In this document: in pieces, positions 1-64,000 of the stretch
How the letters are laid out: each line of letters begins with the position of its first letter
Numbering within the stretch: position 1 is the stretch's first letter
Assembly (NCBI GenBank): GCA_040880105.1
Contig: JBBDJA010000014.1
Span: forward strand, 50,624-114,623
Source: Waddliaceae bacterium
GTDB lineage: Bacteria; Chlamydiota; Chlamydiia; Chlamydiales; SLOH01
Direction: 5' to 3'
DNA: 64,000 bases
The notes under the pieces: model-generated
Seen by the model: only the letters and a program-made list of their open reading frames with translations
Told to the model about the DNA's origin: nothing
The model's database searches: none
Program-made: the position numbers and the translations under genes

Positions 1-923
1 AAGCTGAGCGAATAGATTAGAAAGAGGTGAGGCTGCCTTGAAAAGCGCATGACGCTTGGAGCAGGGAGTACAACAGTGAAGAGGCAAAGGGTTGGCAGTA
101 ATAGTTTATATAAAAAGACAGAAAGCAGACCCGCCTGCTTCTCTTCATCTACATCGAGCCTAGGCAGATGCTGCCAAAGATCGCTTAAGGAGCGCTCTTC
201 CGGTGCGGTAATCGTTTCAAAGAGACGCTTTTTATTAAAGACAATCTCAGGGGTATCTGTACTTGCGATCTTATCCTGTATTTCCATTTTTCCATCCGAA
301 GATCTAATCACCTTTTCAAGCTCGTATGCGATTGGGTGAGGGGTACCCATTGACAGTCGATCCATGCGCCACACTTCATCAATAGATCTGATCCAATAGA
401 TATCTTCAAATGTCTCTGTTGAATACTTATAGTCTTGGAACAGGAGCGAACTCTCATCTTGAAGAATCAGATGGCGGACATGTGGTTTCCCCTTATTGCG
501 TTGATTGACTCTTTTTTCTTGAAAAAGTTGGAGGGTATGAAGGGCTTTCGGGAGGAAAAACTCAGAGTTTACATAAACAAGTGCAGATGCAGCTATCCCG
601 ACGAAAAGTAGGGGGGTAAGAATCGCCCGCTTTGTGATTCCGCTGATTAAAAGAGCAATTAACTCTCCGTGTTGATTCATTGTTGTTAATGTACGAATCG
701 TTGCAAGAACGATTGCAAAGGGAAGTAAAATCGAGAGCCTTCGACTCAAATCGCAAAGGTAGTACACACAGACCCATCCCCAATTGGTGTCGCCTGAAAC
801 TCCACGAAAATACTCCACATGGCTGGCATAGTCGATGACTGTATAGAGACTTAAGAAAGCAACAAAGAAAAGCAGAATCAGCTTTATTTGTTCCTTGAAA
901 AGATAGCGCCTCCAGATCTTCAT
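1..923 (-). CDS. LptF/LptG (YjgP/YjgQ) family permease, N-terminal part (gene runs off the window start)
   Basis: Absent from the ORF track because there is no stop inside the window. My own minus-strand translation from the ATG at 923-921 stays open to position 1 (MKIWRRYLFKEQIKLILLFFVAFLSLYTVIDYASH...PFAIVLATIRTLTTMNQHGELIALLISGI...). It has N-terminal TM segments and the conserved GELxALxxxGI region of the family. ATGA start/stop overlap with the upstream paralogue. Confidence 0.7.
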   Translation of the reverse strand, partial: MKIWRRYLFKEQIKLILLFFVAFLSLYTVIDYASHVEYFRGVSGDTNWGWVCVYYLCDLSRRLSILLPFAIVLATIRTLTTMNQHGELIALLISGITKRAILTPLLFVGIAASALVYVNSEFFLPKALHTLQLFQEKRVNQRNKGKPHVRHLILQDESSLLFQDYKYSTETFEDIYWIRSIDEVWRMDRLSMGTPHPIAYELEKVIRSSDGKMEIQDKIASTDTPEIVFNKKRLFETITAPEERSLSDLWQHLPRLDVDEEKQAGLLSVFLYKLLLPTLCLFTVVLPAPSVMRFSRQPHLFLIYSLS

Positions 924-2062
924 TCGATTCCCCGTGTGGTACGTGACAGCATGAGGAGAGATAGAGAAATAATAATAAGATACGGCCCTAAATAAAGGAC
1001 TGTTGCTTCAAGGGGCTTGTGGCTCATGCTCTTTGCAAAAAAGAAACAGAAAAGATACATCGCAGCAAGAATCATCACAAAAATCAGACCTTTTTTACTG
1101 TGCCTTCTTGAAATAGTAATCCCAAAAGCAATGCCCATTAAAGTAAAAGGAAAAGGAGCAAACCCAAGCGATAGCCGTCGAATAAGCTCGCTTGATGTTT
1201 TGAAGTATTTTCCTCTTATAGCGGGGAGCTTCGTTTCATCGGAATTTTGAATCTGTTCTTTCAAATCTACTCGTCTTGCCAGAAGGAGCGGCAGCGTAAG
1301 GTAATCGTCTTTAACACCCCAAACATGGCGATGTAAGACATTTGCAAACTCGCTTACCGGAATATTTGCATGACCGATATTTTCGATAAGCAGCCCGGAG
1401 GTATGTGAAATATTTTGCGAGGTGATAAATGTTAGATTATTGCCTTCAAAGCTGCTTTTTTTCGCCGTTAGCTCTTTAGCTATAAAAAGGTGGATCTTCT
1501 CACCGGGAAATGCAGCGACGACATCGTTTGCAGACTTTCCGCGTACCGTTTTCCCCATTGAATCAAAAAATATTCCCTTCATTCCGGTCAGATGATGGCT
1601 TTGAGCAAGAAGTAAGGGGTTGATCGTACGAAGTTCAGCTCGCAGTTGGTTAGATGAAAGATGCGCACTTGTTGCCCATTCCGAGACAATCCAACCATTA
1701 AGAATAGATAGAAATAAGGAGGCTGTTAAAAGAGGATACGCAAGAGCTGTAAGAGATAGACCAAGCGAACGAAAGGCTGTGATTTCACAGGACTTTGAAA
1801 GGCGGCTTGTGAGAAGAAGGCTTGAAAGCAGACAAGAGATCGGGAGGGCAATAGGTAAAATGTATGGAATTTGATTCCATATAAAGGTAATTGTTTGCTT
1901 CCATGTCGCTCCCAGAGCTGCAATTTGAGCGATATCTGAGAAGCGCATCGTCATCAATATAGATAAAAAAGCGCCGCAGCTTAAAAGCAATGTTTTTGCA
2001 TATTCTCTTAAGAGAAATCGCCAAAAAATCGGAATCATGGGATAATACGTTTTAATTAACAA
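920..2062 (-). CDS. LptF/LptG (YjgP/YjgQ) family LPS-export permease
   Basis: 380-aa ORF with a TTG start. Hydrophobic segments at both ends flank a central soluble region (RLSKSCEITAFRSLGLS motif region). Tandem with a second family member, as in lptF-lptG pairs. Confidence 0.75.
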   Translation of the reverse strand: MLIKTYYPMIPIFWRFLLREYAKTLLLSCGAFLSILMTMRFSDIAQIAALGATWKQTITFIWNQIPYILPIALPISCLLSSLLLTSRLSKSCEITAFRSLGLSLTALAYPLLTASLFLSILNGWIVSEWATSAHLSSNQLRAELRTINPLLLAQSHHLTGMKGIFFDSMGKTVRGKSANDVVAAFPGEKIHLFIAKELTAKKSSFEGNNLTFITSQNISHTSGLLIENIGHANIPVSEFANVLHRHVWGVKDDYLTLPLLLARRVDLKEQIQNSDETKLPAIRGKYFKTSSELIRRLSLGFAPFPFTLMGIAFGITISRRHSKKGLIFVMILAAMYLFCFFFAKSMSHKPLEATVLYLGPYLIIISLSLLMLSRTTRGIE

Positions 2063-2070
2063 ATAGTAAC

Positions 2071-2388
2071 ATGACCGAGCGGATTTGGTATATCAAAATT
2101 GCTGAGAACAAAGAAGGGCCGTATTCAGTCAGTCAACTGAAAGTTGATGATCGGATTACGCCTCAGACTCTCGTTTGGAAAGTTGGGTTCTTCGGCTGGT
2201 TGCCAATCAGTCAGGTTCCCGAGCTTTATTATGAGATTTGGGGAGATGAGAAGAGCGATGAGCTGCTTCTTGCCGACGAAGAACTTGTTCTTGATATGCA
2301 AAAATCTCAGCCCCCGATCACACTTATAATTGTGTTGCTATTGACGTTTTTTTTAATACTCTCTCTCGTTTCGCAATGGATATTGTAG
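2071..2388 (+). CDS. GYF_2 (DUF4339)-like domain protein with C-terminal TM anchor
   Basis: WYIKIAENKEGPYSVSQLKVDDRITPQTLVWKVGFFGWLPISQVPEL matches the GYF_2 consensus (WY...GP.s...L......i...TlVW..G...W....evpeL). Hydrophobic tail ITLIIVLLLTFFLILSLV. Confidence 0.6.
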   Translation: MTERIWYIKIAENKEGPYSVSQLKVDDRITPQTLVWKVGFFGWLPISQVPELYYEIWGDEKSDELLLADEELVLDMQKSQPPITLIIVLLLTFFLILSLVSQWIL

Positions 2389-3581
2389 CTACATTTCTAA
2401 AAAAACACGCCGATCAATCTCGCTCGTTTCGTCTTGCGCTCTCCGGTGGTCCCGATTCTTTGTACCTCTATCACCAGTTAAAGAATTGCCGGATTAATTT
2501 CTCAGTTGCGCATGTGAATCATCGCTGGAGAAAGGAGAGTGACGAGGAGGCTGAAACGCTTAAGCAACTCGTAGAATCAGACAATATTCCGTTTCACCTT
2601 TCGACGATAGAGTCTGGGATTAAATCAGAAAATGAGGCGCGCAATTACAGGCGGCAATTTTTTTTAAAGCTCTGCAAGAAGCATAACTTTCAGGCCGTGA
2701 TGACAGCGCATCACTATGATGACCAAGTGGAAACTGTACTTAAGAGGGTGTTTGAAGGCGCGGCATTAGAAAATCTTGCAGGGATGATGAGTGTGCAAAA
2801 GGCATGCGAACTTACTTTGTGGCGCCCTTTGCTCAGTGTGAAAAAGAGCGAGATCCTCAACTGGTTAGAAAGTAGAAAAATTGATGCTTTTAGCGACCAT
2901 ACAAACCATGATTTAAGGTATACACGCGCGCGTCTAAGGAAAATAATCCCTGAACTTTCGCATCAATTTCAAAAAGAAATCGCTCCCTCCTTTTTTCATA
3001 TAGGAGCAGAGGCCGCTCTTTTAAAAGAGTATCTGGAAGAAAAAGTCTCACCCCTATTGGAACTTGCAATTAAAGCAGATTGGGGCACATTTTTTGATTT
3101 TTCAAGTGTGAAACCCCATCCCCTTGAGCTCAAGCATTTGCTCCGCATGACCTCAAAGCTCTCTCGTGATCAGTTAAGAGTCGCATTGCAGTTAATAATG
3201 GAAAATGCAGCGAATAAGAAAGTTGGAAATCTCATCATTGATCGGAGTCGGCTATTTGTTCTTCATTCGAGCCTGCCGGTGGATTGGACGGTAATTGAAG
3301 AGCCTTGCGATCAATTTGAAGCGCCGACTGATTGGAGGGATGTATGGAAAGGAAAGATGTCAGTCACGCTACCTAGAGGCGCATATAAGGTAATTCCAAT
3401 AAATCAAAAAGATGCCGCACCCTTTAAAAAGAGATGGAACTCAATGAAAGTTCCGGCCTTTCTTTATCACTCGGCACCTCTCATTGTTCAAAATGAGAAA
3501 ATCGCTCATGAGTTTTTAACAGGTCGGCAACAGACTACTCATCCGCCGTTTATGAAACTCACCCTTTTGCCTAAAGATTGA
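2376..3581 (+). CDS. tilS: tRNA(Ile)-lysidine synthase
   Basis: N-terminal PP-loop ATPase motif LALSGGPDSLYL. HxNHxxR (VAHVNHRWR) and TAHHYDDQVET motifs typical of TilS. 401 aa. Confidence 0.8.
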   Translation: MDIVATFLKKHADQSRSFRLALSGGPDSLYLYHQLKNCRINFSVAHVNHRWRKESDEEAETLKQLVESDNIPFHLSTIESGIKSENEARNYRRQFFLKLCKKHNFQAVMTAHHYDDQVETVLKRVFEGAALENLAGMMSVQKACELTLWRPLLSVKKSEILNWLESRKIDAFSDHTNHDLRYTRARLRKIIPELSHQFQKEIAPSFFHIGAEAALLKEYLEEKVSPLLELAIKADWGTFFDFSSVKPHPLELKHLLRMTSKLSRDQLRVALQLIMENAANKKVGNLIIDRSRLFVLHSSLPVDWTVIEEPCDQFEAPTDWRDVWKGKMSVTLPRGAYKVIPINQKDAAPFKKRWNSMKVPAFLYHSAPLIVQNEKIAHEFLTGRQQTTHPPFMKLTLLPKD

Positions 3582-3688
3582 TAGGGAATAAGGACATATG
3601 ATATACTTCCAATAGAGAAGGAAATATTTTGGATTTTTGACTCAAAACACTCACTTTAAATACGTTAAGATAAATTTACGGAAAAAAT

Positions 3689-6442
3689 ATGGCAAAAAAA
3701 AAGCAAGATTTTAAGAAAGGTTTTTCAGGCGGATTCGTCTGGATTTTACTACTAACCTTCTTTTTCGCCTTAATGGTACAGAATTTCCTCGAAACAAAAC
3801 GAGCGAATACCAGTTTCTCCCATCAACTTGAACATCTTGTCAATTTGCAAATGATCTTGCCGGAAGAAAGTAGAAAGACCGCAGTGAATGATAACTTAGT
3901 GACTTTCAGCGGTAAATTTCGTGAGAAAACAACCGAACTTGGGAAGGATCGCTACAAGTACCTTGAACTTCTCCAAAAAAAGCATTTACTTGAAAGGGAG
4001 AAGGAGTCGCTAGAGACGGAACTTAAAGAGAATAAAGAAAAAATCGAAGAATCCACGGATCTTTTCTTGCATTTGAGCGGCCTTTCGATTCCAGCAAATG
4101 GCTATATCGTTATTGAGGATCCACTTGGAGACGGTAACCAGAGTGTGATTATCAACGAGCTTTCTCAGCGAAGAGTAACGAGTTTAAGAGATTTATCGAG
4201 CCGATTTCCTTCCATCCAATCCGACCCGAGCACACCGAATTTAACCGCTTTTGATCAGTCATTAAAAGACTTGATTCGCAACTTCCGCTCAACTGCTTTA
4301 GGAATTGGAAATGAATCAATCAAGGAAGAATTGCGAAAAATCCAAACTGAAGTCAATTATGCGTCAACGACAGCTTCTAGTGTGCCGGCTCAATTGGATA
4401 CATATGATAGAGCATTGCAACAGCTTCAAGAGATTGTTACAAAACTCAATAGTGGACAGTCAACATCACATCTATCTCAACTGCGATCTGTACGAGATTA
4501 TAAAGAAGCGTTAGGAGAATATCGTCAAATTGATCATCAGATAGATGAAAATCGCATACAGCTTGATCGAGCGCGCAACAGAGTGGCTGACACGATTTGG
4601 TTTTTTAACAATCGGGAAATTTCAACTCGAAAACTTGAGCAGGAAGATTCAGAAGAGTTTACACAATGGTTCCAAAGTGCAAAAAAAGAGTGGGACAGCT
4701 TTTCAACCAATCAAGGGGGACTCTTTAAGGCACCCGATCAACCGTTGAATACTGTCTTGAAAAAGACCTTTAAAAGCGAACCACCCGCACCTAACTATTT
4801 TAGCTATATCATTACCTTTTTACCTATTTTACTCGTTCTTGGAGCTCTCTGGTTCTTATTTTCCAGACAAATGCGCGGTGGAATGGGCGGCGGTGCGATG
4901 AACTTTGGGAAATCGCCGGCTAAACTTTTGACAAAAGAAATGAATAAAGTGACCTTTAAAGATGTCGCAGGAATTGATGAGGCACAAGAAGAGTTACAAG
5001 AAATTGTGGAGTTTCTAAGAAATCCACAAAAGTTTACCGCTTTAGGTGGACATATACCAAAAGGCGTTCTTTGCGTCGGGCCTCCGGGGACAGGTAAAAC
5101 GCTAATTGCAAAAGCTGTCGCAGGAGAAGCTGACCGTCCGTTCTTCTCTATTTCAGGATCTGACTTTGTTGAAATGTTTGTCGGTGTCGGTGCGAGCCGA
5201 ATTCGGGATATGTTCGAACAAGCAAAGAAAAACTCTCCTTGCATCGTATTTATCGATGAAATTGATGCTGTCGGTCGGCATCGTGGTGCCGGAATTGGTG
5301 GCGGACATGATGAGCGCGAGCAAACGTTGAACCAGCTTCTTGTTGAAATGGATGGGTTTGCAACAAATGAAGGTGTGATTATCATCGCTGCCACAAACAG
5401 ACCTGATGTATTGGACAAGGCTTTACTTAGACCCGGTCGATTTGATCGACGTGTGATGATTAGCCTTCCTGATATTAAAGGCCGCTTTGAAATATTAAAA
5501 GTACACGCCAGAAAAATCAAGATGGACGGGACTGTCGACCTTATGGTCTTAGCTCAAAGCACACCTGGATCATCCGGAGCAGATTTAGAAAATATTTTGA
5601 ATGAAGCTGCCTTGATTGCAGCGAGAAAAAATAAATCCGCTGTTCAGATGGATGATGTAAGCGAAGCTCGAGATAAGGTGATGTTTGGTAAAGAACGTCG
5701 AAGTCTTGAAATCGATGAAGATGAAAAGAAGACAACAGCTTACCACGAAGCAGGCCACACGATTGTTGGTATGGTTGTAGAGCATGCGGATGCTGTTGAT
5801 AAAGTTACAATTATTCCTCGAGGATTCTCTCTTGGTTCTACCATGTTTTTGCCGAAGAAGAACCGGCTAAGTTATTGGAAGAAAGAGCTCATCGATCAAC
5901 TTGCCGTTCTTATGGGTGGGCGCTGCGCAGAAGAGGTTTTTGTTGAGGATATTTCATCAGGAGCGCGTCAAGATATCGTACAAGCGACAAATATTGCACG
6001 CAGCATGGTTTGCCAATGGGGAATGAGTGAAAAGCTTGGTATTGTAACCTATGACGATCAATCCGACCCGGGTGATTACAGCATGGGGCATCATGAAAAG
6101 AAGTACTCTGATGATACAGCAAAAGCGATTGATGAAGAGGTTAAAGAGATTTTAACCGATGCGTATGAGCGTGCAAAAAATATCATTCTTGAGAGACGAG
6201 ACGAAGTCGAATTAATGACAGATCTTCTAATCAAGTATGAAACTTTAAATCGTCAAGACATTGAAAAAATTGTCAAAAAAGAGTGGACAAAAGAGGATGA
6301 GGCCAATAAGCTCCGCGAGCTTAAGGAAGCTAAAAAGCATCGTGATGCTAGAAGTTTTAGACCACCTACTCCTCCTAAAAAGACAGGTGAAAAACCTTCT
6401 ACTGAGCCCCCCAATGCCTACCCTGGCGATATAAGAGTTTAA
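3689..6442 (+). CDS. ftsH: ATP-dependent zinc metalloprotease FtsH, long chlamydial-type form
   Basis: Walker A GPPGTGKT, Walker [13 protein letters not shown] region, zinc motif HEAGH. 917 aa because about 335 aa lie between TM1 and TM2. Confidence 0.97.
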
Positions 6443-6454
6443 CTCTTCAAATCC

Positions 6455-6483
6455 AAAAGGCGCACGATGTGCGCCTTTTTTTT
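6455..6483 (+). terminator. Rho-independent terminator of ftsH
   Basis: aaaaGGCGCAC-gat-GTGCGCCttttttttt, 13 nt after the ftsH stop. 7-bp GC stem extendable by A:U pairs, followed by a T-run. Confidence 0.75.
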
Positions 6484-6638
6484 ACACTCGCATCCTTCGC
6501 AGATCATTGAAACATATCAACCAACAAGAAATTGAGACTTTTAGGTATTTATTTCTCTTAGGAGAGACTAAAGATAGATAGAAAACCATCGGCTGTGCTT
6601 TGAAGGAGCTTGAGATAAATGCAAGTAGATAGATTCCT

Positions 6639-8213
6639 TTAAAGCAACTTCCGCTTTAGTTCAACTAAGACAGCTGCATGGTCTGAAATATACCCCATAG
6701 GACCTAGGTATGGTTTAATCTTATACCCGGCCTGGGCTAAATCTAAGGCGTTACCTTCGGATACAAAAATATGGTCCAGAGTTTTTGCCTTTCTTGGAGT
6801 GTTATTGATGGCTTCTTTGATTGCAGTACTTACTGCTTTCTCTGCAATTTGCTCATCCTTTAAGGACATTCTGACTATATCAACAAGTTGATTAAACGTT
6901 TTATTAGCGCCCAGTTCTTTCGATCTAAGCGCAATATCCTCGATCACAAAGGTGAAGTGAAGAGCTTCCACATCAACGTCTGTACCTAAAATTTCTCCAC
7001 TTTCATTCCACTCACTTTTAATTTCCTGATCGATCGGTTGTAGATCTTGGTTATTAATCAGAGGGGGGACAGGCTGTTGGTTTGCTGTAATTTCTGTATA
7101 GATCAAGGAGTTTGGCTCCTTTTCTTCCAAAAGCTGAGTAATTGATTCTATATCATAATCAGGCTGGGCTGCATTAAACTCGGATGTGAACCTGCTAACA
7201 TTAAAATCACCTAGAAAAATGACCTGATCACCTTGATGTTCATCGCAGTAATTTTGGATAAATGTACGTGCTTGTACTACATGATTAATTCGCTTCGCTG
7301 TCTTTTCAAAACGATCGCCTTTAAACCCGCCATTTAAATGTGTATTTGCAAGAATAACTCTCTTTCCTTCGAAGTTCACGTGTCCAACTAGCACACCCTT
7401 ATTAGCATGTTTGTCTGCTCCTTCTAATCCGTCAAATCCCATGAAACTAAGATCTTCAATCGGATATTGACTCCCAATCACAAGACCACTATTTAACCCA
7501 TGTAAGTACTTTGGCTTAGCGGCATAAGCGATATGGTATCCATTTTCAGCAAGTGGGTTCATGATTTGATTTTTAACGATTTGACTAGCAAAGGCCTCTT
7601 GAAGACCGAAAAAGGTAGGATTTTCTTTAATAATTTTTCTAGCTTGAAAGGGGGCACGTTCTTTGGAAGGTCGTAGGTTGTTAATTTGATTCATGAGTTC
7701 GGCTTCTGAGAGACCTAAATTCCATGTCATTATCTTCACTGCTGCAGGTCCATTTCCTTTTTTATGTTCCTTACTATTATCCACTCGCGGTGAGATATAA
7801 AGGATTTTTGATTTTGAATTTTGCAGAGCAAATCGCGATGCAAATGCAGGAATTGCAGAGATGATTAGGAGAGCGGAAAGGAGTAATGTTGCAATTATAG
7901 CTGGGATAAATGCTACGATTTTTAAGACTGTATCTAAATAAGATTGTTTTAGTAATAAAGGTTTGAGTCGCTCTTTGCTTCCTTTTTCAAATTCGCGATC
8001 CATTGCGATCTGGAATTGCTTCAATTGAATAGGATCATCACTCAACTTATCCATGCGCGCTTTTGCACTGTTTTTCGTGATTGACAGTTGCCATCTCCAC
8101 ATATCAACAATATTTTTTAGCCGGCTTTGGGCAAAATTCATTGAGGGTTGTTCTAAATTTCTTCCAAAAAAATCTGTAATCGGAGAACTATATAATGTGT
8201 TTGAAGTATTCAA
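6639..8213 (-). CDS. Endonuclease/exonuclease/phosphatase (EEP) superfamily enzyme, sphingomyelinase-C-like, with N-terminal membrane segment
   Basis: Ordered EEP motifs: MTWNLG, GLQEAF, NSGLVIGSQYPI, ANKGVL, ANTHLNGG, FLGDFNV, LDHIF, SDHAAVLVEL. A 32-residue hydrophobic stretch (IVAFIPAIIATLLLSALLIISAIPAFASRFAL) lies upstream of the catalytic domain. Confidence 0.7.
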   Translation of the reverse strand: MNTSNTLYSSPITDFFGRNLEQPSMNFAQSRLKNIVDMWRWQLSITKNSAKARMDKLSDDPIQLKQFQIAMDREFEKGSKERLKPLLLKQSYLDTVLKIVAFIPAIIATLLLSALLIISAIPAFASRFALQNSKSKILYISPRVDNSKEHKKGNGPAAVKIMTWNLGLSEAELMNQINNLRPSKERAPFQARKIIKENPTFFGLQEAFASQIVKNQIMNPLAENGYHIAYAAKPKYLHGLNSGLVIGSQYPIEDLSFMGFDGLEGADKHANKGVLVGHVNFEGKRVILANTHLNGGFKGDRFEKTAKRINHVVQARTFIQNYCDEHQGDQVIFLGDFNVSRFTSEFNAAQPDYDIESITQLLEEKEPNSLIYTEITANQQPVPPLINNQDLQPIDQEIKSEWNESGEILGTDVDVEALHFTFVIEDIALRSKELGANKTFNQLVDIVRMSLKDEQIAEKAVSTAIKEAINNTPRKAKTLDHIFVSEGNALDLAQAGYKIKPYLGPMGYISDHAAVLVELKRKLL

Positions 8214-8449
8214 TTAGCACCATAAGTAATAATTATTAATACTTAATTATACATTAAATAAAATTATATGTAAAGTATTTATTTTATTTTAGCCGAAATA
8301 ATATTATAATAAGCTGCGTTAATCAGGGGTTGTATAATGATGAGATCCTTAAATAGTAAAATTACAAGCTTGAGTCGTATTTCGTAATCTAGGAGAAATT
8401 CTTTGTGAATTTAAATCGAACAGGGGCTGTATAGGAATGTGATATGTGT

Positions 8450-8480
8450 GTTGCAAATTGCAGTGGCTGCAATTTGCAAC
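8450..8480 (-). other. Perfect 14-bp-stem hairpin 16 nt downstream of the pnp stop (possible 3' stabiliser or terminator, no U-tract)
   Basis: gttgcaaattgcag-tgg-ctgcaatttgcaac. The arms are exact reverse complements. Confidence 0.4.
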
Positions 8481-8496
8481 ATCATTCAAATGAAAT

Positions 8497-10581
8497 CTAT
8501 GAAGTGAGAAGAGCTTTGCGGCTCAGCTTGATCTGTCCTCGGTCATTGATATCAAGAACCTTAACGGTAAGAGTATCTCCTTCTTTGACATACTCGTTGA
8601 TATTATCTACACGCTTATTATCAAACTCAGAGATGTGGCAAAGGCCTTCTTTTCCAGGAAGGACTTCAACGAAGGCACCGAAATCTTTAATAGACGTCAC
8701 TCGACCCGTGTATGTCTTTCCAATTTCAACCTCTGCAATGATACCAAAAATAATTTCTTTCGCACGCTCTAAGCTCTCTTCATCGTGAGCAGTTAGATTA
8801 ATGCGGCCATCATCTTCAATATCAACTTCCACACCGGTTTCTTCAACAATCGCGCGGATTTGCTTTCCGCCGGGTCCAATTACAGCGCCAATCTTACTTG
8901 GCTTGATCTGCATTGCTTCTATACGAGGCGCATGGGCTACGGGTTTTGCTCTTGCTTTAGGGCACACCTCAAGCATTTTCTGTAGAATATGGGCACGGCC
9001 TTCTTTTGCTTGATTCAGCGCTTTGCGCATGATGTCAATGGTAATTCCCTCAACTTTAATATCCATTTGGAATGCTGTGATGCCTTCCATGTCACCTGTG
9101 ATTTTGAAGTCCATATCGCCAAGAGCATCTTCAATTCCCAAGATATCCGACAGTACGACACAGTGATCACTTTCGAGGATAAGACCCATTGCAATCCCTG
9201 AAACAGGTCGGCTGATTGGGACCCCTGCATCCATCATTGCAAGACATCCTCCACAAACAGATGCCATGGATGATGAACCATTACTTTCGGTAATATTGGA
9301 TTCTAGGCGGATGGTGTAAGGAAAATCTTCCGGATTTGGAAGCGAGTACATTAATGCTCTTTCCGCAAGTTTTCCATGGCCGACCTCTCGACGTCCCGGA
9401 CCACCCATGCGACCGACTTCTCCAACAGAAAAAGGAGGGAATGAGTACTGTAAATAGAAGTCGTGGGAGCCTTCGCCATGTAGATCTTCATACCTTTGGG
9501 CCATGCTTTGTCCACCTAAAGTGCAGACCGCAAGTGCTTGGGTTTCACCTCTGGTAAACAAGCTACTGCCGTGAACGCGGGGAAGGATAGATTGATCGAT
9601 TGTGATTTGACGAATCTCATTAAATTTACGTCCGTCGCTGCGCTTTTCTTCTTTAATGACGATATTTCTCATAAACTCAGCAGAGAGTTTTTTAAACGCA
9701 ATCGACACATCTGTAGAAGAAAACTGAGAGCCTTCTCCGAGGAACTTCTCCTTAACACTTGCCTTAACTTCATTAAGAGCTGTTTCTCTTTCTGTTTTGT
9801 CTGTATGGCGAAGCGCTTGGTCAAAAAGTGGATCTGTGAACGGCTTCATCTCAGAGATCAATTCGGCAGGTATGGGTCGGAGCTGCGTTCTGTTTTTCTC
9901 TTTCCCGATTTCTTTTTGCCATTTAGCAAGTTCGTGGCAAAAATGCGCAATTCCCTCGTGACCTTTTGTAATCGCTTCAACAACCTGTTCTTCCGTTAAA
10001 AAGTCGCAGTAACCCTCGATCATCAGAACAGCGTCTTCTGTACCTGCAATAATCAAGTCTAGTTTTGATTGCTCTTGCTCTTGCACAGTTGGATTGACGA
10101 TAAAGGCATCATCGATCATTCCGACGCGAACAGCACCGATTGGTTTGATTAAAGGAATATCTGAAAGTGAAAGTGCAGCTGAAGCAGCGCAGATTGCTAG
10201 TGGATCAGTGGAGTGCACGCCGTCATACGACCATACATACACTAAGACTTGTGTCTCTGTGAAAAAACCGTCTTCGAACATCGGACGTATCGGGCGGTCG
10301 ATGAGCCTAGATAGAAGAGTCTCTCTTTGTGAAGGGCGACCTTCGCGTTTAATGAATCCGCCAAGTGTGCGGCCGACTGACGATAATTTTTCTTGAAAAT
10401 CCACACGTAAGGGGATAAAGTCTACATCGCTGGAAGCTTCTTTCGCAGCGTTTGCCGTACCAAAAACCATTGTCTCACCGACGGTAATTAGAACAGCTCC
10501 ATTCGATTGTCTAGCAATGTATCCGGTTTCTAGCTTTAGGGTATCTCTACCTAATGTGATTTCTTTTGTTTTTCTTTCCAT
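8497..10581 (-). CDS. pnp: Polyribonucleotide nucleotidyltransferase (PNPase)
   Basis: 694 aa. Two RNase PH domains, KH (GPGGKQIRAIVEETG) and S1 (GRVTSIKDFGAFVE) domains. Confidence 0.97.
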   Translation of the reverse strand: MERKTKEITLGRDTLKLETGYIARQSNGAVLITVGETMVFGTANAAKEASSDVDFIPLRVDFQEKLSSVGRTLGGFIKREGRPSQRETLLSRLIDRPIRPMFEDGFFTETQVLVYVWSYDGVHSTDPLAICAASAALSLSDIPLIKPIGAVRVGMIDDAFIVNPTVQEQEQSKLDLIIAGTEDAVLMIEGYCDFLTEEQVVEAITKGHEGIAHFCHELAKWQKEIGKEKNRTQLRPIPAELISEMKPFTDPLFDQALRHTDKTERETALNEVKASVKEKFLGEGSQFSSTDVSIAFKKLSAEFMRNIVIKEEKRSDGRKFNEIRQITIDQSILPRVHGSSLFTRGETQALAVCTLGGQSMAQRYEDLHGEGSHDFYLQYSFPPFSVGEVGRMGGPGRREVGHGKLAERALMYSLPNPEDFPYTIRLESNITESNGSSSMASVCGGCLAMMDAGVPISRPVSGIAMGLILESDHCVVLSDILGIEDALGDMDFKITGDMEGITAFQMDIKVEGITIDIMRKALNQAKEGRAHILQKMLEVCPKARAKPVAHAPRIEAMQIKPSKIGAVIGPGGKQIRAIVEETGVEVDIEDDGRINLTAHDEESLERAKEIIFGIIAEVEIGKTYTGRVTSIKDFGAFVEVLPGKEGLCHISEFDNKRVDNINEYVKEGDTLTVKVLDINDRGQIKLSRKALLTS

Positions 10582-10760
10582 ATATTGATAACTCCATTTG
10601 AAAGATTTGTGAAAAAGAATGGAGGGAAAGAAAAGTCAGAAAGCAAATTTCAAAAGTTTGAAGTCTGTTTTCTGATTTCTTTTATCCCTCAAGGAGGTGT
10701 ATTTTTTAATAATGAATAGCCGATGTGGCCAATATATTAAAAACTCCGATGCATTCCATG

Positions 10761-10782
10761 AAAAAGGCAGCCATTGGCTGCC
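10761..10782 (-). terminator. rpsO terminator/attenuator hairpin between rpsO and pnp
   Basis: Minus strand reads TAA-aaattta-GGCAGCC-aat-GGCTGCC-ttttt directly after the rpsO stop. Confidence 0.6.
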
Positions 10783-10789
10783 TAAATTT

Positions 10790-11059
10790 TTAGCGACGTA
10801 GCTTTAATTTTTTAATCAACGCTTGATACCGTTTGGTATCTGTTGAGTTTAAGTAGTCTAGAAGACGGCGTCTTTGTCCCACTAGTTTTAATAGCGCTAG
10901 ACGAGATCCGTGATCTTTAGAGTTTCTTTTTAAATGATCTGTAAGTTCAGTAATGCGTTCTGTGAGAATCGCAATCTGCACGTCTGCCGATCCAGTATCC
11001 TTTTCGTGTAATTGAAATTTCTTGGTGATTTCGTCTTTCGTACCTTTATCTAGAGACAT
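10790..11059 (-). CDS. rpsO: 30S ribosomal protein S15
   Basis: 89 aa. [48 protein letters not shown] is canonical S15. Confidence 0.97.
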
Positions 11060-11117
11060 TCAAAGAATCCCCACTATTGTGCCTTGTTAATCTGATTATA
11101 AATTTGTTCAAAGTGTA

Positions 11118-11147
11118 ATTTTAGCACATCAGGGTCTTTTTTGTCAA
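11118..11147 (-). promoter_or_regulatory. Candidate sigma70-type promoter for rpsO-pnp
   Basis: Minus strand reads TTGACA - 18 nt - TAAAAT, about 55-60 nt upstream of the rpsO start. Chance matches are common in AT-rich DNA. Confidence 0.35.
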
Positions 11148-11200
11148 TGTGAATCGATAAAGCAATAAAGGTTGCAGAAATCTTCTCTAGAGGCGTTTTT

Positions 11201-11506
11201 TTACACTTTGGTATTGAGGAGAACCTCTACGTAAGAGGGAAGACGTCCGGAAGGGTCTTTGCGAATCACCACCCTAAAGGGAATCGTAATTCGACCCTCA
11301 TTCTTTTCCTTTTGTAATTCATCCCAGATCATTTTTTTCAACTCTTCCGTTACAGGCTCGTTTCGGTATTTCTTAAGAATAGATTCGATGTACTCTTGTT
11401 CTCGGTCGCGATAGACCGGTTTTCCGTAAAAATAATGCTCTTCTTCGTTACTCATACTTATATCATAGGTTTTGCTGTAATTTATCAGCCCGGCGACTTC
11501 TCGCAC
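11201..11506 (-). CDS. Hypothetical protein
   Basis: 101-aa ORF with a plausible acidic/basic soluble composition. The internal Met (MSNEEEHYFYGK) may be the true start. No motif recognised. Confidence 0.5.
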   Translation of the reverse strand: MREVAGLINYSKTYDISMSNEEEHYFYGKPVYRDREQEYIESILKKYRNEPVTEELKKMIWDELQKEKNEGRITIPFRVVIRKDPSGRLPSYVEVLLNTKV

Positions 11507-11689
11507 AAGATTTTTGTCTACCTGCTTTAAGTCAAGTGAGTGAAAGGATATGCGTATCGATTTTCGGGTTTATTGAAGGGCTGCAACGATAACGGGGATA
11601 AAATCCTCTTCAGACGTACCGATCGATTGAATTATTTCAAAATGCGTGATAGATTATCAAACTTGATGACTTAGAACCAAGGAATCACA

Positions 11690-12178
11690 TTGAAACCGTT
11701 CCCATTTGCAGTTACTCCAAAAACCGACGATGAGCGGTTTATGTTAGAGGCGCTTAAGGAAGCCTGGAAAGCGTATCAGACTAAAGAAGTGCCGGTTGGC
11801 GCTGTTCTAGTTAAAGGTGGGCATGTGATTGCAAGGGGATATAATCAAGTCGAAATGTTGAAAGATGCAACAGCGCATGCGGAAATGCTTTGCTTAACAG
11901 TCGGACAAGCAGCCGAAGAGAACTGGAGGCTACTGGAGACTACATTATACTGTACGATCGAGCCGTGCTCGATGTGTGCAGGTGCTATATTGCTCACACG
12001 AGTTCCAAGGATTGTTTGGGGGGCTCCTGACATTCGGCATGGGGCAGGGGGGAGTTGGGTTAATCTTTTTGAGAAAAAACACCCCACCCATTCCGTAGAA
12101 ATTACTCAAGGGGTTTTAGAAGGTCTTGCTGCCGAGTTACTACAGGATTTCTTTCGCAAAAGGAGAAAGGATGGATGA
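11690..12178 (+). CDS. tadA: tRNA-specific adenosine deaminase
   Basis: CDA zinc motifs HAEMLCL and PCSMCAGA. 162 aa, TTG start. Confidence 0.9.
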   Translation: MKPFPFAVTPKTDDERFMLEALKEAWKAYQTKEVPVGAVLVKGGHVIARGYNQVEMLKDATAHAEMLCLTVGQAAEENWRLLETTLYCTIEPCSMCAGAILLTRVPRIVWGAPDIRHGAGGSWVNLFEKKHPTHSVEITQGVLEGLAAELLQDFFRKRRKDG

Positions 12179-12410
12179 ACTATTGAAGGTGCTGCTTGAA
12201 GAGCAAAAGAGGCATCTGCTTAAGTTGGGAAGAAAGCTGATACCCACATTGACCCCAGATGATATTCTTCAACCCAATGATTATCCTGAACTGGAAAATC
12301 ACCCGGTTTTCCGATATGAAGAGGGTATTTTAGCGGGAATACAGTCTGTTAAGGCCGCGTATTTGGCTATGAAAGCAGAGGAAGAGTCGAATTCTCCTGA
12401 AAATCTTTAA
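12171..12410 (+). CDS. Small hypothetical protein (start moved to the ATG overlapping the tadA stop)
   Basis: MDELLKVLLEEQKRHLLKLGRK... The ATG at 12171 overlaps the tadA end by 8 nt, which suggests translational coupling. No motif recognised. Confidence 0.45.
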   Translation: MDELLKVLLEEQKRHLLKLGRKLIPTLTPDDILQPNDYPELENHPVFRYEEGILAGIQSVKAAYLAMKAEEESNSPENL

Positions 12411-12993
12411 ACATAATTTCATAGTCATGCTCAAGTTCTATTAAATACTGATTGTATAGTGTTTCTCGCTCGAGTTTTACAAGTCGCGTACTGGCTACTC
12501 TATCAATGATTACAAATGCTTCTTGTTCTCTTCTGTTCACCTTGTCAAGTGACTCCTCATAGAGGCTTTCAATATTGTTCAGTTGTTTCTCTTTTTCAGT
12601 AGCTGAAGCTAATTTTCGTTTTTGAAGAAGACGCTTTTTTCTTGTATATGCACGATTCAGTCGATGCCTGACCTCTTTATTTAAGTGATGCGCCACTTCA
12701 TGTGCCGGGTCGATATGGATTCCTATCCATAATGCGAGTATTGCAAAGGCAAATGAGAAGGCCATTAAGATGGATTTTAATGTTTGGCAATTGACCAAAA
12801 TCTGTTCACATAACCAGCCGAGGGAGCGGTAATATATTTGAAAGGTTAAAACAATAAATAAGATACCAAGGCTGATAAAGATGAGTTTATAAATAATGAA
12901 CTGCTTTTTCCAACGAAAATAGGGGGATCGTTTATTGGCATTTTGCTTAAACTCTTCAAGTTCAGGGTGCTCAAATTGTTTTTTCTTATCCAT
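12367..12993 (-). CDS. Hypothetical membrane protein with C-terminal coiled coil
   Basis: 208 aa. Two hydrophobic segments (FIIYKLIFISLGILFIVLTF; LMAFSFAFAILALWIGI) followed by a basic/helical region. Confidence 0.55.
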   Translation of the reverse strand: MDKKKQFEHPELEEFKQNANKRSPYFRWKKQFIIYKLIFISLGILFIVLTFQIYYRSLGWLCEQILVNCQTLKSILMAFSFAFAILALWIGIHIDPAHEVAHHLNKEVRHRLNRAYTRKKRLLQKRKLASATEKEKQLNNIESLYEESLDKVNRREQEAFVIIDRVASTRLVKLERETLYNQYLIELEHDYEIMFKDFQENSTLPLLS

Positions 12994-13106
12994 AGTAGAT
13001 CCTACTAACCGATAAATCCCTGGACATTCCCATTTGGAATCAATGTTCGGTTACTTTGATGTATAGAAAGAAGTTTGCGATTTGTCAATTGACGATTAAG
13101 AAAAAA

Positions 13107-13470
13107 CTCAGGAAAGCGGTAAGCCGGATTCTGTCGGCCTTTCAGTAAAGAAAGGCGAGCAATCATTCATCTAGGGCCTCCGTTGCCGGAAGCCTCAAGC
13201 GAGCCAAATATGAGTAAGTGTGACGGAGAGCCAATTCACTCACTCTTCTTGCTTCAGATAGGGTTTGCCACCGCTCAAGTCTCCTTGAGTCAGTCCGATT
13301 CATAAAACCGGCATTTCACCCTGTTTGCAACTAAAAGCTGCAACGGTTTGTTTTCTGTGGCACTTTCCGTAGCCTCGCGGCCCCCAGCCTTTCGCTGGTA
13401 TCCTCTCCTGTGAAGTCCAGACTTTCCTCGCACGCAAAAAAACGCGTGCGCGATTGCTTGCTTTCCTGAG
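13107..13470 (-). ncRNA. rnpB: RNase P RNA, bacterial type A
   Basis: The minus strand contains the universally conserved P4 strands GAGGAAAGUCUGGACUUCACAGG (5') and ACAGAAUCCGGCUUACCGC (3'), plus CCUAGAUGAAUGAUUGCUCGCC. The terminal P1 helix is 5' CUCAGGAAAGC / 3' GCUUUCCUGAG. About 364 nt in an otherwise ORF-free gap. Confidence 0.88.
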
Positions 13471-13503
13471 AAATAGTTATAAAGCGCTAAAGCTTAAGTC
13501 GCG

Positions 13504-14298
13504 TTAATTGGTACGTCGACGACGTCTTGGTTTCGGAGAGACAGCCGTCCCTTCAAGAACTTCGCTTTCCGGCCAGAAGTGAATGCGCGAACAGTGTTCA
13601 CAAAAAGTCAAGCGATCGCCCTTTCTCACAAGGTTTTCATGTTGCGGGGTCAAGGTGATGTGGCAACCGCTGCAAGTGCGATTTTCAATTGGAACAATGA
13701 CACGATTTCTTTTGTTTTTTAATAGACGCTCGTAGATCGCAAAAGTTTCAGCGTGAGCTTCTTGACTAAGAGTGTCTCTTGTCTTTTTGACTTTCTGTCC
13801 TTCTGTATTAATTTCAGAAATTGCCGACTTGATTTCTTCTTCTAAAGTTTGGCTACTTTCCACTGTGGAGTCAAGAGTTTCGCTTAAGTTTTTAAGTGTC
13901 TCTTCATCTTCAGCGAGAATATCGTATAGTTTGCTTAACTGCTGCTCTTTATTGACACGTTCTCTTTCTTCTCGTGAGATTTCATGACTTAGAGCGTTAA
14001 ATTCATCGACTTTTTTAACTAAACTTTGTTGATCTTCGTATTTTTTAATTTTTTCGACAGTTTCTTTGACTTCACCTTCGATATGTCGAATTAATGTTTT
14101 TTGTTCGGTGATTTCATCTTGCTTTTGGCCCATTCTCTTTTCAAGATCTGCCTTTATGCCATCAATTTTATCGAGTTCCTTCCTGCGTTCGCGCTTCCGG
14201 TTCAGTAATTGGAGCATGTTCATGTCAAGTTCTTGAATTTCAAGGATTTTTTTAAGCTCTTGTTGCATAGACTCTCTCTTATTTTTGGCAATTAGCAT
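13504..14298 (-). CDS. Coiled-coil / C4 zinc-ribbon protein (COG1579; HP0958 / chlamydial CT398 CdsZ-like)
   Basis: A long heptad-rich N-terminus, then the C-terminal ribbon CSGCHITLTPQ...FCEHCSRIHFW. The start is ambiguous (MQQELKKILEIQELD is an alternative). Confidence 0.75.
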   Translation of the reverse strand: MLIAKNKRESMQQELKKILEIQELDMNMLQLLNRKRERRKELDKIDGIKADLEKRMGQKQDEITEQKTLIRHIEGEVKETVEKIKKYEDQQSLVKKVDEFNALSHEISREERERVNKEQQLSKLYDILAEDEETLKNLSETLDSTVESSQTLEEEIKSAISEINTEGQKVKKTRDTLSQEAHAETFAIYERLLKNKRNRVIVPIENRTCSGCHITLTPQHENLVRKGDRLTFCEHCSRIHFWPESEVLEGTAVSPKPRRRRRTN

Positions 14299-14345
14299 AT
14301 TGTATAATATGTAATAAACGTTTAATTCTCAAGGGAAAAAATAGA

Positions 14346-15563
14346 TTGACATTGAGAATTATGAGTGAGAAAAGAATACATATGGAAAGATTAGCTAAAC
14401 AGCTCAATGAGTTTAACCGGGAAATACTCGAGGGAAAAAGAGAGACCCCCCGCTGTTTTATCGGATTTGATGGCTTCACTGATGAAATTATCTCAGTGGT
14501 CAAGACAAGAGAATCATACGACTCATATCTTCCGTATGAGAAGATGTCTGCATTTGGAAAGACAATCACAGAAGCGGCAGGCAAAAGTTGCAACATGGAG
14601 TTGGTGACAAAAAAAATCAAGCTCGGGGGGAACGCCCCCATCCTTTGCAACTCACTTCTTAACGGGGGTCATCATATCTACTTTGCCGGATGTATTGGAA
14701 AAAACGGAGAAATCGAGGCGCTCTTTCAACCTATCTCGTCTCGCTGTCAAAAGGTATGGTCTTTAGGTGCAAGCGCGCTAACTGATGCACTTGAGTTTAA
14801 CGATGGCAAAGTGATTTTAGGAAAACATCACTCTCTTCGCGATGTAACCTATGAAAACTGCGCCTCTCTGATTGGAACCGAGGAGTGGGCTAAGCTTTTA
14901 GATACGATTGATCTTTTTGTTTCGGCTAACTGGACGATGCTTCCTTTAATGACAGATATTTGGGAAAAAATCGTAAGTGAGATCATTCCAAAGTTCCGAA
15001 GCGATCATCCTCGATATATGTTTGTCGATCTTGCCGACCCTGCAAAAAGAAGTGACAATGATTTAAGAAACGCTGTGAATGCTCTAAAAGCATTTATGCC
15101 TGCCTTTTCAATTGTGTTTGGTTTGAATAAAGCCGAGGCTGAGCGTATAGCAAAAGTTCTTGGGATCCCTAATCGAGAAGATCCAGGAGAACTTGCAAAG
15201 GCAATTAGGGAAAAAACAAATTTCTCGGAAATAGTTATCCATTCTTCCAAATTTGCTGTTTTAAGTTGCAGCGCGGGTGAGTATCACCAAAAAACCCGTT
15301 ACAATCCAAAGCCTGTTGTCTCAACCGGTGCGGGAGATAATTTTAATGCGGGCTATTGCAATGCGCTTCTTTATCATTGCTCATATGAAGATCGCCTCTT
15401 GTCAGCTGTTGCCAATTCAGGTTATTATGTGTCTCATGGAAAAAGTCCTGAGATGCTAGAATTAGCCGAATATTTACTTGAATGGCAAGCGGAGGAGAAA
15501 AATGACGCAGCTGAAAACACCCACTCGGTTGGAAAAATACCTGGAAAACCATCCAAAGGCTGA
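14346..15563 (+). CDS. Carbohydrate kinase, PfkB/ribokinase-like superfamily
   Basis: GGNAPILCNSL near the N-terminus and the C-terminal anion-hole motif STGAGDNFNAGY. Substrate not inferable. Confidence 0.55.
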   Translation: MTLRIMSEKRIHMERLAKQLNEFNREILEGKRETPRCFIGFDGFTDEIISVVKTRESYDSYLPYEKMSAFGKTITEAAGKSCNMELVTKKIKLGGNAPILCNSLLNGGHHIYFAGCIGKNGEIEALFQPISSRCQKVWSLGASALTDALEFNDGKVILGKHHSLRDVTYENCASLIGTEEWAKLLDTIDLFVSANWTMLPLMTDIWEKIVSEIIPKFRSDHPRYMFVDLADPAKRSDNDLRNAVNALKAFMPAFSIVFGLNKAEAERIAKVLGIPNREDPGELAKAIREKTNFSEIVIHSSKFAVLSCSAGEYHQKTRYNPKPVVSTGAGDNFNAGYCNALLYHCSYEDRLLSAVANSGYYVSHGKSPEMLELAEYLLEWQAEEKNDAAENTHSVGKIPGKPSKG

Positions 15564-16995
15564 AAGTAGCGCGATTGCATTTATTGCAGCACTTGATCAC
15601 CTTGAAAAATCTTATCCACAAGTTGCTAATCACATTATACAAGAACTTAAGGATCAAAGATCAAACCTTAAATTAATAGCTTCTGAAAATTACTCCTCTC
15701 TTTCGGTTCAGCTTGCAATGGGAAACCTTCTGACAGATAAGTATGCGGAAGGACACCCTTATCACCGATTCTATGCAGGTTGCGATAATGTGGATGCACT
15801 CGAGGATCTTGCAGTGAGCACATTGAAAAAATTGTTTAAAGCAGAGTGCGCCTATGTGCAGCCTCATTCCGGTGCTGACGCAAATTTGGTTGCCCTATGG
15901 TCAATACTTATTCACCGTGTGCAGTCAAGGGAGCTTGAGGCTTTAGGGAATAAAAGTGTAGATGAGCTTACAGCAGAAGAGCATGAAAAAATACGTAAGA
16001 TCATGCTAGATCAAAAAATGATGGGAATGTCTTTAAATTCCGGCGGGCATTTGACACACGGATATCGTCATAATGTTTCCTCAAAAATGATGCAGTCAGT
16101 GCAGTACGATGTCGATCCGACCACAGGTCGCATTGAGTATCATAAACTTGCGGAGCAAGTGAAAAAAGAAAAACCACTTGTGCTTATGGTCGGCTATTCC
16201 TCCTATCCGCGATTGATTAACTTTGCAAAAATGCGAGAAATTGCAGATAGCACAGGGGCAGTACTGCTGGTTGATATGGCGCACTTTGCCGGACTTGTTG
16301 CAGGCGGTGTATTTCAAGGCGAGTATAATCCAGTTCCCTATGCAGACATTGTAACATCAACCACTCATAAGACCCTGAGAGGCCCTCGCGGGGGAATGAT
16401 TTTAGCCAAAAAAGAGTATGAAGAAGTTATTAACAAAGGCTGTCCTCTTGTTTTGGGCGGTCCTCTTCCGCATGTGATCGCAGCTAAGGCTATTGCGTTT
16501 CAAGAAGCGTCCACTCCCGAGTTCCAGGTCTATGCGCAAAATATCGTTGCCAATGCAAAAGAACTCGCAGAATCTCTAAAAAGAGAGGGGATCGATATTG
16601 TGACAGGTGGAACGGACAATCATCTTGTGATCATTGATCTCTCATCACTCAATATCACCGGGCGCCAAGCGGAAAGTGCGTTGCGACAAGCAGGGCTTAC
16701 AGTCAATCGCAACTCAATTCCGTACGATAAAAATGGCGCATGGTACACAACAGGGATTCGTCTAGGGACACCTGCAATTACGACACTTGGAATGGGAATT
16801 GCGGAAATGCAAGAAGTTGCCTCTCTTGTCGCATTAGTGTTAAAAAACACTTCACCTGAAGTTGTTGAAAAAACTGGAAAGTTGAGTAAAGCGCGCTACA
16901 AGATGGATCCAAAAGTCGAGATGAAAGTCAAGGAACGGGTGAATAATTTGATTTCACGTTTTCCTCTCTATTCAGAGATAGAGATTGAAATTTAG
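15502..16995 (+). CDS. glyA: Serine hydroxymethyltransferase
   Basis: LIASENYSSLSVQLAMGNLLTDKYAEG, the PLP-lysine region TSTTHKTLRGPRGG. Start moved to Met 9 of the tracked ORF to match the chlamydial GlyA N-terminus (LEKYLEN...AALDHL). Confidence 0.95.
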   Translation: MTQLKTPTRLEKYLENHPKAESSAIAFIAALDHLEKSYPQVANHIIQELKDQRSNLKLIASENYSSLSVQLAMGNLLTDKYAEGHPYHRFYAGCDNVDALEDLAVSTLKKLFKAECAYVQPHSGADANLVALWSILIHRVQSRELEALGNKSVDELTAEEHEKIRKIMLDQKMMGMSLNSGGHLTHGYRHNVSSKMMQSVQYDVDPTTGRIEYHKLAEQVKKEKPLVLMVGYSSYPRLINFAKMREIADSTGAVLLVDMAHFAGLVAGGVFQGEYNPVPYADIVTSTTHKTLRGPRGGMILAKKEYEEVINKGCPLVLGGPLPHVIAAKAIAFQEASTPEFQVYAQNIVANAKELAESLKREGIDIVTGGTDNHLVIIDLSSLNITGRQAESALRQAGLTVNRNSIPYDKNGAWYTTGIRLGTPAITTLGMGIAEMQEVASLVALVLKNTSPEVVEKTGKLSKARYKMDPKVEMKVKERVNNLISRFPLYSEIEIEI

Positions 16996-17036
16996 AAAAT
17001 ACTTAGTGATAATGCATAGAAAAGAGGGTAGGAGAA

Positions 17037-17624
17037 ATGTCAAAAAAACCGGAAGAAAATCAAATCAAAGTTGAAGATAAAATTGACGAAGCCTTGCTGA
17101 AGGCGCGCAGAATTTTCATTTCTGCCCCCGTGAATAATGATTTAGCAAGAGAAGTTGTACGCAAACTATGGTATTTGGAGCTCCAAGATCCAGGTAAGCC
17201 AATCACAATGGTGATCAACTCGCCGGGAGGTTCGGTCGATGATGGATTTGCGATTTGGGATCAGGCGAAATTGATTAGCTCACCGGTATATACACTTGTG
17301 ACAGGAATTGCGGCCTCCATGGGGTCTGTGTTAAGTTTATGTGCAGCTCCAAAAAAGCGCTTCGCCACCAAAAATGCAAGGATCATGATTCATCAGCCGA
17401 TGATATCCGGTGTCATTCAAGGACAAGCAACAGACCTTGACATTCAGGCAAAAGAAATTTTAAAGACACGCGATAAACTCATTCAAATTTACGTGGACCA
17501 TACAGGGAAAGATTATGATACCATTAAGCTTGCTATCGACCGCGATACTTGGATGACTGCTGAAGAGGCAAAAAAATATGGTCTAATCGATCATGTCGTT
17601 GATAGTTTAGATAAAATTTCATGA
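17037..17624 (+). CDS. clpP: ATP-dependent Clp protease proteolytic subunit
   Basis: Catalytic Ser context GIAASMGS, His context IMIHQP. 195 aa. Confidence 0.95.
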
Positions 17625-18412
17625 ATTTTCATAAATATGTTGGTTGCGGAAATGACTTTATCCTATTTGATGCGCGTAGGGATGTCCCGGATTTAGACAT
17701 CCCCAGGCTTTGCCATCGTCAAAATGGGATTGGTGCAGATGGAGTCATCCTCTTGCAAAAGTCCGATCCGTGCGATTATCGAATGTCGATTTTTAATGCG
17801 GATGGGTCAGAGGCTGAGATGTGTGGAAATGGAATCCGCTGCCTCGGTCTTTTTCTTCGTCATTTACAAGAGAGACGTGAAGAGGTGACAATAGAGACGT
17901 TAGCGGGACCCTATAAAATTGTCATTGGAGAAGATGCAGTCTCGGTAAATATGGGAGCCCCAACACAAGTCGAATTTGACATCGAACTTGAAAAGTTCAC
18001 AGTTGATTATCTCGATACGGGCGTTCCCCATGCGGTTGTCGTTGTTGATGACGCGCGCTTATTTCCACTTGAAAACGAGGGTAAGTGGATACGACATCAC
18101 ACACGTTTTTCACCCAGAGGTGTGAATGTGACCGTTGCATCACCCGGACAGAGCGGGTTTTACTTTCGCACATATGAAAGAGGGGTAGAGGCTGAAACGC
18201 TTGCATGTGGAACCGGCGCATGCGCGGCGGCCTTTGTTTTAAAGCAGCGGTTGAATATAAATGGCCCAATGATGATGATCTCAATGGCTGGAGAGTCGAT
18301 AGAAATTTCCTTTTCAGGGGATCAATTAATGATGAAGGGACCCGCTAAGCATGTCTTTTCAGGTCAATTTAAGGAGATTGAAAAAGTAGATGCATTTTCA
18401 GTTTTCAGATAG
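17621..18412 (+). CDS. dapF: Diaminopimelate epimerase
   Basis: [12 protein letters not shown], catalytic Cys motifs EMCGNGIRC and ACGTGACAAA. ATGA overlap with clpP. Confidence 0.9.
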
Positions 18413-18485
18413 TTTTGTTCTATTTGACTTTAGAATTGACTAAAGGGCATAGATTGTTTAAAATTAAGGTTTTTTAAGGAAATTC

Positions 18486-19706
18486 ATGGCAAAGAAGAAG
18501 AGCAAAACAGATCAACCTAACGCGCAAAATCCATTGATCTTACGGGCAAATCGTTTGATAGATGCATTTGCTAAGTCCGATGAAGAGCGCAATTTTTATC
18601 TGGATCGAGTCGAAGGATTTCTGGTTCTTGTTGACCTAGATAAATCACAAGAAGAACTTGATAAGTTAGAAGCCGAGCTCGAAAGTCATTCCGAACGGTA
18701 TTGTTTAATTCCTAAGCTTTCCTACTATGAGACAAAAAAAATCATGGAGGGCTTTGTCAATGAAAAAGTCTTTGATATTGATATTAAGGAAAAGTTGCTT
18801 GATATCATTCAATCTAAAGAAGCCAGAGAAAATTTTATCGAGTTCATCCACGACCATATTTCCGAATTAGAAAAATGGCAGCAGTTCTATCAAGAAAGAT
18901 CGCGGATCCGTATTATTGAGTGGCTTCGAAAAAACAATTTTCACTTTGTATTTGAAGAAGATCTAGACATTCCTCTTCATACTATGGAGCTTGTAAAAGA
19001 GAATTTATTTTCACCAAAAGTGGGAAAAGAGGTGCAAGCAGCTAGAAAAACAATGGTTGCGAAGGCGCAGTCGTACTACTCCAATGAAGCGCTTAATCCC
19101 AAACCCAAACGCGGGCGCCCACCGAAGCAAGTGGCAAAATCAGAGATGGAGCCACAGATGACATCCGATATCTACACGCAAGTTCCAGCGCCTGTTCGCT
19201 CGTTTCTTTATATACCTGAAATTAAAAGCGTCACAGAGGTGACATTCTCATCTAAATATGAGACAAGGCAAGACCTTGTCGCTCACATGAGAGAGAGTGC
19301 AAATGAGGAAGGTAGAGACTTAAAGCACATTACAGAAAAACTTGCAGCTCTTCGTCAATTAACTGAAAAGTGGCATGAAAACGAGGCGGAAACGTCTCCG
19401 GACATCGAAGAAGCTCCTTCTAAACCTGTGCCAAAAAAGAGAATTACACCAGAGAGAAAGAGCCCGGATAAGATTGAAAGAAGTCCTGAAAAAAAGGCGC
19501 CGGCCACTCCTAAAAAGAAAGCACCTCCAAAAAAGGCACCTGTAGCTACTAAAAAGAAAGCACCTGCAAAAGCCGCCGCTGCGCCCGCTCCAAAAAAGAA
19601 AACGCCTGCGAAAAAACGGATCATGCCAACTAAAAAGGCAGCTGAGAAAGACAATAAAACACCCATGCGACGTGCACGCAAACTTCCTCCAAAAAAATCG
19701 AAGTGA
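18486..19706 (+). CDS. Conserved protein (UPF0158/CT429-like N-terminal domain, recalled from memory) with a histone-H1-like K/A/P-rich C-terminal tail
   Basis: 406 aa. The N-terminal 300 aa are globular (ERNFYLDRVEGFLVLVDLD...). The last 100 aa or so are KKAPATPKKKAPPKKAPVATKKKAPAKAAAAPAPKKKTPAKK... Confidence 0.7.
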   Translation: MAKKKSKTDQPNAQNPLILRANRLIDAFAKSDEERNFYLDRVEGFLVLVDLDKSQEELDKLEAELESHSERYCLIPKLSYYETKKIMEGFVNEKVFDIDIKEKLLDIIQSKEARENFIEFIHDHISELEKWQQFYQERSRIRIIEWLRKNNFHFVFEEDLDIPLHTMELVKENLFSPKVGKEVQAARKTMVAKAQSYYSNEALNPKPKRGRPPKQVAKSEMEPQMTSDIYTQVPAPVRSFLYIPEIKSVTEVTFSSKYETRQDLVAHMRESANEEGRDLKHITEKLAALRQLTEKWHENEAETSPDIEEAPSKPVPKKRITPERKSPDKIERSPEKKAPATPKKKAPPKKAPVATKKKAPAKAAAAPAPKKKTPAKKRIMPTKKAAEKDNKTPMRRARKLPPKKSK

Positions 19707-20509
19707 GGCCGGAGAAGAGACAAGCAATTGTCGATTGGATGGCGCGTTTAGGGATTGATGAAAAGGATTTAGAAGAATCTTTTGTTTTGGGCTCCGGACG
19801 CGGGGGACAGAAACGACAAAAAACGAGCAATTGTGTTGTTCTGCGTCATTTACCGACAAAAACCGTCATCAAATATAGTAAAAGTCGCTCAAGAGAGCTT
19901 AATCGCCTGCTCGCTCGCCGCTTACTCTGTGAAAAATTAGATCCAGTGCCCGCATCTCAAAATAAAATACGAAAGCAGAAAAAAAGACGCCAGCGCCGCG
20001 GGGCTGTAAAATTCCTTTGCGATGAGACGCTTGGGCAGTTAGGGGAGTGGCTGAGAGCTGCAGGTTATGATACAGACATTGCAGCGGCCGGAACAAGTGG
20101 TGATCATCTGATCAAACAAGCAAAAAAAGAAAAACGAGTATTCATTACTTGCGATCATTATTGTATTGAAAAGGACCCAGAGTCGCAATTCTCAATCTAC
20201 CTCTCATCCAATGATCAAAAGAGCGCTGTCCGTGAACTCACTGAAAAAATTTCGATCGACTGGCTATATAAACCTCTTACAAGGTGTTTGAAATGCAACA
20301 CACCTTTCATAAAAGCGCCCGAGGATGCATTAAGCAATGCACTTGAAATCAACTTAGAGCCATGCTCGCATTGCCCGCGTTGCAAGCAACAGGACCCGCA
20401 TGGTACGCATACTGACAATCTGTTACAGATCTTGCGGAGTTTTCGGAGCTTTCGGTTTATTGGTGACCCAGCAAATGAGCGGGAAGAGAAAGAACCAGAC
20501 GGCGCCTAA
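19703..20509 (+). CDS. Fusion protein: GGQ (class-I release factor / ArfB-like peptidyl-tRNA hydrolase) domain + basic linker + Mut7-C (DUF82) PIN-like RNase domain with zinc ribbon
   Basis: N-terminus: DLEESFVLGSGRGGQKRQKTSNCVVLRHLPTKTVIKYSKSRSRELNRLLA. Linker: KIRKQKKRRQRRG. C-terminus: KFLCDETLGQLGEWLRAAGYDT...RVFITCD...RCLKCNTPF...CPRC. The GTG start overlaps the upstream stop (GTGA). Confidence 0.7.
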   Translation: MRPEKRQAIVDWMARLGIDEKDLEESFVLGSGRGGQKRQKTSNCVVLRHLPTKTVIKYSKSRSRELNRLLARRLLCEKLDPVPASQNKIRKQKKRRQRRGAVKFLCDETLGQLGEWLRAAGYDTDIAAAGTSGDHLIKQAKKEKRVFITCDHYCIEKDPESQFSIYLSSNDQKSAVRELTEKISIDWLYKPLTRCLKCNTPFIKAPEDALSNALEINLEPCSHCPRCKQQDPHGTHTDNLLQILRSFRSFRFIGDPANEREEKEPDGA

Positions 20510-20971
20510 TACTAAAAGAGTCTTTACTTCACCCTTTGGAAATGCGACAGCTCCCATAAAAAGACCCGCCCGATAGGAAAGCGCCCCGCCAATTGCACCG
20601 CAAACGGCCGCGACAAACGGAATTTTCTTCACCCAAGTCAATGAGTAATTTAGTGTTGTCGACAAAATTCCATAAATTCCTAAAATCCAAAGTGGCGGCA
20701 AGGGACTCCAAATGACTCGGGATTTATAGATAAGAAACCCACTTTCGATCAATGCCGTTTCAACGACAAATCCAATTCCCACAACAGTGAAAACTTGTAG
20801 GAGTTCAAGCCATTTATCGGTACACCAGACAAAGTGGAGGATAATGACAAATAACGAGAGAGCAAACGCTATCAGTGGGTGGTTTGATGCGCCATAGAGA
20901 ACGACTGCAAACCATCCAAAATAAAAAAGCAATCCATTGATTGGATATTTAAGTTTCTCAAAAAGTTCCAT
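20423..20971 (-). CDS. Polytopic membrane protein, function unknown
   Basis: 182 aa, hydrophobic almost throughout with several TM-length segments. Divergent from cydA. Confidence 0.6.
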   Translation of the reverse strand: MELFEKLKYPINGLLFYFGWFAVVLYGASNHPLIAFALSLFVIILHFVWCTDKWLELLQVFTVVGIGFVVETALIESGFLIYKSRVIWSPLPPLWILGIYGILSTTLNYSLTWVKKIPFVAAVCGAIGGALSYRAGLFMGAVAFPKGEVKTLLVLGAVWFFLFPLICWVTNKPKAPKTPQDL

Positions 20972-21017
20972 CTCTCTATAAGTATAATAGATTTAATTTA
21001 AACGACAAGGAGTATAA

Positions 21018-22394
21018 GTGACAGTAGAGGTTTTATCGCGCATTCAGTTCGCGTTTTCAATCACCTTCCATTATATTTATCCTCCTTTGAGCATCGGACT
21101 CTCTCTTGCTATCATTTATATGGAATGGATGTTCTTGCGAACAAGAAGTAAAGCATGGGAAGCGACAACAAAGTTTTGGATCCGCGTATTTGCATTGACA
21201 TTTGCCCTTGGAGTTGCAACGGGAATTCCCTTGCCGATCTCCTTTGGTACGAATTGGGCGCGTTATTCAGAATTTGTCGGAGATATCTTTGGTAGCGCGC
21301 TTGCAGCAGAAGGAGTCTTTGCATTTCTAGTTGAGGCAGGATTTTTGGGGATTTTGATTTTCGGTTGGGATAGGGTCTCTCATTGGGTTCATTTCATCGC
21401 AACAATCATGGTCAGTTTAGCAGCCCATTTTAGCGCGGTATGGATTGTAGTCGCAAATTCATGGATGCAAACCCCGGCAGGATACGAGACCTTTACGCGC
21501 CCCGATGGGACAACAGGAGTTGTTGTCACCGATTGGTGGACGATGATTTTAAATAAGACAAGTGTCGACCATGTGTTACATGTGATTATTGCCTGTTGGA
21601 TGGCCGGCGCATTTCTGATTATCAGTATTGCCGCCTATTACCTTTTAAAAAAGCGGTTTCGGCAATTTGCAATCACCAGCATGAAAATCGGGCTTGTAAT
21701 CGCGACAGTCAGTTCCGTTTTGCAACTCGTTTCAGCAGATCAATTGGCAACAAAGATTGCAGAATTTAACCCTGAAAAATTTGCCTCCTTTGAAGGTGTT
21801 TTTAAAACACAAGAATTTACCCCAATGTACCTTCTTGGCTATGTGGATGAAGAGAATCAAACGACACGTGGAATTTCTATTCCCGGGCTTTTAAGTTTTC
21901 TTGTGCACCGGGACTTTAAAACACCGGTTGCTGGGTTGGAAGAGTTTTCGAAAGACCGCTGGCCTAAGGTCAATGCTGTTTTCCAATTTTACCATATTAT
22001 GATCACGATGTGGGGTCTTATGGTCGTGGCATCCATACTTGGGATCTACCTATGGCGAACAGGTAAGTGGAACCAGCATCCTTGGATTTTAAAATTTCTT
22101 ATCGCCTCAGTGATCTTTCCTCAATTAGGAGGCCTTGCCGGTTGGTACGCAGCTGAGATGGGTAGGCAGCCATGGGTTGTTTACAACTTACTTAAAACAG
22201 TTGATGCGTATTCTGAGTCTATCATCCTTTACGAGAACATCATCTCTCTTGCAATGTTTGTTTTTCTCTATTTATCGTTTTTTATTATGTTCTTATGGAT
22301 TCTTGATCAAAAAATTAAACACGGTCCGGATATAAGCGATGAGCATATTCCATGGACAGATAAAATGCATAGAGAGAGGGAAAAACGTGTTTGA
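21018..22394 (+). CDS. cydA: Cytochrome bd ubiquinol oxidase subunit I
   Basis: LSRIQFAFSITFHYIYPPLSIGL N-terminus, Q-loop region, GWYAAEMGRQPWVV. GTG start. Confidence 0.93.
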   Translation: MTVEVLSRIQFAFSITFHYIYPPLSIGLSLAIIYMEWMFLRTRSKAWEATTKFWIRVFALTFALGVATGIPLPISFGTNWARYSEFVGDIFGSALAAEGVFAFLVEAGFLGILIFGWDRVSHWVHFIATIMVSLAAHFSAVWIVVANSWMQTPAGYETFTRPDGTTGVVVTDWWTMILNKTSVDHVLHVIIACWMAGAFLIISIAAYYLLKKRFRQFAITSMKIGLVIATVSSVLQLVSADQLATKIAEFNPEKFASFEGVFKTQEFTPMYLLGYVDEENQTTRGISIPGLLSFLVHRDFKTPVAGLEEFSKDRWPKVNAVFQFYHIMITMWGLMVVASILGIYLWRTGKWNQHPWILKFLIASVIFPQLGGLAGWYAAEMGRQPWVVYNLLKTVDAYSESIILYENIISLAMFVFLYLSFFIMFLWILDQKIKHGPDISDEHIPWTDKMHREREKRV

Positions 22395-23418
22395 ACATAC
22401 CACACTTCAAATCTTTACCTATCTTGTTTTTTTTGCATCCATTGTTGCGTATGCCGCTCTAGATGGCTTTGATTTAGGCGTTGGCGCTCTACATTTACTT
22501 GTGAAAAAGGATAAAGAACGCCGCATCTTTCTCAACTCCATCGGACCGGTATGGGATGGAAATAGCGTATGGATTGTGATTGCAATCGGGGTTCTTTTTG
22601 CAGGGTTCCCATTTGCCTTTGCAAAGCTGTTTTCTTCTCTTTATCTGCCCATGATGTTTTTAATTGTCGGTCTGATGTTTCGAACTGTTGCAATGGAGTT
22701 TCGCAGTAAAAGCCCGCTGACTAAATGGCGCACCTTTTGGGATATTACCTTCGCTCTTTCCAGCTATCTTTTGATGATTAATCTTGGAATGATCATCGGC
22801 GCTTTAATTACAGGGCTTCCAATTGATGAAAATGGAAAGTTTCTTAGAGATCAGTTTCAGTTTATAACCATCTATTCTGTTTCTATCTCTCTACTTGTTA
22901 CAAGTCTTTTTGCTCTTCACGGAGCGATCTATCTTGCGATGAAGACAGATGGAGAGTTACGTGACCGTGTAAAAAGCTGGGTTCCAACGCTTAGTACGAT
23001 ATTTGTTTTCTTCTGGTTCACTGCAACCCTACTGACTGTTATACGCGAACCATATATGTTTGATCGTTTTAAGGAGCATCCCGTTCTTTTCTTTATCGCG
23101 CTTCTTGCTGTCGGCTGCATCTTATCTATTAGTTACTTTGAAAGAGTCGGGAGGTACGGCTTGGCATTTGTTGCCTCGACAGGGTCGATTGCTCTACTAG
23201 TGACCCTAGTCGGAATTGGGATTTTTCCACATATTGTGACATCCTCTATCGACTATCGCAATAGCTTAACACTTTATAATGCATCCTCAGGGCTAATTAC
23301 ACTTCGGGTGATTATGGTAGTTGTTTTAATTGGACTCCCACTTAGCTTTGGGTATCTGTTTTTTCTATATCGCACATTCCGAGGAAAAGTGGAAATTGAT
23401 GAAAAAACAAGCTATTAA
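22387..23418 (+). CDS. cydB: Cytochrome bd ubiquinol oxidase subunit II
   Basis: Start moved to the GTG at 22387 (VFEHTTLQIFTYLVFFASIVAYAALDGFDLGVG), 8-nt overlap with cydA. GPVWDGNSVW motif. Confidence 0.9.
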   Translation: MFEHTTLQIFTYLVFFASIVAYAALDGFDLGVGALHLLVKKDKERRIFLNSIGPVWDGNSVWIVIAIGVLFAGFPFAFAKLFSSLYLPMMFLIVGLMFRTVAMEFRSKSPLTKWRTFWDITFALSSYLLMINLGMIIGALITGLPIDENGKFLRDQFQFITIYSVSISLLVTSLFALHGAIYLAMKTDGELRDRVKSWVPTLSTIFVFFWFTATLLTVIREPYMFDRFKEHPVLFFIALLAVGCILSISYFERVGRYGLAFVASTGSIALLVTLVGIGIFPHIVTSSIDYRNSLTLYNASSGLITLRVIMVVVLIGLPLSFGYLFFLYRTFRGKVEIDEKTSY

Positions 23419-23473
23419 CTAGCCTTTACTTGAATCTATTTCGGTTTGTGTGCTACCCTTCTTACATCTTTTA

Positions 23474-23556
23474 GCCGGTGTGGCGAAATGGTAGACGCGA
23501 TAGACTCAAAATCTGTTGTTGGCAACGACGTGCTGGTTCGAGTCCGGCCACCGGCA
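23474..23556 (+). tRNA. tRNA-Leu (anticodon CAA), class II with long variable arm
   Basis: Hand-folded cloverleaf. Acceptor GCCGGTG/CACCGGC plus discriminator A. D stem GCG/CGC. Anticodon stem ATAGA/TCTGT with loop CT-CAA-AA. Long variable arm. T stem GCTGG/CCGGC with loop TTCGAGT. No encoded CCA. Confidence 0.9.
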
Positions 23557-23557
23557 C
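23542..23557 (+). repeat. Island direct repeat, left copy (attL-like; 3' end of tRNA-Leu)
   Basis: gtccggccaccggcac covers the T-stem 3' strand, the acceptor 3' strand and the discriminator. Confidence 0.7.
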
Positions 23558-24051
23558 ATATTAACCGAGTAGTTCTTAGGGACTATTCGGTTTTTTTCTA
23601 TATAAACAAGAAATTGATATTAAATTTTTTGAGTTATTGTTTGCAAAATTTTATTTCTTTTATTGATTTATAATCTTTTCAGTCTCCCAGACAAAACAAT
23701 TCCTAGGTATTTCAAAGAAACTGATTTCGTAAGTAGGTTTTTTATTGTCGATGCAGCATGTGAAATTTGGGAGATTTTTAATAATTCAGATTGTTATTTT
23801 GAATTTATGAAGTTATATTTAATTACATTGTATTATAAAGATTTAGTGAAATTTAATTTTATATAATAAATAAAACTAAACTTCAAGTTAAGTAATATTT
23901 TTTTTAAATCTAAATTACATTTAAAGCATTTCATAGGCAATGCATCTGGTGTAAGTTAAAGTTTTTAAACATTATTTATTTCTATATTCATATAAAATTT
24001 AATTTTAAATTTCTGATAATTAGTGTGTTATGTTGATTTGAATTATAAAGT

Positions 24052-24079
24052 GGTGCATAATACTTCAAAAGAATGCACC
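24052..24079. promoter_or_regulatory. Inverted repeat GGTGCAT-N14-ATGCACC, 11 nt upstream of the RHH gene (candidate operator)
   Basis: Exact 7-bp arms read directly from the sequence, immediately 5' of the first gene of the island operon. Confidence 0.3.
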
Positions 24080-24089
24080 TTGGAACGAT

Positions 24090-24272
24090 ATGGATAAATA
24101 CGCACAGAAGACAATTCGCACCTCAGTGATTTTGTCTGAAGAATTACATAAGCAAATTATCGATTTAGCAAAAAAGAATGACGTATCTACTGCATGGATC
24201 ATACGGTATGCCTTGAATCAGTTTCTTGAGACAAGCGGAAGAAAATTAAAGCTTAAGCCGATAAAGGAGTGA
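24090..24272 (+). CDS. Ribbon-helix-helix (CopG/Arc-like) DNA-binding protein
   Basis: 60 aa. [41 protein letters not shown] fits the beta-strand, helix, helix RHH pattern. The stop lies 4 nt before the hsdM start. Confidence 0.65.
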
Positions 24273-24276
24273 AATA

Positions 24277-25854
24277 ATGACAGTCAAAATGAAAAAACAC
24301 AGATCGGGAGCAAATATTGGCTTCGAGCAACAGTTGTGGGCTGCCGCCGATAAAATGCGTGGTCATATGGACCCCTCGGAATACAAGCACGTCGCCCTTG
24401 GTCTAATCTTCCTAAAATACATTTCGGATGCATTCGACGAAAAATACAACCAACTCAAAGAAGAAGCTGGAGCAGACCCCGAAGATCGGGATGAATATTT
24501 AGCTGATAATATCTTTTGGGTTCCAAAGTCTGCACGCTGGAACGTGATTCAAGCGAATGCTCGGTCAACAAAAATTGGAACCATTATTGATGAAGCTATG
24601 ACTGAGCTCGAGAAGGAAAACACCTCTCTTAAAGGAATATTACCTAAAGACTATGCCCGCCCAACGTTAAACAAAGAGAAACTTGGAGATCTTGTCGATC
24701 TGATGAGTACCATAAGCATGAAATCACATGGTCAAAAGGATATTCTCGGACGCGTTTATGAGTATTTTCTTGCCCGCTTCGCAAGCGCTGAAGGGAAGGG
24801 AGGAGGGGAATTTTATACTCCTCAGTCGATTGTTCGTTTACTCGTCGAAATGCTGAAGCCTTATAAGGGAAGAGTATATGATCCTTGCTGCGGTTCAGGC
24901 GGTATGTTTGTCCAGTCTGAAAAATTTGTTGAGGAGCACGGTGGAGGTATTGGCGATATTTCCATTTACGGACAAGAGTCGAATCCGACTACATGGCGTC
25001 TCTGCAAAATGAACCTCGCTATCCGTCAAATTGAAGGAAACATCGGTTTCAAAAATGCGGACACTTTTCATAACGATCTGCACAAGGACCTCAAAGCGGA
25101 TTACATTATTGCTAACCCTCCTTTCAATATCTCTGATTGGGGAGGAGAAAACCTCCGTGAAGATATGCGTTGGAAGCTAGGTGTGCCCCCTGCAGGAAAT
25201 GCTAACTTTGCTTGGGTGCAGCATATTGTCCATCACCTAGCCCCCCGAGGCGTTGCAGGTTTTGTCCTCGCCAATGGCTCGATGAGTTCAAATACAGGCG
25301 GTGAGGGTGAAATTCGCAAAAAACTCATTGAAGCGGATCTTGTCGACTGTATGGTCGCTCTTCCAGGTCAGCTCTTTTACTCAACTCAAATTCCCGTCTG
25401 TCTTTGGTTTCTCGCTAAAGATCGGAAAGGAAGTTCGGAATCAAATTCTAAAATGCGAGATCGAAGAGGAGAAATCCTTTTCATTGATGCTCGCAAACTC
25501 GGATATATGGCGGATCGCACCCACCGTGATCTTGATGCTGATGCTGATATTAAATATATCGTCGATACCTACCATTCATGGCGAGGGGACGAGGTTGATC
25601 ATGAGTCATTCAAAAATGGATATCAGGATATTTCAGGGTTCTGTAAGGCAATAAAAACTGAAGAAGTACAAGAGCATGATTTTGTTCTGACCCCAGGGCG
25701 TTATGTTGGTGCAGAAGAGATTGAAGACGATGGAATCTCCTTTGATGAGAAAATGAAAGAGCTAACTCAAACACTTGCAGAACAGATGGAACGATCAAAT
25801 GAGCTGGATGAGGAAGTCAAAAAGCAATTGGCGAGGTTGGGTTATGAGTTCTGA
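24277..25854 (+). CDS. hsdM: Type I restriction-modification system, methyltransferase subunit
   Basis: HsdM N-terminal domain ([32 protein letters not shown]), SAM motif [10 protein letters not shown], catalytic motif IV NPPFN. Confidence 0.95.
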
Positions 25855-27097
25855 TTGGAAACGTGTAAAACTAGATCAAGCGCTTTGTATAAATCCCAAA
25901 GTACCGATGATTAAAGGTAAAGAATATCCTTTCGTTGAGATGTCATCCGTAGAAGCTAACAATAAAAATGTCAAAGCTAAAGAAATAAGAACTTTTAAAG
26001 GAAGTGGCTCCCGTTTTGTAGAAGGTGATACTATTATGGCACGAATAACTCCCTGCCTTCAAAATGGAAAAATAAGCAGATATAAGGCTTTTAATCAAGA
26101 AAAGCACGCCCATGGTTCAACAGAATTCATCGTTTTACGCCACAGAGAAAACATTACCCATAAAGAGTTCGTGTATTACTTGACCATATCAGATCAGGTT
26201 AAGCCCTATGCTATTTCACAAATGAATGGCAGTTCAGGAAGGCAGAGAGTCCCTGTCGACTCATTTAAACACTTAGAGATAAATTTACCTCCCATTGCTG
26301 AGCAAAAAGCTATTGCAGATATCCTTTCGTCACTAGACGAAAAAATCGAACTCAACCGCCAGATATGTAAAACTCTTGAGGACATTGCAAGTACGTTATT
26401 CAAAAGCTGGTTCATAGATTTTGATCCTGTAAAAGCAAAAGCTGAAGGTAGGGCGCCAGAGGGCATTTCTCCAGAGACTGCAGCACTGTTTCCTGATAGC
26501 TTTGAAGATTCTCCTAAGGGTCGTATTCCAAAAGGATGGAAACTAACAACTTTAAAAGAAGTAGCTTTAAACTTTGATTCAAAAAGAATACCCCTATCAA
26601 ATAGGGAAAGAGAAAAAAGAAGAGGATATTATCCGTATCATGGCGCTACAGGCGTTTTAGATTACCTTGATGATTATATTTTTGATGGAATTTATTTACT
26701 ATTAGGGGAAGACGGTTCCGTGGTCAAAGAAGACGGAACGCCCTTTACTCAATATGTGCGTGGTAAATTTTGGGTAAATAATCACGCCCACGTACTTCAA
26801 GGAATATACCCAATAAGCACAGAGCACCTGTATTTATTTATAAGACAATTAAATATTAGCCCATTCATAACTGGTGCTGTGCAGCCCAAACTAAATCAAA
26901 AAAACATGTATTCAATTCCTTTCGTTAAACCTGATAAAGAGATTTGTCGGCATTTCGCTAAAATTGTCTCACCATTATTTGAAAGAATTTATGCTCTTCG
27001 TCAAGAAATCAAATCTCTAGAAAAAATTAAAAATTCTCTAATCCCAGAACTACTCATTGGAAAAATTCGCATGAATAAAGGTACAGGTATTAAGTAA
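25844..27097 (+). CDS. hsdS: Type I restriction-modification system, specificity subunit (two target-recognition domains)
   Basis: Start moved to the ATG at 25844 ([12 protein letters not shown]), an 11-nt overlap with hsdM. Conserved spacer helices [26 protein letters not shown] and [15 protein letters not shown]. Two TRD-like halves. Confidence 0.9.
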
Positions 27098-27616
27098 ATG
27101 AGTGGAGAGAAAAGGATTCAACCCAAAATCAGGATGGAGCAATTATCAATGGCGTATATACATGCCATAGCCTCCCATTTGGGGTTTGGTGCTGACAAAC
27201 CACTAGTCGATCACGACAGCATTGACCTTACAATAAGTAGTTCCTCTGGTAGAAAAGTTAAACTTGACATACAGTTAAAATCTACTACTACTTTCACTAA
27301 TGAACAGTTGTTAAGTGAAAACATATCTTTTCACTTACCTATTAATAATTACAATGATCTTAGAACTGAAACACTTTGCCCTAGAATCCTCGTTGTCTTT
27401 TGCATGCCCTCTAATGAAAGTGAATGGATTGAGCATAGTACTGAACAATTGATCCTTCGAAAATGTGCATACTGGATCTCATTACAAGGCGAGCAGGATA
27501 CTACTAATAAAGAAACGATAACAATCAGAATTCCAACAAAGAATATTTTCTCCCCTGAAAGTCTGGAAAAACTCATGCTTAGAATTGATAAAGGAGAAGC
27601 CATTAACAATGATTAA
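27098..27616 (+). CDS. DUF4365-like protein (PD-(D/E)xK restriction-endonuclease-like fold), embedded between hsdS and hsdR
   Basis: 172 aa. EQLSMAYIHAIASHLGF...DHDSIDLTISS...VKLDIQLKSTT resembles the DUF4365 consensus (G..yv..ia...G......D.GiD..i......i.vQvKst). The ATG directly abuts the hsdS stop. Confidence 0.6.
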   Translation: MSGEKRIQPKIRMEQLSMAYIHAIASHLGFGADKPLVDHDSIDLTISSSSGRKVKLDIQLKSTTTFTNEQLLSENISFHLPINNYNDLRTETLCPRILVVFCMPSNESEWIEHSTEQLILRKCAYWISLQGEQDTTNKETITIRIPTKNIFSPESLEKLMLRIDKGEAINND

Positions 27617-28742
27617 TGATCTTAAACAAATTTTATTGGATCTATCTGTTCTAGACATCAAGCGCTACTTGCTAGCACAAGGCTGGTCACTAATAGATCA
27701 AATTCAAGATAAAGCCTTGATGCTTCAACATAAACAATATTCTGAAGAGCTAATTCTCCCAATGAGAAAAGAACTTGGTGACTTTTCTATTAGGATGGCG
27801 GAACTCTTTAAAACTTTATCTTTAATTAAAAATAGGCAAGTCCTCTCACTTATAAATGATATCAATATGTCAGGAACAGATATAATAAGAATAAGAATAA
27901 CAAAAGAAGCGACAGATGGAACCTTGCCTTTTAATACTACTAGCGAATTGTTTAATAATTCAAAAGAAATGCTATTATCAGCTGCTTCGGCAGTAAACAA
28001 TCCTCAAAAAATATATAGTTCGAGAAGAACAGACGAAGTTCAAAATTTTATCAACAAACTACGGGTCGGCCAAACAGAGTTTGGTAGTTATATTTTAACA
28101 TTTTTGTCTCCTGTTTCACCAAAGTTGTCAGAGCAGCTATCCCTTTTCCCCGATATGGAAGTCGACGATGACCCTTTTTCAAGACAAACAACAAAAATGC
28201 TTTTAAAAGCACTTATTGCTGCAAAAAAGGCTGCTGCAGAATCAATTACAAGCAATAGTATTGAACCATTTGAAAAGGCCATATCTCAAGGAGTCAGTGC
28301 GAATTTATGTGACTCCATTGCAAATATTGTAAATAAAGCTGGATCAACTGAAATATCTCTTACCTGGGCTAGCAATCGTCCTATTTCTAATTTTAAAAAT
28401 ATAGAAAAAGTATTTTTTGATAATGAAACGGCAGAAATACTTGGTGAAGTTGCTCGCACTTTTAAAAAAAATGAACCAATACAGAATCACTCAATTACGG
28501 GGTGGATTTACAAGCTACGGCATGATCAAAATGATCCTGAAGGGACGATTTACATAAGAACAACAATTGAAGAAAAAAACAGAACTGTAAAAACACAGTT
28601 ATCTGAAAATGACTATCAAAAAGCCTCAAAAGCCCATAGTGACAGAAATCTAATAACAATAACAGGTGAATTAATTATTCGTGATAAAAATGCTGAGTTA
28701 TTATACCCAAGAAACCTAATAATAGAAAATTACGATGACTAG
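27609..28742 (+). CDS. Hypothetical 377-aa protein, no recognisable domain, embedded between hsdS and hsdR
   Basis: Start moved to the ATG at 27609 ([28 protein letters not shown]), an 8-nt overlap with the upstream gene. Its own end overlaps the hsdR start by 8 nt. Clean long ORF with normal composition. Confidence 0.7.
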
Positions 28743-31700
28743 CCAATTATCTGAAGACATAGTAGAGCAAGCCACACTTTCCTGGCTTAAGGGTTTAGGT
28801 TATGAGATTGCCCAGGGACCCAACATCGCCCCCGACAGCCCATCTCAAGAACGAGTAAACTATTCCGATATTATTCTTGAAGACAGACTTCGATCCGCTC
28901 TATTTACTATAAACCCAAAGATTTCTTCCGAGCTCCTAAATGAAGTCACTCGCAAGGTAGTCAGCACACAATCCCTTGATCTTTTTGAAGACAACCGCAT
29001 TTTTCACCAAATGTTAGTTGATGGCATCGATGTTGAGTACCAAAGAGACGACGGCTCTATTGCAGGGGACAAAGTTTATTTGATCGATTTTGAAAACATC
29101 CAAAACAATAGCTTCTTGGCCGTCAATCAATTTACGGTTATTGAAAACAAACGAAACCGTCGCCCTGATATCATCATCTTTATCAACGGCATGCCTCTTG
29201 CTGTTATTGAACTCAAAAATGCAGTTAATGAAAACACTACGCTGAACCAAGCCTATAACCAATTTCAAACCTACAAAAAAGACATTCCCTCCCTTTTTCG
29301 GACAAATGCATTTCTTGTCATCTCTGATGGAATAGAAGCCAAAGCAGGATCTTTGACCGCCGATAAAGAACGGTTTATGCCTTGGAGAACAATTGACGGG
29401 TCAACAATTGCTCCGAAGGGTAAAGCAGAACTGGAAGTATTGCTGAAGGGTATGTTTCGACATGATGTTTTCTTGGACCTGATTCGAAATTTCACTGTTT
29501 TTGAGGTCGATGCAGAAAAAATCGTTAAGAAGGTTGCTGCCTATCATCAATATCATGCTGTCAACAAGGCGGTAAGCTGTACAGTCGATGCTTCTTCTCC
29601 AGAGGGAGACAAAAGAGCAGGCGTTATTTGGCACACTCAGGGGTCAGGAAAGAGTTTGTCAATGGCTTTTTATGCTGGAAAAATTATCCAAGAGACGGGA
29701 ATGGAAAACCCGACCTTGGTTGTTCTGACTGATAGAAATGATCTTGACGAACAACTATTCAATACGTTTTCGAACTGTAAATCACTGTTTCGCCAAACAC
29801 CTGTGCAAGCAAACAACCGAAAGCACCTGATCGACTTACTCTCGGTCGCTTCTGGTGGTGTCATTTTTACAACCATACAGAAGTTTAACTCTGAAAAGGG
29901 AGAAGAGTATCCTTTGTTGTCGGATCGTCGAAATATCGTAGTCATTGCCGATGAAGCGCACCGCAGTCAGTATGACTTTATCGATGGTTTTGCTCGTCAC
30001 ATGAGAGATGGACTTCCCAATGCCTCCTTCATAGGGTTTACAGGAACGCCTATTGAATTTTCGGATAAAGACACGTATGCCGTTTTCGGAGACAATATTC
30101 ACACCTATGATATTCAACAAGCCGTTGACGACGGAGCGACTGTACGTCTCTATTATGAAAGTCGTTTAGCTAAAATTGAGTTAAACGAAACTGAACGCCC
30201 TCATATTGAACAAGAATTCGAAGAAATTACGGAACGTGAAGAAGATAATCTCAAGCAGAAACTCAAGAGTAAATGGGCAAGATTGGAAGCTCTTGTGGGT
30301 GCGGAAAATCGCATCAACCTCCTTGCAGAAGATATTATTGAGCACTTCGAAAGGCGAAGAGAGGCAATGGAAGGTAAAGGAATGATTGTTTGCATGAGCA
30401 GGCGCATTTGCGTTGAGCTTTACAAGGCAATCATTAAATTGCGTCCTGAATGGCATAGTGATGATGACAATGAAGGTCTTCTGAAAGTTGTCATGACGGG
30501 TTCTGCGAGCGACCCACAGGATTTTCAACCCCATATCCGAAACAAGAAGGCTAGAGATCATTTAGCACTACGTGCTAAGAAACCTGAAGATTCCCTTAAA
30601 TTAGTGATTGTCCGTGACATGTGGTTGACAGGGTTTGATGCCCCTTGCATGCATACGATGTATGTGGATAAGCCGATGCGGGGTCACGGATTGATGCAGG
30701 CTATCGCCCGCGTAAATCGAGTATTTAAAGATAAGCCAGGTGGGCTAATTGTTGATTATTTAGGTATTGCTGACTTTTTAAGAAAAGCCCTTGCTAATTA
30801 CACTGAACAAGACAGGGGAGAAATAGGTGTCCCCCAAGAAGAAGCAGTTGCTGTCATGCAAGAGAAGTTTGAAATTGTTCAGCAATTATTTCATAACTTT
30901 GACTATTTATTAGCTATTGACGGGACTCCTACTGAACGTCTCAGTATGATACCGGCAGCAATGGAACATATCTTATCTCAAGAAAATGGACGTGAACGCT
31001 TCATGCAGTCAAGTCTTGATCTTTCAAAAGCTTTTGCCTTGTGCGCTGCAAGTGAAGAAGCTAAATCAATACGGGATCAAGTCGGATTCTTCCAAAATAT
31101 TCGAGCTGCTTTTGCAAAGTCCACCCTTGGTCCAGGAAAAGGATTGGATGAGCTAAATACAGCTCTTCAGCAGGTTGTATCCCGAGCTGTCGCTTCAACC
31201 GAAATGATAGATATTTTCGGCGCTGCGGGTCTGAAAAACCCTGAAATATCAATTCTTTCAGACGAGTTTCTCGTTGAAATCAAGGGAATGGAACGAAAAA
31301 ACCTGGCCCTTGAAATGCTTAAAAAACTTCTCAAGGATGAAATTCGTACACGGTCGAGTAAAAATGTGGTTCAAGCCCGAAATTTTACGGAGATGTTGGA
31401 AAGTACGATCCAAAAGTATCAGGGGCGTTTGATTGAAACGGCTCAAGTGGTTGAAGAGTTGATCGAGCTTGCCAAAGATATTCGTCAAGCTAATGAAAAA
31501 GGGAAAGAACTTGGTCTTAGTGAAGATGAATTTGCCTTCTATGATGCCTTGGGTGACAACAAAAGTGCTAAAGATGTGCTTGGCGACGATCAGTTAAGAG
31601 AAATTGCGAGGGAGCTTGCAGACTCGATTCGCAAAAATACTACAATTGATTGGACGCTCAAGGAAAGTGTTAAGGCGAGGTTGCGTATCCTCGTCAAACG

Positions 31701-31803
31701 CATCTTGCGCAAATATGGCTACCCGCCTGATTTACAAGAGAAGGCTACTCTGACAGTACTTGAGCAAGCAGAATTGCTTTCTAACCAGTGGATGAAGACT
31801 TAA
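28735..31803 (+). CDS. hsdR: Type I restriction-modification system, restriction/translocase subunit
   Basis: 1022 aa. HsdR N-terminal nuclease region ([18 protein letters not shown]), Walker [13 protein letters not shown] box [10 protein letters not shown], helicase C motifs ([14 protein letters not shown]). Confidence 0.95.
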
Positions 31804-31824
31804 ATTGTTAAAACTAGGAAAAAT

Positions 31825-32832
31825 ATGACCTCACAAAATTTTTGGATGATTCGAGCTGGAGCAGGCGGTAGAGTGATCAATGATTTCAAAGAAAAAAATC
31901 TGGTTGCTATTGGATGGTGTGAATCGATTGATCTTTCTAAGATTTCAACAAAACAAAATATTAAGGATTTAATCGCTTCAACTTATCCTGAAAATTCCCA
32001 ACATCAAAATAACATGATCGCTGGTCAAGTGTTTCGCTTTGTGCATGAAATAAAAGTCGGTGACAGAATAGTAACCTACGATTCAACGATGCGATCCTAT
32101 CTTGTCGGAAATGTCAGCACAGGTGCCTATTTTGATCTGTCGCAAATACATTCAATGCCTAACTGTAGACAGGTTGAGTGGAAAAATGAGGTTTCACGCG
32201 ACTTACTGTCTGTGAACGCTAAAAATTCCCTCGGGAGCATCATGACATTATTTAGAATATCTCCTGAAATCTCTTCCGAATTACTTTCTTGTGTTAAAAA
32301 TTCACCATTACAATCCCATCAAGAGCCCAACAATGATGTTATCGAAGATGAGGCTGATCTTTTGAAAGATGTGCAAGCCCGATCTCTTGAATTTATTAAA
32401 GACAGAGTTAGCAGACTTGATTGGGAATCTATGCAAATCCTTGTAGCGGACATTTTAACGGCAATGGGATATAAAACCCGAATATCACCTCCTGGCTCCG
32501 ATAGAGGAAAAGATATCATCGCTTCGCCTGATGGTTTTGGATTTGAACAACCTAGGATTGTTGTTGAAGTTAAGCACCGAAAAGGAAAAATGGGCGCACC
32601 AGAAATCCGTAGCTTTTTAGGAGGACGTCACAAGGATGATAAAGGGCTTTATGTTAGTACTGGCGGCTTTACTAATGAAGCACGTTATGAGGCAGACAGA
32701 GCGACAATACCGCTTACTTTAATGGATCTTGATGATTTAGTCATCGCTCTGGTCGAAAACTATGACAGTATGAGAGTAAATAGTAGGGCTCTTATCCCTT
32801 TGGAAAAAGTTTACTGGCCAATTGATAATTAA
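31825..32832 (+). CDS. Mrr-type (type IV-like) restriction endonuclease with an uncharacterised N-terminal domain
   Basis: The C-terminal Mrr_cat pattern is ILVADILTAMGY...GSDRGKDIIASPD...PRIVVEVKHRKGKMGAPEIRSFLGG...GLYVSTGGFTNEA. The N-terminus is FWMIRAGAGGRVINDFKEKNLVAIGW... Confidence 0.85.
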   Translation: MTSQNFWMIRAGAGGRVINDFKEKNLVAIGWCESIDLSKISTKQNIKDLIASTYPENSQHQNNMIAGQVFRFVHEIKVGDRIVTYDSTMRSYLVGNVSTGAYFDLSQIHSMPNCRQVEWKNEVSRDLLSVNAKNSLGSIMTLFRISPEISSELLSCVKNSPLQSHQEPNNDVIEDEADLLKDVQARSLEFIKDRVSRLDWESMQILVADILTAMGYKTRISPPGSDRGKDIIASPDGFGFEQPRIVVEVKHRKGKMGAPEIRSFLGGRHKDDKGLYVSTGGFTNEARYEADRATIPLTLMDLDDLVIALVENYDSMRVNSRALIPLEKVYWPIDN

Positions 32833-32919
32833 AAAAATATGATAGAATACACTTAAGATGAGATCATTAAAAATTTTTCCTACTCTTCAAGAGACTCAAG
32901 AAAAAAAGACTTAGAGTTA

Positions 32920-33285
32920 CTAGCTATTGTTATCAGCTTTAGGAAAAAGACAATTTGCTACAACTAATCCAAGAGCTACGACTTCCCCAAAAAATGTTAC
33001 CATAGCGGTATGAGGCAACCAAGAATAATTTCCGAAATCTAGAATCCCAAATCCTATCAGAAAAACCATGACCCAAATTGCAAAAGTTGACACCCCAAGT
33101 ACCCCACCAATTATCCAACTCCAGCGGCTTTGCAAACTTATTGTCTGTTCTTTTTCCCGGTTTTCCAGCTCTCTCTTTTTATTTTCGTGGCTTATAAGGT
33201 TTTCAAGGTCTTTAATATCATCTGGGGGAGAACTGCTTTTTAGACGAATATCTTTGATAATTTCGTTATAAATACTTTTATTCAT
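32920..33285 (-). CDS. Small membrane protein (charged coiled N-terminus, 2-3 TM segments), coupled to the ImmA/IrrE protease gene
   Basis: 121 aa. WSWIIGGVLGVSTFAIWVMVFLIGFGIL and AMVTFFGEVVALGLVVANCLF. Its start overlaps the upstream gene end by 8 nt. Confidence 0.6.
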   Translation of the reverse strand: MNKSIYNEIIKDIRLKSSSPPDDIKDLENLISHENKKRELENREKEQTISLQSRWSWIIGGVLGVSTFAIWVMVFLIGFGILDFGNYSWLPHTAMVTFFGEVVALGLVVANCLFPKADNNS

Positions 33286-33766
33286 TGCCCCTCAATAAAA
33301 GACGCCGATAACCAATTACTTCCTTTGAAACTGCAAAAAATCGGGCTAACTCGAAATCTGAATATTTATTTGCATATAGCGCTAACTGTTGAAGGGGTAC
33401 TAATATATTTGCAGCGAAGCAGTTAGCTTCTTTTTCACGGTTGTCTTCTTCTCCCCTGATAGGCTTACGGTAAAAGAGCGTTAATGATGGGTCTTCTCGG
33501 ATTAATTCTTTATGTAAAATCCAATGGCCTAATTCATGTGCGACAGTAAATCGTTTATGGGTGGAAGAGTCATTATTGTTTAAATATATTTTTTTGTTAT
33601 CAATATCGAGTATTCCTGATAGAGCCTGCCTTTCTCCAAAGTCAACATCTCTTACTGTAAGTCCGAATGATTCAGCGATTTCAATAATAGGGACTGGCGG
33701 GGATGTTAAATTCCAGTCCATCCAGATCTTTTTGGCTTCATCTCGAGCCTTTAAGTAATCAGCCAT
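33278..33766 (-). CDS. ImmA/IrrE family (COG2856, DUF955) zinc metallopeptidase
   Basis: 162 aa. HExxH motif in FTVAHELGHWILH, downstream EKEANCFAANILVP, typical of the family. Confidence 0.8.
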   Translation of the reverse strand: MADYLKARDEAKKIWMDWNLTSPPVPIIEIAESFGLTVRDVDFGERQALSGILDIDNKKIYLNNNDSSTHKRFTVAHELGHWILHKELIREDPSLTLFYRKPIRGEEDNREKEANCFAANILVPLQQLALYANKYSDFELARFFAVSKEVIGYRRLLLRGNE

Positions 33767-34157
33767 TTCTTTTGATTGCTCATATTAGATTGTTGGCTAT
33801 CAAGTTTAGTATCTTTCTTAATTGACTAGCAAGTAAACAGATTTTTTTTAACTCGAAGACCTATTTATAAATATTTTTTTTTGATTCTAGGATCTTAAGA
33901 ATTTGAAAAATGAAATGAATGCGACAAAAAAGTTATGAACAATCCGAAAAATCCCCTTTCGAAACCCCCTTGTTCTTGTTCTATTTTGGTGAAGGGGAGT
34001 AGATAAAGAGCAAATATAGCTCGTCTCTCTCGGAAAAATCGCCTTTAAACCCCAACGGCCACACCACTTCATTGATTTTTGGAAATTTTTTCTATGGATA
34101 TAAAGGGTTCAAACTCATAGATCTTGCATATTCCAAGGGCAAAATAGTTCGATAATT

Positions 34158-34173
34158 GTCCGGCCACCGGCAC
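34158..34173 (+). repeat. Island direct repeat, right copy (attR-like)
   Basis: gtccggccaccggcac, identical to 23542-23557. Confidence 0.7.
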
Positions 34174-34175
34174 TT

Positions 34176-34222
34176 CACCGGACAAAACCTCTTTAAAGAG
34201 GTTTTGTCCGGTGTTTCTTTTT
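34176..34222 (+). terminator. Orphan rho-independent terminator (probably the original tRNA-Leu terminator displaced by the island)
   Basis: Perfect 38-nt palindrome caccggacaaaacctcttt/aaagaggttttgtccggtg followed by tttcttttt. It starts 3 nt after the right direct repeat, and there is no plus-strand gene upstream of it. Confidence 0.6.
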
Positions 34223-34374
34223 GTTAAATAAAAAATAATACTATATTCTCAAGATTTATCAATTTAGCTTCATTCTAGCCTTATTTTGATAAAGCTTCAG
34301 GGAGATTTTTTCTCAAAGGGATCAATCGGCCTGTAAGTGAAGTCAGTACATGGAAGTTTGAGGAGTAAACGATT

Positions 34375-36954
34375 ATGTATAGAAAATTCAGCTGTTTTAT
34401 TTGTTTTGCAGTTTTGTGTTTTTCGGCAAGTGCAAATACAGCGGATTTTGTTGTGCAGTCGGGAGATACAGTCAATGTTACGCAGGTGCTTTCCGATGAC
34501 GGAGACCAAGGGTTGATTGAAGATGGCGGTGCGATTGAGACTGTAGGTGCCAATGGCGTTAATATGCAAAATAGCAATCAGGTCGTATTAAATGAGGGTG
34601 TTATTTCAACAGACGGGGATGGCACTAACGGGATATTCAGCACTGGATCTAATTCTGAGATAACAAATAGCGGAAGTATTTCAACGGAAGGGATTAACTC
34701 CACTGGGGTTCGGAGTAGTGGATCTGATAATGAGATAACAAATAGTGGAAGTATTTCTGCGGAAGGGAGTGGAGCTAAAGGAATATGGAGCACTGGATCT
34801 GATGCAAAGATAACAAACAGTGGAAGTGTTTCCATACTGGGGGGTATGATGACAACACGTGGGATTTATGTCCAAAATGTCGACAATGCGGTCATATTAA
34901 ACAGTGGAAGCATCTCAATGATAGGAATGGGAGGGGTTGGCGTTGAGAGTAATGGAGTAGATGTTAAAATAACAAACAGCGGAAGTATTTCGACTCAAGG
35001 GAACTCCGGGCAAGGGATTCTCAATAATGGAGATCGTGCATTCATATTAAGTAGTGGAAGCATTTCAACGGAAGGAGGGGGAGCGCATGGGGTTCGCAGT
35101 ACTGGAGTTGATGTTAAAATCACAAATAGCGGGAGTATTTTGATACAGCTTGGTAACTCCCATGGGATTTTCAATCAAGGAGCTAATACTGAGGTAATAA
35201 ATAGCGGAAGTATCTCGACGTTAGGGTTTAATGCTCGCGGGATCCAAAACACTGCGATTGATGTTAAAGTGAAAAATGGCGGAAGCATTTCTACAGTTGG
35301 AGGGGGAGCGCATGGGATCTTCAATCAAGGAGCCAATGCTGAGTTAATGAATAGCGGAAGCATTTTAACACAAGGGGCAGGCTCTCACGGGATATATAAC
35401 TTAGGAGGAGGAGCTAATGCCGTCATATCAAATAGCGGAACCATTTCGACACAAGCGGGAGCCTCTCGTGGGATTTTCAATGAAGCAGATAATGTAGAAA
35501 TAACAAATAGCGGAAGCATTTTAACGGACGGGAATTCTGCTCGCGGAATTGTGAGCAATGGAGCTGATACTAAGATCATAAATAAAGGGAGTATTTCGAC
35601 CAATGGGTTTGACACTTTCGCTATTGAAAGCACAGGAGAAAATGCACTTATAGCAAATAGTGGAAGCATTTCGACTACAGGGGATTCAGCTAATGTGATT
35701 GATAGCCGAGGAGATGATGCGGTCATCATAAATAGCGGTGAGATTACTGCTACAGGTGATGGGGCTCATGGAATATTTTTATTTGAATCAGATGATTCTC
35801 ATATCATTAATTCAGGGACTATCATTTCCACAAATGGCCATGCGATTAATGTTGTGAATTCATTAAACCCAACTCTTACGCTCAATCAAGGCTCAAATAT
35901 TCAAGGCAGTGTTCGGAGTGAAAGTGCTTTAGATTTAAATGTCGGAAGGGGACTGAACCTACTCCTTACACTTACAGATGATAGTGACGGATTTGATCAG
36001 CTCAACATCTCATCGCCATACATTCTTCTTAATAGCAATTCTATTTTCGTTATGGACGGCACCCTTTTTGCTATCCATGAAGACATGGCTCACGATATGT
36101 CAGACTCCATTCTAGGCGGTGTTCGTCACAACTGCTGCCCGAGTCCGTGCGGATGCGGGCTTTGGACGCAAACAATAGGTTCTTATCGCAAGCGATTAGA
36201 AACAGGTGACTCACTCCCATACTCCGATTGGCAATTGGGACAGATGATCGGCTATGACAGAGTTTCCAATGGTGTTACAGTTGGCGTTTTCGGTGGTTAC
36301 CTGCACGGGGAAGGGAAGACATCCGATCCCATCGACAAGATTTGCCAAAATACCTATTTTGGAGGATTGTCTTTAGCCAAGACAGCCTGCGATGCATGTT
36401 TCGGGTTGACGTTTTCAGTCGGTTATGTCGATTGGGACGAGACACTTTATATTATGGATAACCTAGCTCCCGGCGGCATTGATCTCTATGCAAATGGAAA
36501 CTCTGGCACTTTTATCACTTCCGAGTTTTCCTTGATGAAACAATTCTGCACAACCTCCTTCAGTCCCTGTGTGACATTTTCAGTGCGTCATGCCGGTTTA
36601 TATTTAGGTAGCAGTACGGTAGAGGGAACAGACTTGAGCGTTGTGATTAAAAGAAGGGATATCGATCTTCTCTCCACACGTCTGGATGTGGGAATACCTT
36701 TGAGTGTCGATGGCTTCTGCTTCGAGCCTTTCACCGGAATTTATGGCAGATATAAATTGAAAGGAAGTCATATCGAGCTTGAAGGCAGCGACACGACTTT
36801 TCCTGTTGGTCTTAACAATAAACTGATGGCTTGGGTGATAGGAGTCAGAGGGGACCAGTGCTTTTGCAAAAAGCAAGTCACATTTTCTGTTAGCGGCGAT
36901 TTTGATAATGAAAAAAGTTCTCGTGTTTTGGGTAGTTTAGGAATTTATTTCTAA
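34375..36954 (+). CDS. Autotransporter (type Va) / Pmp-like outer-membrane protein with repetitive beta-helical passenger
   Basis: Signal peptide MYRKFSCFICFAVLCFSASA. 17 tandem 25-aa repeats (I-x-N-S-G-S-I-S-T-x-G-x4-G-I-x3-G-x4). Cys-rich junction (NCCPSPCGCGLW). C-terminal beta-barrel of about 280 aa with alternating-hydrophobic strands, ending ...LGSLGIYF. Confidence 0.85.
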   Translation: MYRKFSCFICFAVLCFSASANTADFVVQSGDTVNVTQVLSDDGDQGLIEDGGAIETVGANGVNMQNSNQVVLNEGVISTDGDGTNGIFSTGSNSEITNSGSISTEGINSTGVRSSGSDNEITNSGSISAEGSGAKGIWSTGSDAKITNSGSVSILGGMMTTRGIYVQNVDNAVILNSGSISMIGMGGVGVESNGVDVKITNSGSISTQGNSGQGILNNGDRAFILSSGSISTEGGGAHGVRSTGVDVKITNSGSILIQLGNSHGIFNQGANTEVINSGSISTLGFNARGIQNTAIDVKVKNGGSISTVGGGAHGIFNQGANAELMNSGSILTQGAGSHGIYNLGGGANAVISNSGTISTQAGASRGIFNEADNVEITNSGSILTDGNSARGIVSNGADTKIINKGSISTNGFDTFAIESTGENALIANSGSISTTGDSANVIDSRGDDAVIINSGEITATGDGAHGIFLFESDDSHIINSGTIISTNGHAINVVNSLNPTLTLNQGSNIQGSVRSESALDLNVGRGLNLLLTLTDDSDGFDQLNISSPYILLNSNSIFVMDGTLFAIHEDMAHDMSDSILGGVRHNCCPSPCGCGLWTQTIGSYRKRLETGDSLPYSDWQLGQMIGYDRVSNGVTVGVFGGYLHGEGKTSDPIDKICQNTYFGGLSLAKTACDACFGLTFSVGYVDWDETLYIMDNLAPGGIDLYANGNSGTFITSEFSLMKQFCTTSFSPCVTFSVRHAGLYLGSSTVEGTDLSVVIKRRDIDLLSTRLDVGIPLSVDGFCFEPFTGIYGRYKLKGSHIELEGSDTTFPVGLNNKLMAWVIGVRGDQCFCKKQVTFSVSGDFDNEKSSRVLGSLGIYF
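34585..35874 (+). repeat. Tandem coding repeat array, 17 units of about 75 nt (25 aa; four units are 24-28 aa)
   Basis: Units read from the translation, for example ITNSGSISTEGINSTGVRSSGSDNE / ITNSGSISAEGSGAKGIWSTGSDAK / ITNSGSISTQGNSGQGILNNGDRAF ... Confidence 0.8.
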
Positions 36955-37056
36955 TCACAGGCGTGCATTCTTAAGTGGCCCCTACCTTTATAGATTATAC
37001 ACACCCACTGGATGAAATGATTTTAAATCCGTAGGTGTGGAAGCGGCGTGTTAAGT

Positions 37057-38778
37057 TTACTTTTCAACTCTTTTAGAAGCAAAAAAGGAACAGAAAAAAT
37101 ATGCCGGATCTACGCCTAAAGCTTTAGAGATCAGTTCTGCTTGCCGAAAAATCAACTCTTTTCTTCTTTGATTTTCCCCTGTCTTAAAATCATTTTGAAT
37201 ATGAATCCGGGAATTTTCCAGCCGAGAAATAGTAGAAGCTGACCTTGGTGTATCACTCAGTAGATGGATTTTAGTCGTATTAGGAGTCTCTTTGGCTTTT
37301 TCTTCTTTAATTTCTTTTTTAACCTGAGAGTCGAGTTTGTCAGCCAACTCTTTTTGGGTCAGACCGCGAAGCTTTGTGCGAAAATCTCTAAGGAGAAGCG
37401 CTTGAAAAGCTTGCTCCATTTTTTGATAAGAGCGTACAACTTCTCGAATGTCTCTTAGCGTGTTATCGTAGTTTTTTTTATCAGCTTTATACCTTTCTTG
37501 TAATTCTTTGCACCACGCTTTATCTTCCTTCATGGCTTCAATACTAATACAGAAAAGAGATTGCAGTGTTTTGTTTAGGATCGTGTTATTTGCTGTCTGA
37601 AGAGTTAGGCATGCTCTAATAACATGTCTATCGGCAGGTTTAATGGCCTTTTTAAAACGCTCGTTAATGATATTTTGAATTTTAGTATCCGTAAATTGAG
37701 ATTCACGGATGATTTCAAATTTACGTTGATAGAAAATTTTTCTTATTACAGGAAGGTCTTTCTGGTTCGCCTTAGAAAAGTTATTGGAAAGAAGATAGTC
37801 GAAAAAGGTATTTCCTTTTTTTAAATCTTCCGGTTTTTCAGCAAGCTCAATCAATTCCTTGACTTTCTCTTTGTAAATCCTAATGGTTTCTCTCTTTTCT
37901 GAAGTAAGATTTTTTGATACCTTAGGGCGTGTTTCCAGTTGGTGTAAGAAGCAGTCAAGAAACTCTCGGGTCGCTTCACATGGAGTAATTTTGCCTTTTG
38001 CAAGCTTATTGATCAGATTAATCGTATCTATTCTTAATGCATTTTTACATTTGGAGTTTCCGTCAATTAGAGTGTCGACTTGGTTTACAAAGGTCGGAAG
38101 TCCTACGGTCGAGTTGTTAAGTGTATCGATGTGAGAACCTTGTAAAAAGGAATAGTATTTTGGTTTTTTTTTCTTGGCTATTGCATCCTTATACTCGTCA
38201 TTTGGACACGCTTTTAGGCTTGGTATGGTACTGGAGTGGGCGGCTTGGTATCCGGTCTCTATTGTCTTACTATACTTTGCGTTAGGATTCTCTTTTATCT
38301 CAATATCTTCTTTTTCTTCCTCACCCTCTTTTACCTCACCATCCTCTGTTTTCATCATTAGTTTTTTTGCTTCAAAAATTTGTCCTTCAGTGTCACCGAT
38401 TTCAAAGTGGAAAGGTGTTCGATAGCAAGCAATCGCTTGTTGAAAAAACAGGGCAACTCGTGTGGCTACATGATGCTCAATTAGGTCTCTATGGGACTTT
38501 GCTAACTTAACCTTATCTGCATGAAGCATATATGTTTTTTTGCTGACAACGAAGGTTTTTGATTTAGATAGTTTAACGCCATCGCGAATAACAAGTAGTG
38601 TACGCAAAGGATCTCTAAAAGAGATGGAGTTCAAGGCTTCTTGAAAAGCGGAATTGAGTTCAAAGAGAACAGCGTTCCATTTATTGGCGCGACTTTTTCC
38701 TCTGTTAGCCGGTAAAGGAAGTAAAGGATCTCTTGTTGAAGAAACGTCGGAATTAAAGGGGGAGAGAGCATTTGTCAT
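37057..38778 (-). CDS. Large hypothetical protein with C-terminal XRE-type helix-turn-helix interrupted by a K/E-rich insert
   Basis: 573 aa. The C-terminus reads LRGLTQKELADKL-(about 35 aa KKEIKEEKAKETPNTT...)-STISRLENSR...ELISKALGVDPAYFF. The N-terminal 450 aa have no recognised motif. Confidence 0.7.
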   Translation of the reverse strand: MTNALSPFNSDVSSTRDPLLPLPANRGKSRANKWNAVLFELNSAFQEALNSISFRDPLRTLLVIRDGVKLSKSKTFVVSKKTYMLHADKVKLAKSHRDLIEHHVATRVALFFQQAIACYRTPFHFEIGDTEGQIFEAKKLMMKTEDGEVKEGEEEKEDIEIKENPNAKYSKTIETGYQAAHSSTIPSLKACPNDEYKDAIAKKKKPKYYSFLQGSHIDTLNNSTVGLPTFVNQVDTLIDGNSKCKNALRIDTINLINKLAKGKITPCEATREFLDCFLHQLETRPKVSKNLTSEKRETIRIYKEKVKELIELAEKPEDLKKGNTFFDYLLSNNFSKANQKDLPVIRKIFYQRKFEIIRESQFTDTKIQNIINERFKKAIKPADRHVIRACLTLQTANNTILNKTLQSLFCISIEAMKEDKAWCKELQERYKADKKNYDNTLRDIREVVRSYQKMEQAFQALLLRDFRTKLRGLTQKELADKLDSQVKKEIKEEKAKETPNTTKIHLLSDTPRSASTISRLENSRIHIQNDFKTGENQRRKELIFRQAELISKALGVDPAYFFCSFFASKRVEK

Positions 38779-39089
38779 ATGGTATTATTTGGTTATTTTT
38801 TAATGATGATAACATAAAAGTTTTTGGTTTTCAATTTAAATATTATATTAACTTTTATGCATATTGAAAAATAAATTTGTTATTTTTTTTAAAGAGGGAT
38901 TGTTGGTTTACTGTTTTCAATAATATGTTTTGTTCAAATAGGGGAAATAATGTTGGTATTGTCCCATGGCAAGTAAGTTTTCAATATTGCAACGGAGGTA
39001 GATCGAGCGATATGAGTCACTGGATTTGATTCAATTTTCATAAATAGTGGGAGCATGTTAACGAATGAGATTTCCAACTGAGGAGATTA

Positions 39090-39421
39090 CACAGTGATAG
39101 TACATAGCGGTCAGGCTGATTGTAAGAGGTGATGGACCTTTTATCCGAGTCAGATAATTCTCTCAGGAGAGTCATTGATGAATTGCATGAATTCACAGAG
39201 TCTGACTCTTAAATCAAGGTGCATATGACCGACATGTTGTCAGACTACATTTCACGTAGAGTGGATCAAAACTGCCATCTAAATCCCTACGGCAATTTTG
39301 GGCTGCGGATACGAAAAATCAACGCTTCTCTCAAGGGGGTAGAGATAAACTTTTCATAGAAACAATCCATTTGAGAATTGGAAGTTTGTTGTTTCTGGGT
39401 AGTTTAGGGATTTTTTCTTAA
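39090..39421 (+). pseudogene. Possible decayed 3' fragment of an autotransporter paralogue
   Basis: 39391-39421 (gtttctgggtagtttagggattttttcttaa) aligns with the last 30 nt of the intact autotransporter at 36925-36954 (gttttgggtagtttaggaatttatttctaa). It encodes ...LGSLGIFS*. The upstream frames are broken by several stops. The left boundary is a guess. Confidence 0.3.
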
Positions 39422-39447
39422 CACTTGAGTATGTCTTGAAATTAACT

Positions 39448-39472
39448 GAAGAGGGATGTCTCCTCTTTTTTT
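39448..39472 (+). terminator. Terminator-like hairpin + T-run behind the putative pseudogene
   Basis: gAAGAGGgatgtctCCTCTTttttt. Confidence 0.4.
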
Positions 39473-39536
39473 GATCATTCAGTCTTTTTAGATCCTAGTT
39501 GTTTATGTTAATTAATTAAAATTAATAAATGTTCGT

Positions 39537-39565
39537 TTGCAAAATATAGAATTTTGTAATATATT
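39537..39565 (+). promoter_or_regulatory. Candidate sigma70-type promoter for queD-folE
   Basis: TTGCAA - 17 nt - TATATT, about 48 nt upstream of the queD GTG start. AT-rich context, so low specificity. Confidence 0.3.
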
Positions 39566-39612
39566 TTTTCTTGAAATATCTGTTTCCAAAATAATATTGT
39601 TGTAGGTGAAGC

Positions 39613-40044
39613 GTGAAAAAAATTACATGTACAAGAAAGATACACTTTTGCGCAGGACACCGGGTCATGAACCACGAGAGCAAGTGCGCCACTGTTCATG
39701 GGCATAATTATTATGTGTACTTGACAGCACAGGCACCCTCGCTCGATTCACTTGGACGGGTAGTTGATTTTACCGTCTTAAAAGAAAAAATTGGCGGCTG
39801 GATCGATGAGAATTGGGATCATACGTTTTTGGTCTGCGATCAAGATACAGAGCTTGTTCATGTGCTAGAGACTCTATCTCAGAGAAAAAAACCCTTTATT
39901 TGTCCCTTTAATCCGACCGCTGAGGAAATGGCGATTTATCTATTAAAGAAGGTCTCTCCCGAATTATTGGAAGGAACAGGTGTTGTAATCACAAAAGTCG
40001 CAGTTCACGAGACAGATAACTGTTATGCAGAAGCAAGTTTATAA
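39613..40044 (+). CDS. queD: 6-carboxy-5,6,7,8-tetrahydropterin synthase / 6-pyruvoyl-tetrahydropterin synthase family
   Basis: FCAGHRVMNHESKCATVHGHNY carries the CxxxHGH zinc/catalytic signature of the PTPS/QueD family. 143 aa, GTG start. Confidence 0.8.
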   Translation: MKKITCTRKIHFCAGHRVMNHESKCATVHGHNYYVYLTAQAPSLDSLGRVVDFTVLKEKIGGWIDENWDHTFLVCDQDTELVHVLETLSQRKKPFICPFNPTAEEMAIYLLKKVSPELLEGTGVVITKVAVHETDNCYAEASL

Positions 40045-40062
40045 GGTTAAGGAAAAATACAA

Positions 40063-40728
40063 ATGTCAAATCATATAATAGAAGACGTTATACAAGCGGT
40101 AATGGAAGGGAGTACACCTTATCCTTTTTTAGATAACGGGCTGTCGGATCAAAGAAAAATTGAGATCATCGAGCATCACTTTTCAAAGATCTTGGAAACT
40201 CTCGGAATGGACTTAACCGATGACTCTTTAATGATGACTCCGCGCAGATATGCCAAAATGTTTGTACTGGAGTTATTTCAAGGGTTGAAAGAGTCATCCT
40301 TTCCAAAGATCACTACACAGGAAAATAAATTCCAGTACAATAATCCACTGATTGAATCGAATATTTCAGTTCAAAGTGTATGTGAACATCACTTTATTCC
40401 AATTATTGGTTACTGCCATATTGCATACATCCCAAAAGATCGCGTGATTGGACTCTCGAAACTTAATCGATTGACTCATCACTTTGCAAGGCGGCCGCAA
40501 GTACAAGAACGGATGACAAAACAAATTTCTGAGACGCTTTCTGAAATACTAGAGACACCGGATGTTGCTGTGGTAATAGACGCAATGCACTTTTGCGTCC
40601 GTATGCGGGGAATTCAAGATCAAGAGGCGTTGACAAGGACGATGGATTTAAATGGGGCATTTTTAGAAGATCCAATCCGTAGAGAATTTTTTGAGACCAT
40701 TCCTAAGATTTCCGAAGTAAAAATTTAA
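40063..40728 (+). CDS. folE: GTP cyclohydrolase I
   Basis: SVCEHHFIPIIG, LSKLNRLTHHFARRPQVQERMT. 221 aa. Confidence 0.93.
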   Translation: MSNHIIEDVIQAVMEGSTPYPFLDNGLSDQRKIEIIEHHFSKILETLGMDLTDDSLMMTPRRYAKMFVLELFQGLKESSFPKITTQENKFQYNNPLIESNISVQSVCEHHFIPIIGYCHIAYIPKDRVIGLSKLNRLTHHFARRPQVQERMTKQISETLSEILETPDVAVVIDAMHFCVRMRGIQDQEALTRTMDLNGAFLEDPIRREFFETIPKISEVKI

Positions 40729-41034
40729 TCTAATGGCTAGATCTATAAGGATATGCCCATCATGAGTGCTAAATATTACGCAGACATGTTTAAACTCTGG
40801 GTGTGACACTCTCTTAGCCACCTCATTCTTCTTTCAAGAATCGTATATAGGATTTTCTAAATCTGTCTAACTATCAAATTTTCTTAACTTTATTGAAGCA
40901 TGTGAATGTTCAGAGATTCTTATTGTTTATTTAGAACCTATTAATTTAATTAAATGGAAATTACGTTTTATCGACATTGCAAATTAAAATAAATTTTAAT
41001 ATGGTGAAAAATAGAATTTCAACCGAGATCTGAG

Positions 41035-42444
41035 ATGTTATCAAGAAAGGAAAAGCTCATTATTGTCTCCAATCGACTTCCCTATACAAGAGTGAGTGAC
41101 TCACATTGGGAGAAATCATCCGGAGGACTCATTACAGCGCTGGATCCGATTGCAAAAAAAAAACGCGCCATCTGGCTTGGGTGGGACGGCTGTTTAAAAA
41201 ATGATTCTGACATTTCTTCCTTCAAACTTATAGATACTGCGAATTTGAATGGGAAGAATGAAGAGGGGTATCAGCTCGGCTGCATCCCGCTTTCTAAAAA
41301 TGAAGTCGATCAATACTATAATTGTTTCTCCAATCAAACGCTTTGGGCTCTTTTTCATTATTTTTTTGAAAAATCAGCTCTTGACTACTCGACATGGGCA
41401 GTCTATGAAGAGGTTAATCAAAGATTTGCAGCCTACATCGATCAAGTGGCAGAAGATGACGATATTGTGTGGATTCAAGACTACCATTTATTTCTCGTTC
41501 CTCAGTTTCTTAGATCTTTAAGACCGAGATTGAAGATTCATTTCTTTTTGCATATCCCTTTTCCTCATAACGATATTTTTTCGATTTTACCATGGAGCCG
41601 CCAAATTTTAGAGTCGATGCTTTGTTGCAACAGTATCGGCTTTCATCATCGACAATATCTTGCAAACTTTGAAGAGTCCATTACTAGCCATCAATTAGTG
41701 AATGCATATTCACAGTTATTTGTTAATCCGATTTCAGTGGACTTCACAAATATTGATAGCACCAGCAAATCCGACCGCGTTTCCAAACGATCAAAAGAAA
41801 TTCGAAAAGAAATAGGTGTCAGTAAGATGCTAATAGGGGTAGACCGAATCGACTACTCTAAAGGGATTAAAGAGCGACTCCTTGCAATTGAATGGTTATT
41901 AAAAGAGTCTCCGGAACTAAGGGGGAAATTTATTTTCCATCAAATTGTCGTTCCGAGTCGAGAGTCTGTCGGATCCTATCGGGAGTTAAAGCGAGAAGTT
42001 GATGAAATTGTGGGGAGAATCAACGGGACCTACTCAACGGATCACTGGATTCCTATTCATTATCATTATCACACAGTCTCATTTGAAGATTTAATCGCCT
42101 TATATTTGGCAGCAGATATCGCCTTGGTGACACCGCTACGCGATGGGATGAACCTGGTTTGCAAGGAGTTTGTAGCGGCCCATTCAGATGACGACGGGAT
42201 TCTAATCCTTTCGCGATTTGCCGGCGCATATGCCGAGCTTCAAGACTGCTTAGTTGTCAATCCGTATAATATCGAAGAGGTGAAAAATACCATCTACAAA
42301 GCCATTCACATGCCTAAGGAAGAGCGGGTTAAACGCATGCAGAATATGAGAAAAAGCATTCAGTCTCATGATATTCATTCTTGGATGAAGAACTGCGCAG
42401 TCTTTCGACGTGCCGGAATTTATTTTCTCTTGAACCCTCGGTAG
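41035..42444 (+). CDS. otsA: Alpha,alpha-trehalose-phosphate synthase (GT20)
   Basis: IIVSNRLPY, LWALFHY, WIQDYHL, GVDRIDYSKGI, TPLRDGMNLVCKEF. Confidence 0.9.
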   Translation: MLSRKEKLIIVSNRLPYTRVSDSHWEKSSGGLITALDPIAKKKRAIWLGWDGCLKNDSDISSFKLIDTANLNGKNEEGYQLGCIPLSKNEVDQYYNCFSNQTLWALFHYFFEKSALDYSTWAVYEEVNQRFAAYIDQVAEDDDIVWIQDYHLFLVPQFLRSLRPRLKIHFFLHIPFPHNDIFSILPWSRQILESMLCCNSIGFHHRQYLANFEESITSHQLVNAYSQLFVNPISVDFTNIDSTSKSDRVSKRSKEIRKEIGVSKMLIGVDRIDYSKGIKERLLAIEWLLKESPELRGKFIFHQIVVPSRESVGSYRELKREVDEIVGRINGTYSTDHWIPIHYHYHTVSFEDLIALYLAADIALVTPLRDGMNLVCKEFVAAHSDDDGILILSRFAGAYAELQDCLVVNPYNIEEVKNTIYKAIHMPKEERVKRMQNMRKSIQSHDIHSWMKNCAVFRRAGIYFLLNPR

Positions 42445-43193
42445 GCGCTTTCCCAAGTATATGAAACCCTCTCTTGCTTCTCTTTGTCAAAGCGAACTTG
42501 AATGCTTAGGTAGGGGTATGAGTGGGTATTATCACCATTACGCCCTTCATCCTCAAGAAAGAGTTTGATGAAAATTTCCTTGTTATACCAAGGAAGCGTG
42601 GAAACATTCGTTTTCTTTTCATATCGGTCGAATTCTGATTCCGGATAATATTTGGTGATAAGGTCTACGATTTCTGAAGGTTGCGTCTCCATCTCTTTTA
42701 CATAAAATGAAACCTCGGCTCCGATTTGATGTTTCGAGGTTTGGTTTTCTTTTGAGGGATCAACGAAGCGGTTGTGCGTTGGGCATCTGTGTCCGGAAGT
42801 GATGATGACTTTTTTTTCGGTTTTATCTTGAATGTAGTTCAAAAGGTCGATGAGGATCGGATAGATGAACTCTTTATCATTATCAAGGGGGAGAGTATGA
42901 CGATGTCCATCTACGCAGTCGCGAAGCACAATCGTTTCTTCATTTTCTGTTTCGACCCTCTCTGCATGTAAACCCGATCCCCGACAGCGGAAATGCTCTT
43001 TAGTGATTTGGTAAGGTTCAGTTGCAAAACGCTTTTCCCATGAGTAAGGAGAACGCTCTTTTTTTTCTTGATTGAGAGACGGTACTGTTTTATCGCTCTG
43101 CTTTCGTTTTATGTAGCCACCTCTAATTCCACCCTCTAGAGTATTGATGCAACCGAAAAAAATGATAAGAAGAAGGAGCGAATATTTTTTCAT
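42420..43193 (-). CDS. Secreted/lipoprotein-like protein with peptidase M15A (YcbK/DUF882)-like motif
   Basis: Signal sequence MKKYSLLLLIIFFGC. ITSGHRCPTHNRFV...SKHQIGAEVSF resembles the SGYR..N...S.H..G.A.D zinc-peptidase motif. The assignment is tentative. Confidence 0.5.
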   Translation of the reverse strand: MKKYSLLLLIIFFGCINTLEGGIRGGYIKRKQSDKTVPSLNQEKKERSPYSWEKRFATEPYQITKEHFRCRGSGLHAERVETENEETIVLRDCVDGHRHTLPLDNDKEFIYPILIDLLNYIQDKTEKKVIITSGHRCPTHNRFVDPSKENQTSKHQIGAEVSFYVKEMETQPSEIVDLITKYYPESEFDRYEKKTNVSTLPWYNKEIFIKLFLEDEGRNGDNTHSYPYLSIQVRFDKEKQERVSYTWESAYRGFKRK

Positions 43194-43213
43194 TATGTTA
43201 TCCTCTCTATCAT

Positions 43214-43891
43214 ATGGAATGGATCAAGCAATTTCAACTCTTTCTCTTTGATTTCGATGGGCTTCTAGTGAATACCGAGGAGCTGCACTTCAAAGCGTAC
43301 CAAAAAATGTGCCAAGATCGCGGGTTTACTCTTGATTGGAGTTTCAAGCGGTACTGTTTATCAGCTCATTATGATACAGCCACCCTTAGGCGCGCCATTT
43401 TTGACTCTTTGCCGGAACTGGAAGCGCAAGAGTCAGACTGGAATGTTCTCTACCCGGAAAAAAAGCATGCCTACCTAGAGCTATTGCAGTCAGCTGAAGT
43501 GACGTTGATGCCAGGTGTGGAAGATTTGCTCAAGGCGCTTGAGCAAGCGGGGATTCCCTCGTGTGTCGTGACGCACTCCAGTCGCTCTCTTGTCCGTCCG
43601 CTACAAGAGAGGTTTGAAGTATTGCAAACAATCAAGCACTGGATCACAAGAAAAGATTATGGCCGCGCTAAACCGGATCCCTCATGCTACCAAACAGCAA
43701 AGGAGCGACTGGCTAAAAGCTCCGATCGACTCATTGGCTTTGAAGATACCCCAAGAGGGATGAACGCCTTGCTTGGGATTGATGCGACACCTGTATTAGT
43801 CACCAAAGTGGAGTATCCGGAAATCTCTCAATTTAAAGAGAGGGGAGTCAACTGTTACGAGTCAATATCGAAAATTAGTTCGCTCGGGTAG
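43214..43891 (+). CDS. HAD-superfamily hydrolase, subfamily IA (beta-phosphoglucomutase/phosphatase-like)
   Basis: Motif I FLFDFDGLLVNTE, motif II VVTHSS, KPDP, and a terminal GFEDTPRG region. Confidence 0.8.
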   Translation: MEWIKQFQLFLFDFDGLLVNTEELHFKAYQKMCQDRGFTLDWSFKRYCLSAHYDTATLRRAIFDSLPELEAQESDWNVLYPEKKHAYLELLQSAEVTLMPGVEDLLKALEQAGIPSCVVTHSSRSLVRPLQERFEVLQTIKHWITRKDYGRAKPDPSCYQTAKERLAKSSDRLIGFEDTPRGMNALLGIDATPVLVTKVEYPEISQFKERGVNCYESISKISSLG

Positions 43892-44619
43892 TCGACGTGC
43901 ATTAAAAAAAGGCCTCGGGCAGGAGCGGGAAGTCCAATGGCTCTGCGATCTTTTTTTTCCAATAATGCAGGAATTGAATCAACCTCTAATTTCCCCTTTC
44001 CAATTTCAAAAAGAACCCCGCAGATGTTTCTGACCATCTTGTAGAGAAATCCCGGCCCTTCAAACTCTAGGCGGTATCCACCTTCTTGAGGGATGATATC
44101 GAGGCGGTCGATTGAACGTATGGGATTGCGCTTATTTCCACCGGAGACATTTGAAAAAGTTGTGAAATCATGCGTCCCAAGAAATAGCTTTGCTCCCTCT
44201 CGCATTTTCTCAATGTCGATCGGTGCCAGAAGCTGGTAGCTGTACAGTCGTCGAAAAGGGCTTGACACTTGCTCGGTCCACAGGTGGTAGTGGTAGATTT
44301 TCTTTCTCGCGCTGAAACGCGCCTCAAAATCAGGAGAGACGCGGCTGACTTGAAGAATGCGAATGTCGTGCGGCAACAAGCTGTTGAGTGAGCGCTTTAA
44401 CGTGAGGAGATCAAACTCTCGATCTAACTCAAAATGCGCAACTTGTCCCAATGCGTGGACGCCCGCATCTGTACGCCCGGAGCCCTTGAGGTGAATTGGC
44501 TGCCGAAGAAATTTTTCCATTTGGGTTTGTAACACCTCTTGAATGGTAACAGCATTGGGTTGAACCTGCCAGCCGCTATAGGCGGTTCCGTCATAGGTGA
44601 TTTTAAGAATGTATTTCAT
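43855..44619 (-). CDS. truA: tRNA pseudouridine(38-40) synthase
   Basis: KGSGRTDAGVHALGQVAHF catalytic Asp motif. 254 aa. Confidence 0.93.
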   Translation of the reverse strand: MKYILKITYDGTAYSGWQVQPNAVTIQEVLQTQMEKFLRQPIHLKGSGRTDAGVHALGQVAHFELDREFDLLTLKRSLNSLLPHDIRILQVSRVSPDFEARFSARKKIYHYHLWTEQVSSPFRRLYSYQLLAPIDIEKMREGAKLFLGTHDFTTFSNVSGGNKRNPIRSIDRLDIIPQEGGYRLEFEGPGFLYKMVRNICGVLFEIGKGKLEVDSIPALLEKKDRRAIGLPAPARGLFLMHVDYPSELIFDIDS

Positions 44620-45262
44620 TTAAGAATGTCTCTGCAATTATTAGATCTTCAGGAACTGTCACTTTCAAGTTCATCCTAGAGCCCTCCACGATTTTGACAG
44701 GGAGATTCAGCGCTTCGACAATACTGACATCATCTGTGACTGCTACTTCCCTCTCTTCAATAAATTTGAGTCCTTTTCTTAAGAGAGGTTCCCGAATCAC
44801 TTGAGGGGTTTGGATTTCCCAAAGTTGGCTGCGGTTTGGGGTGGAGACAACGTGTTGACTTTCGTTTATTTCTTTTACTGTGAACCTGATAGGAACGCCA
44901 AGAGCAGCAGCTCCCGTTTCACTGCAGGCCTTAATGCAATTTCGCACATCTTCTTTTGACACAAGCGGCCGCGCGCTATCGTGGATGAGGCAAAACAAAG
45001 GGCTGCTTTTTAGAGCATAAAATCCATTTGCCATTGAATCTTGGCGTCTTTTGCCCGGTCTTGCAAAGGTGGCGCCCGGAAATAGAGGTTCGTACTCTTT
45101 TTGGCAAACCACAACAATTTCATAAATTTCATCCATTTCTCTGAAAAGATCAAAGCTATGTTGAGCGATCGGCTTTCCTTTGAGCGTTAAGTACTGCTTT
45201 GGAGATGCACTTTCCATACGAGTGCCAAAACCACCGGCTAGTAAAATGGCTGCAGTGCGCAT
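44603..45262 (-). CDS. ispD: 2-C-methyl-D-erythritol 4-phosphate cytidylyltransferase
   Basis: AAILLAGGFGTRM N-terminal nucleotide-binding motif, IHDSARPLV. 219 aa. Confidence 0.9.
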   Translation of the reverse strand: MRTAAILLAGGFGTRMESASPKQYLTLKGKPIAQHSFDLFREMDEIYEIVVVCQKEYEPLFPGATFARPGKRRQDSMANGFYALKSSPLFCLIHDSARPLVSKEDVRNCIKACSETGAAALGVPIRFTVKEINESQHVVSTPNRSQLWEIQTPQVIREPLLRKGLKFIEEREVAVTDDVSIVEALNLPVKIVEGSRMNLKVTVPEDLIIAETFLNEIHS

Positions 45263-45344
45263 TTATTCCCTTTTTTTCACTCTATTTTGTATGAAAAATT
45301 AGAAAAATGCAAGCATACAAGCTTTAGTCTATGTGACTTGGATT

Positions 45345-46286
45345 TTATTCGGATTTTAAAGTTAATACCATCATTTCGGGAGGAGAAAACCACCGAAAAG
45401 GCATAGTGCTCCCAAGGCCGCGGTTGATATAGACCCATTTATCGTTAATGGTGTGTATGCCCCTTGTCCATTTAGGATGCTCTTGAAGCATCAGGCGATG
45501 ACGGATAAAGGGAAGGTTGACTTGGGCTCCATGCGTGTGGCCGCACAAAACTACATCCCCCGGCATTTTGCTAACAGCGGGTAAAGAGTCCGGATTGTGG
45601 CAAAGAATAATTCCGGGAAGATTTGGATTATAGTTTTGAAGCGCTTTTTTTGTGTCGCATTGACCCGTCATGTGCTCGCCTAAACCGCAAATATTGATCA
45701 ATTGATTGATCGGAAAGGTTTCATTATTTAACAGTTTGACATTGGAATTTTCGATCAATTCAAGAAGTTTTGGATGAGGTTTTAGATCCTTAAGTTCACA
45801 AGCGACTTTTCCAGTTGGTTTTATAGGGGATAGGAGCCTTTGAAAGCCTGAGATGATTTCTGAGTTTTCTTGATTGGCGAGAGTATAACTACCATCTTCG
45901 CTAAGCGCGATGCGCTTTTCGTAATCGTGGTTTCCGAGGACAGCAAAACTGCCAAGGGGGGCATTTAGCTCTTTTAAAAATTGACCTATTCTTTTCTCAT
46001 CTTGCATCTCTCCATAACAAAGAAAATCTCCGCAGAAAACAATAATATCGGGCTTAATTGCGTGTAAATGACGATAGATTTTTTTTAGAAATGCATCTGA
46101 GACCTGCGTGTGAAGGTGAATGTCGCTTATTTGGACAATTTTCAGATCAGGGAAGCGAGGAGAAGTAAGCGTGTGCCGATTGATATAGAGAAGTTCCGGT
46201 TCAATAAATCGGGGCCAAATCCCGACAATTGAGGCCATGCACCATAGATCCCAGAATTGATTACTAATATATTTTTTGTAAGACAT
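45345..46286 (-). CDS. Calcineurin-like metallophosphoesterase
   Basis: Ordered motifs QISDIHL, CGDF, GNHD, and CGHTHG. Confidence 0.85.
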   Translation of the reverse strand: MSYKKYISNQFWDLWCMASIVGIWPRFIEPELLYINRHTLTSPRFPDLKIVQISDIHLHTQVSDAFLKKIYRHLHAIKPDIIVFCGDFLCYGEMQDEKRIGQFLKELNAPLGSFAVLGNHDYEKRIALSEDGSYTLANQENSEIISGFQRLLSPIKPTGKVACELKDLKPHPKLLELIENSNVKLLNNETFPINQLINICGLGEHMTGQCDTKKALQNYNPNLPGIILCHNPDSLPAVSKMPGDVVLCGHTHGAQVNLPFIRHRLMLQEHPKWTRGIHTINDKWVYINRGLGSTMPFRWFSPPEMMVLTLKSE

Positions 46287-46376
46287 CTAGCAAAGTAGGT
46301 GATTGTAAAGCTGAAAAAAACCGACAATTTGGAGGAAAAGGCCTAGAAAAAGTCAAAAACCCTCTAGGCCAGAAAA

Positions 46377-46643
46377 TTACTCAGAAAGATGTTTAGAGAC
46401 TTTTGAAGTCATCTTAAACATATCAATAGGCTCGTTGCCTAAGATAGGGGACAATTGACTATCCGGATTAATATTTCTGCGGTTTTTCTCATCTTGGAGC
46501 TTATTCTTTTTGATGTAGTCCCAAAGACGTTTTGTGACTTCAGTACGAGCCAAAGGCCCTTTTCCCACAACTTTAGCTAATTCTTCGCTAACATTTACAG
46601 GCTTGCTAAACGCTTGCGGTTTCTTTCTTTTTGTAGTTGTCAT
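46377..46643 (-). CDS. SWIB/MDM2 domain protein
   Basis: 88 aa. PVNVSEELAKVVGKGPLARTEVTKRLWDYIKKNKLQDEKNRRNINPD is the canonical SWIB pattern. Confidence 0.88.
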   Translation of the reverse strand: MTTTKRKKPQAFSKPVNVSEELAKVVGKGPLARTEVTKRLWDYIKKNKLQDEKNRRNINPDSQLSPILGNEPIDMFKMTSKVSKHLSE

Positions 46644-46785
46644 CTTTTTCTCCTTATACAGAATATTTCTATCAGCTACTTGTTTTACCCTTCACACCTT
46701 TTAATAGTCAAAGCAATTTGGTCTCTTGTGGTAAATTTTCCTTACTGGCAAGGTATTTTCAATCTAACTAGGGCACCTAAGAGAG

Positions 46786-48729
46786 ATGATGAACGCATTT
46801 GAAAAGATAAAAGAGATTCATGAAAAGCTGATAAAGTTAGAGACGCTAGAAGAGAGAATTTCGTGCTTAGATGCACGTGTGAAGGTGCAGGATGCGTCTT
46901 TAAAGGAATGGATGAAGACAGCGTCCGATACTTCGATCTATGCAGTTCTTTCGATACTCGCCCTTGGAGAAGAATCGTTTTTATTAAAACCCCCGCTTGA
47001 AGAGAGAATTAAGACGGTTGAGACACTTGAGAGGTTTTATCATTCGATCGGCGGTGTGATGGGTTATCACTTTGAGTTTGTAAAACGCCTTGAAAAGGCA
47101 AGTGCGCCATCAAAAGAAGAGTACTTTGAGCCCCCGGGATTTGATTTTCAAAATGAGAATCCCAAGGATATTCGCGCAGGTCTTGAGCAGCTTAACCAGT
47201 ATGCAGAAATATTTCCTGTCGGAGGCGCGGGAGACCGCCTTGGGCTTGTATGTGAGAAAACAGGTAAGCCAAAACCGGCCGCTTGCTTGCTATTTTTAGG
47301 AAAATCACTTTTAGAAGGGCTCATTCGCGACCTCCAGGGAAGGGAGTATCTCTATTCGAAATTAACAGGAAATAAAATTACAGTTCCTGTTGTCATGATG
47401 ACCTCAAAAGAAAAAGATAATTCTGCTGAAATTCTTCGCTTGTGTGAGGAAAATCATTGGTTTGGGCGGTTAAAAACAGATTTTTATTTCTTTGAGCAAC
47501 CCTTAGTTCCCGTTTTGACAGAAGAGGGGCACTGGACGACGATGCTTAAACCTGGAGGGCACGGTGTATTGTGGAAAGCAGCGCAGGATTCAGGCGCTTT
47601 CAAGTGGTTAATTTCTATGGGTAAGACAAAAGCAATTGTCCGTCAAATTAACAACCCCCTTGCCTCCCTTGACCACACCTTTTTATCACTTCTCGGTATC
47701 GGGGCGACCCAAAGAAAGATATTTGGCTTTGTCTCTTGCCCAAGACTTTTAAAGACAGCAGAAGGCGTTCTTGTACTCGCTAAGAACGAAAAGGGATTTC
47801 GCATTTCGAATATTGAATATACTCAGTTCAATCAAGAGGGGATTGAAGACACTCCGGAAAAGGAGGGGAGTCCATACAGCCGGTTTCCTTCAAATACAAA
47901 TATTTTATACGTCGACCTTGAGGAGATTCAGCCGCTTATCGAAAGTGACCCTTTCCCGGGTCTTGTGATTAATTTAAAAAAAGAAGCCGTAGTCGATGGA
48001 AAGAAAGTGAAGGTCGGTAGGTTGGAATCTAGTATGCAAAACTTATCAGACGCCATTATCTCGAGAAAAAGAGAAGAGTTGAAAAGTTTTGTTGCCTACA
48101 GCCCAAGAGAAAAGACTCTCTCTGTAACAAAATCGCTGCCTATTCCCGGGCACTCACTCATTGAAACTCCGGAAGGCGCCTATCTTGATTTGCAGCGATA
48201 TTATGCTAATGTGCTTTCTCTTCCCGAAGAGCGGTATCATATCATTCTTCACCCGGCAATTGGACCTTTAGACAGTGTAATCAAACAAAAAATTCAAAAA
48301 TTGTCTTTATCTCCCGGAACGGAGGTGGAACTTGAGTTGGCAGAAATTTCTCTTGAAGGTCTCGCGGTCAACGGCTCCTTTCGTGTGATCGCAAAAAACC
48401 CATTAGGTCATTCGGTATGCCACATAAAAAATGTGACAATTGAAAATCAAGGCATTGAATCGACAAATTCGACCCTTCTTTGGAAACATCGGCCTGTGCG
48501 CCTTGAAAGTTTAACAATTACCTTGGGGGATGGCAGCGAATTTTTTGCGGAAAATGTGACTTTTAGGGGCAATATTTCTATTTCTGTTCCGGCAGGCAGT
48601 AGGTTGACTGCCTATGAAATTGACGGTAAACTTCTCTATCGAGAAGAAAAGATGACCACACCTTCTTGGAGGTGGGAGTACAGTTATGACAGCGAGAATC
48701 GAATAAAGTTAATAAAAAATTTGTCATGA
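46786..48729 (+). CDS. UDPGP-family (UTP-sugar-1-phosphate uridylyltransferase-like) protein
   Basis: FPVGGAGDRLGL resembles the L(A/N)GGxG(T/S)(R/S)(L/M)G nucleotide loop. KPGGHG resembles the P.GnG motif. 647 aa, eukaryote-like length. Confidence 0.55.
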   Translation: MMNAFEKIKEIHEKLIKLETLEERISCLDARVKVQDASLKEWMKTASDTSIYAVLSILALGEESFLLKPPLEERIKTVETLERFYHSIGGVMGYHFEFVKRLEKASAPSKEEYFEPPGFDFQNENPKDIRAGLEQLNQYAEIFPVGGAGDRLGLVCEKTGKPKPAACLLFLGKSLLEGLIRDLQGREYLYSKLTGNKITVPVVMMTSKEKDNSAEILRLCEENHWFGRLKTDFYFFEQPLVPVLTEEGHWTTMLKPGGHGVLWKAAQDSGAFKWLISMGKTKAIVRQINNPLASLDHTFLSLLGIGATQRKIFGFVSCPRLLKTAEGVLVLAKNEKGFRISNIEYTQFNQEGIEDTPEKEGSPYSRFPSNTNILYVDLEEIQPLIESDPFPGLVINLKKEAVVDGKKVKVGRLESSMQNLSDAIISRKREELKSFVAYSPREKTLSVTKSLPIPGHSLIETPEGAYLDLQRYYANVLSLPEERYHIILHPAIGPLDSVIKQKIQKLSLSPGTEVELELAEISLEGLAVNGSFRVIAKNPLGHSVCHIKNVTIENQGIESTNSTLLWKHRPVRLESLTITLGDGSEFFAENVTFRGNISISVPAGSRLTAYEIDGKLLYREEKMTTPSWRWEYSYDSENRIKLIKNLS

Positions 48730-48783
48730 CTTTTAAGTATAATTTCTGTAAAATCCTTATATTATCATTCTAAAGGATTAAGT

Positions 48784-49882
48784 ATGAACGAAGAGCTGCA
48801 GGAAAGAGTAAAGAGCCTCGATGCGCGTATTCTTCATATGTGGAGGTATCTTTGACCTGGCTAATAAAGAGTCTAAGGTTAAAGAGCTTGAGAAGCAGAT
48901 GGAAGAACCGGAATTCTGGACGGATTCTGATGCTGCGCAAAAAGTAATCGCCACATGCAATGAATTAAAGAATTGGACCGTGCCTTACTACGAGCTAAAG
49001 AATCGATTCAGTGATTTACAAGCTCTTTTGCCGGAAGCATTTGAAATCGAAGATGAAGAGTTACAATCCGAGCTTCTTCGGGAATTAAAAGATGTAGAGC
49101 AAGGAGTCTCCGACCTAGAAGTGAAAAAAATGCTTGCGGGGGAACTCGACCCGAAAAGCTGTTTTTTAAGCATCAATGCGGGGGCCGGCGGAACAGAGGC
49201 GTGTGATTGGGTCCAGATGCTTGCTCGTATGTACGAAAGGTGGGCTGTAAGAAAGAAATGGAAAGTCGATGTGATCGATAAGGTCGATGGCGAGGTAGCT
49301 GGAATTAAAAGCATTACCTTAAAATTTTCCGGTGATTTTGCCTTTGGGTACTCCAAAGCGGAGAGGGGGGTTCATCGCCTTGTTCGCATTTCACCATTTG
49401 ATAGCGGGGCGAGGCGACATACAAGTTTTGCATCCGTTGATGTCATTCCTGAAATTACTGACGATATTGAAGTGGATATCAAGCCCGATGAAATTCGCGT
49501 AGATACCTTCAGAGCGTCAGGTGCAGGGGGGCAGCATATCAATACCACCGATTCTGCCGTGAGGATGACCCACATGCCCACAGGAGTTGTTGTCTCGTGT
49601 CAATCCGAGCGAAGTCAAACGCAAAACCGTATGACATGTATGTCGATGCTGCGGTCTCGACTGTATGAATTAGAGGTAATGGAGCGTGAAAAAGCGTTAA
49701 AAGAGCAGGTGGGAAGCGAGAAGAAAGAAATTGCGTGGGGAAGTCAGATCCGCAACTACGTCTTTCAACCCTATACACTTGTGAAAGACACAAGAACGAA
49801 AGTACAGTCAACAGACATTAATGGTGTGATGGATGGAGATATCGATCCCTTTGTCAACGCATACCTCAAAGAGGAGGGGTAA
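48784..49882 (+). CDS. prfB: Peptide chain release factor 2 (requires programmed +1 frameshift at 48853)
   Basis: Frame 0 reads MNEELQERVKSLDARILHMWRYL then TGA. The +1 frame continues DLANKESKVKELE... and carries SPF and GGQ (RASGAGGQHINTTDSAV). Confidence 0.95.
48842..48856 (+). promoter_or_regulatory. RF2 autoregulatory +1 frameshift signal
   Basis: GGAGG TAT CTT TGA C: an internal Shine-Dalgarno-like element 3 nt before the slippery CTT, followed by an in-frame TGA and then C. Confidence 0.9.
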
Positions 49883-49884
49883 AG

Positions 49885-50394
49885 ATGGTGAAACAGCCGG
49901 AAAATTCGGATTATAACGTTCGTTATACAGACACTAGCGATGCTGAACATTTGAAAGAATGGTTGTTAGATCCTTCTGTAAAGAAATGGTTTCCGATGAT
50001 GGACGAGCCGGAAATTATCGATTCGGTCAAACGTTGGATTTACTTCTCTAGATATAAATGTAGTCTTACAATTACAAAAAATGGGGTTCCATGTGGAATT
50101 GCGACTCTTTACTTACAGCCATACCGAAAGCTGGCGCATCAATGTGAATTTGGAATCATTATTGGCGGTGACTACCGAAATCAGGGTGTTGGATCCGAAC
50201 TTTTAAACTCACTGATCCATTTAGCTAAAACCTTCTTTAAAATTGAACTTTTACACCTCCAAGTTTATGCGGAAAACCCGGCAATTCGCCTGTATGAACG
50301 CTTTGGGTTTAAAGAGTTTGGCCGTCAGACGGGCTGGATTAAAGAAGAGGATGGCTCTTTCACCGCAAGAATCTTTATGGAAAAATATTTATAA
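49885..50394 (+). CDS. GNAT-family N-acetyltransferase
   Basis: The acetyl-CoA loop RNQGVGSELL sits in a beta-strand/helix context. 169 aa. Confidence 0.8.
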   Translation: MVKQPENSDYNVRYTDTSDAEHLKEWLLDPSVKKWFPMMDEPEIIDSVKRWIYFSRYKCSLTITKNGVPCGIATLYLQPYRKLAHQCEFGIIIGGDYRNQGVGSELLNSLIHLAKTFFKIELLHLQVYAENPAIRLYERFGFKEFGRQTGWIKEEDGSFTARIFMEKYL

Positions 50395-50412
50395 TAACTC
50401 GGAGAGATACTC

Positions 50413-51084
50413 ATGACGATCGGCAGTCAATTGCAGGAAGTTTTAGAACAGCACGCAAATACTCGCATTAAACTGAGAATCAACGATAATCACTCTACAG
50501 TTTTGAGTGTCCGTTCATATCCCGATCACCTCTCTGTTTCGCTTCATCGTTTATTCCTCACAGCTCCGGCAAATATACTTTTAGATTTGGCCGCATATAT
50601 TAGCGGGAAAATTCGAAGCCTGACTCCAAAAGTCAAAGCGTTTATGGAACGCGCAATGGAAAGCCTTGATTACTCGTCTAGGGTTAAAGGGAATGCGCTT
50701 TTGACGATCGGAATGCATCATAATTTAAAAAATTTATTCAATGAGATTAATTCTGAGTATTTTGACAATCAAGTGGTCTCAAACGTGACATGGTTCGGAC
50801 GAAAAACACGCGCCGGAGGCACGAGCGCAACCCTTGGATTATACAGTCACCCGATGAAACTGATTAAAATTCATCGGCGTTTAGATCATTCATTTGTACC
50901 CGAGTACTTTGTTTCCTATGTAATCTTTCATGAAATGCTTCACCAAGTCTGCCCAACCTATCACGATGCCTTAGGACGACATTACGTCCATACCAAAGAA
51001 TTTAAAAGACGAGAGAAGCAATTTAAATATTATGATGAAGCCACCCGGTGGTTAGATGAGAATGAACATTTAATTTTTAATTAG
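50413..51084 (+). CDS. SprT-like / DUF45-like zinc metallopeptidase-fold protein
   Basis: HExxH in YVIFHEMLHQVCP followed by H...H (HYVHTKEF). 223 aa. Confidence 0.6.
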   Translation: MTIGSQLQEVLEQHANTRIKLRINDNHSTVLSVRSYPDHLSVSLHRLFLTAPANILLDLAAYISGKIRSLTPKVKAFMERAMESLDYSSRVKGNALLTIGMHHNLKNLFNEINSEYFDNQVVSNVTWFGRKTRAGGTSATLGLYSHPMKLIKIHRRLDHSFVPEYFVSYVIFHEMLHQVCPTYHDALGRHYVHTKEFKRREKQFKYYDEATRWLDENEHLIFN

Positions 51085-51092
51085 AGGAATAG

Positions 51093-51809
51093 ATGGCCGG
51101 ACATAGTAAATGGGCAAATATTAAGCATAGAAAAGGCCGAGCAGATGCGAAAAAGGGGAAAATATTCTCACGCGCTGCAAAAGAAATTATTAGCGCAGTC
51201 AAAGAAGGAGGTCCTGATCCGAAAGGAAACCCCCGCCTGCGATTAGCAATCGATAAAGCAAAGTCATCAAATGTTCCGAATGATATTATTGATCGCAATA
51301 TCAAAAAAGCTTCATCTGCCGACCAAGCCGATTACGAAGAACTCAGCTACGAGATCTATGGTTTTGGGGGAGTTGGAATATATTTAGATATTATGACCGA
51401 CAACCGCAATCGAATCGCCTCTGAAATTCGCATTGCCATCAATAAAAAAGGCGGTACTATCGCAAATCCCGGTTCTGTGGCGTACAATTTTGACCGAATG
51501 GGAGTCATTCAAGTCTCTAAAGAGAATACTCTTGAAGACGATCTGCTTCTTGTCGCAACAGATGCGGGCGCTGAGGATTTTGATGAGACAGATGATGCCT
51601 TTGTTATTCTCACTGATCCAACCACCCTTTATCAAGTGAAAGAGGAGATCGTTAAACAGGGCTATACGTGCATGGAAGCATCTTTGGAGATGATACCAAA
51701 GGTAACCGTAGAAGTGGACAAAGAGACCGGTGAATCAAACGAGGCGCTCATAGAAAGACTTGAGGAAATTGAAGATGTCGACTCCCTTTTTCATAACATG
51801 GCAAGTTAG
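51093..51809 (+). CDS. yebC: YebC/PmpR family DNA-binding transcriptional regulator
   Basis: MAGHSKWANIKHRKGRADAKKGKIFSRAAKEI is the canonical N-terminus. Confidence 0.93.
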   Translation: MAGHSKWANIKHRKGRADAKKGKIFSRAAKEIISAVKEGGPDPKGNPRLRLAIDKAKSSNVPNDIIDRNIKKASSADQADYEELSYEIYGFGGVGIYLDIMTDNRNRIASEIRIAINKKGGTIANPGSVAYNFDRMGVIQVSKENTLEDDLLLVATDAGAEDFDETDDAFVILTDPTTLYQVKEEIVKQGYTCMEASLEMIPKVTVEVDKETGESNEALIERLEEIEDVDSLFHNMAS

Positions 51810-51945
51810 AAAAGGAACTCTTTGACCTATGTCATTTATCTATGCTATTTGCAAATAGATAATGATACCTTTAAAAATTAGAGATGATTGCTAATTATAT
51901 GCGACCATTAATTTTTAGAGATTGATCAGGAACAAGGAGATTTTA

Positions 51946-52911
51946 ATGTCATCGGTGCTTGCTGTTGCATCTGCAGCCTCTTCTTTAATGGATCACATTG
52001 AAGATTTATCGGAATCTAAAACACATCATGTGATTCATTGGAGTACCCCCCTCTATATGGGAGCTGCTGGCATCGGGCTTATCGTTGCGATTGCCGGCTT
52101 CATACTCGGTCAATATGCAGTTGCCATTATTGGCGCATTACTTGCCGGAACCAATGCGATTGCAAGTTTATATATCCATCGGTTTTATGTGCTCAATAAA
52201 CTAGAAGACTACAATCACAGTCTAATTCGCCGCAACCAAGAACAGGGAAGACAAATCGATACCCTTGAAAATAACATCGCCCAATTAATAGAGGTTAAAG
52301 AAGGTTATAATCACCTTCAAGTGCGTCATCAAGAGCTCCTAACCGAACAGAAAGAGCAAACCGAGGAGTTAACTAAAAAAGTAATCGATCTATCATCAAA
52401 ATTAATTGCTGCAAACCAAGTAATTGAAAATATTTATAACGAATTTGGAACACTCGTACATCATGTGAACTCCTTTGCTGATGAAAATGGAGTATTTCAA
52501 TCCCATCTATTAGAACTAAATGCAAGTCTTGGAAGGATAAAAGAGATAGAAGGAGATTTCAATATCGATCTGAAAGAATTCGGGCAAGAAAACGATCGCT
52601 ACAACCATCTCAATCGCATATTTCATGAATATCTTAAGGCGTGGAAAGCCACTTTAGCATATATTGAAGAGGTGGAAAAAAATGAGCGAAAGCAATTTGG
52701 AAATACAGTCGAAGCAGTCCAGAGTTTAATACCGATTATACGAAAAATGGAAGAAAATGGTGACGAACTAAGCAAGACAGCTGACCAATTCGAAGCAATC
52801 GAGTCTGATATGCAACAATTATTTTCAAATGCTCAGCAGTTTTCTCATTTTATAAAGCTTAAACAAGATCCTAGAAAATGGGAGCAGATCCAAAGAATGA
52901 TGGGGGTATAG
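51946..52911 (+). CDS. Inc-like membrane protein (bilobed hydrophobic domain + long coiled coil)
   Basis: Start moved to the ATG at 51946, behind the AAGGAGA Shine-Dalgarno. LYMGAAGIGLIVAIAGFILG-QY-AVAIIGALLAGTNAIASLYI is followed by about 230 aa of heptad-rich sequence. Confidence 0.6.
   Translation: MSSVLAVASAASSLMDHIEDLSESKTHHVIHWSTPLYMGAAGIGLIVAIAGFILGQYAVAIIGALLAGTNAIASLYIHRFYVLNKLEDYNHSLIRRNQEQGRQIDTLENNIAQLIEVKEGYNHLQVRHQELLTEQKEQTEELTKKVIDLSSKLIAANQVIENIYNEFGTLVHHVNSFADENGVFQSHLLELNASLGRIKEIEGDFNIDLKEFGQENDRYNHLNRIFHEYLKAWKATLAYIEEVEKNERKQFGNTVEAVQSLIPIIRKMEENGDELSKTADQFEAIESDMQQLFSNAQQFSHFIKLKQDPRKWEQIQRMMGV

Positions 52912-64000: not shown

Follow-up and report, generated by a model that had tools for sequence, protein, structure and literature searches.

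A gene in the 64,000-nucleotide stretch of chlamydial DNA analysed here (the window) encodes an RF-1 domain and a Mut7-C domain in one polypeptide, and this fusion is real and kept by selection in a narrow lineage of the Chlamydiota related to the Waddliaceae. The N-terminal half is a full representative of the C12orf65/MTRFR-like bacterial proteins, a family of small, predicted codon-independent GGQ peptidyl-tRNA hydrolases. The C-terminal half is a complete prokaryotic Mut7-C module, consisting of a reduced PIN-like core and a zinc ribbon. By analogy with human mtRF-R, we propose, with a probability of roughly 0.45, that the protein may be a self-contained factor for the rescue of obstructed 50S subunits, with Mut7-C acting as the RNA-recognition partner.

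The fusion gene, its authenticity and its rarity

The features of the locus are listed in Table 1. All motifs quoted in an earlier sequence-only reading of this DNA (SGRGGQKRQKTSNCVVLRHLP, KIRKQKKRRQRRG, FLCDETLGQLGEWLRAAGYDT, RVFITCD and RCLKCN...CPRC) are present in the translation of the open reading frame. The GTG start had been described as overlapping the stop of an upstream H1-tailed protein, and this was confirmed: the GTG and the upstream gene's TGA stop share the sequence GTGA at 19703-19706, a junction also present in the orthologue. Because of this stop/start overlap the UPF0158 gene and the fusion are probably co-transcribed and translationally coupled. The GTG is favoured over the ATG at Met13 because E4 and K5, which lie upstream of this first ATG, are part of the conserved N-terminal helix of the GGQ family. 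The ATG at Met13 is the start chosen by one gene caller.

Table 1. Coordinates of the fusion gene, its parts and other genes in the window
Feature	Position	Strand	Evidence and remarks
Whole RF-1 + Mut7-C fusion gene	19703..20509	+	268 codons and TAA stop, GTG start; two Pfam domains above cut-off
C12orf65/MTRFR-type GGQ peptidyl-tRNA-hydrolase domain (predicted), aa 1-80	19703..19942	+	PF00472, PDB matches, AF2, Foldseek
GGQ catalytic tripeptide G34 G35 Q36	19802..19810	+	Invariant in orthologue and 30 family members
Linker with KIRKQKKRRQRRG, aa 81-102	19943..20008	+	Aligns with KIRRQKRRRSRR of stand-alone proteins
PIN-like alpha/beta core of Mut7-C, aa 103-193	20009..20281	+	PF01927, conservation, AF2, Foldseek
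Zinc ribbon and C-terminal helix, aa 194-253	20282..20461	+	C195, C198, C224 and C227 align with invariant family Cys
Disordered tail, aa 254-268 and stop (GDPANEREEKEPDGA)	20462..20509	+	Inside convergent DUF2878 gene; pLDDT <50 for aa 258-268
Upstream gene, UPF0158 with histone-H1-like Lys/Ala/Pro-rich tail	18486..19706	+	PF03682, E 1e-74; same arrangement in Waddliaceae MAG
Convergent DUF2878 membrane-protein gene	20423..20971	-	PF11086, E 2e-29; overlaps last 87 nt of the fusion
Canonical release factor, separate gene	48821-49882

The neighbourhood is of a housekeeping type, with the order glyA-clpP-dapF-UPF0158-fusion followed by cytochrome bd. A scan for promoters and terminators gave nothing above chance. 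The overlap with the DUF2878 gene is conserved at the related locus L001, where it spans 69 nt. Residues 254-268 of the tail are 87% identical to the orthologue with a dS of only 0.24, compared to >0.9 elsewhere, which points to constraint from the antisense DUF2878 gene.

Metagenome-derived fusions are sometimes artefactual, and on this general ground a sequencing or assembly error that joined two genes was considered; nothing specific was found in its favour. An identical product is encoded on two independent Logan assemblies, and a full-length orthologue with 62-65% identity occurs with the same neighbours on an NCBI Waddliaceae MAG and an ENA assembly. The reading frame is uninterrupted in five independent assemblies from two species. 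The domain junction has no in-frame ATG, GTG or TTG and no Met follows Met13, so the Mut7-C half can be produced solely within the fusion. In comparison with the orthologue, the GGQ half had a dN/dS of ~0.06 and the Mut7-C core one of ~0.13, and the ratio was far below 1 across the junction as well. Purifying selection acts on both halves. The GGQ loop is retained in the orthologue as well. The protein is a true fusion, with no frameshift or assembly join, and an artefact is hardly conceivable.

The architecture is extremely rare. In a phmmer search of 1.84 billion representative proteins, only the cluster of the query itself covered both halves among the best 150 matches, the others covering one half. 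Longer phmmer matches were inspected and proved to be fusions of different, unrelated kinds (PGA_cap, DUF2204 NTase, GTPase, YidD, Pterin_4a, FtsX). Word-indexed searches covered 5.8 billion proteins, using the whole protein and a profile of each half as queries; the matches listed include no other protein that combines RF-1 and Mut7-C. The Waddliaceae MAG was the sole source of the fusion in a scan of loci from GTDB species representatives, and a scan of JGI metagenome loci found none; since short peptide patterns were used, both scans may miss divergent fusions. The carriers found are two uncultured chlamydial species only. No paper describing the combination was found in the literature, which bears out the earlier statement that no characterised example is known, and the possibility that the architecture is widespread, also raised there, received no support from the two protein searches. 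No Mut7-C gene was found within 10 kb of stand-alone GGQ genes (0 of 26 loci), nor a GGQ gene near stand-alone Mut7-C genes (0 of 4 loci). This lack of linkage counts against the role proposed below and leaves the fusion as one isolated event in evolution.

Properties of the two domains and the linker

The RF-1 domain (PF00472) was detected at aa 17-98 with 58.2 bits against a curated cut-off of 35 (E 1e-15), far beyond chance. This part of the earlier assignment held, but the label ArfB-type did not. In sequence searches the GGQ half matched 7a5h_C (E 3.5e-20) and 2rsm (E 3.7e-17) best, followed by RF1/RF2 (~5e-6) and PrfH (7e-5), and Foldseek returned 7a5h_C and 2rsm as best matches in the same order. 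In the entry 7a5h, mtRF-R is seen on the split mt-LSU. Neither E. coli ArfB nor ICT1 occurred among the sequence or the Foldseek matches of the GGQ half. The NCBIfam ArfB equivalog NF006718 scored 25.7 bits (cut-off 100), with a match confined to aa 13-48, and the prfA and prfB models remained below threshold (37-41 bits vs cut-offs of 370-423). No PCRF or codon-recognition domain is present in the fusion protein.

In the predicted structure of the GGQ domain, the N-terminal helix (aa 3-15) is followed by a sheet of three strands (aa 23-58) and by a second helix (aa 64-79), with AF2 pLDDT values >90 outside the GGQ loop. The tripeptide itself lies within this flexible loop (pLDDT 61). The alpha-i helix is missing, and a turn of four residues connects the strands at aa 41-49 and aa 54-58. 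Absence of alpha-i is a mark of the 'classical ArfB'/C12orf65 branch (PMC6514570). Every residue that is invariant in the C12orf65-like family is retained. Stand-alone members form >7,900 clusters of proteins of 131-141 aa, including proteins from Simkania and other Chlamydiales. Databases list the bacterial C12orf65-like proteins under the name 'peptide chain release factor-like protein'. The stand-alone proteins, for example P0337 from Simkania sp. and P0357 from a Chlamydiales bacterium, are 45-57% identical to the N-terminal 100 aa of the fusion, which is of orthologous grade; they have all invariant residues and the tail motif KIRRQK.RR.RR in common with it. Unlike the fusion, the stand-alone proteins carry a terminal tail of ~45 aa and have no Mut7-C domain.

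The basic linker had been read as an ArfB-like probe of the mRNA channel. Sequence alignment instead shows it to be homologous to the proximal part of the C12orf65-family tail (KIRRQKRRRSRR). The tails of stand-alone proteins go on as ...RRSRRAKEKML..K..S.KK..R, whereas in the fusion Mut7-C starts directly after RRQRRG. The full-length basic C-terminal extension of the C12orf65 branch is thus not kept: by this alignment the linker is a retained proximal segment, KIRKQKKRRQRRG, and the distal half of the tail has been replaced by Mut7-C, so that the tail is not merely extended. In the AF2 model aa 84-100 are helical (pLDDT 70-75), and this basic helix is internal, with the first strand of Mut7-C following directly at aa 103. 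Since ~13 basic residues are followed directly by a 17-kDa globular domain, we infer that the linker cannot thread the mRNA channel as the C-terminal helix of ArfB does.

The Mut7-C domain (PF01927) was found at aa 103-243 with 88.1 bits (cut-off 23.3, E 8e-25) and covers profile positions 2-145 of 146, again far beyond chance. A PDB sequence search with the Mut7-C half alone gave only noise, so profile and fold searches were required to reach 8q66. Foldseek identified the MUT-7 CTD (8q66_A) as best PDB match with a probability of 1.0, and weak matches to PIN domains ranked below it. The pLDDT was 93-97 for the core and 87.6 for the Mut7-C half. The full-length AF2 alignment was built with trimmed GGQ homologues, and the inter-domain geometry is uninformative, there being two fusion sequences only.

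Both folds were recovered by AF2, a check that the sequence-only reading had called for, and the Mut7-C assignment stands together with the four zinc-ribbon Cys; the full set of invariant residues does not. This set comprises four Asp, the TRD Arg and the motif YWxGSHxxRM in prokaryotic Mut7-C proteins. Of the acidic residues of the PIN-like core, D107, D123 and D151 are kept and follow strands 1-3; D107 aligns with an Asp that is invariant in 69 of 69 family sequences. The fourth Asp is displaced, its column being occupied by G133 with D134 adjoining. The TRD Arg is replaced (R150 to C), as are W232 (to P) and R239 (to N) at columns conserved in 69 of 69 sequences, and the YWxGSHxxRM motif is degenerate (DPHGTHTDNL) here and deleted in the orthologue. 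The region aa 194-253 evolves fast, with a dN of 0.48 against the orthologue. Because several family-invariant residues were lost in the fusion lineage, the ancestral Mut7-C activity may be altered.

Stand-alone prokaryotic Mut7-C proteins (PF01927/COG1656, ~155-165 aa), of which the closest are gammaproteobacterial, are 35-40% identical to the C-terminal half over the whole domain. They share the fold, the zinc-ribbon Cys and three invariant Asp, but not the shifted fourth Asp, the replacements at R150, W232 and R239 or the degraded YWxGSH motif. The family is large, with 1,778 clusters at E <= 1e-5. Its RNase label is a prediction only, with no nuclease activity shown for any member (PMC11347159, PMC5499597). 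[quoted passage not shown] By analogy, the Mut7-C half may be an RNA-binding, possibly RNA-cutting domain.

A proposed role on split 50S subunits

Human C12orf65/MTRFR (mtRF-R; 7A5H chain C, 2RSM) is the best match of the GGQ half in both sequence and fold, with ~50% GGQ core identity. It likewise lacks codon-recognition domains and alpha-i, and it carries a basic segment after the C-terminal helix of the domain. mtRF-R is inactive on both 70S and 55S ribosomes (PMC8786322); together with the RNA-binding protein MTRES1 it acts on split large subunits with P-site tRNA (PMC8786322, PMC9757039, PMC13388722). For bacterial 50S-peptidyl-tRNA complexes the releasing factor is explicitly described as unknown (PMC9757039). 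On analogy with this one mitochondrial homologue, at the core identity just given, the substrate of the fusion would be large (50S) subunits with peptidyl-tRNA left after splitting of a stalled ribosome. The GGQ loop would enter the peptidyl-transferase centre via the empty A site and bring about hydrolysis of the nascent chain. The basic helix would hold Mut7-C ~20 residues away, so placed as an RNA-recognition partner in cis, comparable to MTRES1 for human mtRF-R. Mut7-C might bind the exposed tRNA of the P site or the 23S rRNA, at an intersubunit face presented only by the split subunit, and possibly also cleave RNA there, for example the tRNA. Unlike the separate, S4-like MTRES1, the Mut7-C domain is unrelated and fused; the missing distal tail and the bacterial host also distinguish the fusion from mtRF-R.

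The alternative closest to the sequence-only reading is an ArfB-like 70S factor, in which the basic stretch would sense an empty mRNA channel, GGQ would release the peptide and Mut7-C would cleave mRNA or rRNA. Such a factor would fit the combination of GGQ, a basic segment and a PIN-like domain that has kept three of the four invariant Asp. Moreover, stand-alone prokaryotic Mut7-C proteins keep four invariant Asp, which is what one would expect of an active PIN nuclease, whereas the inactive worm domain has lost the 'TRD' Asp, and rescue-coupled mRNA cleavage has precedents such as SmrB and Rae1. E. coli ArfB (YaeJ) and human ICT1 do resemble the fusion in being codon-independent GGQ hydrolases with a basic region on the C-terminal side and in the rescue role proposed here. 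However, they belong to the other branch, which has the alpha-i helix, they have no appended domain, and in ArfB the C-terminal helix senses the mRNA channel of 70S ribosomes; that channel-inserting helix is absent from the fusion because its short basic stretch runs directly into a globular domain. The inactivity of the characterised C12orf65-branch member on 70S and 55S ribosomes and the losses among the Mut7-C invariant residues, including the deletion of YWxGSH in the orthologue, also speak against a 70S factor, and we regard it as unlikely. A similarly low probability is given to a factor with two enzyme activities in ribosome-associated quality control. Here GGQ would release the peptide on split 50S subunits, for which the evidence is the same as for the preferred reading, and Mut7-C would cleave the P-site tRNA at its 3' end or anticodon arm, evicting or marking the tRNA in a manner comparable to the CCA-end cut by Vms1/ANKZF1. 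Purifying selection has conserved D107, D123 and D151, Vms1 releases through tRNA cleavage (PMC9757039), archaea have an operon of NFACT and Mut7-C (PMC4075521), and some oomycetes fuse Mut7-C to an aminoacyl-tRNA editing domain (PMC5499597). On the other hand, this would require a nuclease activity in a family that has none demonstrated, in a lineage that has lost family-invariant residues, and the peptide would be released in two partly redundant ways, by hydrolysis and by cleavage of the tRNA.

A function outside rescue, either as a toxin-like or defence PIN nuclease using GGQ for ribosome targeting or as a neutral recent fusion without joint function, is improbable. The related PIN-like groups COG4634, PIN_10 and PIN_16 are predicted toxins (PMC5499597), and sporadic fusions of the GGQ family with the unrelated domains YidD, FtsX, UppP and pterin dehydratase may be accidents. 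In contrast, the present gene has no antitoxin-like partner, its housekeeping synteny is conserved between species whose proteins are 62-65% identical, both halves are under purifying selection, and the junction falls exactly at the domain boundary with the homology to the tail kept. A defence assignment was rejected, as PADLOC yielded only a marginal match to BrxP (16 bits, E 7e-4).

Related systems and implications

The coupling of a GGQ rescue hydrolase to a module that recognises RNA ends or repairs RNA has parallels in the eukaryotic fusion of a C12orf65-like domain with MJ1316 and in the PrfH-RtcB operon (PMC6514570). These involve other RNA modules (MJ1316 and the RtcB ligase) and other lineages, and Mut7-C is not mentioned in that survey. 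The Mut7-C neighbourhood is conserved beside archaeal NFACT (RqcH/NEMF-family) genes, in an NFACT-Mut7-C-AMMECR1 arrangement that ties Mut7-C to a factor acting on the large-subunit-peptidyl-tRNA complex (PMC4075521). In that case the genes are linked in an operon rather than fused, and Mut7-C is paired with a tailing factor instead of a hydrolase.

A much wider reading, which we consider speculative and somewhat less probable than either nuclease-based alternative, takes the chlamydial fusion and the pan-archaeal NFACT(RqcH)-Mut7-C operon as two independent 'Rosetta-stone' signals. Mut7-C would then be a general, unrecognised component of prokaryotic ribosome-associated quality control that recognises, and possibly cleaves, tRNA trapped on split large subunits, and the widespread bacterial C12orf65-like proteins would be the missing 50S-peptidyl-tRNA release factors. 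The fusion arose once and is confined to two uncultured chlamydial species; it is hypothesis-generating and no proof. If the preferred reading as a self-contained 50S rescue factor is true, the protein would be a one-polypeptide solution to a job that is split between MTRFR and MTRES1 in human mitochondria. Mutations in MTRFR cause human disease, and a minimal bacterial analogue could therefore serve well as a model for structural and biochemical work. The RF-1 + Mut7-C fusion thus offers a concrete and testable clue that two large, functionally uncharacterised families may act on the same particle.

Gene structure and authenticity of the fusion

The ORF list of the window contains an uninterrupted 268-aa ORF with a GTG start that encodes a GGQ (RF-1) domain and a Mut7-C domain in one polypeptide. 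Pfam placed RF-1 (PF00472) at aa 17-98 with 58.2 bits (cut-off 35) and Mut7-C (PF01927) at aa 103-243 with 88.1 bits (cut-off 23.3), the latter match covering profile positions 2-145 of 146. Both matches exceed the curated thresholds, in agreement with the two-domain assignment of an earlier sequence-only reading, and all motifs quoted in that reading were found in the translation. The described overlap of the start codon with the upstream stop is the sequence GTGA, formed by the GTG of the fusion and the TGA of the upstream gene. The product of the latter, reported as H1-tailed, proved to be a UPF0158 protein that indeed ends in such a tail. The G+C content of the fusion gene is 45.7% (46.0% and 45.6% for its halves) vs 40.7% for the whole window.

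Coordinates of the fusion and other features in the window
Feature	Position	Strand
CT398-like coiled-coil hairpin + C4 zinc ribbon protein, chlamydial signature protein	13504-14298	-
UPF0158 (PF03682) protein, ~110-aa C-terminal Lys/Ala/Pro-rich tail resembling histone H1	18486-19706	+
GGQ + Mut7-C fusion	19703-20509	+
Overlap of fusion and convergent DUF2878 gene (87 nt)	20423-20509	both
tRNA-Leu(CAA)	23474-23557	
HsdM	24277-25854	
HsdS	25775-27097	
DUF4365	27098-27616	
ORF without assignment, between DUF4365 and HsdR	27585-28742	
HsdR	28735-31803	
Mrr-like restriction endonuclease, after HsdR	31825-32832	
Canonical class-I release factor, PCRF + RF-1, 353 aa	48821-49882	+
GNAT acetyltransferase ORF, directly after release factor	within 48821-50394	+

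A frameshift or false joining of two genes had been named as what would refute the fusion. Contigs of two independent Logan assemblies carry a gene for the identical product, with Met13 taken as its start. A full-length orthologue (P0002, 62-65% identical) occurs in an ENA assembly and in an NCBI MAG that bears the name Waddliaceae bacterium, with the same order ClpP - DapF - UPF0158 - fusion - convergent DUF2878 and the same GTGA overlap. Because in-frame ATG, GTG and TTG codons are all missing from the domain junction, and Met13 is the last Met of the protein, the Mut7-C half cannot be translated alone. Relative to the orthologue, the Nei-Gojobori dN/dS of the GGQ domain was ~0.06 and that of the Mut7-C core ~0.13; both values are approximate since dS is close to saturation. 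The fusion is thus real and both halves are under purifying selection.

Properties of the two halves

The best solved relatives of the GGQ half in a PDB search were human C12orf65/mtRF-R (7a5h_C, E 3.5e-20) and its mouse homologue (2rsm, E 3.7e-17), which were also the top fold matches. RF1/RF2 matched at only ~5e-6, ArfB and ICT1 were not detected in this search, and the NCBIfam ArfB equivalog stayed below its cut-off (25.7 bits vs 100). In the AlphaFold2 model (mean pLDDT 87.3) a helix (aa 3-15) is followed by a sheet (aa 23-58) in which the GGQ loop is flexible, and by a second helix (aa 64-79); the last two strands are joined without an alpha-i insertion. According to Burroughs and Aravind, absence of alpha-i separates 'classical ArfB'/C12orf65 from ArfB class 1/ICT1 (PMC6514570). 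The proposed ArfB-type domain is therefore better described as C12orf65/MTRFR type.

Stand-alone bacterial relatives of this half form >7,900 clusters of 131-141 aa labelled 'peptide chain release factor-like protein', and occur in other Chlamydiales including Simkania. Their consensus tail reads ...EKIRRQKRRRSRRAKEKML..K..S.KK..R. The fusion retains KIRKQKKRRQRRG and continues directly with strand 1 of Mut7-C, which indicates that the basic linker, previously likened to the ArfB C-terminal tail, is the proximal half of this ancestral tail, the distal half having been replaced.

Modelled alone (70 homologues), the Mut7-C half was predicted with confidence (pLDDT 87.6). Its top PDB fold match was the C-terminal domain of C. 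elegans MUT-7 as solved by crystallography (8q66_A, prob 1.0); PIN-domain matches were weak and ranked below it. The nearest sequence relatives are stand-alone ~160-aa proteins of 35-40% identity, gammaproteobacterial where an organism is named. Comparison with 69 homologues showed that the invariant D107, W116-L117-R118, G121, D123, R145, D151, W187, P191 and N199 are kept, as are all four zinc-ribbon cysteines, G234 and H236. Of the expected PIN acidic residues D107, D123 and D151 are thus present, but G133 occupies the fourth Asp column and is followed by D134 (K then E in the orthologue). Other invariant or near-invariant columns are changed (R150 to C, W232 to P, R239 to N), and the YWxGSH motif reads DPHGTH in the fusion and is wholly deleted in the orthologue. 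With a dN of 0.48 relative to the orthologue, the zinc-ribbon/C-terminal part is a fast-evolving region.

Rarity and genomic surroundings

In a full HMMER scan against 1.84 billion cluster representatives, only one cluster, the query's own, matched with E < 1e-30. The rest of the best 150 matches (at least 71 bits) cover either residues 1 to ~108 or ~100-250, and longer matches are other, sporadic fusions. Profile searches with each half against 5.8 billion proteins gave only single-domain proteins among the matches listed. Using short peptide patterns, which divergent fusions could escape, the fusion was found in one of 185,579 species-representative genomes, the Waddliaceae MAG, and the JGI metagenome scan gave no additional case. 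A full-text literature search did not find Mut7-C paired with GGQ or release-factor terms, and Mut7-C is absent from the text of the most complete release-factor architecture survey (PMC6514570). The RF-1 + Mut7-C architecture, found within the scans made only in the query and its orthologue, is very rare and undescribed.

The same small GGQ family is joined to unrelated domains in seven predicted proteins (P0004, P0059, P0089, P0111, P0112, P0120 and P0136), namely UppP, DUF2204 nucleotidyltransferase, MMR_HSR1/RsgA-like GTPase, pterin-4a dehydratase, YidD, FtsX and DUF1269. Some of these may be gene-calling read-throughs; the joinings to the nucleotidyltransferase and the ribosome-binding GTPase could be biologically meaningful.

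The fusion lies among ordinary chromosomal genes, preceded by PNPase, TadA-like deaminase, CT398-like protein, SHMT, ClpP, DapF and UPF0158 and followed by DUF2878, cytochrome bd I/II and tRNA-Leu. The arrangement with the UPF0158 gene, to which the fusion is probably translationally coupled, is kept in the Waddliaceae MAG, where the overlap with DUF2878 measures 69 nt. The CT398-like protein, the H1-like-tailed protein and the Waddliaceae orthologue together suggest that the host of the window belongs to the Chlamydiota. The fusion tail encoded in the overlap is predicted to be disordered (AF2), and is 87% identical between the species with a dS of 0.24 vs >0.9 elsewhere; the last transmembrane helix of DUF2878, encoded on the opposite strand, is the probable reason for this conservation. 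Since the window also encodes a canonical release factor, the fusion is an accessory factor. A complete type I restriction-modification system directly follows tRNA-Leu(CAA), and region 23474-32832 may be an integrated defence island.

No Mut7-C gene was present within 10 kb of stand-alone GGQ genes (26 loci), nor a GGQ gene near stand-alone Mut7-C genes (four loci), which suggests that the fusion arose once and does not consolidate a widespread operon. Locus L036 of a Chlamydiales bacterium (DATAHV010000172.1, 2301-3573) has RNA-related surroundings, with a divergent RRM-protein gene preceding the stand-alone GGQ gene and a PseudoU_synth_2 (PF00849) pseudouridine synthase 38 nt after it. At L039 of a gammaproteobacterial MAG (WGLP01000002.1, 5001-8888) a stand-alone Mut7-C lies ~0.6 kb from tRNA-synt_2 (PF00152, 320 aa), EF-P and weak Radical_SAM matches. 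These may be epmA, efp and epmB, genes linked to the stalling of ribosomes at polyproline. The arrangement was met in one case, is not seen at Mut7-C locus L038, and may be coincidence.

Possible function

In published work mtRF-R did not show release activity with 70S or 55S ribosomes; together with the RNA-binding S4-like MTRES1 it was observed on mitochondrial large subunits that had been split and bore a P-site peptidyl-tRNA (PMC8786322, PMC13388722). On bacterial 50S-peptidyl-tRNA the MTRES1 site is taken by Hsp15 and RqcP, and the bacterial factor for the subsequent peptide release is given as unknown (PMC9757039). The conserved neighbourhood of archaeal NFACT genes (RqcH/NEMF family) includes Mut7-C (PMC4075521), and the MJ1316 RNA-end-binding domain is fused to C12orf65-like proteins in some eukaryotes (PMC6514570). 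From these facts we infer as the most likely model, with a probability of about 0.45, that the fusion would act on split 50S subunits. The GGQ domain would hydrolyze the peptidyl-tRNA, while Mut7-C, on a ~20-residue basic helix tether, would bind RNA of the exposed interface, either P-site tRNA or 23S rRNA; cutting of the bound RNA may or may not occur. RNA recognition, which in mitochondria is the task of a separate partner, would here be provided in cis.

ArfB-like action on 70S ribosomes with cleavage of mRNA would suit the basic stretch as first described, but the GGQ half resembles mtRF-R, and we consider this unlikely. We are equally sceptical of an obligatorily catalytic version in which Mut7-C cleaves tRNA. 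Nuclease activity of the fusion is possible, and the 'TRD' Asp missing from the worm MUT-7 domain is present in it. Animal MUT7-C domains were RNA-binding in experiments and served as nuclease-negative controls (PMC11347159), and a PIN classification paper gives the function of PF01927 as unknown and its activity as 'depending on species' (PMC5499597). Non-rescue or neutral explanations and an artefact, against which the independent assemblies and the syntenic orthologue argue, jointly take the remaining probability.

Both domains are already known, and PrfH-RtcB, C12orf65-MJ1316 and mtRF-R-MTRES1 are precedents in which GGQ rescue hydrolases are coupled to RNA-handling modules. The weight of the fusion is limited, since it arose once and is confined to two uncultured species; it is a source of hypotheses for two large uncharacterized families and for the release of peptides from 50S-peptidyl-tRNA in bacteria.

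Follow-up and report, generated by a model that had tools for sequence, protein, structure and literature searches.

An anti-phage gene island beside tRNA-Leu(CAA) of a Waddliaceae bacterium, probably a recombinase-less derivative of a family of islands driven by a large serine recombinase

The stretch of DNA analyzed in this work (64,000 nt, hereafter the window) comes from a metagenome-assembled genome of a Waddliaceae bacterium (GCA_040880105.1, contig JBBDJA010000014.1, positions 50,624-114,623 of the forward strand). Its single tRNA gene is tRNA-Leu(CAA), identified by ARAGORN in agreement with Rfam, and beside it this environmental chlamydia carries a 10.6-kb island of anti-phage genes (Table 1). 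Nine genes of the defence type are localized between the two copies of a direct repeat, and the Pfam and PADLOC searches agreed with the gene content described in an earlier reading of this DNA made without database searches (the sequence-only reading).

Table 1. Features of the tRNA-Leu(CAA) island and its borders (positions in the window).
Feature	Position	Strand	Evidence
tRNA-Leu(CAA), attachment target	23474-23557	+	ARAGORN; Rfam tRNA, 56.7 bits
Repeat copy 1: tRNA T-loop end, T-stem, acceptor 3' strand + 1 nt	23542-23557	+	exact 16-mer
B-type hairpin and T-run directly after the tRNA, terminator-like	23563-23600	+	13-pair stem; dG, z
AT-rich spacer in place of the LSR-MerR-HTH module	23601-24011	.	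unique to the window locus
Conserved upstream region of the R-M operon, promoter-like site	24012-24089	+	77% identity to L008
RHH (CopG-like) protein, first operon gene	24090-24272	+	Pfam RHH_1, E 1.7e-5
HsdM, type I R-M methyltransferase	24277-25854	+	HsdM_N + N6_Mtase, E 1e-111; PADLOC MTase_I, E 8e-232
HsdS, type I specificity subunit, start codon uncertain	25775-27097	+	Methylase_S, two stretches; PADLOC Specificity_I
PDC-M02A, DUF4365 nuclease-fold	27098-27616	+	Pfam, E 5e-24; PADLOC, E 4e-56, full length
PDC-M02B, partner of PDC-M02A	27585-28742	+	PADLOC, E 8e-106, full length
HsdR, type I restriction subunit	28735-31803	+	HSDR_N, SWI2_SNF2, T1RH-like_C; PADLOC REase_I, 1163 bits
PDC-S02 = Mrr_cat restriction-endonuclease-like protein	31825-32832	+	Pfam Mrr_cat, E 2e-24; PADLOC, E 2e-92
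121-aa predicted membrane protein, downstream partner of ImmA	32920-33285	-	hydrophobic C-terminal segments in translation
ImmA/IrrE-type M78 metallopeptidase, CapP-like	33278-33766	-	Pfam Peptidase_M78, E 7e-22; PADLOC capP, E 6e-22
Right-end block, conserved, non-coding	33925-34068	.	82-83% identity to L008 and L019; aligned across six loci
Right arm: relic of an alternative LSR C-terminal tail, attP P half-site	34069-34157	-	frame continuity, homology
Repeat copy 2, attachment core	34158-34173	+	exact match to 23542-23557
A-type hairpin: stub of the last ~20 LSR codons, attP P' side	34174-34227	-	tblastn, DNA identity, fold

The cargo of the window island is intact and full length, and comprises a type I R-M system, PDC-M02, the PDC-S02/Mrr-like protein, and an ImmA-like peptidase with its membrane protein; the cargo proteins all span their profiles from end to end. 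No Pfam match was obtained for PDC-M02B, and the 121-aa membrane protein fell into no family of Pfam, PADLOC, or NCBIfam. The operon is preceded by a promoter-like TTGATT-17-CATAAT (24033-24061), and homologs of its RHH protein (63-76% identical) head the corresponding operon in the related loci L007, L008, and L009. The PDC-M02A gene is embedded between hsdS and hsdR, and with PDC-M02A/B as the inserted genes the window shows the hsdM-hsdS-[inserted genes]-hsdR order of those type I R-M loci that house defence genes. The classical prr locus is a type I R-M locus of this kind. Unlike prr, the insert of the window is a candidate system and not an anticodon nuclease, and no tested function of PDC-M02 was found. 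At this position L009 has Abi_C and L008 two unknown genes, and L007 and L021 have none; cargo varies from locus to locus among the related islands.

The exact 16-nt repeat of the tRNA end (GTCCGGCCACCGGCAC), which the sequence-only reading had placed correctly, occurs in the window in exactly two copies, with 0 expected from shuffled sequences, and no further copy was found in the whole window with up to two mismatches; the 16-mer is therefore not a dispersed motif within the window. Neither a third repeat nor a further arm was found in the 30 kb rightward of the island. The window tRNA is 82-89% identical to the tRNA-Leu(CAA) genes next to related islands, whose distal repeats match each host's own tRNA variant. 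The host's own tRNA end is repeated at this gene in L007, L021, L023, L012, and L013, and it is present there in three copies in L009 and in four in M1/M2. Among the related contigs recovered that contain tRNA-Leu(CAA), islands are often arranged in tandem arrays and every such gene is island-bearing, so that the earlier opinion that defence islands are relatively uncommon in chlamydiae finds no support in this group. Since no empty (island-free) tRNA-Leu(CAA) site was found among the related contigs, native status is demonstrable for no junction.

Identity between the hosts is only 38-53% for the flanking housekeeping proteins, whereas HsdR is 83-91% identical to HsdR of the related islands, and the DNA of the two elements bordering the right repeat (arm and stub, described below) is 80-87% identical to the related loci. 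Because the island genes reach 83-91% against 38-53% for the housekeeping proteins, these comparisons indicate that the island was transferred horizontally, in accordance with the initial proposal that the defence genes next to the 3' end of tRNA-Leu(CAA) were acquired horizontally, as an island recognizable by the repeated tRNA end. Its composition speaks against the reading preferred below: the island is only mildly atypical (GC 0.385 vs 0.41), and its tetranucleotide distance is equalled by 2% of host segments. One might suppose instead that the R-M genes are ancestral, vertically inherited neighbors of the tRNA and that the 16-mer recurs by chance or is dispersed, as related type I R-M operons adjoin tRNA-Leu(CAA) in several chlamydial contigs. 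This supposition is hardly credible, being refuted by the restriction of the repeat to two sites, by the match of each distal copy to the tRNA variant of its own host (which vertical descent would not maintain), by the much greater similarity of island proteins than of host proteins, by the variation of cargo, and by the existence of intact recombinases and of a probably circular form.

These recombinases are large serine recombinases (LSRs). In the intact members of the family, L021 and L023, and the near-intact L007, genes encoding an LSR of ~530 aa, a MerR-like protein, and an HTH protein adjoin the tRNA. The LSR of L007 is encoded by one 532-codon frame with Resolvase, Recombinase, and Zn_ribbon_recom domains, and the enzyme is intact in L021 (532 aa) and L023 (531 aa). 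Its open frame extends through the core of the attachment site, and the last residues of 95 of 120 LSR homologs are a G[LFIV][EK]P motif encoded by the T-loop. A full-length, 565-aa form is present in L022, a 7.7-kb, probably circular contig.

Where the relatives have this mobility module (~3.3 kb), the window has 0.4 kb of AT-rich DNA (GC 0.215 for 23601-24089 vs 0.41 for the window), and homology with L008 begins only at 24012. The spacer (23601-24011) showed no similarity to any related locus and, in tblastn, none to LSR, MerR, or HTH, and no mechanical ORF of the AT-rich stretch matched Pfam. No recombinase was detected among the ORFs of the island or among the flanking ORFs (6.6 to 49.9 kb), and tblastn with the family recombinase returned nothing save a relic of ~48 codons across the right repeat. 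The claim that the island lacks a recombinase was thus borne out, as was the assignment of the AT-rich stretch to the integrase position, for the module of L007, L021, and L023 sits exactly there; on the other hand, no recombinase remnant was found in 23558-24089 (ORF Pfam search and tblastn), and the missing enzyme is not of the usual tyrosine type but a serine recombinase. The window island belongs to this family and has lost the module, and we consider it probable that it represents a decayed, cargo-only derivative of these LSR-driven integrative islands of ~10-13 kb.

The relic at the right repeat consists of two parts. To the left, the minus-strand frame runs on from the repeat as QLSNYFALGICKIYEFEPFISIEKISKNQ*, and this arm, which is slightly degenerate in the window, is homologous to the tails of the database LSRs P0272, P0312, and P0350. 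In all loci the LSR frame runs on into the arm, and the tail is kept even in LSRs merely 25-55% identical to the arm and stub relic of the window over that stretch. Differences between the arms of the relatives amount to 101, 107, and 260 at the first, second, and third codon positions, respectively (260 of 468 at third positions), and the differing codon pairs include 153 synonymous and 174 non-synonymous ones. These patterns show that the conserved arm to the left of each distal repeat codes for an alternative C-terminal tail of the LSR, maintained by purifying selection. GTTCGA lies 5 nt farther from the core in the arm than in the tRNA.

To the right of the repeat, the perfect 38-nt palindrome of the A-type hairpin (34176-34213 on the plus strand, 17 pairs, 4-nt loop, dG -30.1 kcal/mol, z = -8) is followed by a T-run; both are real. 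Its DNA is 80-87% identical to the LSR 3' ends of L009, L014, L021, and L023, and residues 501-548 of the attP form of the LSR align without a break to 34227->34084 (54% identity, E 9e-11, tblastn). The stub, right repeat, and arm together make up an attP-like relic. In the sequence-only reading, the palindrome was the native tRNA terminator, displaced by 10.6 kb upon insertion; a single integration, with the integrase later decaying in place into the AT-rich stretch, would complete this scenario. The exact repeat of the tRNA end and the position of the recombinase agree with such a scenario, and a homologous hairpin does directly follow tRNA-Leu(CAA) in L007, L009, L021, and L023, as had been predicted; however, an element is integrated at each of these sites, and the hairpin there is part of its LSR gene, of which it forms the 3' coding end. 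Moreover, the window hairpin retains the LSR frame joined to that of the arm, its 80-87% DNA identity is unexpected for native intergenic DNA of hosts with 38-53% identical housekeeping proteins, the window tRNA already has a strong terminator-like hairpin, and a recombinase remnant is absent from 23558-24089. The displaced-terminator scenario is largely contradicted and, in our opinion, improbable.

The hairpin directly after the tRNA, absent from the sequence-only reading, is strong and terminator-like (23563-23592 with T-run, dG -18.1 kcal/mol, z = -6). Together with the tRNA it forms a unit 85% identical over 124 nt to M1 (L010), and hairpins of this B type also follow tRNA-Leu(GAG) in L019 and the last repeat in L007, L009, L013, L019, L023, and M1. 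Since the B hairpin contains stops when read in the frame of the LSR and has the look of an ordinary tRNA terminator, the left site of the window island resembles an uninterrupted attB rather than attL, which counts against the reading preferred below.

This opens the possibility, which we regard as rather unlikely, that the island lies between an attB-like (tRNA-core-B) and an attP-like (arm-core-A) site instead of attL and attR, owing to an insertion of reversed polarity or one not involving att sites. Either a circle with an attR-type site (arm-core-B) may have entered, by an excision-type reaction, at the attL of an LSR element already in place, or non-att recombination may have returned an excised element to a point just past the tRNA terminator, with loss of its LSR thereafter. 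The native-right-flank look of the B hairpins at tRNA-Leu(GAG) of L019 and after the last repeat of six loci, the tRNA-B unit conserved with M1, and the single continuous frame of stub, core, and arm in the window, L008, L012, and L013 speak for it, and L013 displays the full predicted order: tRNA-core-(non-LSR hairpin), arm-core-A stub, arm-core-B-like. However, the B hairpin is 73-85% conserved between hosts at ~45% protein identity and recurs several times within the M1 array, so it may also travel with the elements; furthermore, no arm-core-B junction was observed on a circle, and the rules of LSR site pairing are those of other systems. If this reading were true, a helper LSR alone could excise the island (attB x attP).

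The reading that we prefer is loss of the module from an LSR-driven island. Islands of the family insert into the 3' end of tRNA-Leu(CAA), between T-loop and acceptor. An intact member consists of the tRNA with the core, the LSR gene on the opposite strand, the MerR-like and small HTH genes, a divergently transcribed RHH/type I R-M operon or other defence cargo, and finally the conserved right arm with the second core copy. In the integrated state the LSR frame ends inside the tRNA, whereas on the excised circle it runs on into the arm, which encodes the conserved tail of ~40 aa. The last ~20 LSR codons before the core form a hairpin and T-run on the tRNA strand, probably terminating the tRNA transcript once the island is inserted. 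In the window copy the ~3.3-kb module has been lost, with 0.4 kb of AT-rich DNA in its place, and the stub of ~50 bp after the right core is most simply the left end of a second, older, otherwise deleted tandem element, of which it is the sole trace in the window. The stub may nevertheless be part of the island's own right end and not its neighbour's, because L008, the closest relative, has the identical arm-core-stub layout, with similarity to the window ending at the same point past the T-run.

The closest architectural counterparts are the ssrA-GIs of Dehalococcoides, with the recombinase DsiB (McMurdie et al. 2011, PMC3146451). These islands form tandem series on the 3' side of a tRNA-like gene, insert within its T-loop region, have direct repeats of its 3' end at their borders, carry the mobility module on the reverse strand next to attL, and have a conserved motif just upstream of each distal repeat; their serine recombinase frame (~540 aa) always overlaps attL, with the stop in the target or the neighbouring island, and many lack the integration module and are read as cis-mobilizable (PMC3146451). 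All these features are shared with the chlamydial family, and a recombinase perhaps complete only on the circle was already proposed by those authors (PMC3146451). The targets (ssrA vs tRNA-Leu(CAA) in Chlamydiota), modules (DsiB-DsiA-RecF-ParB-Mom vs LSR, MerR-like, and HTH), and cargo (reductive dehalogenases vs anti-phage defence) differ; the likeness is one of architecture, and the conservation of the arm-encoded tail and its purifying selection are the contribution of this work.

Staphylococcal SCC and pseudo-SCC elements are likewise LSR cassettes (CcrAB/CcrC) at the 3' end of a conserved gene (rlmH), delimited in tandem by direct repeats, and their ccr-less forms rely on a recombinase in trans, as the window island would (PMC3146451); the likeness is in layout, as their target is protein-coding, their recombinases have two subunits, and their cargo and hosts are other. 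CIMEs of the accretion-mobilization of streptococcal ICEs also keep att sites without recombinase or transfer genes, stand in tandem with or derive from an autonomous element, and need a helper to move (PMC3146451), but they use tyrosine recombinases and regenerated core sites, unlike the chlamydial LSR family. No helper element for the island was found within the window. Prochlorococcus tycheposons are cargo elements at tRNA genes as well; each new insertion moves the earlier ones outward, genomic islands grow from the partial tRNAs and degraded remnants left behind, and a minority of tycheposons use LSRs (Hackl et al., bioRxiv 10.1101/2020.12.28.424599). Unlike the window island, they mostly have tyrosine recombinases, often carry replication genes, and bring nutrient-acquisition cargo to marine cyanobacteria.

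Because the LSR-MerR-HTH module is gone, mobility of the window island on its own is excluded, and any movement would require a related LSR acting in trans at its sites; the initial verdict, immobilised or mobilised in trans, was the right one for an island without a recombinase of its own. The island is a fairly ordinary relic, yet it reveals a recurrent insertion hotspot.

The sole tRNA gene of the window encodes tRNA-Leu(CAA), and GTCCGGCCACCGGCAC, composed of its last 15 nt and one further base (the core), recurs exactly at the distal end of a 10.6-kb segment, with no third copy in the window at up to two mismatches (none expected by chance). The sequence-only reading had proposed a tRNA-integrated island at this place, and both the exact repeat of the tRNA 3' end and the accessory genes enclosed by it were confirmed, the gene list being sharpened by Pfam and PADLOC searches, according to which all island genes are of the defence type. 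On the plus strand there are genes for an RHH protein, HsdM, HsdS (with two target-recognition domains), and HsdR; hsdM, hsdS, and hsdR belong to one operon and cover their profiles from end to end, so the type I restriction-modification (R-M) system is apparently intact. Two adjacent genes between hsdS and hsdR, previously listed as unknowns, are full-length matches of the PADLOC candidate pair PDC-M02A (DUF4365; E 4e-56) and PDC-M02B (E 8e-106), the Mrr_cat protein matches PDC-S02, and the minus strand carries genes for an ImmA/IrrE (CapP-like) peptidase and then a 121-aa membrane protein. Judging by these profiles, the cargo may add three candidate defence modules (PDC-M02, PDC-S02, and ImmA-membrane) to the type I R-M system. 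NCBIfam gave no names for the unknown island proteins. The hsdS-hsdR gap is a variable cargo slot of this R-M lineage (see the table). The mechanically predicted hsdS ORF begins at a TTG inside hsdM; the true start probably lies later, near the hsdM stop, and hsdS of the relatives overlaps hsdM by about 10 nt.

Positions of features in the window and in related loci
Locus	Positions	Feature
Window	19703-20509	ORF fusing RF-1 (ArfB-like peptidyl-tRNA hydrolase) and Mut7-C RNase domains
Window	23474-23557	tRNA-Leu(CAA) (ARAGORN; Rfam)
Window	23542	Start of first core copy
Window	23563-23600	B-type hairpin, directly 3' of the tRNA
Window	23601-24011	AT-rich stretch, 411 nt, unique to the window locus
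Window	23601-24089	Range of the GC measurement of the AT-rich stretch (0.215)
Window	25775-25854	80 nt of the mechanical hsdS ORF inside hsdM
Window	27098-28742	hsdS-hsdR slot: PDC-M02A/B
Window	34227-34069	Relic recombinase frame, minus strand
Window	34227-34084	Unbroken alignment to recombinase residues 501-548
Window	34158-34173	Second core copy
Window	34176-34222	38-nt palindrome and T-run
Window	23474-42444	Presumed inversion or rearrangement, ~19 kb
Window	37057-41500	Low-GC region (0.36-0.38)
Window	42420-46286	M15-like, HAD, truA, ispD, and metallophosphatase genes
L007	4430-4440 region	In-frame stop of the recombinase gene, codon 268
L007 and L021		hsdS-hsdR slot: nothing
L008	3962-5237	hsdS-hsdR slot: two unknown proteins
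L008	9630-9700	Almost perfectly palindromic core
L009	9613-9990	hsdS-hsdR slot: Abi_C protein
L017	3728-3850	Degenerate tRNA-Leu copy
L019	2915-3036 (minus)	tRNA-Leu(GAG), then B-type hairpin
L025	3068-12257	Array with two recombinase genes

The claim that the island lacks an integrase held as well. No recombinase domain was found in any ORF of the island or its flanks, and tblastn with the recombinase of the family described below revealed within the 64 kb of the window no helper enzyme, only a relic of about 48 codons. The flanks consist of chlamydial housekeeping genes, with cydAB on the left and, on the right, an autotransporter gene followed by PTPS, GTP cyclohydrolase, otsA, truA, and ispD genes. 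The AT-rich stretch behind the tRNA stands where the relatives have a recombinase module of about 3.3 kb, and it showed no similarity to the recombinase, MerR, or HTH genes of that module in tblastn.

In two related loci (L007 and L009) tRNA-Leu(CAA) is located directly upstream of a related RHH-hsdM-hsdS-(x)-hsdR operon, and the hsdM and hsdR DNA of this backbone is 74-84% identical between the window and L007, L008, L009, and L021. L007 repeats the 3' end of its own tRNA 12.6 kb away (GTCCGGTCGTCGGCA), and L009 does so twice, first at a distance of 11.3 kb and then 2 kb beyond that (GTCCGGTCATCGGCA). Each distal core copy has on its left a block of about 75 nt (the arm) that is homologous between loci; the one arm copy in the window is 80-87% identical at the DNA level to at least 15 copies elsewhere. 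A metagenome search with a 23-nt arm pattern yielded 11 additional stretches, including arrays with up to four copies per tRNA, and viral contigs gave no arm match. The acceptor-stem variants differ by host, and the distal copies nevertheless reproduce the local tRNA exactly in most loci (single mismatches occur in L013), which indicates that the insertions postdate host divergence. HsdR of the island matches a Waddliaceae MAG protein at 100% identity, proteins on other contigs from uncultured chlamydiae at 83-91%, and alphaproteobacterial proteins at about 76%, whereas the flanking M15-like, HAD, TruA, IspD, and metallophosphatase proteins of the window and the related contigs share only 38-53% identity. 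This difference, together with the arm similarity, shows that the island spread between hosts by horizontal transfer and is not ancestral. Such islands had been thought relatively uncommon in chlamydiae; that view was not upheld, as every recovered related contig containing tRNA-Leu(CAA) was occupied. A CydB search of genome contigs for an empty site returned only Rhabdochlamydia MAGs (about 46% identity) without synteny and without this tRNA, and an exact 43-nt tRNA pattern had no match in metagenomes. No database record of the window's CydB itself turned up.

Several observations concern the surroundings of the island. On eight related contigs the gene next to tRNA-Leu(CAA) on its upstream side encodes an M15-like peptidase, and HAD, truA, ispD, and metallophosphatase genes come after it with growing distance from the tRNA. 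In the window this block is displaced and reversed in orientation, its place beside the tRNA being taken by cydB. This implies an inversion or rearrangement of about 19 kb, one end of which lay immediately upstream of the tRNA. The downstream 859-aa protein was rejected as a synteny marker, since it is an autotransporter whose closest homologs do not exceed 54% identity and occur in unrelated contexts. To its right, the low-GC region encodes a 573-aa minus-strand protein with a marginal HTH_3 match alone and no NCBIfam family, and could be further accessory DNA. The domain fusion found to the left of the island (see the table) is an unusual combination.

The module absent from the window was recognized in L007, where one frame of 532 codons occupies the minus strand beside the tRNA. 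Its Resolvase, Recombinase, and zinc-ribbon domains identify the product as a large serine recombinase (LSR); MerR-like and small HTH genes come next. This frame has one internal stop (between KFGDE and EYYVPG, on a contig of 2.05 Mb), so that the gene has recently become a pseudogene unless the assembly is wrong here. The LSR is intact at the same place in L021 (532 aa) and L023 (531 aa), within islands of 11.3 and 10.6 kb, respectively, that have exact repeats at both ends; L021 carries the R-M cargo of the window at 74% DNA identity. An LSR remnant of about 165 codons in L009 and a longer one in L014 indicate that loss of the module is recurrent. A 379-aa ORF near the right end of L009 was considered as a hidden integrase and dismissed, having only a weak metallo-beta-lactamase match.

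In the chromosome the LSR frame passes through a hairpin-forming stretch (EKTGQxxFEESLSGEL) and then the core (PxTG) and ends within the tRNA (LEPAPCCQE or LEPALYC, each followed by a stop). Such a core-crossing frame was found in L007, L021, and L023, while in the window the gene is absent and only the relic frame is left. The T-loop-encoded G[LFIV][EK]P is the terminal motif in 95 of 120 LSR homologs, which makes this a broad LSR family targeting tRNA genes. The arm prolongs the same frame beyond the core, as QLSNHFVEGMRKIYELEPFIK and further to KRAV and a stop, so that insertion swaps a conserved tail of about 40 aa for a short one encoded by the tRNA. A comparison of seven distinct arms gave 101, 107, and 260 differences at codon positions 1, 2, and 3, and the differing codon pairs comprised 153 synonymous and 174 non-synonymous ones. 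An LSNxF...YELxPFI motif is present in three database LSR proteins (P0272, P0312, and P0350) that are 25-55% identical to the window relic over the aligned stretch. One of them, P0272, is the full-length, 565-aa LSR with an arm-type tail of the contig L022 (Ga0210389_10008927, 7749 nt), which is probably circular, judging from a terminal redundancy of 79 nt with one mismatch; the LSR gene starts at the contig start and a MerR-like gene reaches its end, and AbiEii, TetR, and esterase genes are also present. L022, which has another core, is a candidate for a related element in its excised state. The codon-position bias, the share of synonymous changes, the distant conservation of the motif, and P0272 on L022 together show that the arm-encoded tail is a real coding segment, conserved and under purifying selection. 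LSRs ending in GQL and a stop, considered as attP forms cut by contig ends, run into diverged arm-like sequence with a stop and were dropped from this evidence. The array of L025 has two LSR genes and adjoins M15-like and HAD genes; its distal LSR, truncated to 384 aa and located beside RloB/AAA_21, ends in this manner.

The 38-nt palindrome to the right of the distal core is real and very stable, and had been explained as the native tRNA terminator displaced by the insertion. That explanation failed. The minus strand across the right repeat is one frame (TKRNTGQNLFKEVLSGEV-PVAG-QLSNYFALGICKIYEFEPFISIEKISKNQ, then a stop), to which residues 501-548 of the circle-form LSR align without a break (tblastn, 54% identity, E 9e-11), and the palindrome is 80-87% identical at the DNA level to the LSR 3' ends in L009, L014, L021, and L023; it therefore belongs to the element and represents some 20 terminal codons of an LSR gene. 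Together with the core and the arm, this palindrome stub forms an attP-like relic. A tRNA followed by this hairpin, the arrangement expected of an empty site, was literally found in relatives; at these places, however, an element is inserted, and its recombinase gene contains the hairpin. A second strong hairpin, overlooked in the sequence-only reading, is located directly 3' of the tRNA (B-type). Both consist of a GC-rich stem-loop and a T-run, rank as the top two terminator-like sites between 23.3 and 34.5 kb (z of -8 and -6), and are predicted intrinsic terminators. The tRNA with the B-type hairpin forms a unit 85% conserved between the window and M1 (L010), and this hairpin closes the arrays in L007, L009, L013, L019, L023, and M1. 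It might instead be the stub of a third LSR type, the LSR frame being open through it in M1; in the window this frame is interrupted by stop codons, and none of the LSRs found ends in this way. The B-type hairpin is the better candidate for the native tRNA terminator. Rfam reported nothing besides the tRNA; a sub-threshold psbA 3'UTR match on the palindrome was dismissed as chance. B-type hairpins were also seen at two other tRNA-Leu sequences. In L019, a 3-kb contig, one very like that of the window follows tRNA-Leu(GAG), and an arm with a CAA-type core not matching that tRNA lies about 2.2 kb away. In L017 (contig Ga0105048_10000879) a tRNA-Leu copy with a deleted D-arm and its own B-type hairpin, not called by ARAGORN, is located inside the third island of a four-copy array.

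Structural work on serine integrases places the outer motif of the half-sites about 5 bp further out in attP than in attB. GGTTCGA abuts GTCCGG in all tRNAs, and 5 nt (TAATT) separate them in nearly all arm copies. In L008, the closest relative of the island, the core differs and is almost perfectly palindromic (GTCCGCTGAA-GGGCAT-TTCAGCGGAC); its dyad centre falls on the GC equal to window core positions 13-14, which suggests the crossover point. The simplest reading of the present arrangement is a tandem array as in M1, L009, L013, and L025, the stub being the left end of an older, otherwise deleted element. Against it, neither a third repeat nor a further arm occurs within 30 kb, and the similarity of L008 to the window breaks off at this very place, right behind the hairpin. 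Alternatively, the island may lie between attB-like and attP-like sites, and the full order predicted for this is present in L013; a circle with a hybrid site would have inserted into attL of a resident element, or an excised element would have re-entered beside the tRNA and lost its LSR later. Whichever origin holds, an island without a recombinase could move only with a helper. Having kept two exact cores and the arm and lost the recombinase, the window island corresponds in this respect to a cis-mobilizable or pseudo-SCC-type element, and is a domesticated, probably immobile relic. We regard as unlikely the joint reading in which the tail swap is a working switch and the recombinase-less islands are helper-moved hitch-hikers of reversed polarity. 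The LSR would then reach its full length and be able to integrate only in the excised circle, the conserved tail of about 40 aa being supplied by the arm, and insertion would replace this tail with 7-9 tRNA-encoded residues; islands without a recombinase, lying between attB-like and attP-like sites, would leave the chromosome through the integration reaction of a helper LSR and enter it through the excision reaction.

In architecture the chlamydial islands essentially match the ssrA genomic islands of Dehalococcoides, which are arranged in tandem, bounded by repeats of the ssrA 3' end, and carry at attL, on the reverse strand, an integration module with a serine recombinase of about 540 aa whose frame always overlaps attL; many lack the module and are regarded as cis-mobilizable, and it was explicitly suggested that only the circle may hold the complete recombinase (PMC3146451). 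The chlamydial islands differ in the target (tRNA-Leu(CAA)), the phylum (Chlamydiota), the composition of the module (LSR/MerR-like/HTH), and the defence cargo. Further parallels are SCC and pseudo-SCC cassettes, CIMEs, and tycheposons. No description of a chlamydial tRNA-Leu(CAA) island family was found in the literature searched. What is added to the ssrA-island work is evidence for conservation of, and selection on, the tail of the circle form: purifying selection, distant conservation, and a probably circular contig lend sequence-level support to the Dehalococcoides suggestion, and the idea of a recombinase complete only on the excised element is now directly testable. The window island is in itself a modest result, which led to a recurrent serine-recombinase defence-island hotspot in chlamydiae and to testable support for an integration-dependent recombinase C-terminus. 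If the joint reading were true, it would be the route by which tRNA-Leu(CAA) of intracellular chlamydiae collects defence cargo. Given the deep divergence of the housekeeping genes of the hosts (about 45-50% protein identity), this hotspot can serve as a good marker when gene flow among intracellular bacteria is charted, and the islands compared here show that environmental chlamydiae swap defence genes via a dedicated serine-recombinase island family at one tRNA hotspot.

Follow-up and report, generated by a model that had tools for sequence, protein, structure and literature searches.

Organization of the locus

The window analyzed here, a stretch of 64,000 nucleotides from a metagenome-assembled Waddliaceae genome (Chlamydiota), carries on its plus strand a type I restriction-modification (R-M) operon in which hsdS and hsdR are separated by two additional open reading frames, referred to below as gene A and gene B (Table 1). 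All three subunits of a type I system are present and complete, with full-length domain matches for hsdM, hsdS and hsdR in profile searches and the NPPF, TQGSGKS, DEAH and D..ExK motifs readable in their translations. The original prediction, made from the sequence of the window without database searches, had described an intact hsd operon interrupted by two extra genes, and both parts of that description are confirmed.

The genes of the operon are tightly packed. The start codon of hsdS overlaps the end of hsdM by 11 nt, the ATG of gene A lies immediately 3' of the hsdS stop codon (TAA, 27095-27097), the ATG of gene B overlaps the end of gene A by 8 nt and is preceded by a GGAG 12 nt upstream, and the start of hsdR overlaps the stop of gene B inside ATGACTAG. 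These codon overlaps bear out the translational coupling that had been proposed for every junction, but the corollary that the pair could not be expressed apart from the R-M genes goes too far, as overlap is no proof of it. Promoter scanning returned 23 sites against 30 expected, an absence of excess that is uninformative on independent expression, and a terminator scan yielded no convincing candidate inside the operon. The cassette occupies the slot between hsdS and hsdR of an intact operon and is therefore co-transcribed with the R-M genes.

The operon resides in a tRNA-linked island. The last 16 nt of a tRNA-Leu gene recur exactly downstream, giving two copies within the window where none would be expected by chance, and the second copy thus bounds an island of about 10.6 kb. 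A search for a longer attachment repeat with 22 nt of the tRNA 3' end yielded no match, and the true repeat is 16 nt; a strong hairpin terminator (34176-34213) lies 3' of the right copy. No repeats were found flanking the cassette itself within the operon. The island, with an Mrr-type gene 3' of hsdR, corresponds to the setting first envisaged, and the broader notion that the pair is a candidate defence cassette lying within a type I R-M operon on such an island is likewise supported.

Table 1. Features of the tRNA-linked island and its R-M operon (positions within the window)
Feature	Position	Strand	Evidence
tRNA-Leu(CAA)	23474..23557	+	ARAGORN, Rfam
Direct repeat, left copy (last 16 nt of tRNA-Leu)	23542-23557	+	Repeat finder
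Small ribbon-helix-helix (CopG-like) protein	24090..24272	+	Pfam RHH_1 1.7e-05; 4 nt 5' of hsdM
hsdM, type I methyltransferase	24277..25854	+	N6_Mtase 1.4e-111, HsdM_N 1.8e-27, PADLOC MTase_I 7.7e-232
hsdS, specificity subunit, two target-recognition domains	25844..27097	+	Methylase_S, 2 stretches
Gene A (PDC-M02A), 172 aa, putative DUF4365/DREN PD-(D/E)xK nuclease	27098..27616	+	Pfam, PADLOC, phrog_27905
Gene B (PDC-M02B), 377 aa	27609..28742	+	PADLOC, AlphaFold, Foldseek, conservation
hsdR, type I restriction/translocase subunit	28735..31803	+	TIGR00348 4.6e-201; HSDR_N, SWI2_SNF2, T1R_D3-like, T1RH-like_C
Mrr_cat-domain protein, PADLOC candidate PDC-S02	31825..32832	+	Mrr_cat 2.4e-24, PDC-S02 2.1e-92
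Direct repeat, right copy (tRNA-Leu 3' end, island boundary)	34158..34173	+	Repeat finder

Gene A, a putative DUF4365 nuclease

Gene A matches the Pfam family DUF4365 (PF14280) with an E-value of 5.4e-24 and 85.3 bits (cutoff 24.3) over profile positions 1-138 of 139, and the PADLOC model PDC-M02A at 3.6e-56, with residues 10-168 on profile positions 4-164 of 165; it also matches phrog_27905. Its candidate active-site residues are D38, D40, D43, (D/E)57, Q59 and K61. Among 64 members of the family, Q59 and K61 are present in all and D43 in 63, and the D...QxK core on which the gene had initially been assigned to DUF4365 is thus upheld as a near-invariant triad. The counterparts of D43, Q59 and K61 in the DREN nuclease of NbaSPARDA (D41, Q60 and K62) have been defined experimentally (PMC12205087), and mutation of the DxGxD...QxK residues in the DUF4365 toxin EAT16 abolishes toxicity (PMC11297309). 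In a sub-threshold alignment of the A-family profile (E about 0.3), the same three residues fall on D74, D90 and K92 of EcoRV, and a single-sequence search of gene A against solved structures gave no match. Judged by its sequence, gene A appears to encode a bare DUF4365/DREN nuclease of the PD-(D/E)xK type without a sensor domain of its own. The DREN of NbaSPARDA on its own is monomeric and inactive, and requires tetramerisation (PMC12205087).

Predicted architecture of gene B

Gene B matches PADLOC PDC-M02B at 8.7e-106 (residues 8-373 on profile positions 10-374 of 380), and nothing above noise in Pfam or NCBIfam. Its AlphaFold model has a pLDDT of 84 over the full length and of 93.6 for residues 1-290. 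The model begins with a HicA/dsRBD-like unit (residues about 14-74), whose HicA resemblance appears in two Foldseek libraries, continues into a strongly conserved core bearing the motifs GQTExGS and GVSANLC(D/E), for which Foldseek returned no match among solved structures, and closes with an OB-fold (residues about 291-372; topology b1-b2-b3-a-b4-b5). Foldseek matches of the OB-fold include SSB, RPA, AspRS/LysRS and HIN domains at a probability of 1.00, although by E-value both the OB and the HicA-like matches are weak (4e-3 and 0.29) and stem from predicted structures. Searches with the full-length fold yielded local OB-fold matches only, and residues 1-290 gave nothing below E=0.1 against the PDB.

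Several other likenesses were discarded. A resemblance of residues 1-290 to Cas10/Cmr2 amounts to noise (prob 0.20, rmsd 12.6), a de novo helical bundle, which was the sole match of the B profile among solved structures (0.0018), was judged spurious, and fold searches ruled out an APAZ or Argonaute relative. The predicted structure suggests that gene B is built from nucleic-acid-binding-type modules flanking the conserved core, and the OB-fold at its C-terminus runs counter to the earlier view that no binding motif could be placed in this protein. The conserved motifs of the core are polar, and could denote an enzyme instead of a passive sensor.

Membership in PDC-M02

The two genes match the A and B models of PDC-M02, are adjacent on the same strand and follow the A-then-B order. 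By these sequence matches the pair can be assigned to PDC-M02, a computational phage-defence candidate of PADLOC-DB v2. Payne et al. (2024, bioRxiv 10.1101/2024.01.29.577857) derived this candidate, their cassette CAS_00021 (FAM_01850>>FAM_00842), from gene cassettes lying within BREX, DISARM and type I R-M systems; with a cassette count of 894 it is their second most abundant accepted multi-gene candidate. The pair had been put forward as an undescribed module of a type not yet catalogued, and this proved wrong, since PDC-M02 is already listed and the full-length matches to both of its models establish clear homology to a described family, albeit one that is a computational candidate only. 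The reasoning from extra genes wedged into an R-M operon is in fact the same logic as the published "guilt-by-embedding". The Waddliaceae pair shares with PDC-M02 its full-length HMM matches, its gene order and its embedding context and shows no structural difference from it; it is a divergent member, with at most 55% identity to its nearest relatives, and does not in itself constitute a categorical novelty. Both proteins belong to large families of their own with uniform length, and HsdS and HsdR are complete, which disposes of the notion that the pair might be split Hsd fragments.

A text search of the literature for "PDC-M02" found no mention in any paper, and searches on DUF4365, DREN and the PDC-M and PDC-S labels retrieved only work on SPARDA, EAT16 and Divona and tests of other PDCs, none of it validating the pair. 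Hence, the defence function of PDC-M02 is assigned through guilt by association. PDC-S02, the candidate that adjoins the operon here, did not protect E. coli in an experimental test, so that a PDC label does not guarantee function.

Distribution and genomic context

The B family comprises 6,191 clusters at 50% identity and is present in 470 species genomes. Gene A precedes gene B, with overlapping or abutting genes, at 75 of 80 related loci; the exceptions are mostly contig edges or remnants of A, and B persists at a few loci where A has decayed or is missing. Among 65 informative loci, 15-18 are embedded in hsd operons and 6 are adjacent to hsd genes, whereas 41 lack hsd genes within about 8 kb. 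The embedded members fall into at least five clades of the B tree, where they are interleaved with non-embedded ones. HsdR is the downstream neighbour at 14-15 of 68 loci, other downstream neighbours being MADS mad3, AriA, GajB and DRT proteins, and upstream neighbours include HsdS and mad5. Many solo loci adjoin housekeeping genes, as does a stand-alone copy beside groES/groEL in another Chlamydiales genome. Plasmids carry the pair as well, 14 of them, and so do Leptospira phage LE1 and prophages of M. abscessus, in which it lies at the left end.

Base composition and divergence set the cassette apart from its host operon as well. Its GC3 is 0.24-0.33 in the Waddliaceae operon, against 0.39-0.40 for hsdM and hsdR, and 0.35 against 0.57-0.67 in a homologous operon (L085); between these two operons the cassette genes retain 53-59% identity, compared with 73% for hsdM and hsdR. 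The two translationally coupled genes of PDC-M02 make up a mobile cassette that is self-contained and independent of the R-M context.

Discussion

The reading that we favour, with moderate confidence, is that B senses nucleic acid and activates the nuclease A, and that the pair forms an independent second layer of defence. Under this scheme gene B would act as a sensor or scaffold that recognises an infection-associated nucleic acid, or a protein-nucleic-acid cue, and would then activate or release A, probably by gathering A protomers. In SPARDA, the DREN domain turns into an indiscriminate nuclease only upon tetramerisation. Active A would degrade DNA, and possibly RNA, leading to destruction of the invader or to abortion of the infection. 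Points that weigh against this reading are the polar motifs in the core of B, which could denote an enzyme, the housekeeping neighbours of many solo loci and the few loci that have kept B but not an intact A. The sensor role of B and the activation of A by oligomerisation are both inferred by analogy, and the cassette studied here would most likely operate beside the R-M complex, being neither a component nor an obligate ward of it.

SPARDA provides one point of comparison. It has in common with the pair the DUF4365/DREN effector domain and the D...QxK triad, and the two likely also share a logic in which the nuclease does nothing by itself until a partner that senses nucleic acid activates it. 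SPARDA, however, relies on an Argonaute, an APAZ domain and a guide, and its DREN is part of a fusion, whereas A is a separate protein and neither A nor B has a Piwi or APAZ match in Pfam. The short pAgo MID-PIWI partner with fused APAZ that defines SPARDA is thus missing from the pair, no SPARDA chain appears among the best 50 Foldseek PDB matches of either B model, and B would carry its OB and HicA-like modules in place of the Argonaute and APAZ parts. The DUF4365 domain is also common to gene A, the eCIS toxin EAT16 and the integron cassette Divona, which has been reported as anti-phage, but in the latter two it is fused to other domains within one polypeptide that has no B-type partner, while A stands alone.

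PDC-M02 joins a nuclease with an activation logic known from SPARDA to a partner whose core lacks a match among solved structures and, if validated, it would reveal an Argonaute-free control of DREN nucleases. With thousands of clusters across many phyla, plasmids and temperate phages, the family is widespread, and our analysis adds to its original definition a domain map of B, a family-wide nuclease triad and the independence of the cassette from its R-M context. More tentatively, PDC-M02 may prove to be a genuine, widespread and Argonaute-independent DREN system in which B represents a new class of sensor (HicA/dsRBD-like unit, core and OB-fold) that assembles an inert DREN on a phage replication intermediate; capture in type I R-M and MADS loci would then reflect a selected synergy, such as firing on DNA ends or single-stranded DNA during, or in evasion of, restriction.

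An unlikely alternative to sensing and activation is that the pair constitutes a toxin-antitoxin or addiction module, with B neutralising a nuclease toxin A and stabilising the island, plasmid, prophage or R-M operon that carries them without any sensing of phage. The two overlapping genes, one of them a small nuclease of toxic type in a family with a known cytotoxic member, conform to this arrangement, as do the HicA-like element in B and the presence of the pair on plasmids, prophages and a tRNA island, and some loci do combine a decayed A with an intact B. At 377 aa, with several predicted domains, an OB-fold among them, and a highly conserved core, B is nonetheless atypical of a labile antitoxin. 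Pfam detects in it neither an HTH nor an RHH that could provide a DNA-binding autoregulator domain, although its predicted folds are of nucleic-acid-binding type. The inactivity of isolated SPARDA DREN likewise speaks against a constitutively toxic A. The toxin-antitoxin and abortive-infection roles are in any case compatible and not mutually exclusive.

Slightly less likely still is the arrangement contemplated in the original prediction, a PrrC-like guard in which the HsdMS or HsdR complex would silence a bound A-B pair until an anti-restriction protein of the Ocr or ArdA type unleashed it. EcoprrI does present the same layout of effector genes inside an hsd operon and co-transcribed with it, and the repeated, independent capture of PDC-M02 in exactly the hsdS-hsdR slot, the tight codon coupling to both neighbours here and in L085, and the adjacency of some copies to genes of MADS, another methylation-based system, all fit such a dependence; Ocr sensing has moreover been reported for PARIS, Gabija and Zorya II (PMC12255303). 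PrrC, however, is an ABC ATPase with an anticodon nuclease, dissimilar to A and B and without Pfam or PADLOC counterparts here, and it was singled out by Payne et al. (2024) as almost exclusively embedded, whereas PDC-M02 mostly is not. The prevalence of loci without hsd genes, together with the plasmid and phage copies, argues against an obligate guard of this kind, and the interleaving of solo and embedded members in the B tree and the copy beside groES/groEL point in the same direction.

The fixed position of the pair in hsd operons, and its combination of a nuclease with a nucleic-acid-binding-type partner, might also suggest an accessory that modifies R-M activity, for instance through end processing after HsdR cleavage, restriction alleviation or control of specificity; this is very improbable, given that most members of the family have no R-M neighbour, that the Hsd proteins on either side are canonical in make-up with nothing missing, and that the cassette differs from hsdM and hsdR in composition and has diverged further between operons. 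Least probable of all is a selfish cassette spread into conserved slots by A as a homing-type endonuclease, which would account for the anomalous GC and the repeated insertion between hsdS and hsdR but is countered by the absence of an intron or intein context and of flanking repeats within the operon, by the high diversity of insertion sites across the family, by the removal of mobility-associated proteins from the candidates of Payne et al. (2024), and by a large conserved partner B that it leaves unexplained.

Two further genes accompany the operon. The Mrr_cat gene is the final gene of the plus-strand run, and the gene for the small ribbon-helix-helix protein, probably the regulator of the operon, has a counterpart with 51% identity at the equivalent position in L085.

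Identity of the embedded gene pair

The two genes lodged between hsdS and hsdR, gene A (a DUF4365 gene) and its partner gene B, had been put forward in the original prediction as an undescribed module, but both turn out to be named in PADLOC-DB v2. Protein A aligns with positions 1-138 of the 139 in Pfam DUF4365 (5.4e-24) and is a full-length match to PDC-M02A (3.6e-56); protein B, to which profile searches assign no Pfam or NCBIfam family, is a full-length match to PDC-M02B (8.7e-106). An NCBI entry from a Waddliaceae (Chlamydiota) MAG is 100% identical to protein B, which places the window in such a genome. PDC denotes a 'phage defence candidate' in the work of Payne et al. 2024 (bioRxiv 10.1101/2024.01.29.577857), which gathered the genes found inside BREX, DISARM and type I R-M systems and drew from them a curated set of 145 untested candidates. 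Table S8 of that study gives the cassette FAM_01850>>FAM_00842 (CAS_00021) a count of 894 and the entry 'assigned as candidate PDC-M02'; only one accepted multi-gene cassette is more abundant. A literature search found no mention of PDC-M02 in paper text, and the studies testing other PDCs do not include it among those tested. Hence, the pair is already catalogued, as a computational candidate only, and the window locus is a divergent member of this known family. Its status as a defence candidate embedded in an R-M operon stands. The remaining interest lies in a family that is widespread but still a candidate, and in a partner B whose core has no match among solved structures.

Operon organization and comparison with a homologous operon

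The ORF map and raw sequence place seven plus-strand genes in a single run (Table) and bear out the junctions originally proposed: the gene A ATG lies directly 3' of the hsdS TAA, the gene B ATG lies 8 nt inside gene A, and the hsdR ATG and gene B TAG overlap within ATGACTAG. HsdM, HsdS and HsdR are intact, as first claimed, with catalytic motifs readable in their translations. Since a scan of the operon yielded no convincing internal terminator and no excess of promoter-like matches over shuffled sequence, co-transcription is likely; internal promoters may also exist. The RHH protein probably regulates transcription of the entire operon, R-M genes and cassette alike, in a role analogous to that of RptR or C-proteins. 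Imperfect repeats, both direct and inverted (D1, I2, I4, I19), lie in the AT-rich 530-bp leader (23560-24090).

Features of the R-M island and its left flank (window positions)
Feature	Position	Strand	Remarks
RNase P RNA	13104-13469	-	left flank
RF-1 domain + Mut7-C RNase domain protein	19703-20509	+	left flank
cydA, cydB (cytochrome bd oxidase)	21018-23418	+	left flank
tRNA-Leu(CAA)	23474-23557		left edge of island
RHH gene, 60 aa	24090-24272	+	ribbon-helix-helix, CopG-like; 4 nt upstream of hsdM
hsdM	24277-25854	+	full-length family match
hsdS	25844 (ATG)-27097	+	full-length family match
Gene A, 172 aa	27098-27616	+	Pfam DUF4365
Gene B, 377 aa	27609-28742	+	PADLOC PDC-M02B
hsdR	28735-31803	+	full-length family match
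Mrr_cat gene	31825-32832	+	after hsdR; PADLOC PDC-S02 2.1e-92
121-aa predicted membrane protein and IrrE/ImmA-type M78 metallopeptidase	32920-33285 and 33278-33766	-	overlapping pair; right end of island

A homologous R-M operon, L085, has the order RHH-hsdM-(MNT/HEPN-like pair)-hsdS-A-B-Mrr-hsdR, its RHH gene occupying the same position with 51% identity. HsdM and HsdR are 73% identical between the two operons, A 59% and B 53%. The cassette is compositionally distinct in both, with GC3 of 0.33 (A) and 0.24 (B) versus 0.39-0.40 for hsdM/hsdR in the window, and 0.35 versus 0.57-0.67 in L085. The L085 Mrr_cat gene (7881-8852) encodes a protein 27% identical to that of the window and lies between B and hsdR instead of after hsdR, so the operon slot accumulates several cassettes. 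PDC-S02, like PDC-M02, is an untested PADLOC candidate in origin; in one study (10.1101/2024.09.26.614923) a representative of it failed to protect against T4, T5 or T7. Between hsdM and hsdS of L085 (4218-6243), an NTase_sub_bind protein and a Polbeta-nucleotidyltransferase domain, the latter apparently fused to or overlapping HsdS, look like an MNT/HEPN-type pair, a further cassette embedded in the same backbone. Two other close relatives of the pair stand alone, one of them near groES/groEL in another Chlamydiales genome.

Domain structure and putative mechanism

Protein A consists of little more than a DREN domain, DUF4365 being also the family of the DREN nuclease of SPARDA (short prokaryotic Argonaute with DREN-APAZ). 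The catalytic residues of NbaSPARDA are D41, Q60 and K62; its DREN domain on its own is an inactive monomer, and collateral nuclease activity appears only once the domain tetramerises via target-induced filament formation (PMC12205087). Mutation of the conserved DxGxD...QxK residues abolishes the toxicity of the eCIS toxin EAT16 (PMC11297309). In the A family, Q59 and K61 are present in 64/64 proteins and D43 in 63/64.

The AlphaFold model of B is confident, with a pLDDT of 84 over its full length (93.6 for residues 1-290, pTM 0.89). Residues ~291-372 are predicted to adopt an OB topology (b1-b2-b3-a-b4-b5), and this predicted region matches SSB, RPA, AspRS/LysRS anticodon-binding and HIN domains in fold searches (E ~4e-3, prob 1.00). 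Residues ~14-74 form a predicted a-b-b-b-a unit that is HicA-like in both PDB (6g26_F, prob 0.99) and BFVD; the family alignment contains no conserved histidine in this unit. The family's best-conserved motifs, GQTExGS and GVSANLC(D/E), lie in the remaining predicted core, which has no significant PDB neighbour. Judged by the fold searches, B resembles neither APAZ nor Argonaute.

By analogy, on which every step beyond domain identity is based, B would be a nucleic-acid-binding sensor or scaffold controlling the DREN nuclease, probably by oligomerisation, and activated A would cleave nucleic acids indiscriminately. A toxin-antitoxin or addiction role is plausible and compatible with abortive defence, although B is large and multi-domain and an isolated DREN is inert in SPARDA.

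Distribution and genomic context of PDC-M02

The B profile matches 6,191 clusters at 50% identity (2,210 at E<=1e-30), nearly all of ~380 aa. Relatives are encoded in 470 of ~185,000 species genomes, spanning Proteobacteria, Acidobacteriota, Chloroflexota, Planctomycetota, Firmicutes, an archaeal MAG and others. Copies of the pair are carried by 14 plasmids and by Leptospira phage LE1 (LE1-0038/0037), and M. abscessus prophages have it leftmost, as genes 1-2. PHROG places A and B in separate families of their own. Among 80 loci fetched with B relatives, 75 have an A-family ORF upstream of B, usually overlapping by 4 nt; the exceptions comprise contig edges, truncated A remnants, one insertion separating A from B, and two loci that lack A entirely. 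Retention of B with A decayed or absent suggests occasional counter-selection of the nuclease. Some of one group of loci (L017, L028, L034, L016, L014, L073, L035) carry an intact B with a C-terminal A remnant or no A; in L035 two minus-strand 377-aa ORFs, possibly an insertion element, separate A from B.

The hsdM-hsdS-A-B-hsdR arrangement is found in 15/80 loci and probably in 3 more that lie too near a contig end to tell; 6 adjoin an hsd operon, 41 lack any hsd gene within ~8 kb, and the contigs of the other 15 are too short for a call. On the B tree, embedded cases are spread over at least five separate clades, interleaved with solo members. When the nearest flanking genes were scanned in batch against Pfam and PADLOC, HsdR accounted for 14-15 of 68 downstream neighbours, others being MADS mad3, AriA, GajB and DRT proteins; HsdS and mad5 occurred upstream, and the remaining neighbours were recombinases and ordinary housekeeping genes. 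At loci scored as solo (L005, L007, L012 and similar), mad5 lies upstream in four and mad3 or mad2 downstream in two to three; PDC-M02 is thus also embedded in, or adjoining, methylation-associated MADS systems.

Taken with family size, the close relatives and carriage by mobile elements, these independent acquisitions describe a mobile, autonomous cassette of two genes: methylation-based defence operons have captured it repeatedly, but it does not depend on them. The PrrC analogy initially drawn, of an effector held silent by the R-M complex, finds support in the repeated use of the hsdS-hsdR slot and in the MADS association, but it is probably wrong: solo loci predominate and interleave with embedded ones, and A and B lack a PrrC-like architecture. 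Neither an R-M accessory nor a homing-endonuclease cassette is a likely reading of the pair.

The tRNA-Leu island

The last 16 nt of tRNA-Leu(CAA) (23542-23557) are repeated exactly, in direct orientation, at 34158-34173, where chance predicts no copy; the repeat bounds an island of ~10.6 kb (23558-34173). A strong hairpin terminator follows each copy (23563-23592 and 34176-34213). The island comprises the R-M operon and the minus-strand pair. No integrase ORF was seen inside it, so it may have decayed or depend on mobilisation in trans. No HTH partner was seen beside the M78 metallopeptidase (Pfam 6.9e-22; PADLOC CapP 5.5e-22), and its membrane-protein neighbour has no assigned family; the pair could be a regulator or a further defence/abortive-infection element. 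Directly outside, an 859-aa plus-strand protein (34375-36954) with many 'NSGSIST.G..A.GI' repeats and no Pfam match resembles chlamydial repeat proteins of the polymorphic-membrane or autotransporter type. The sequence flanking the island on the left is ordinary chromosome (Table).
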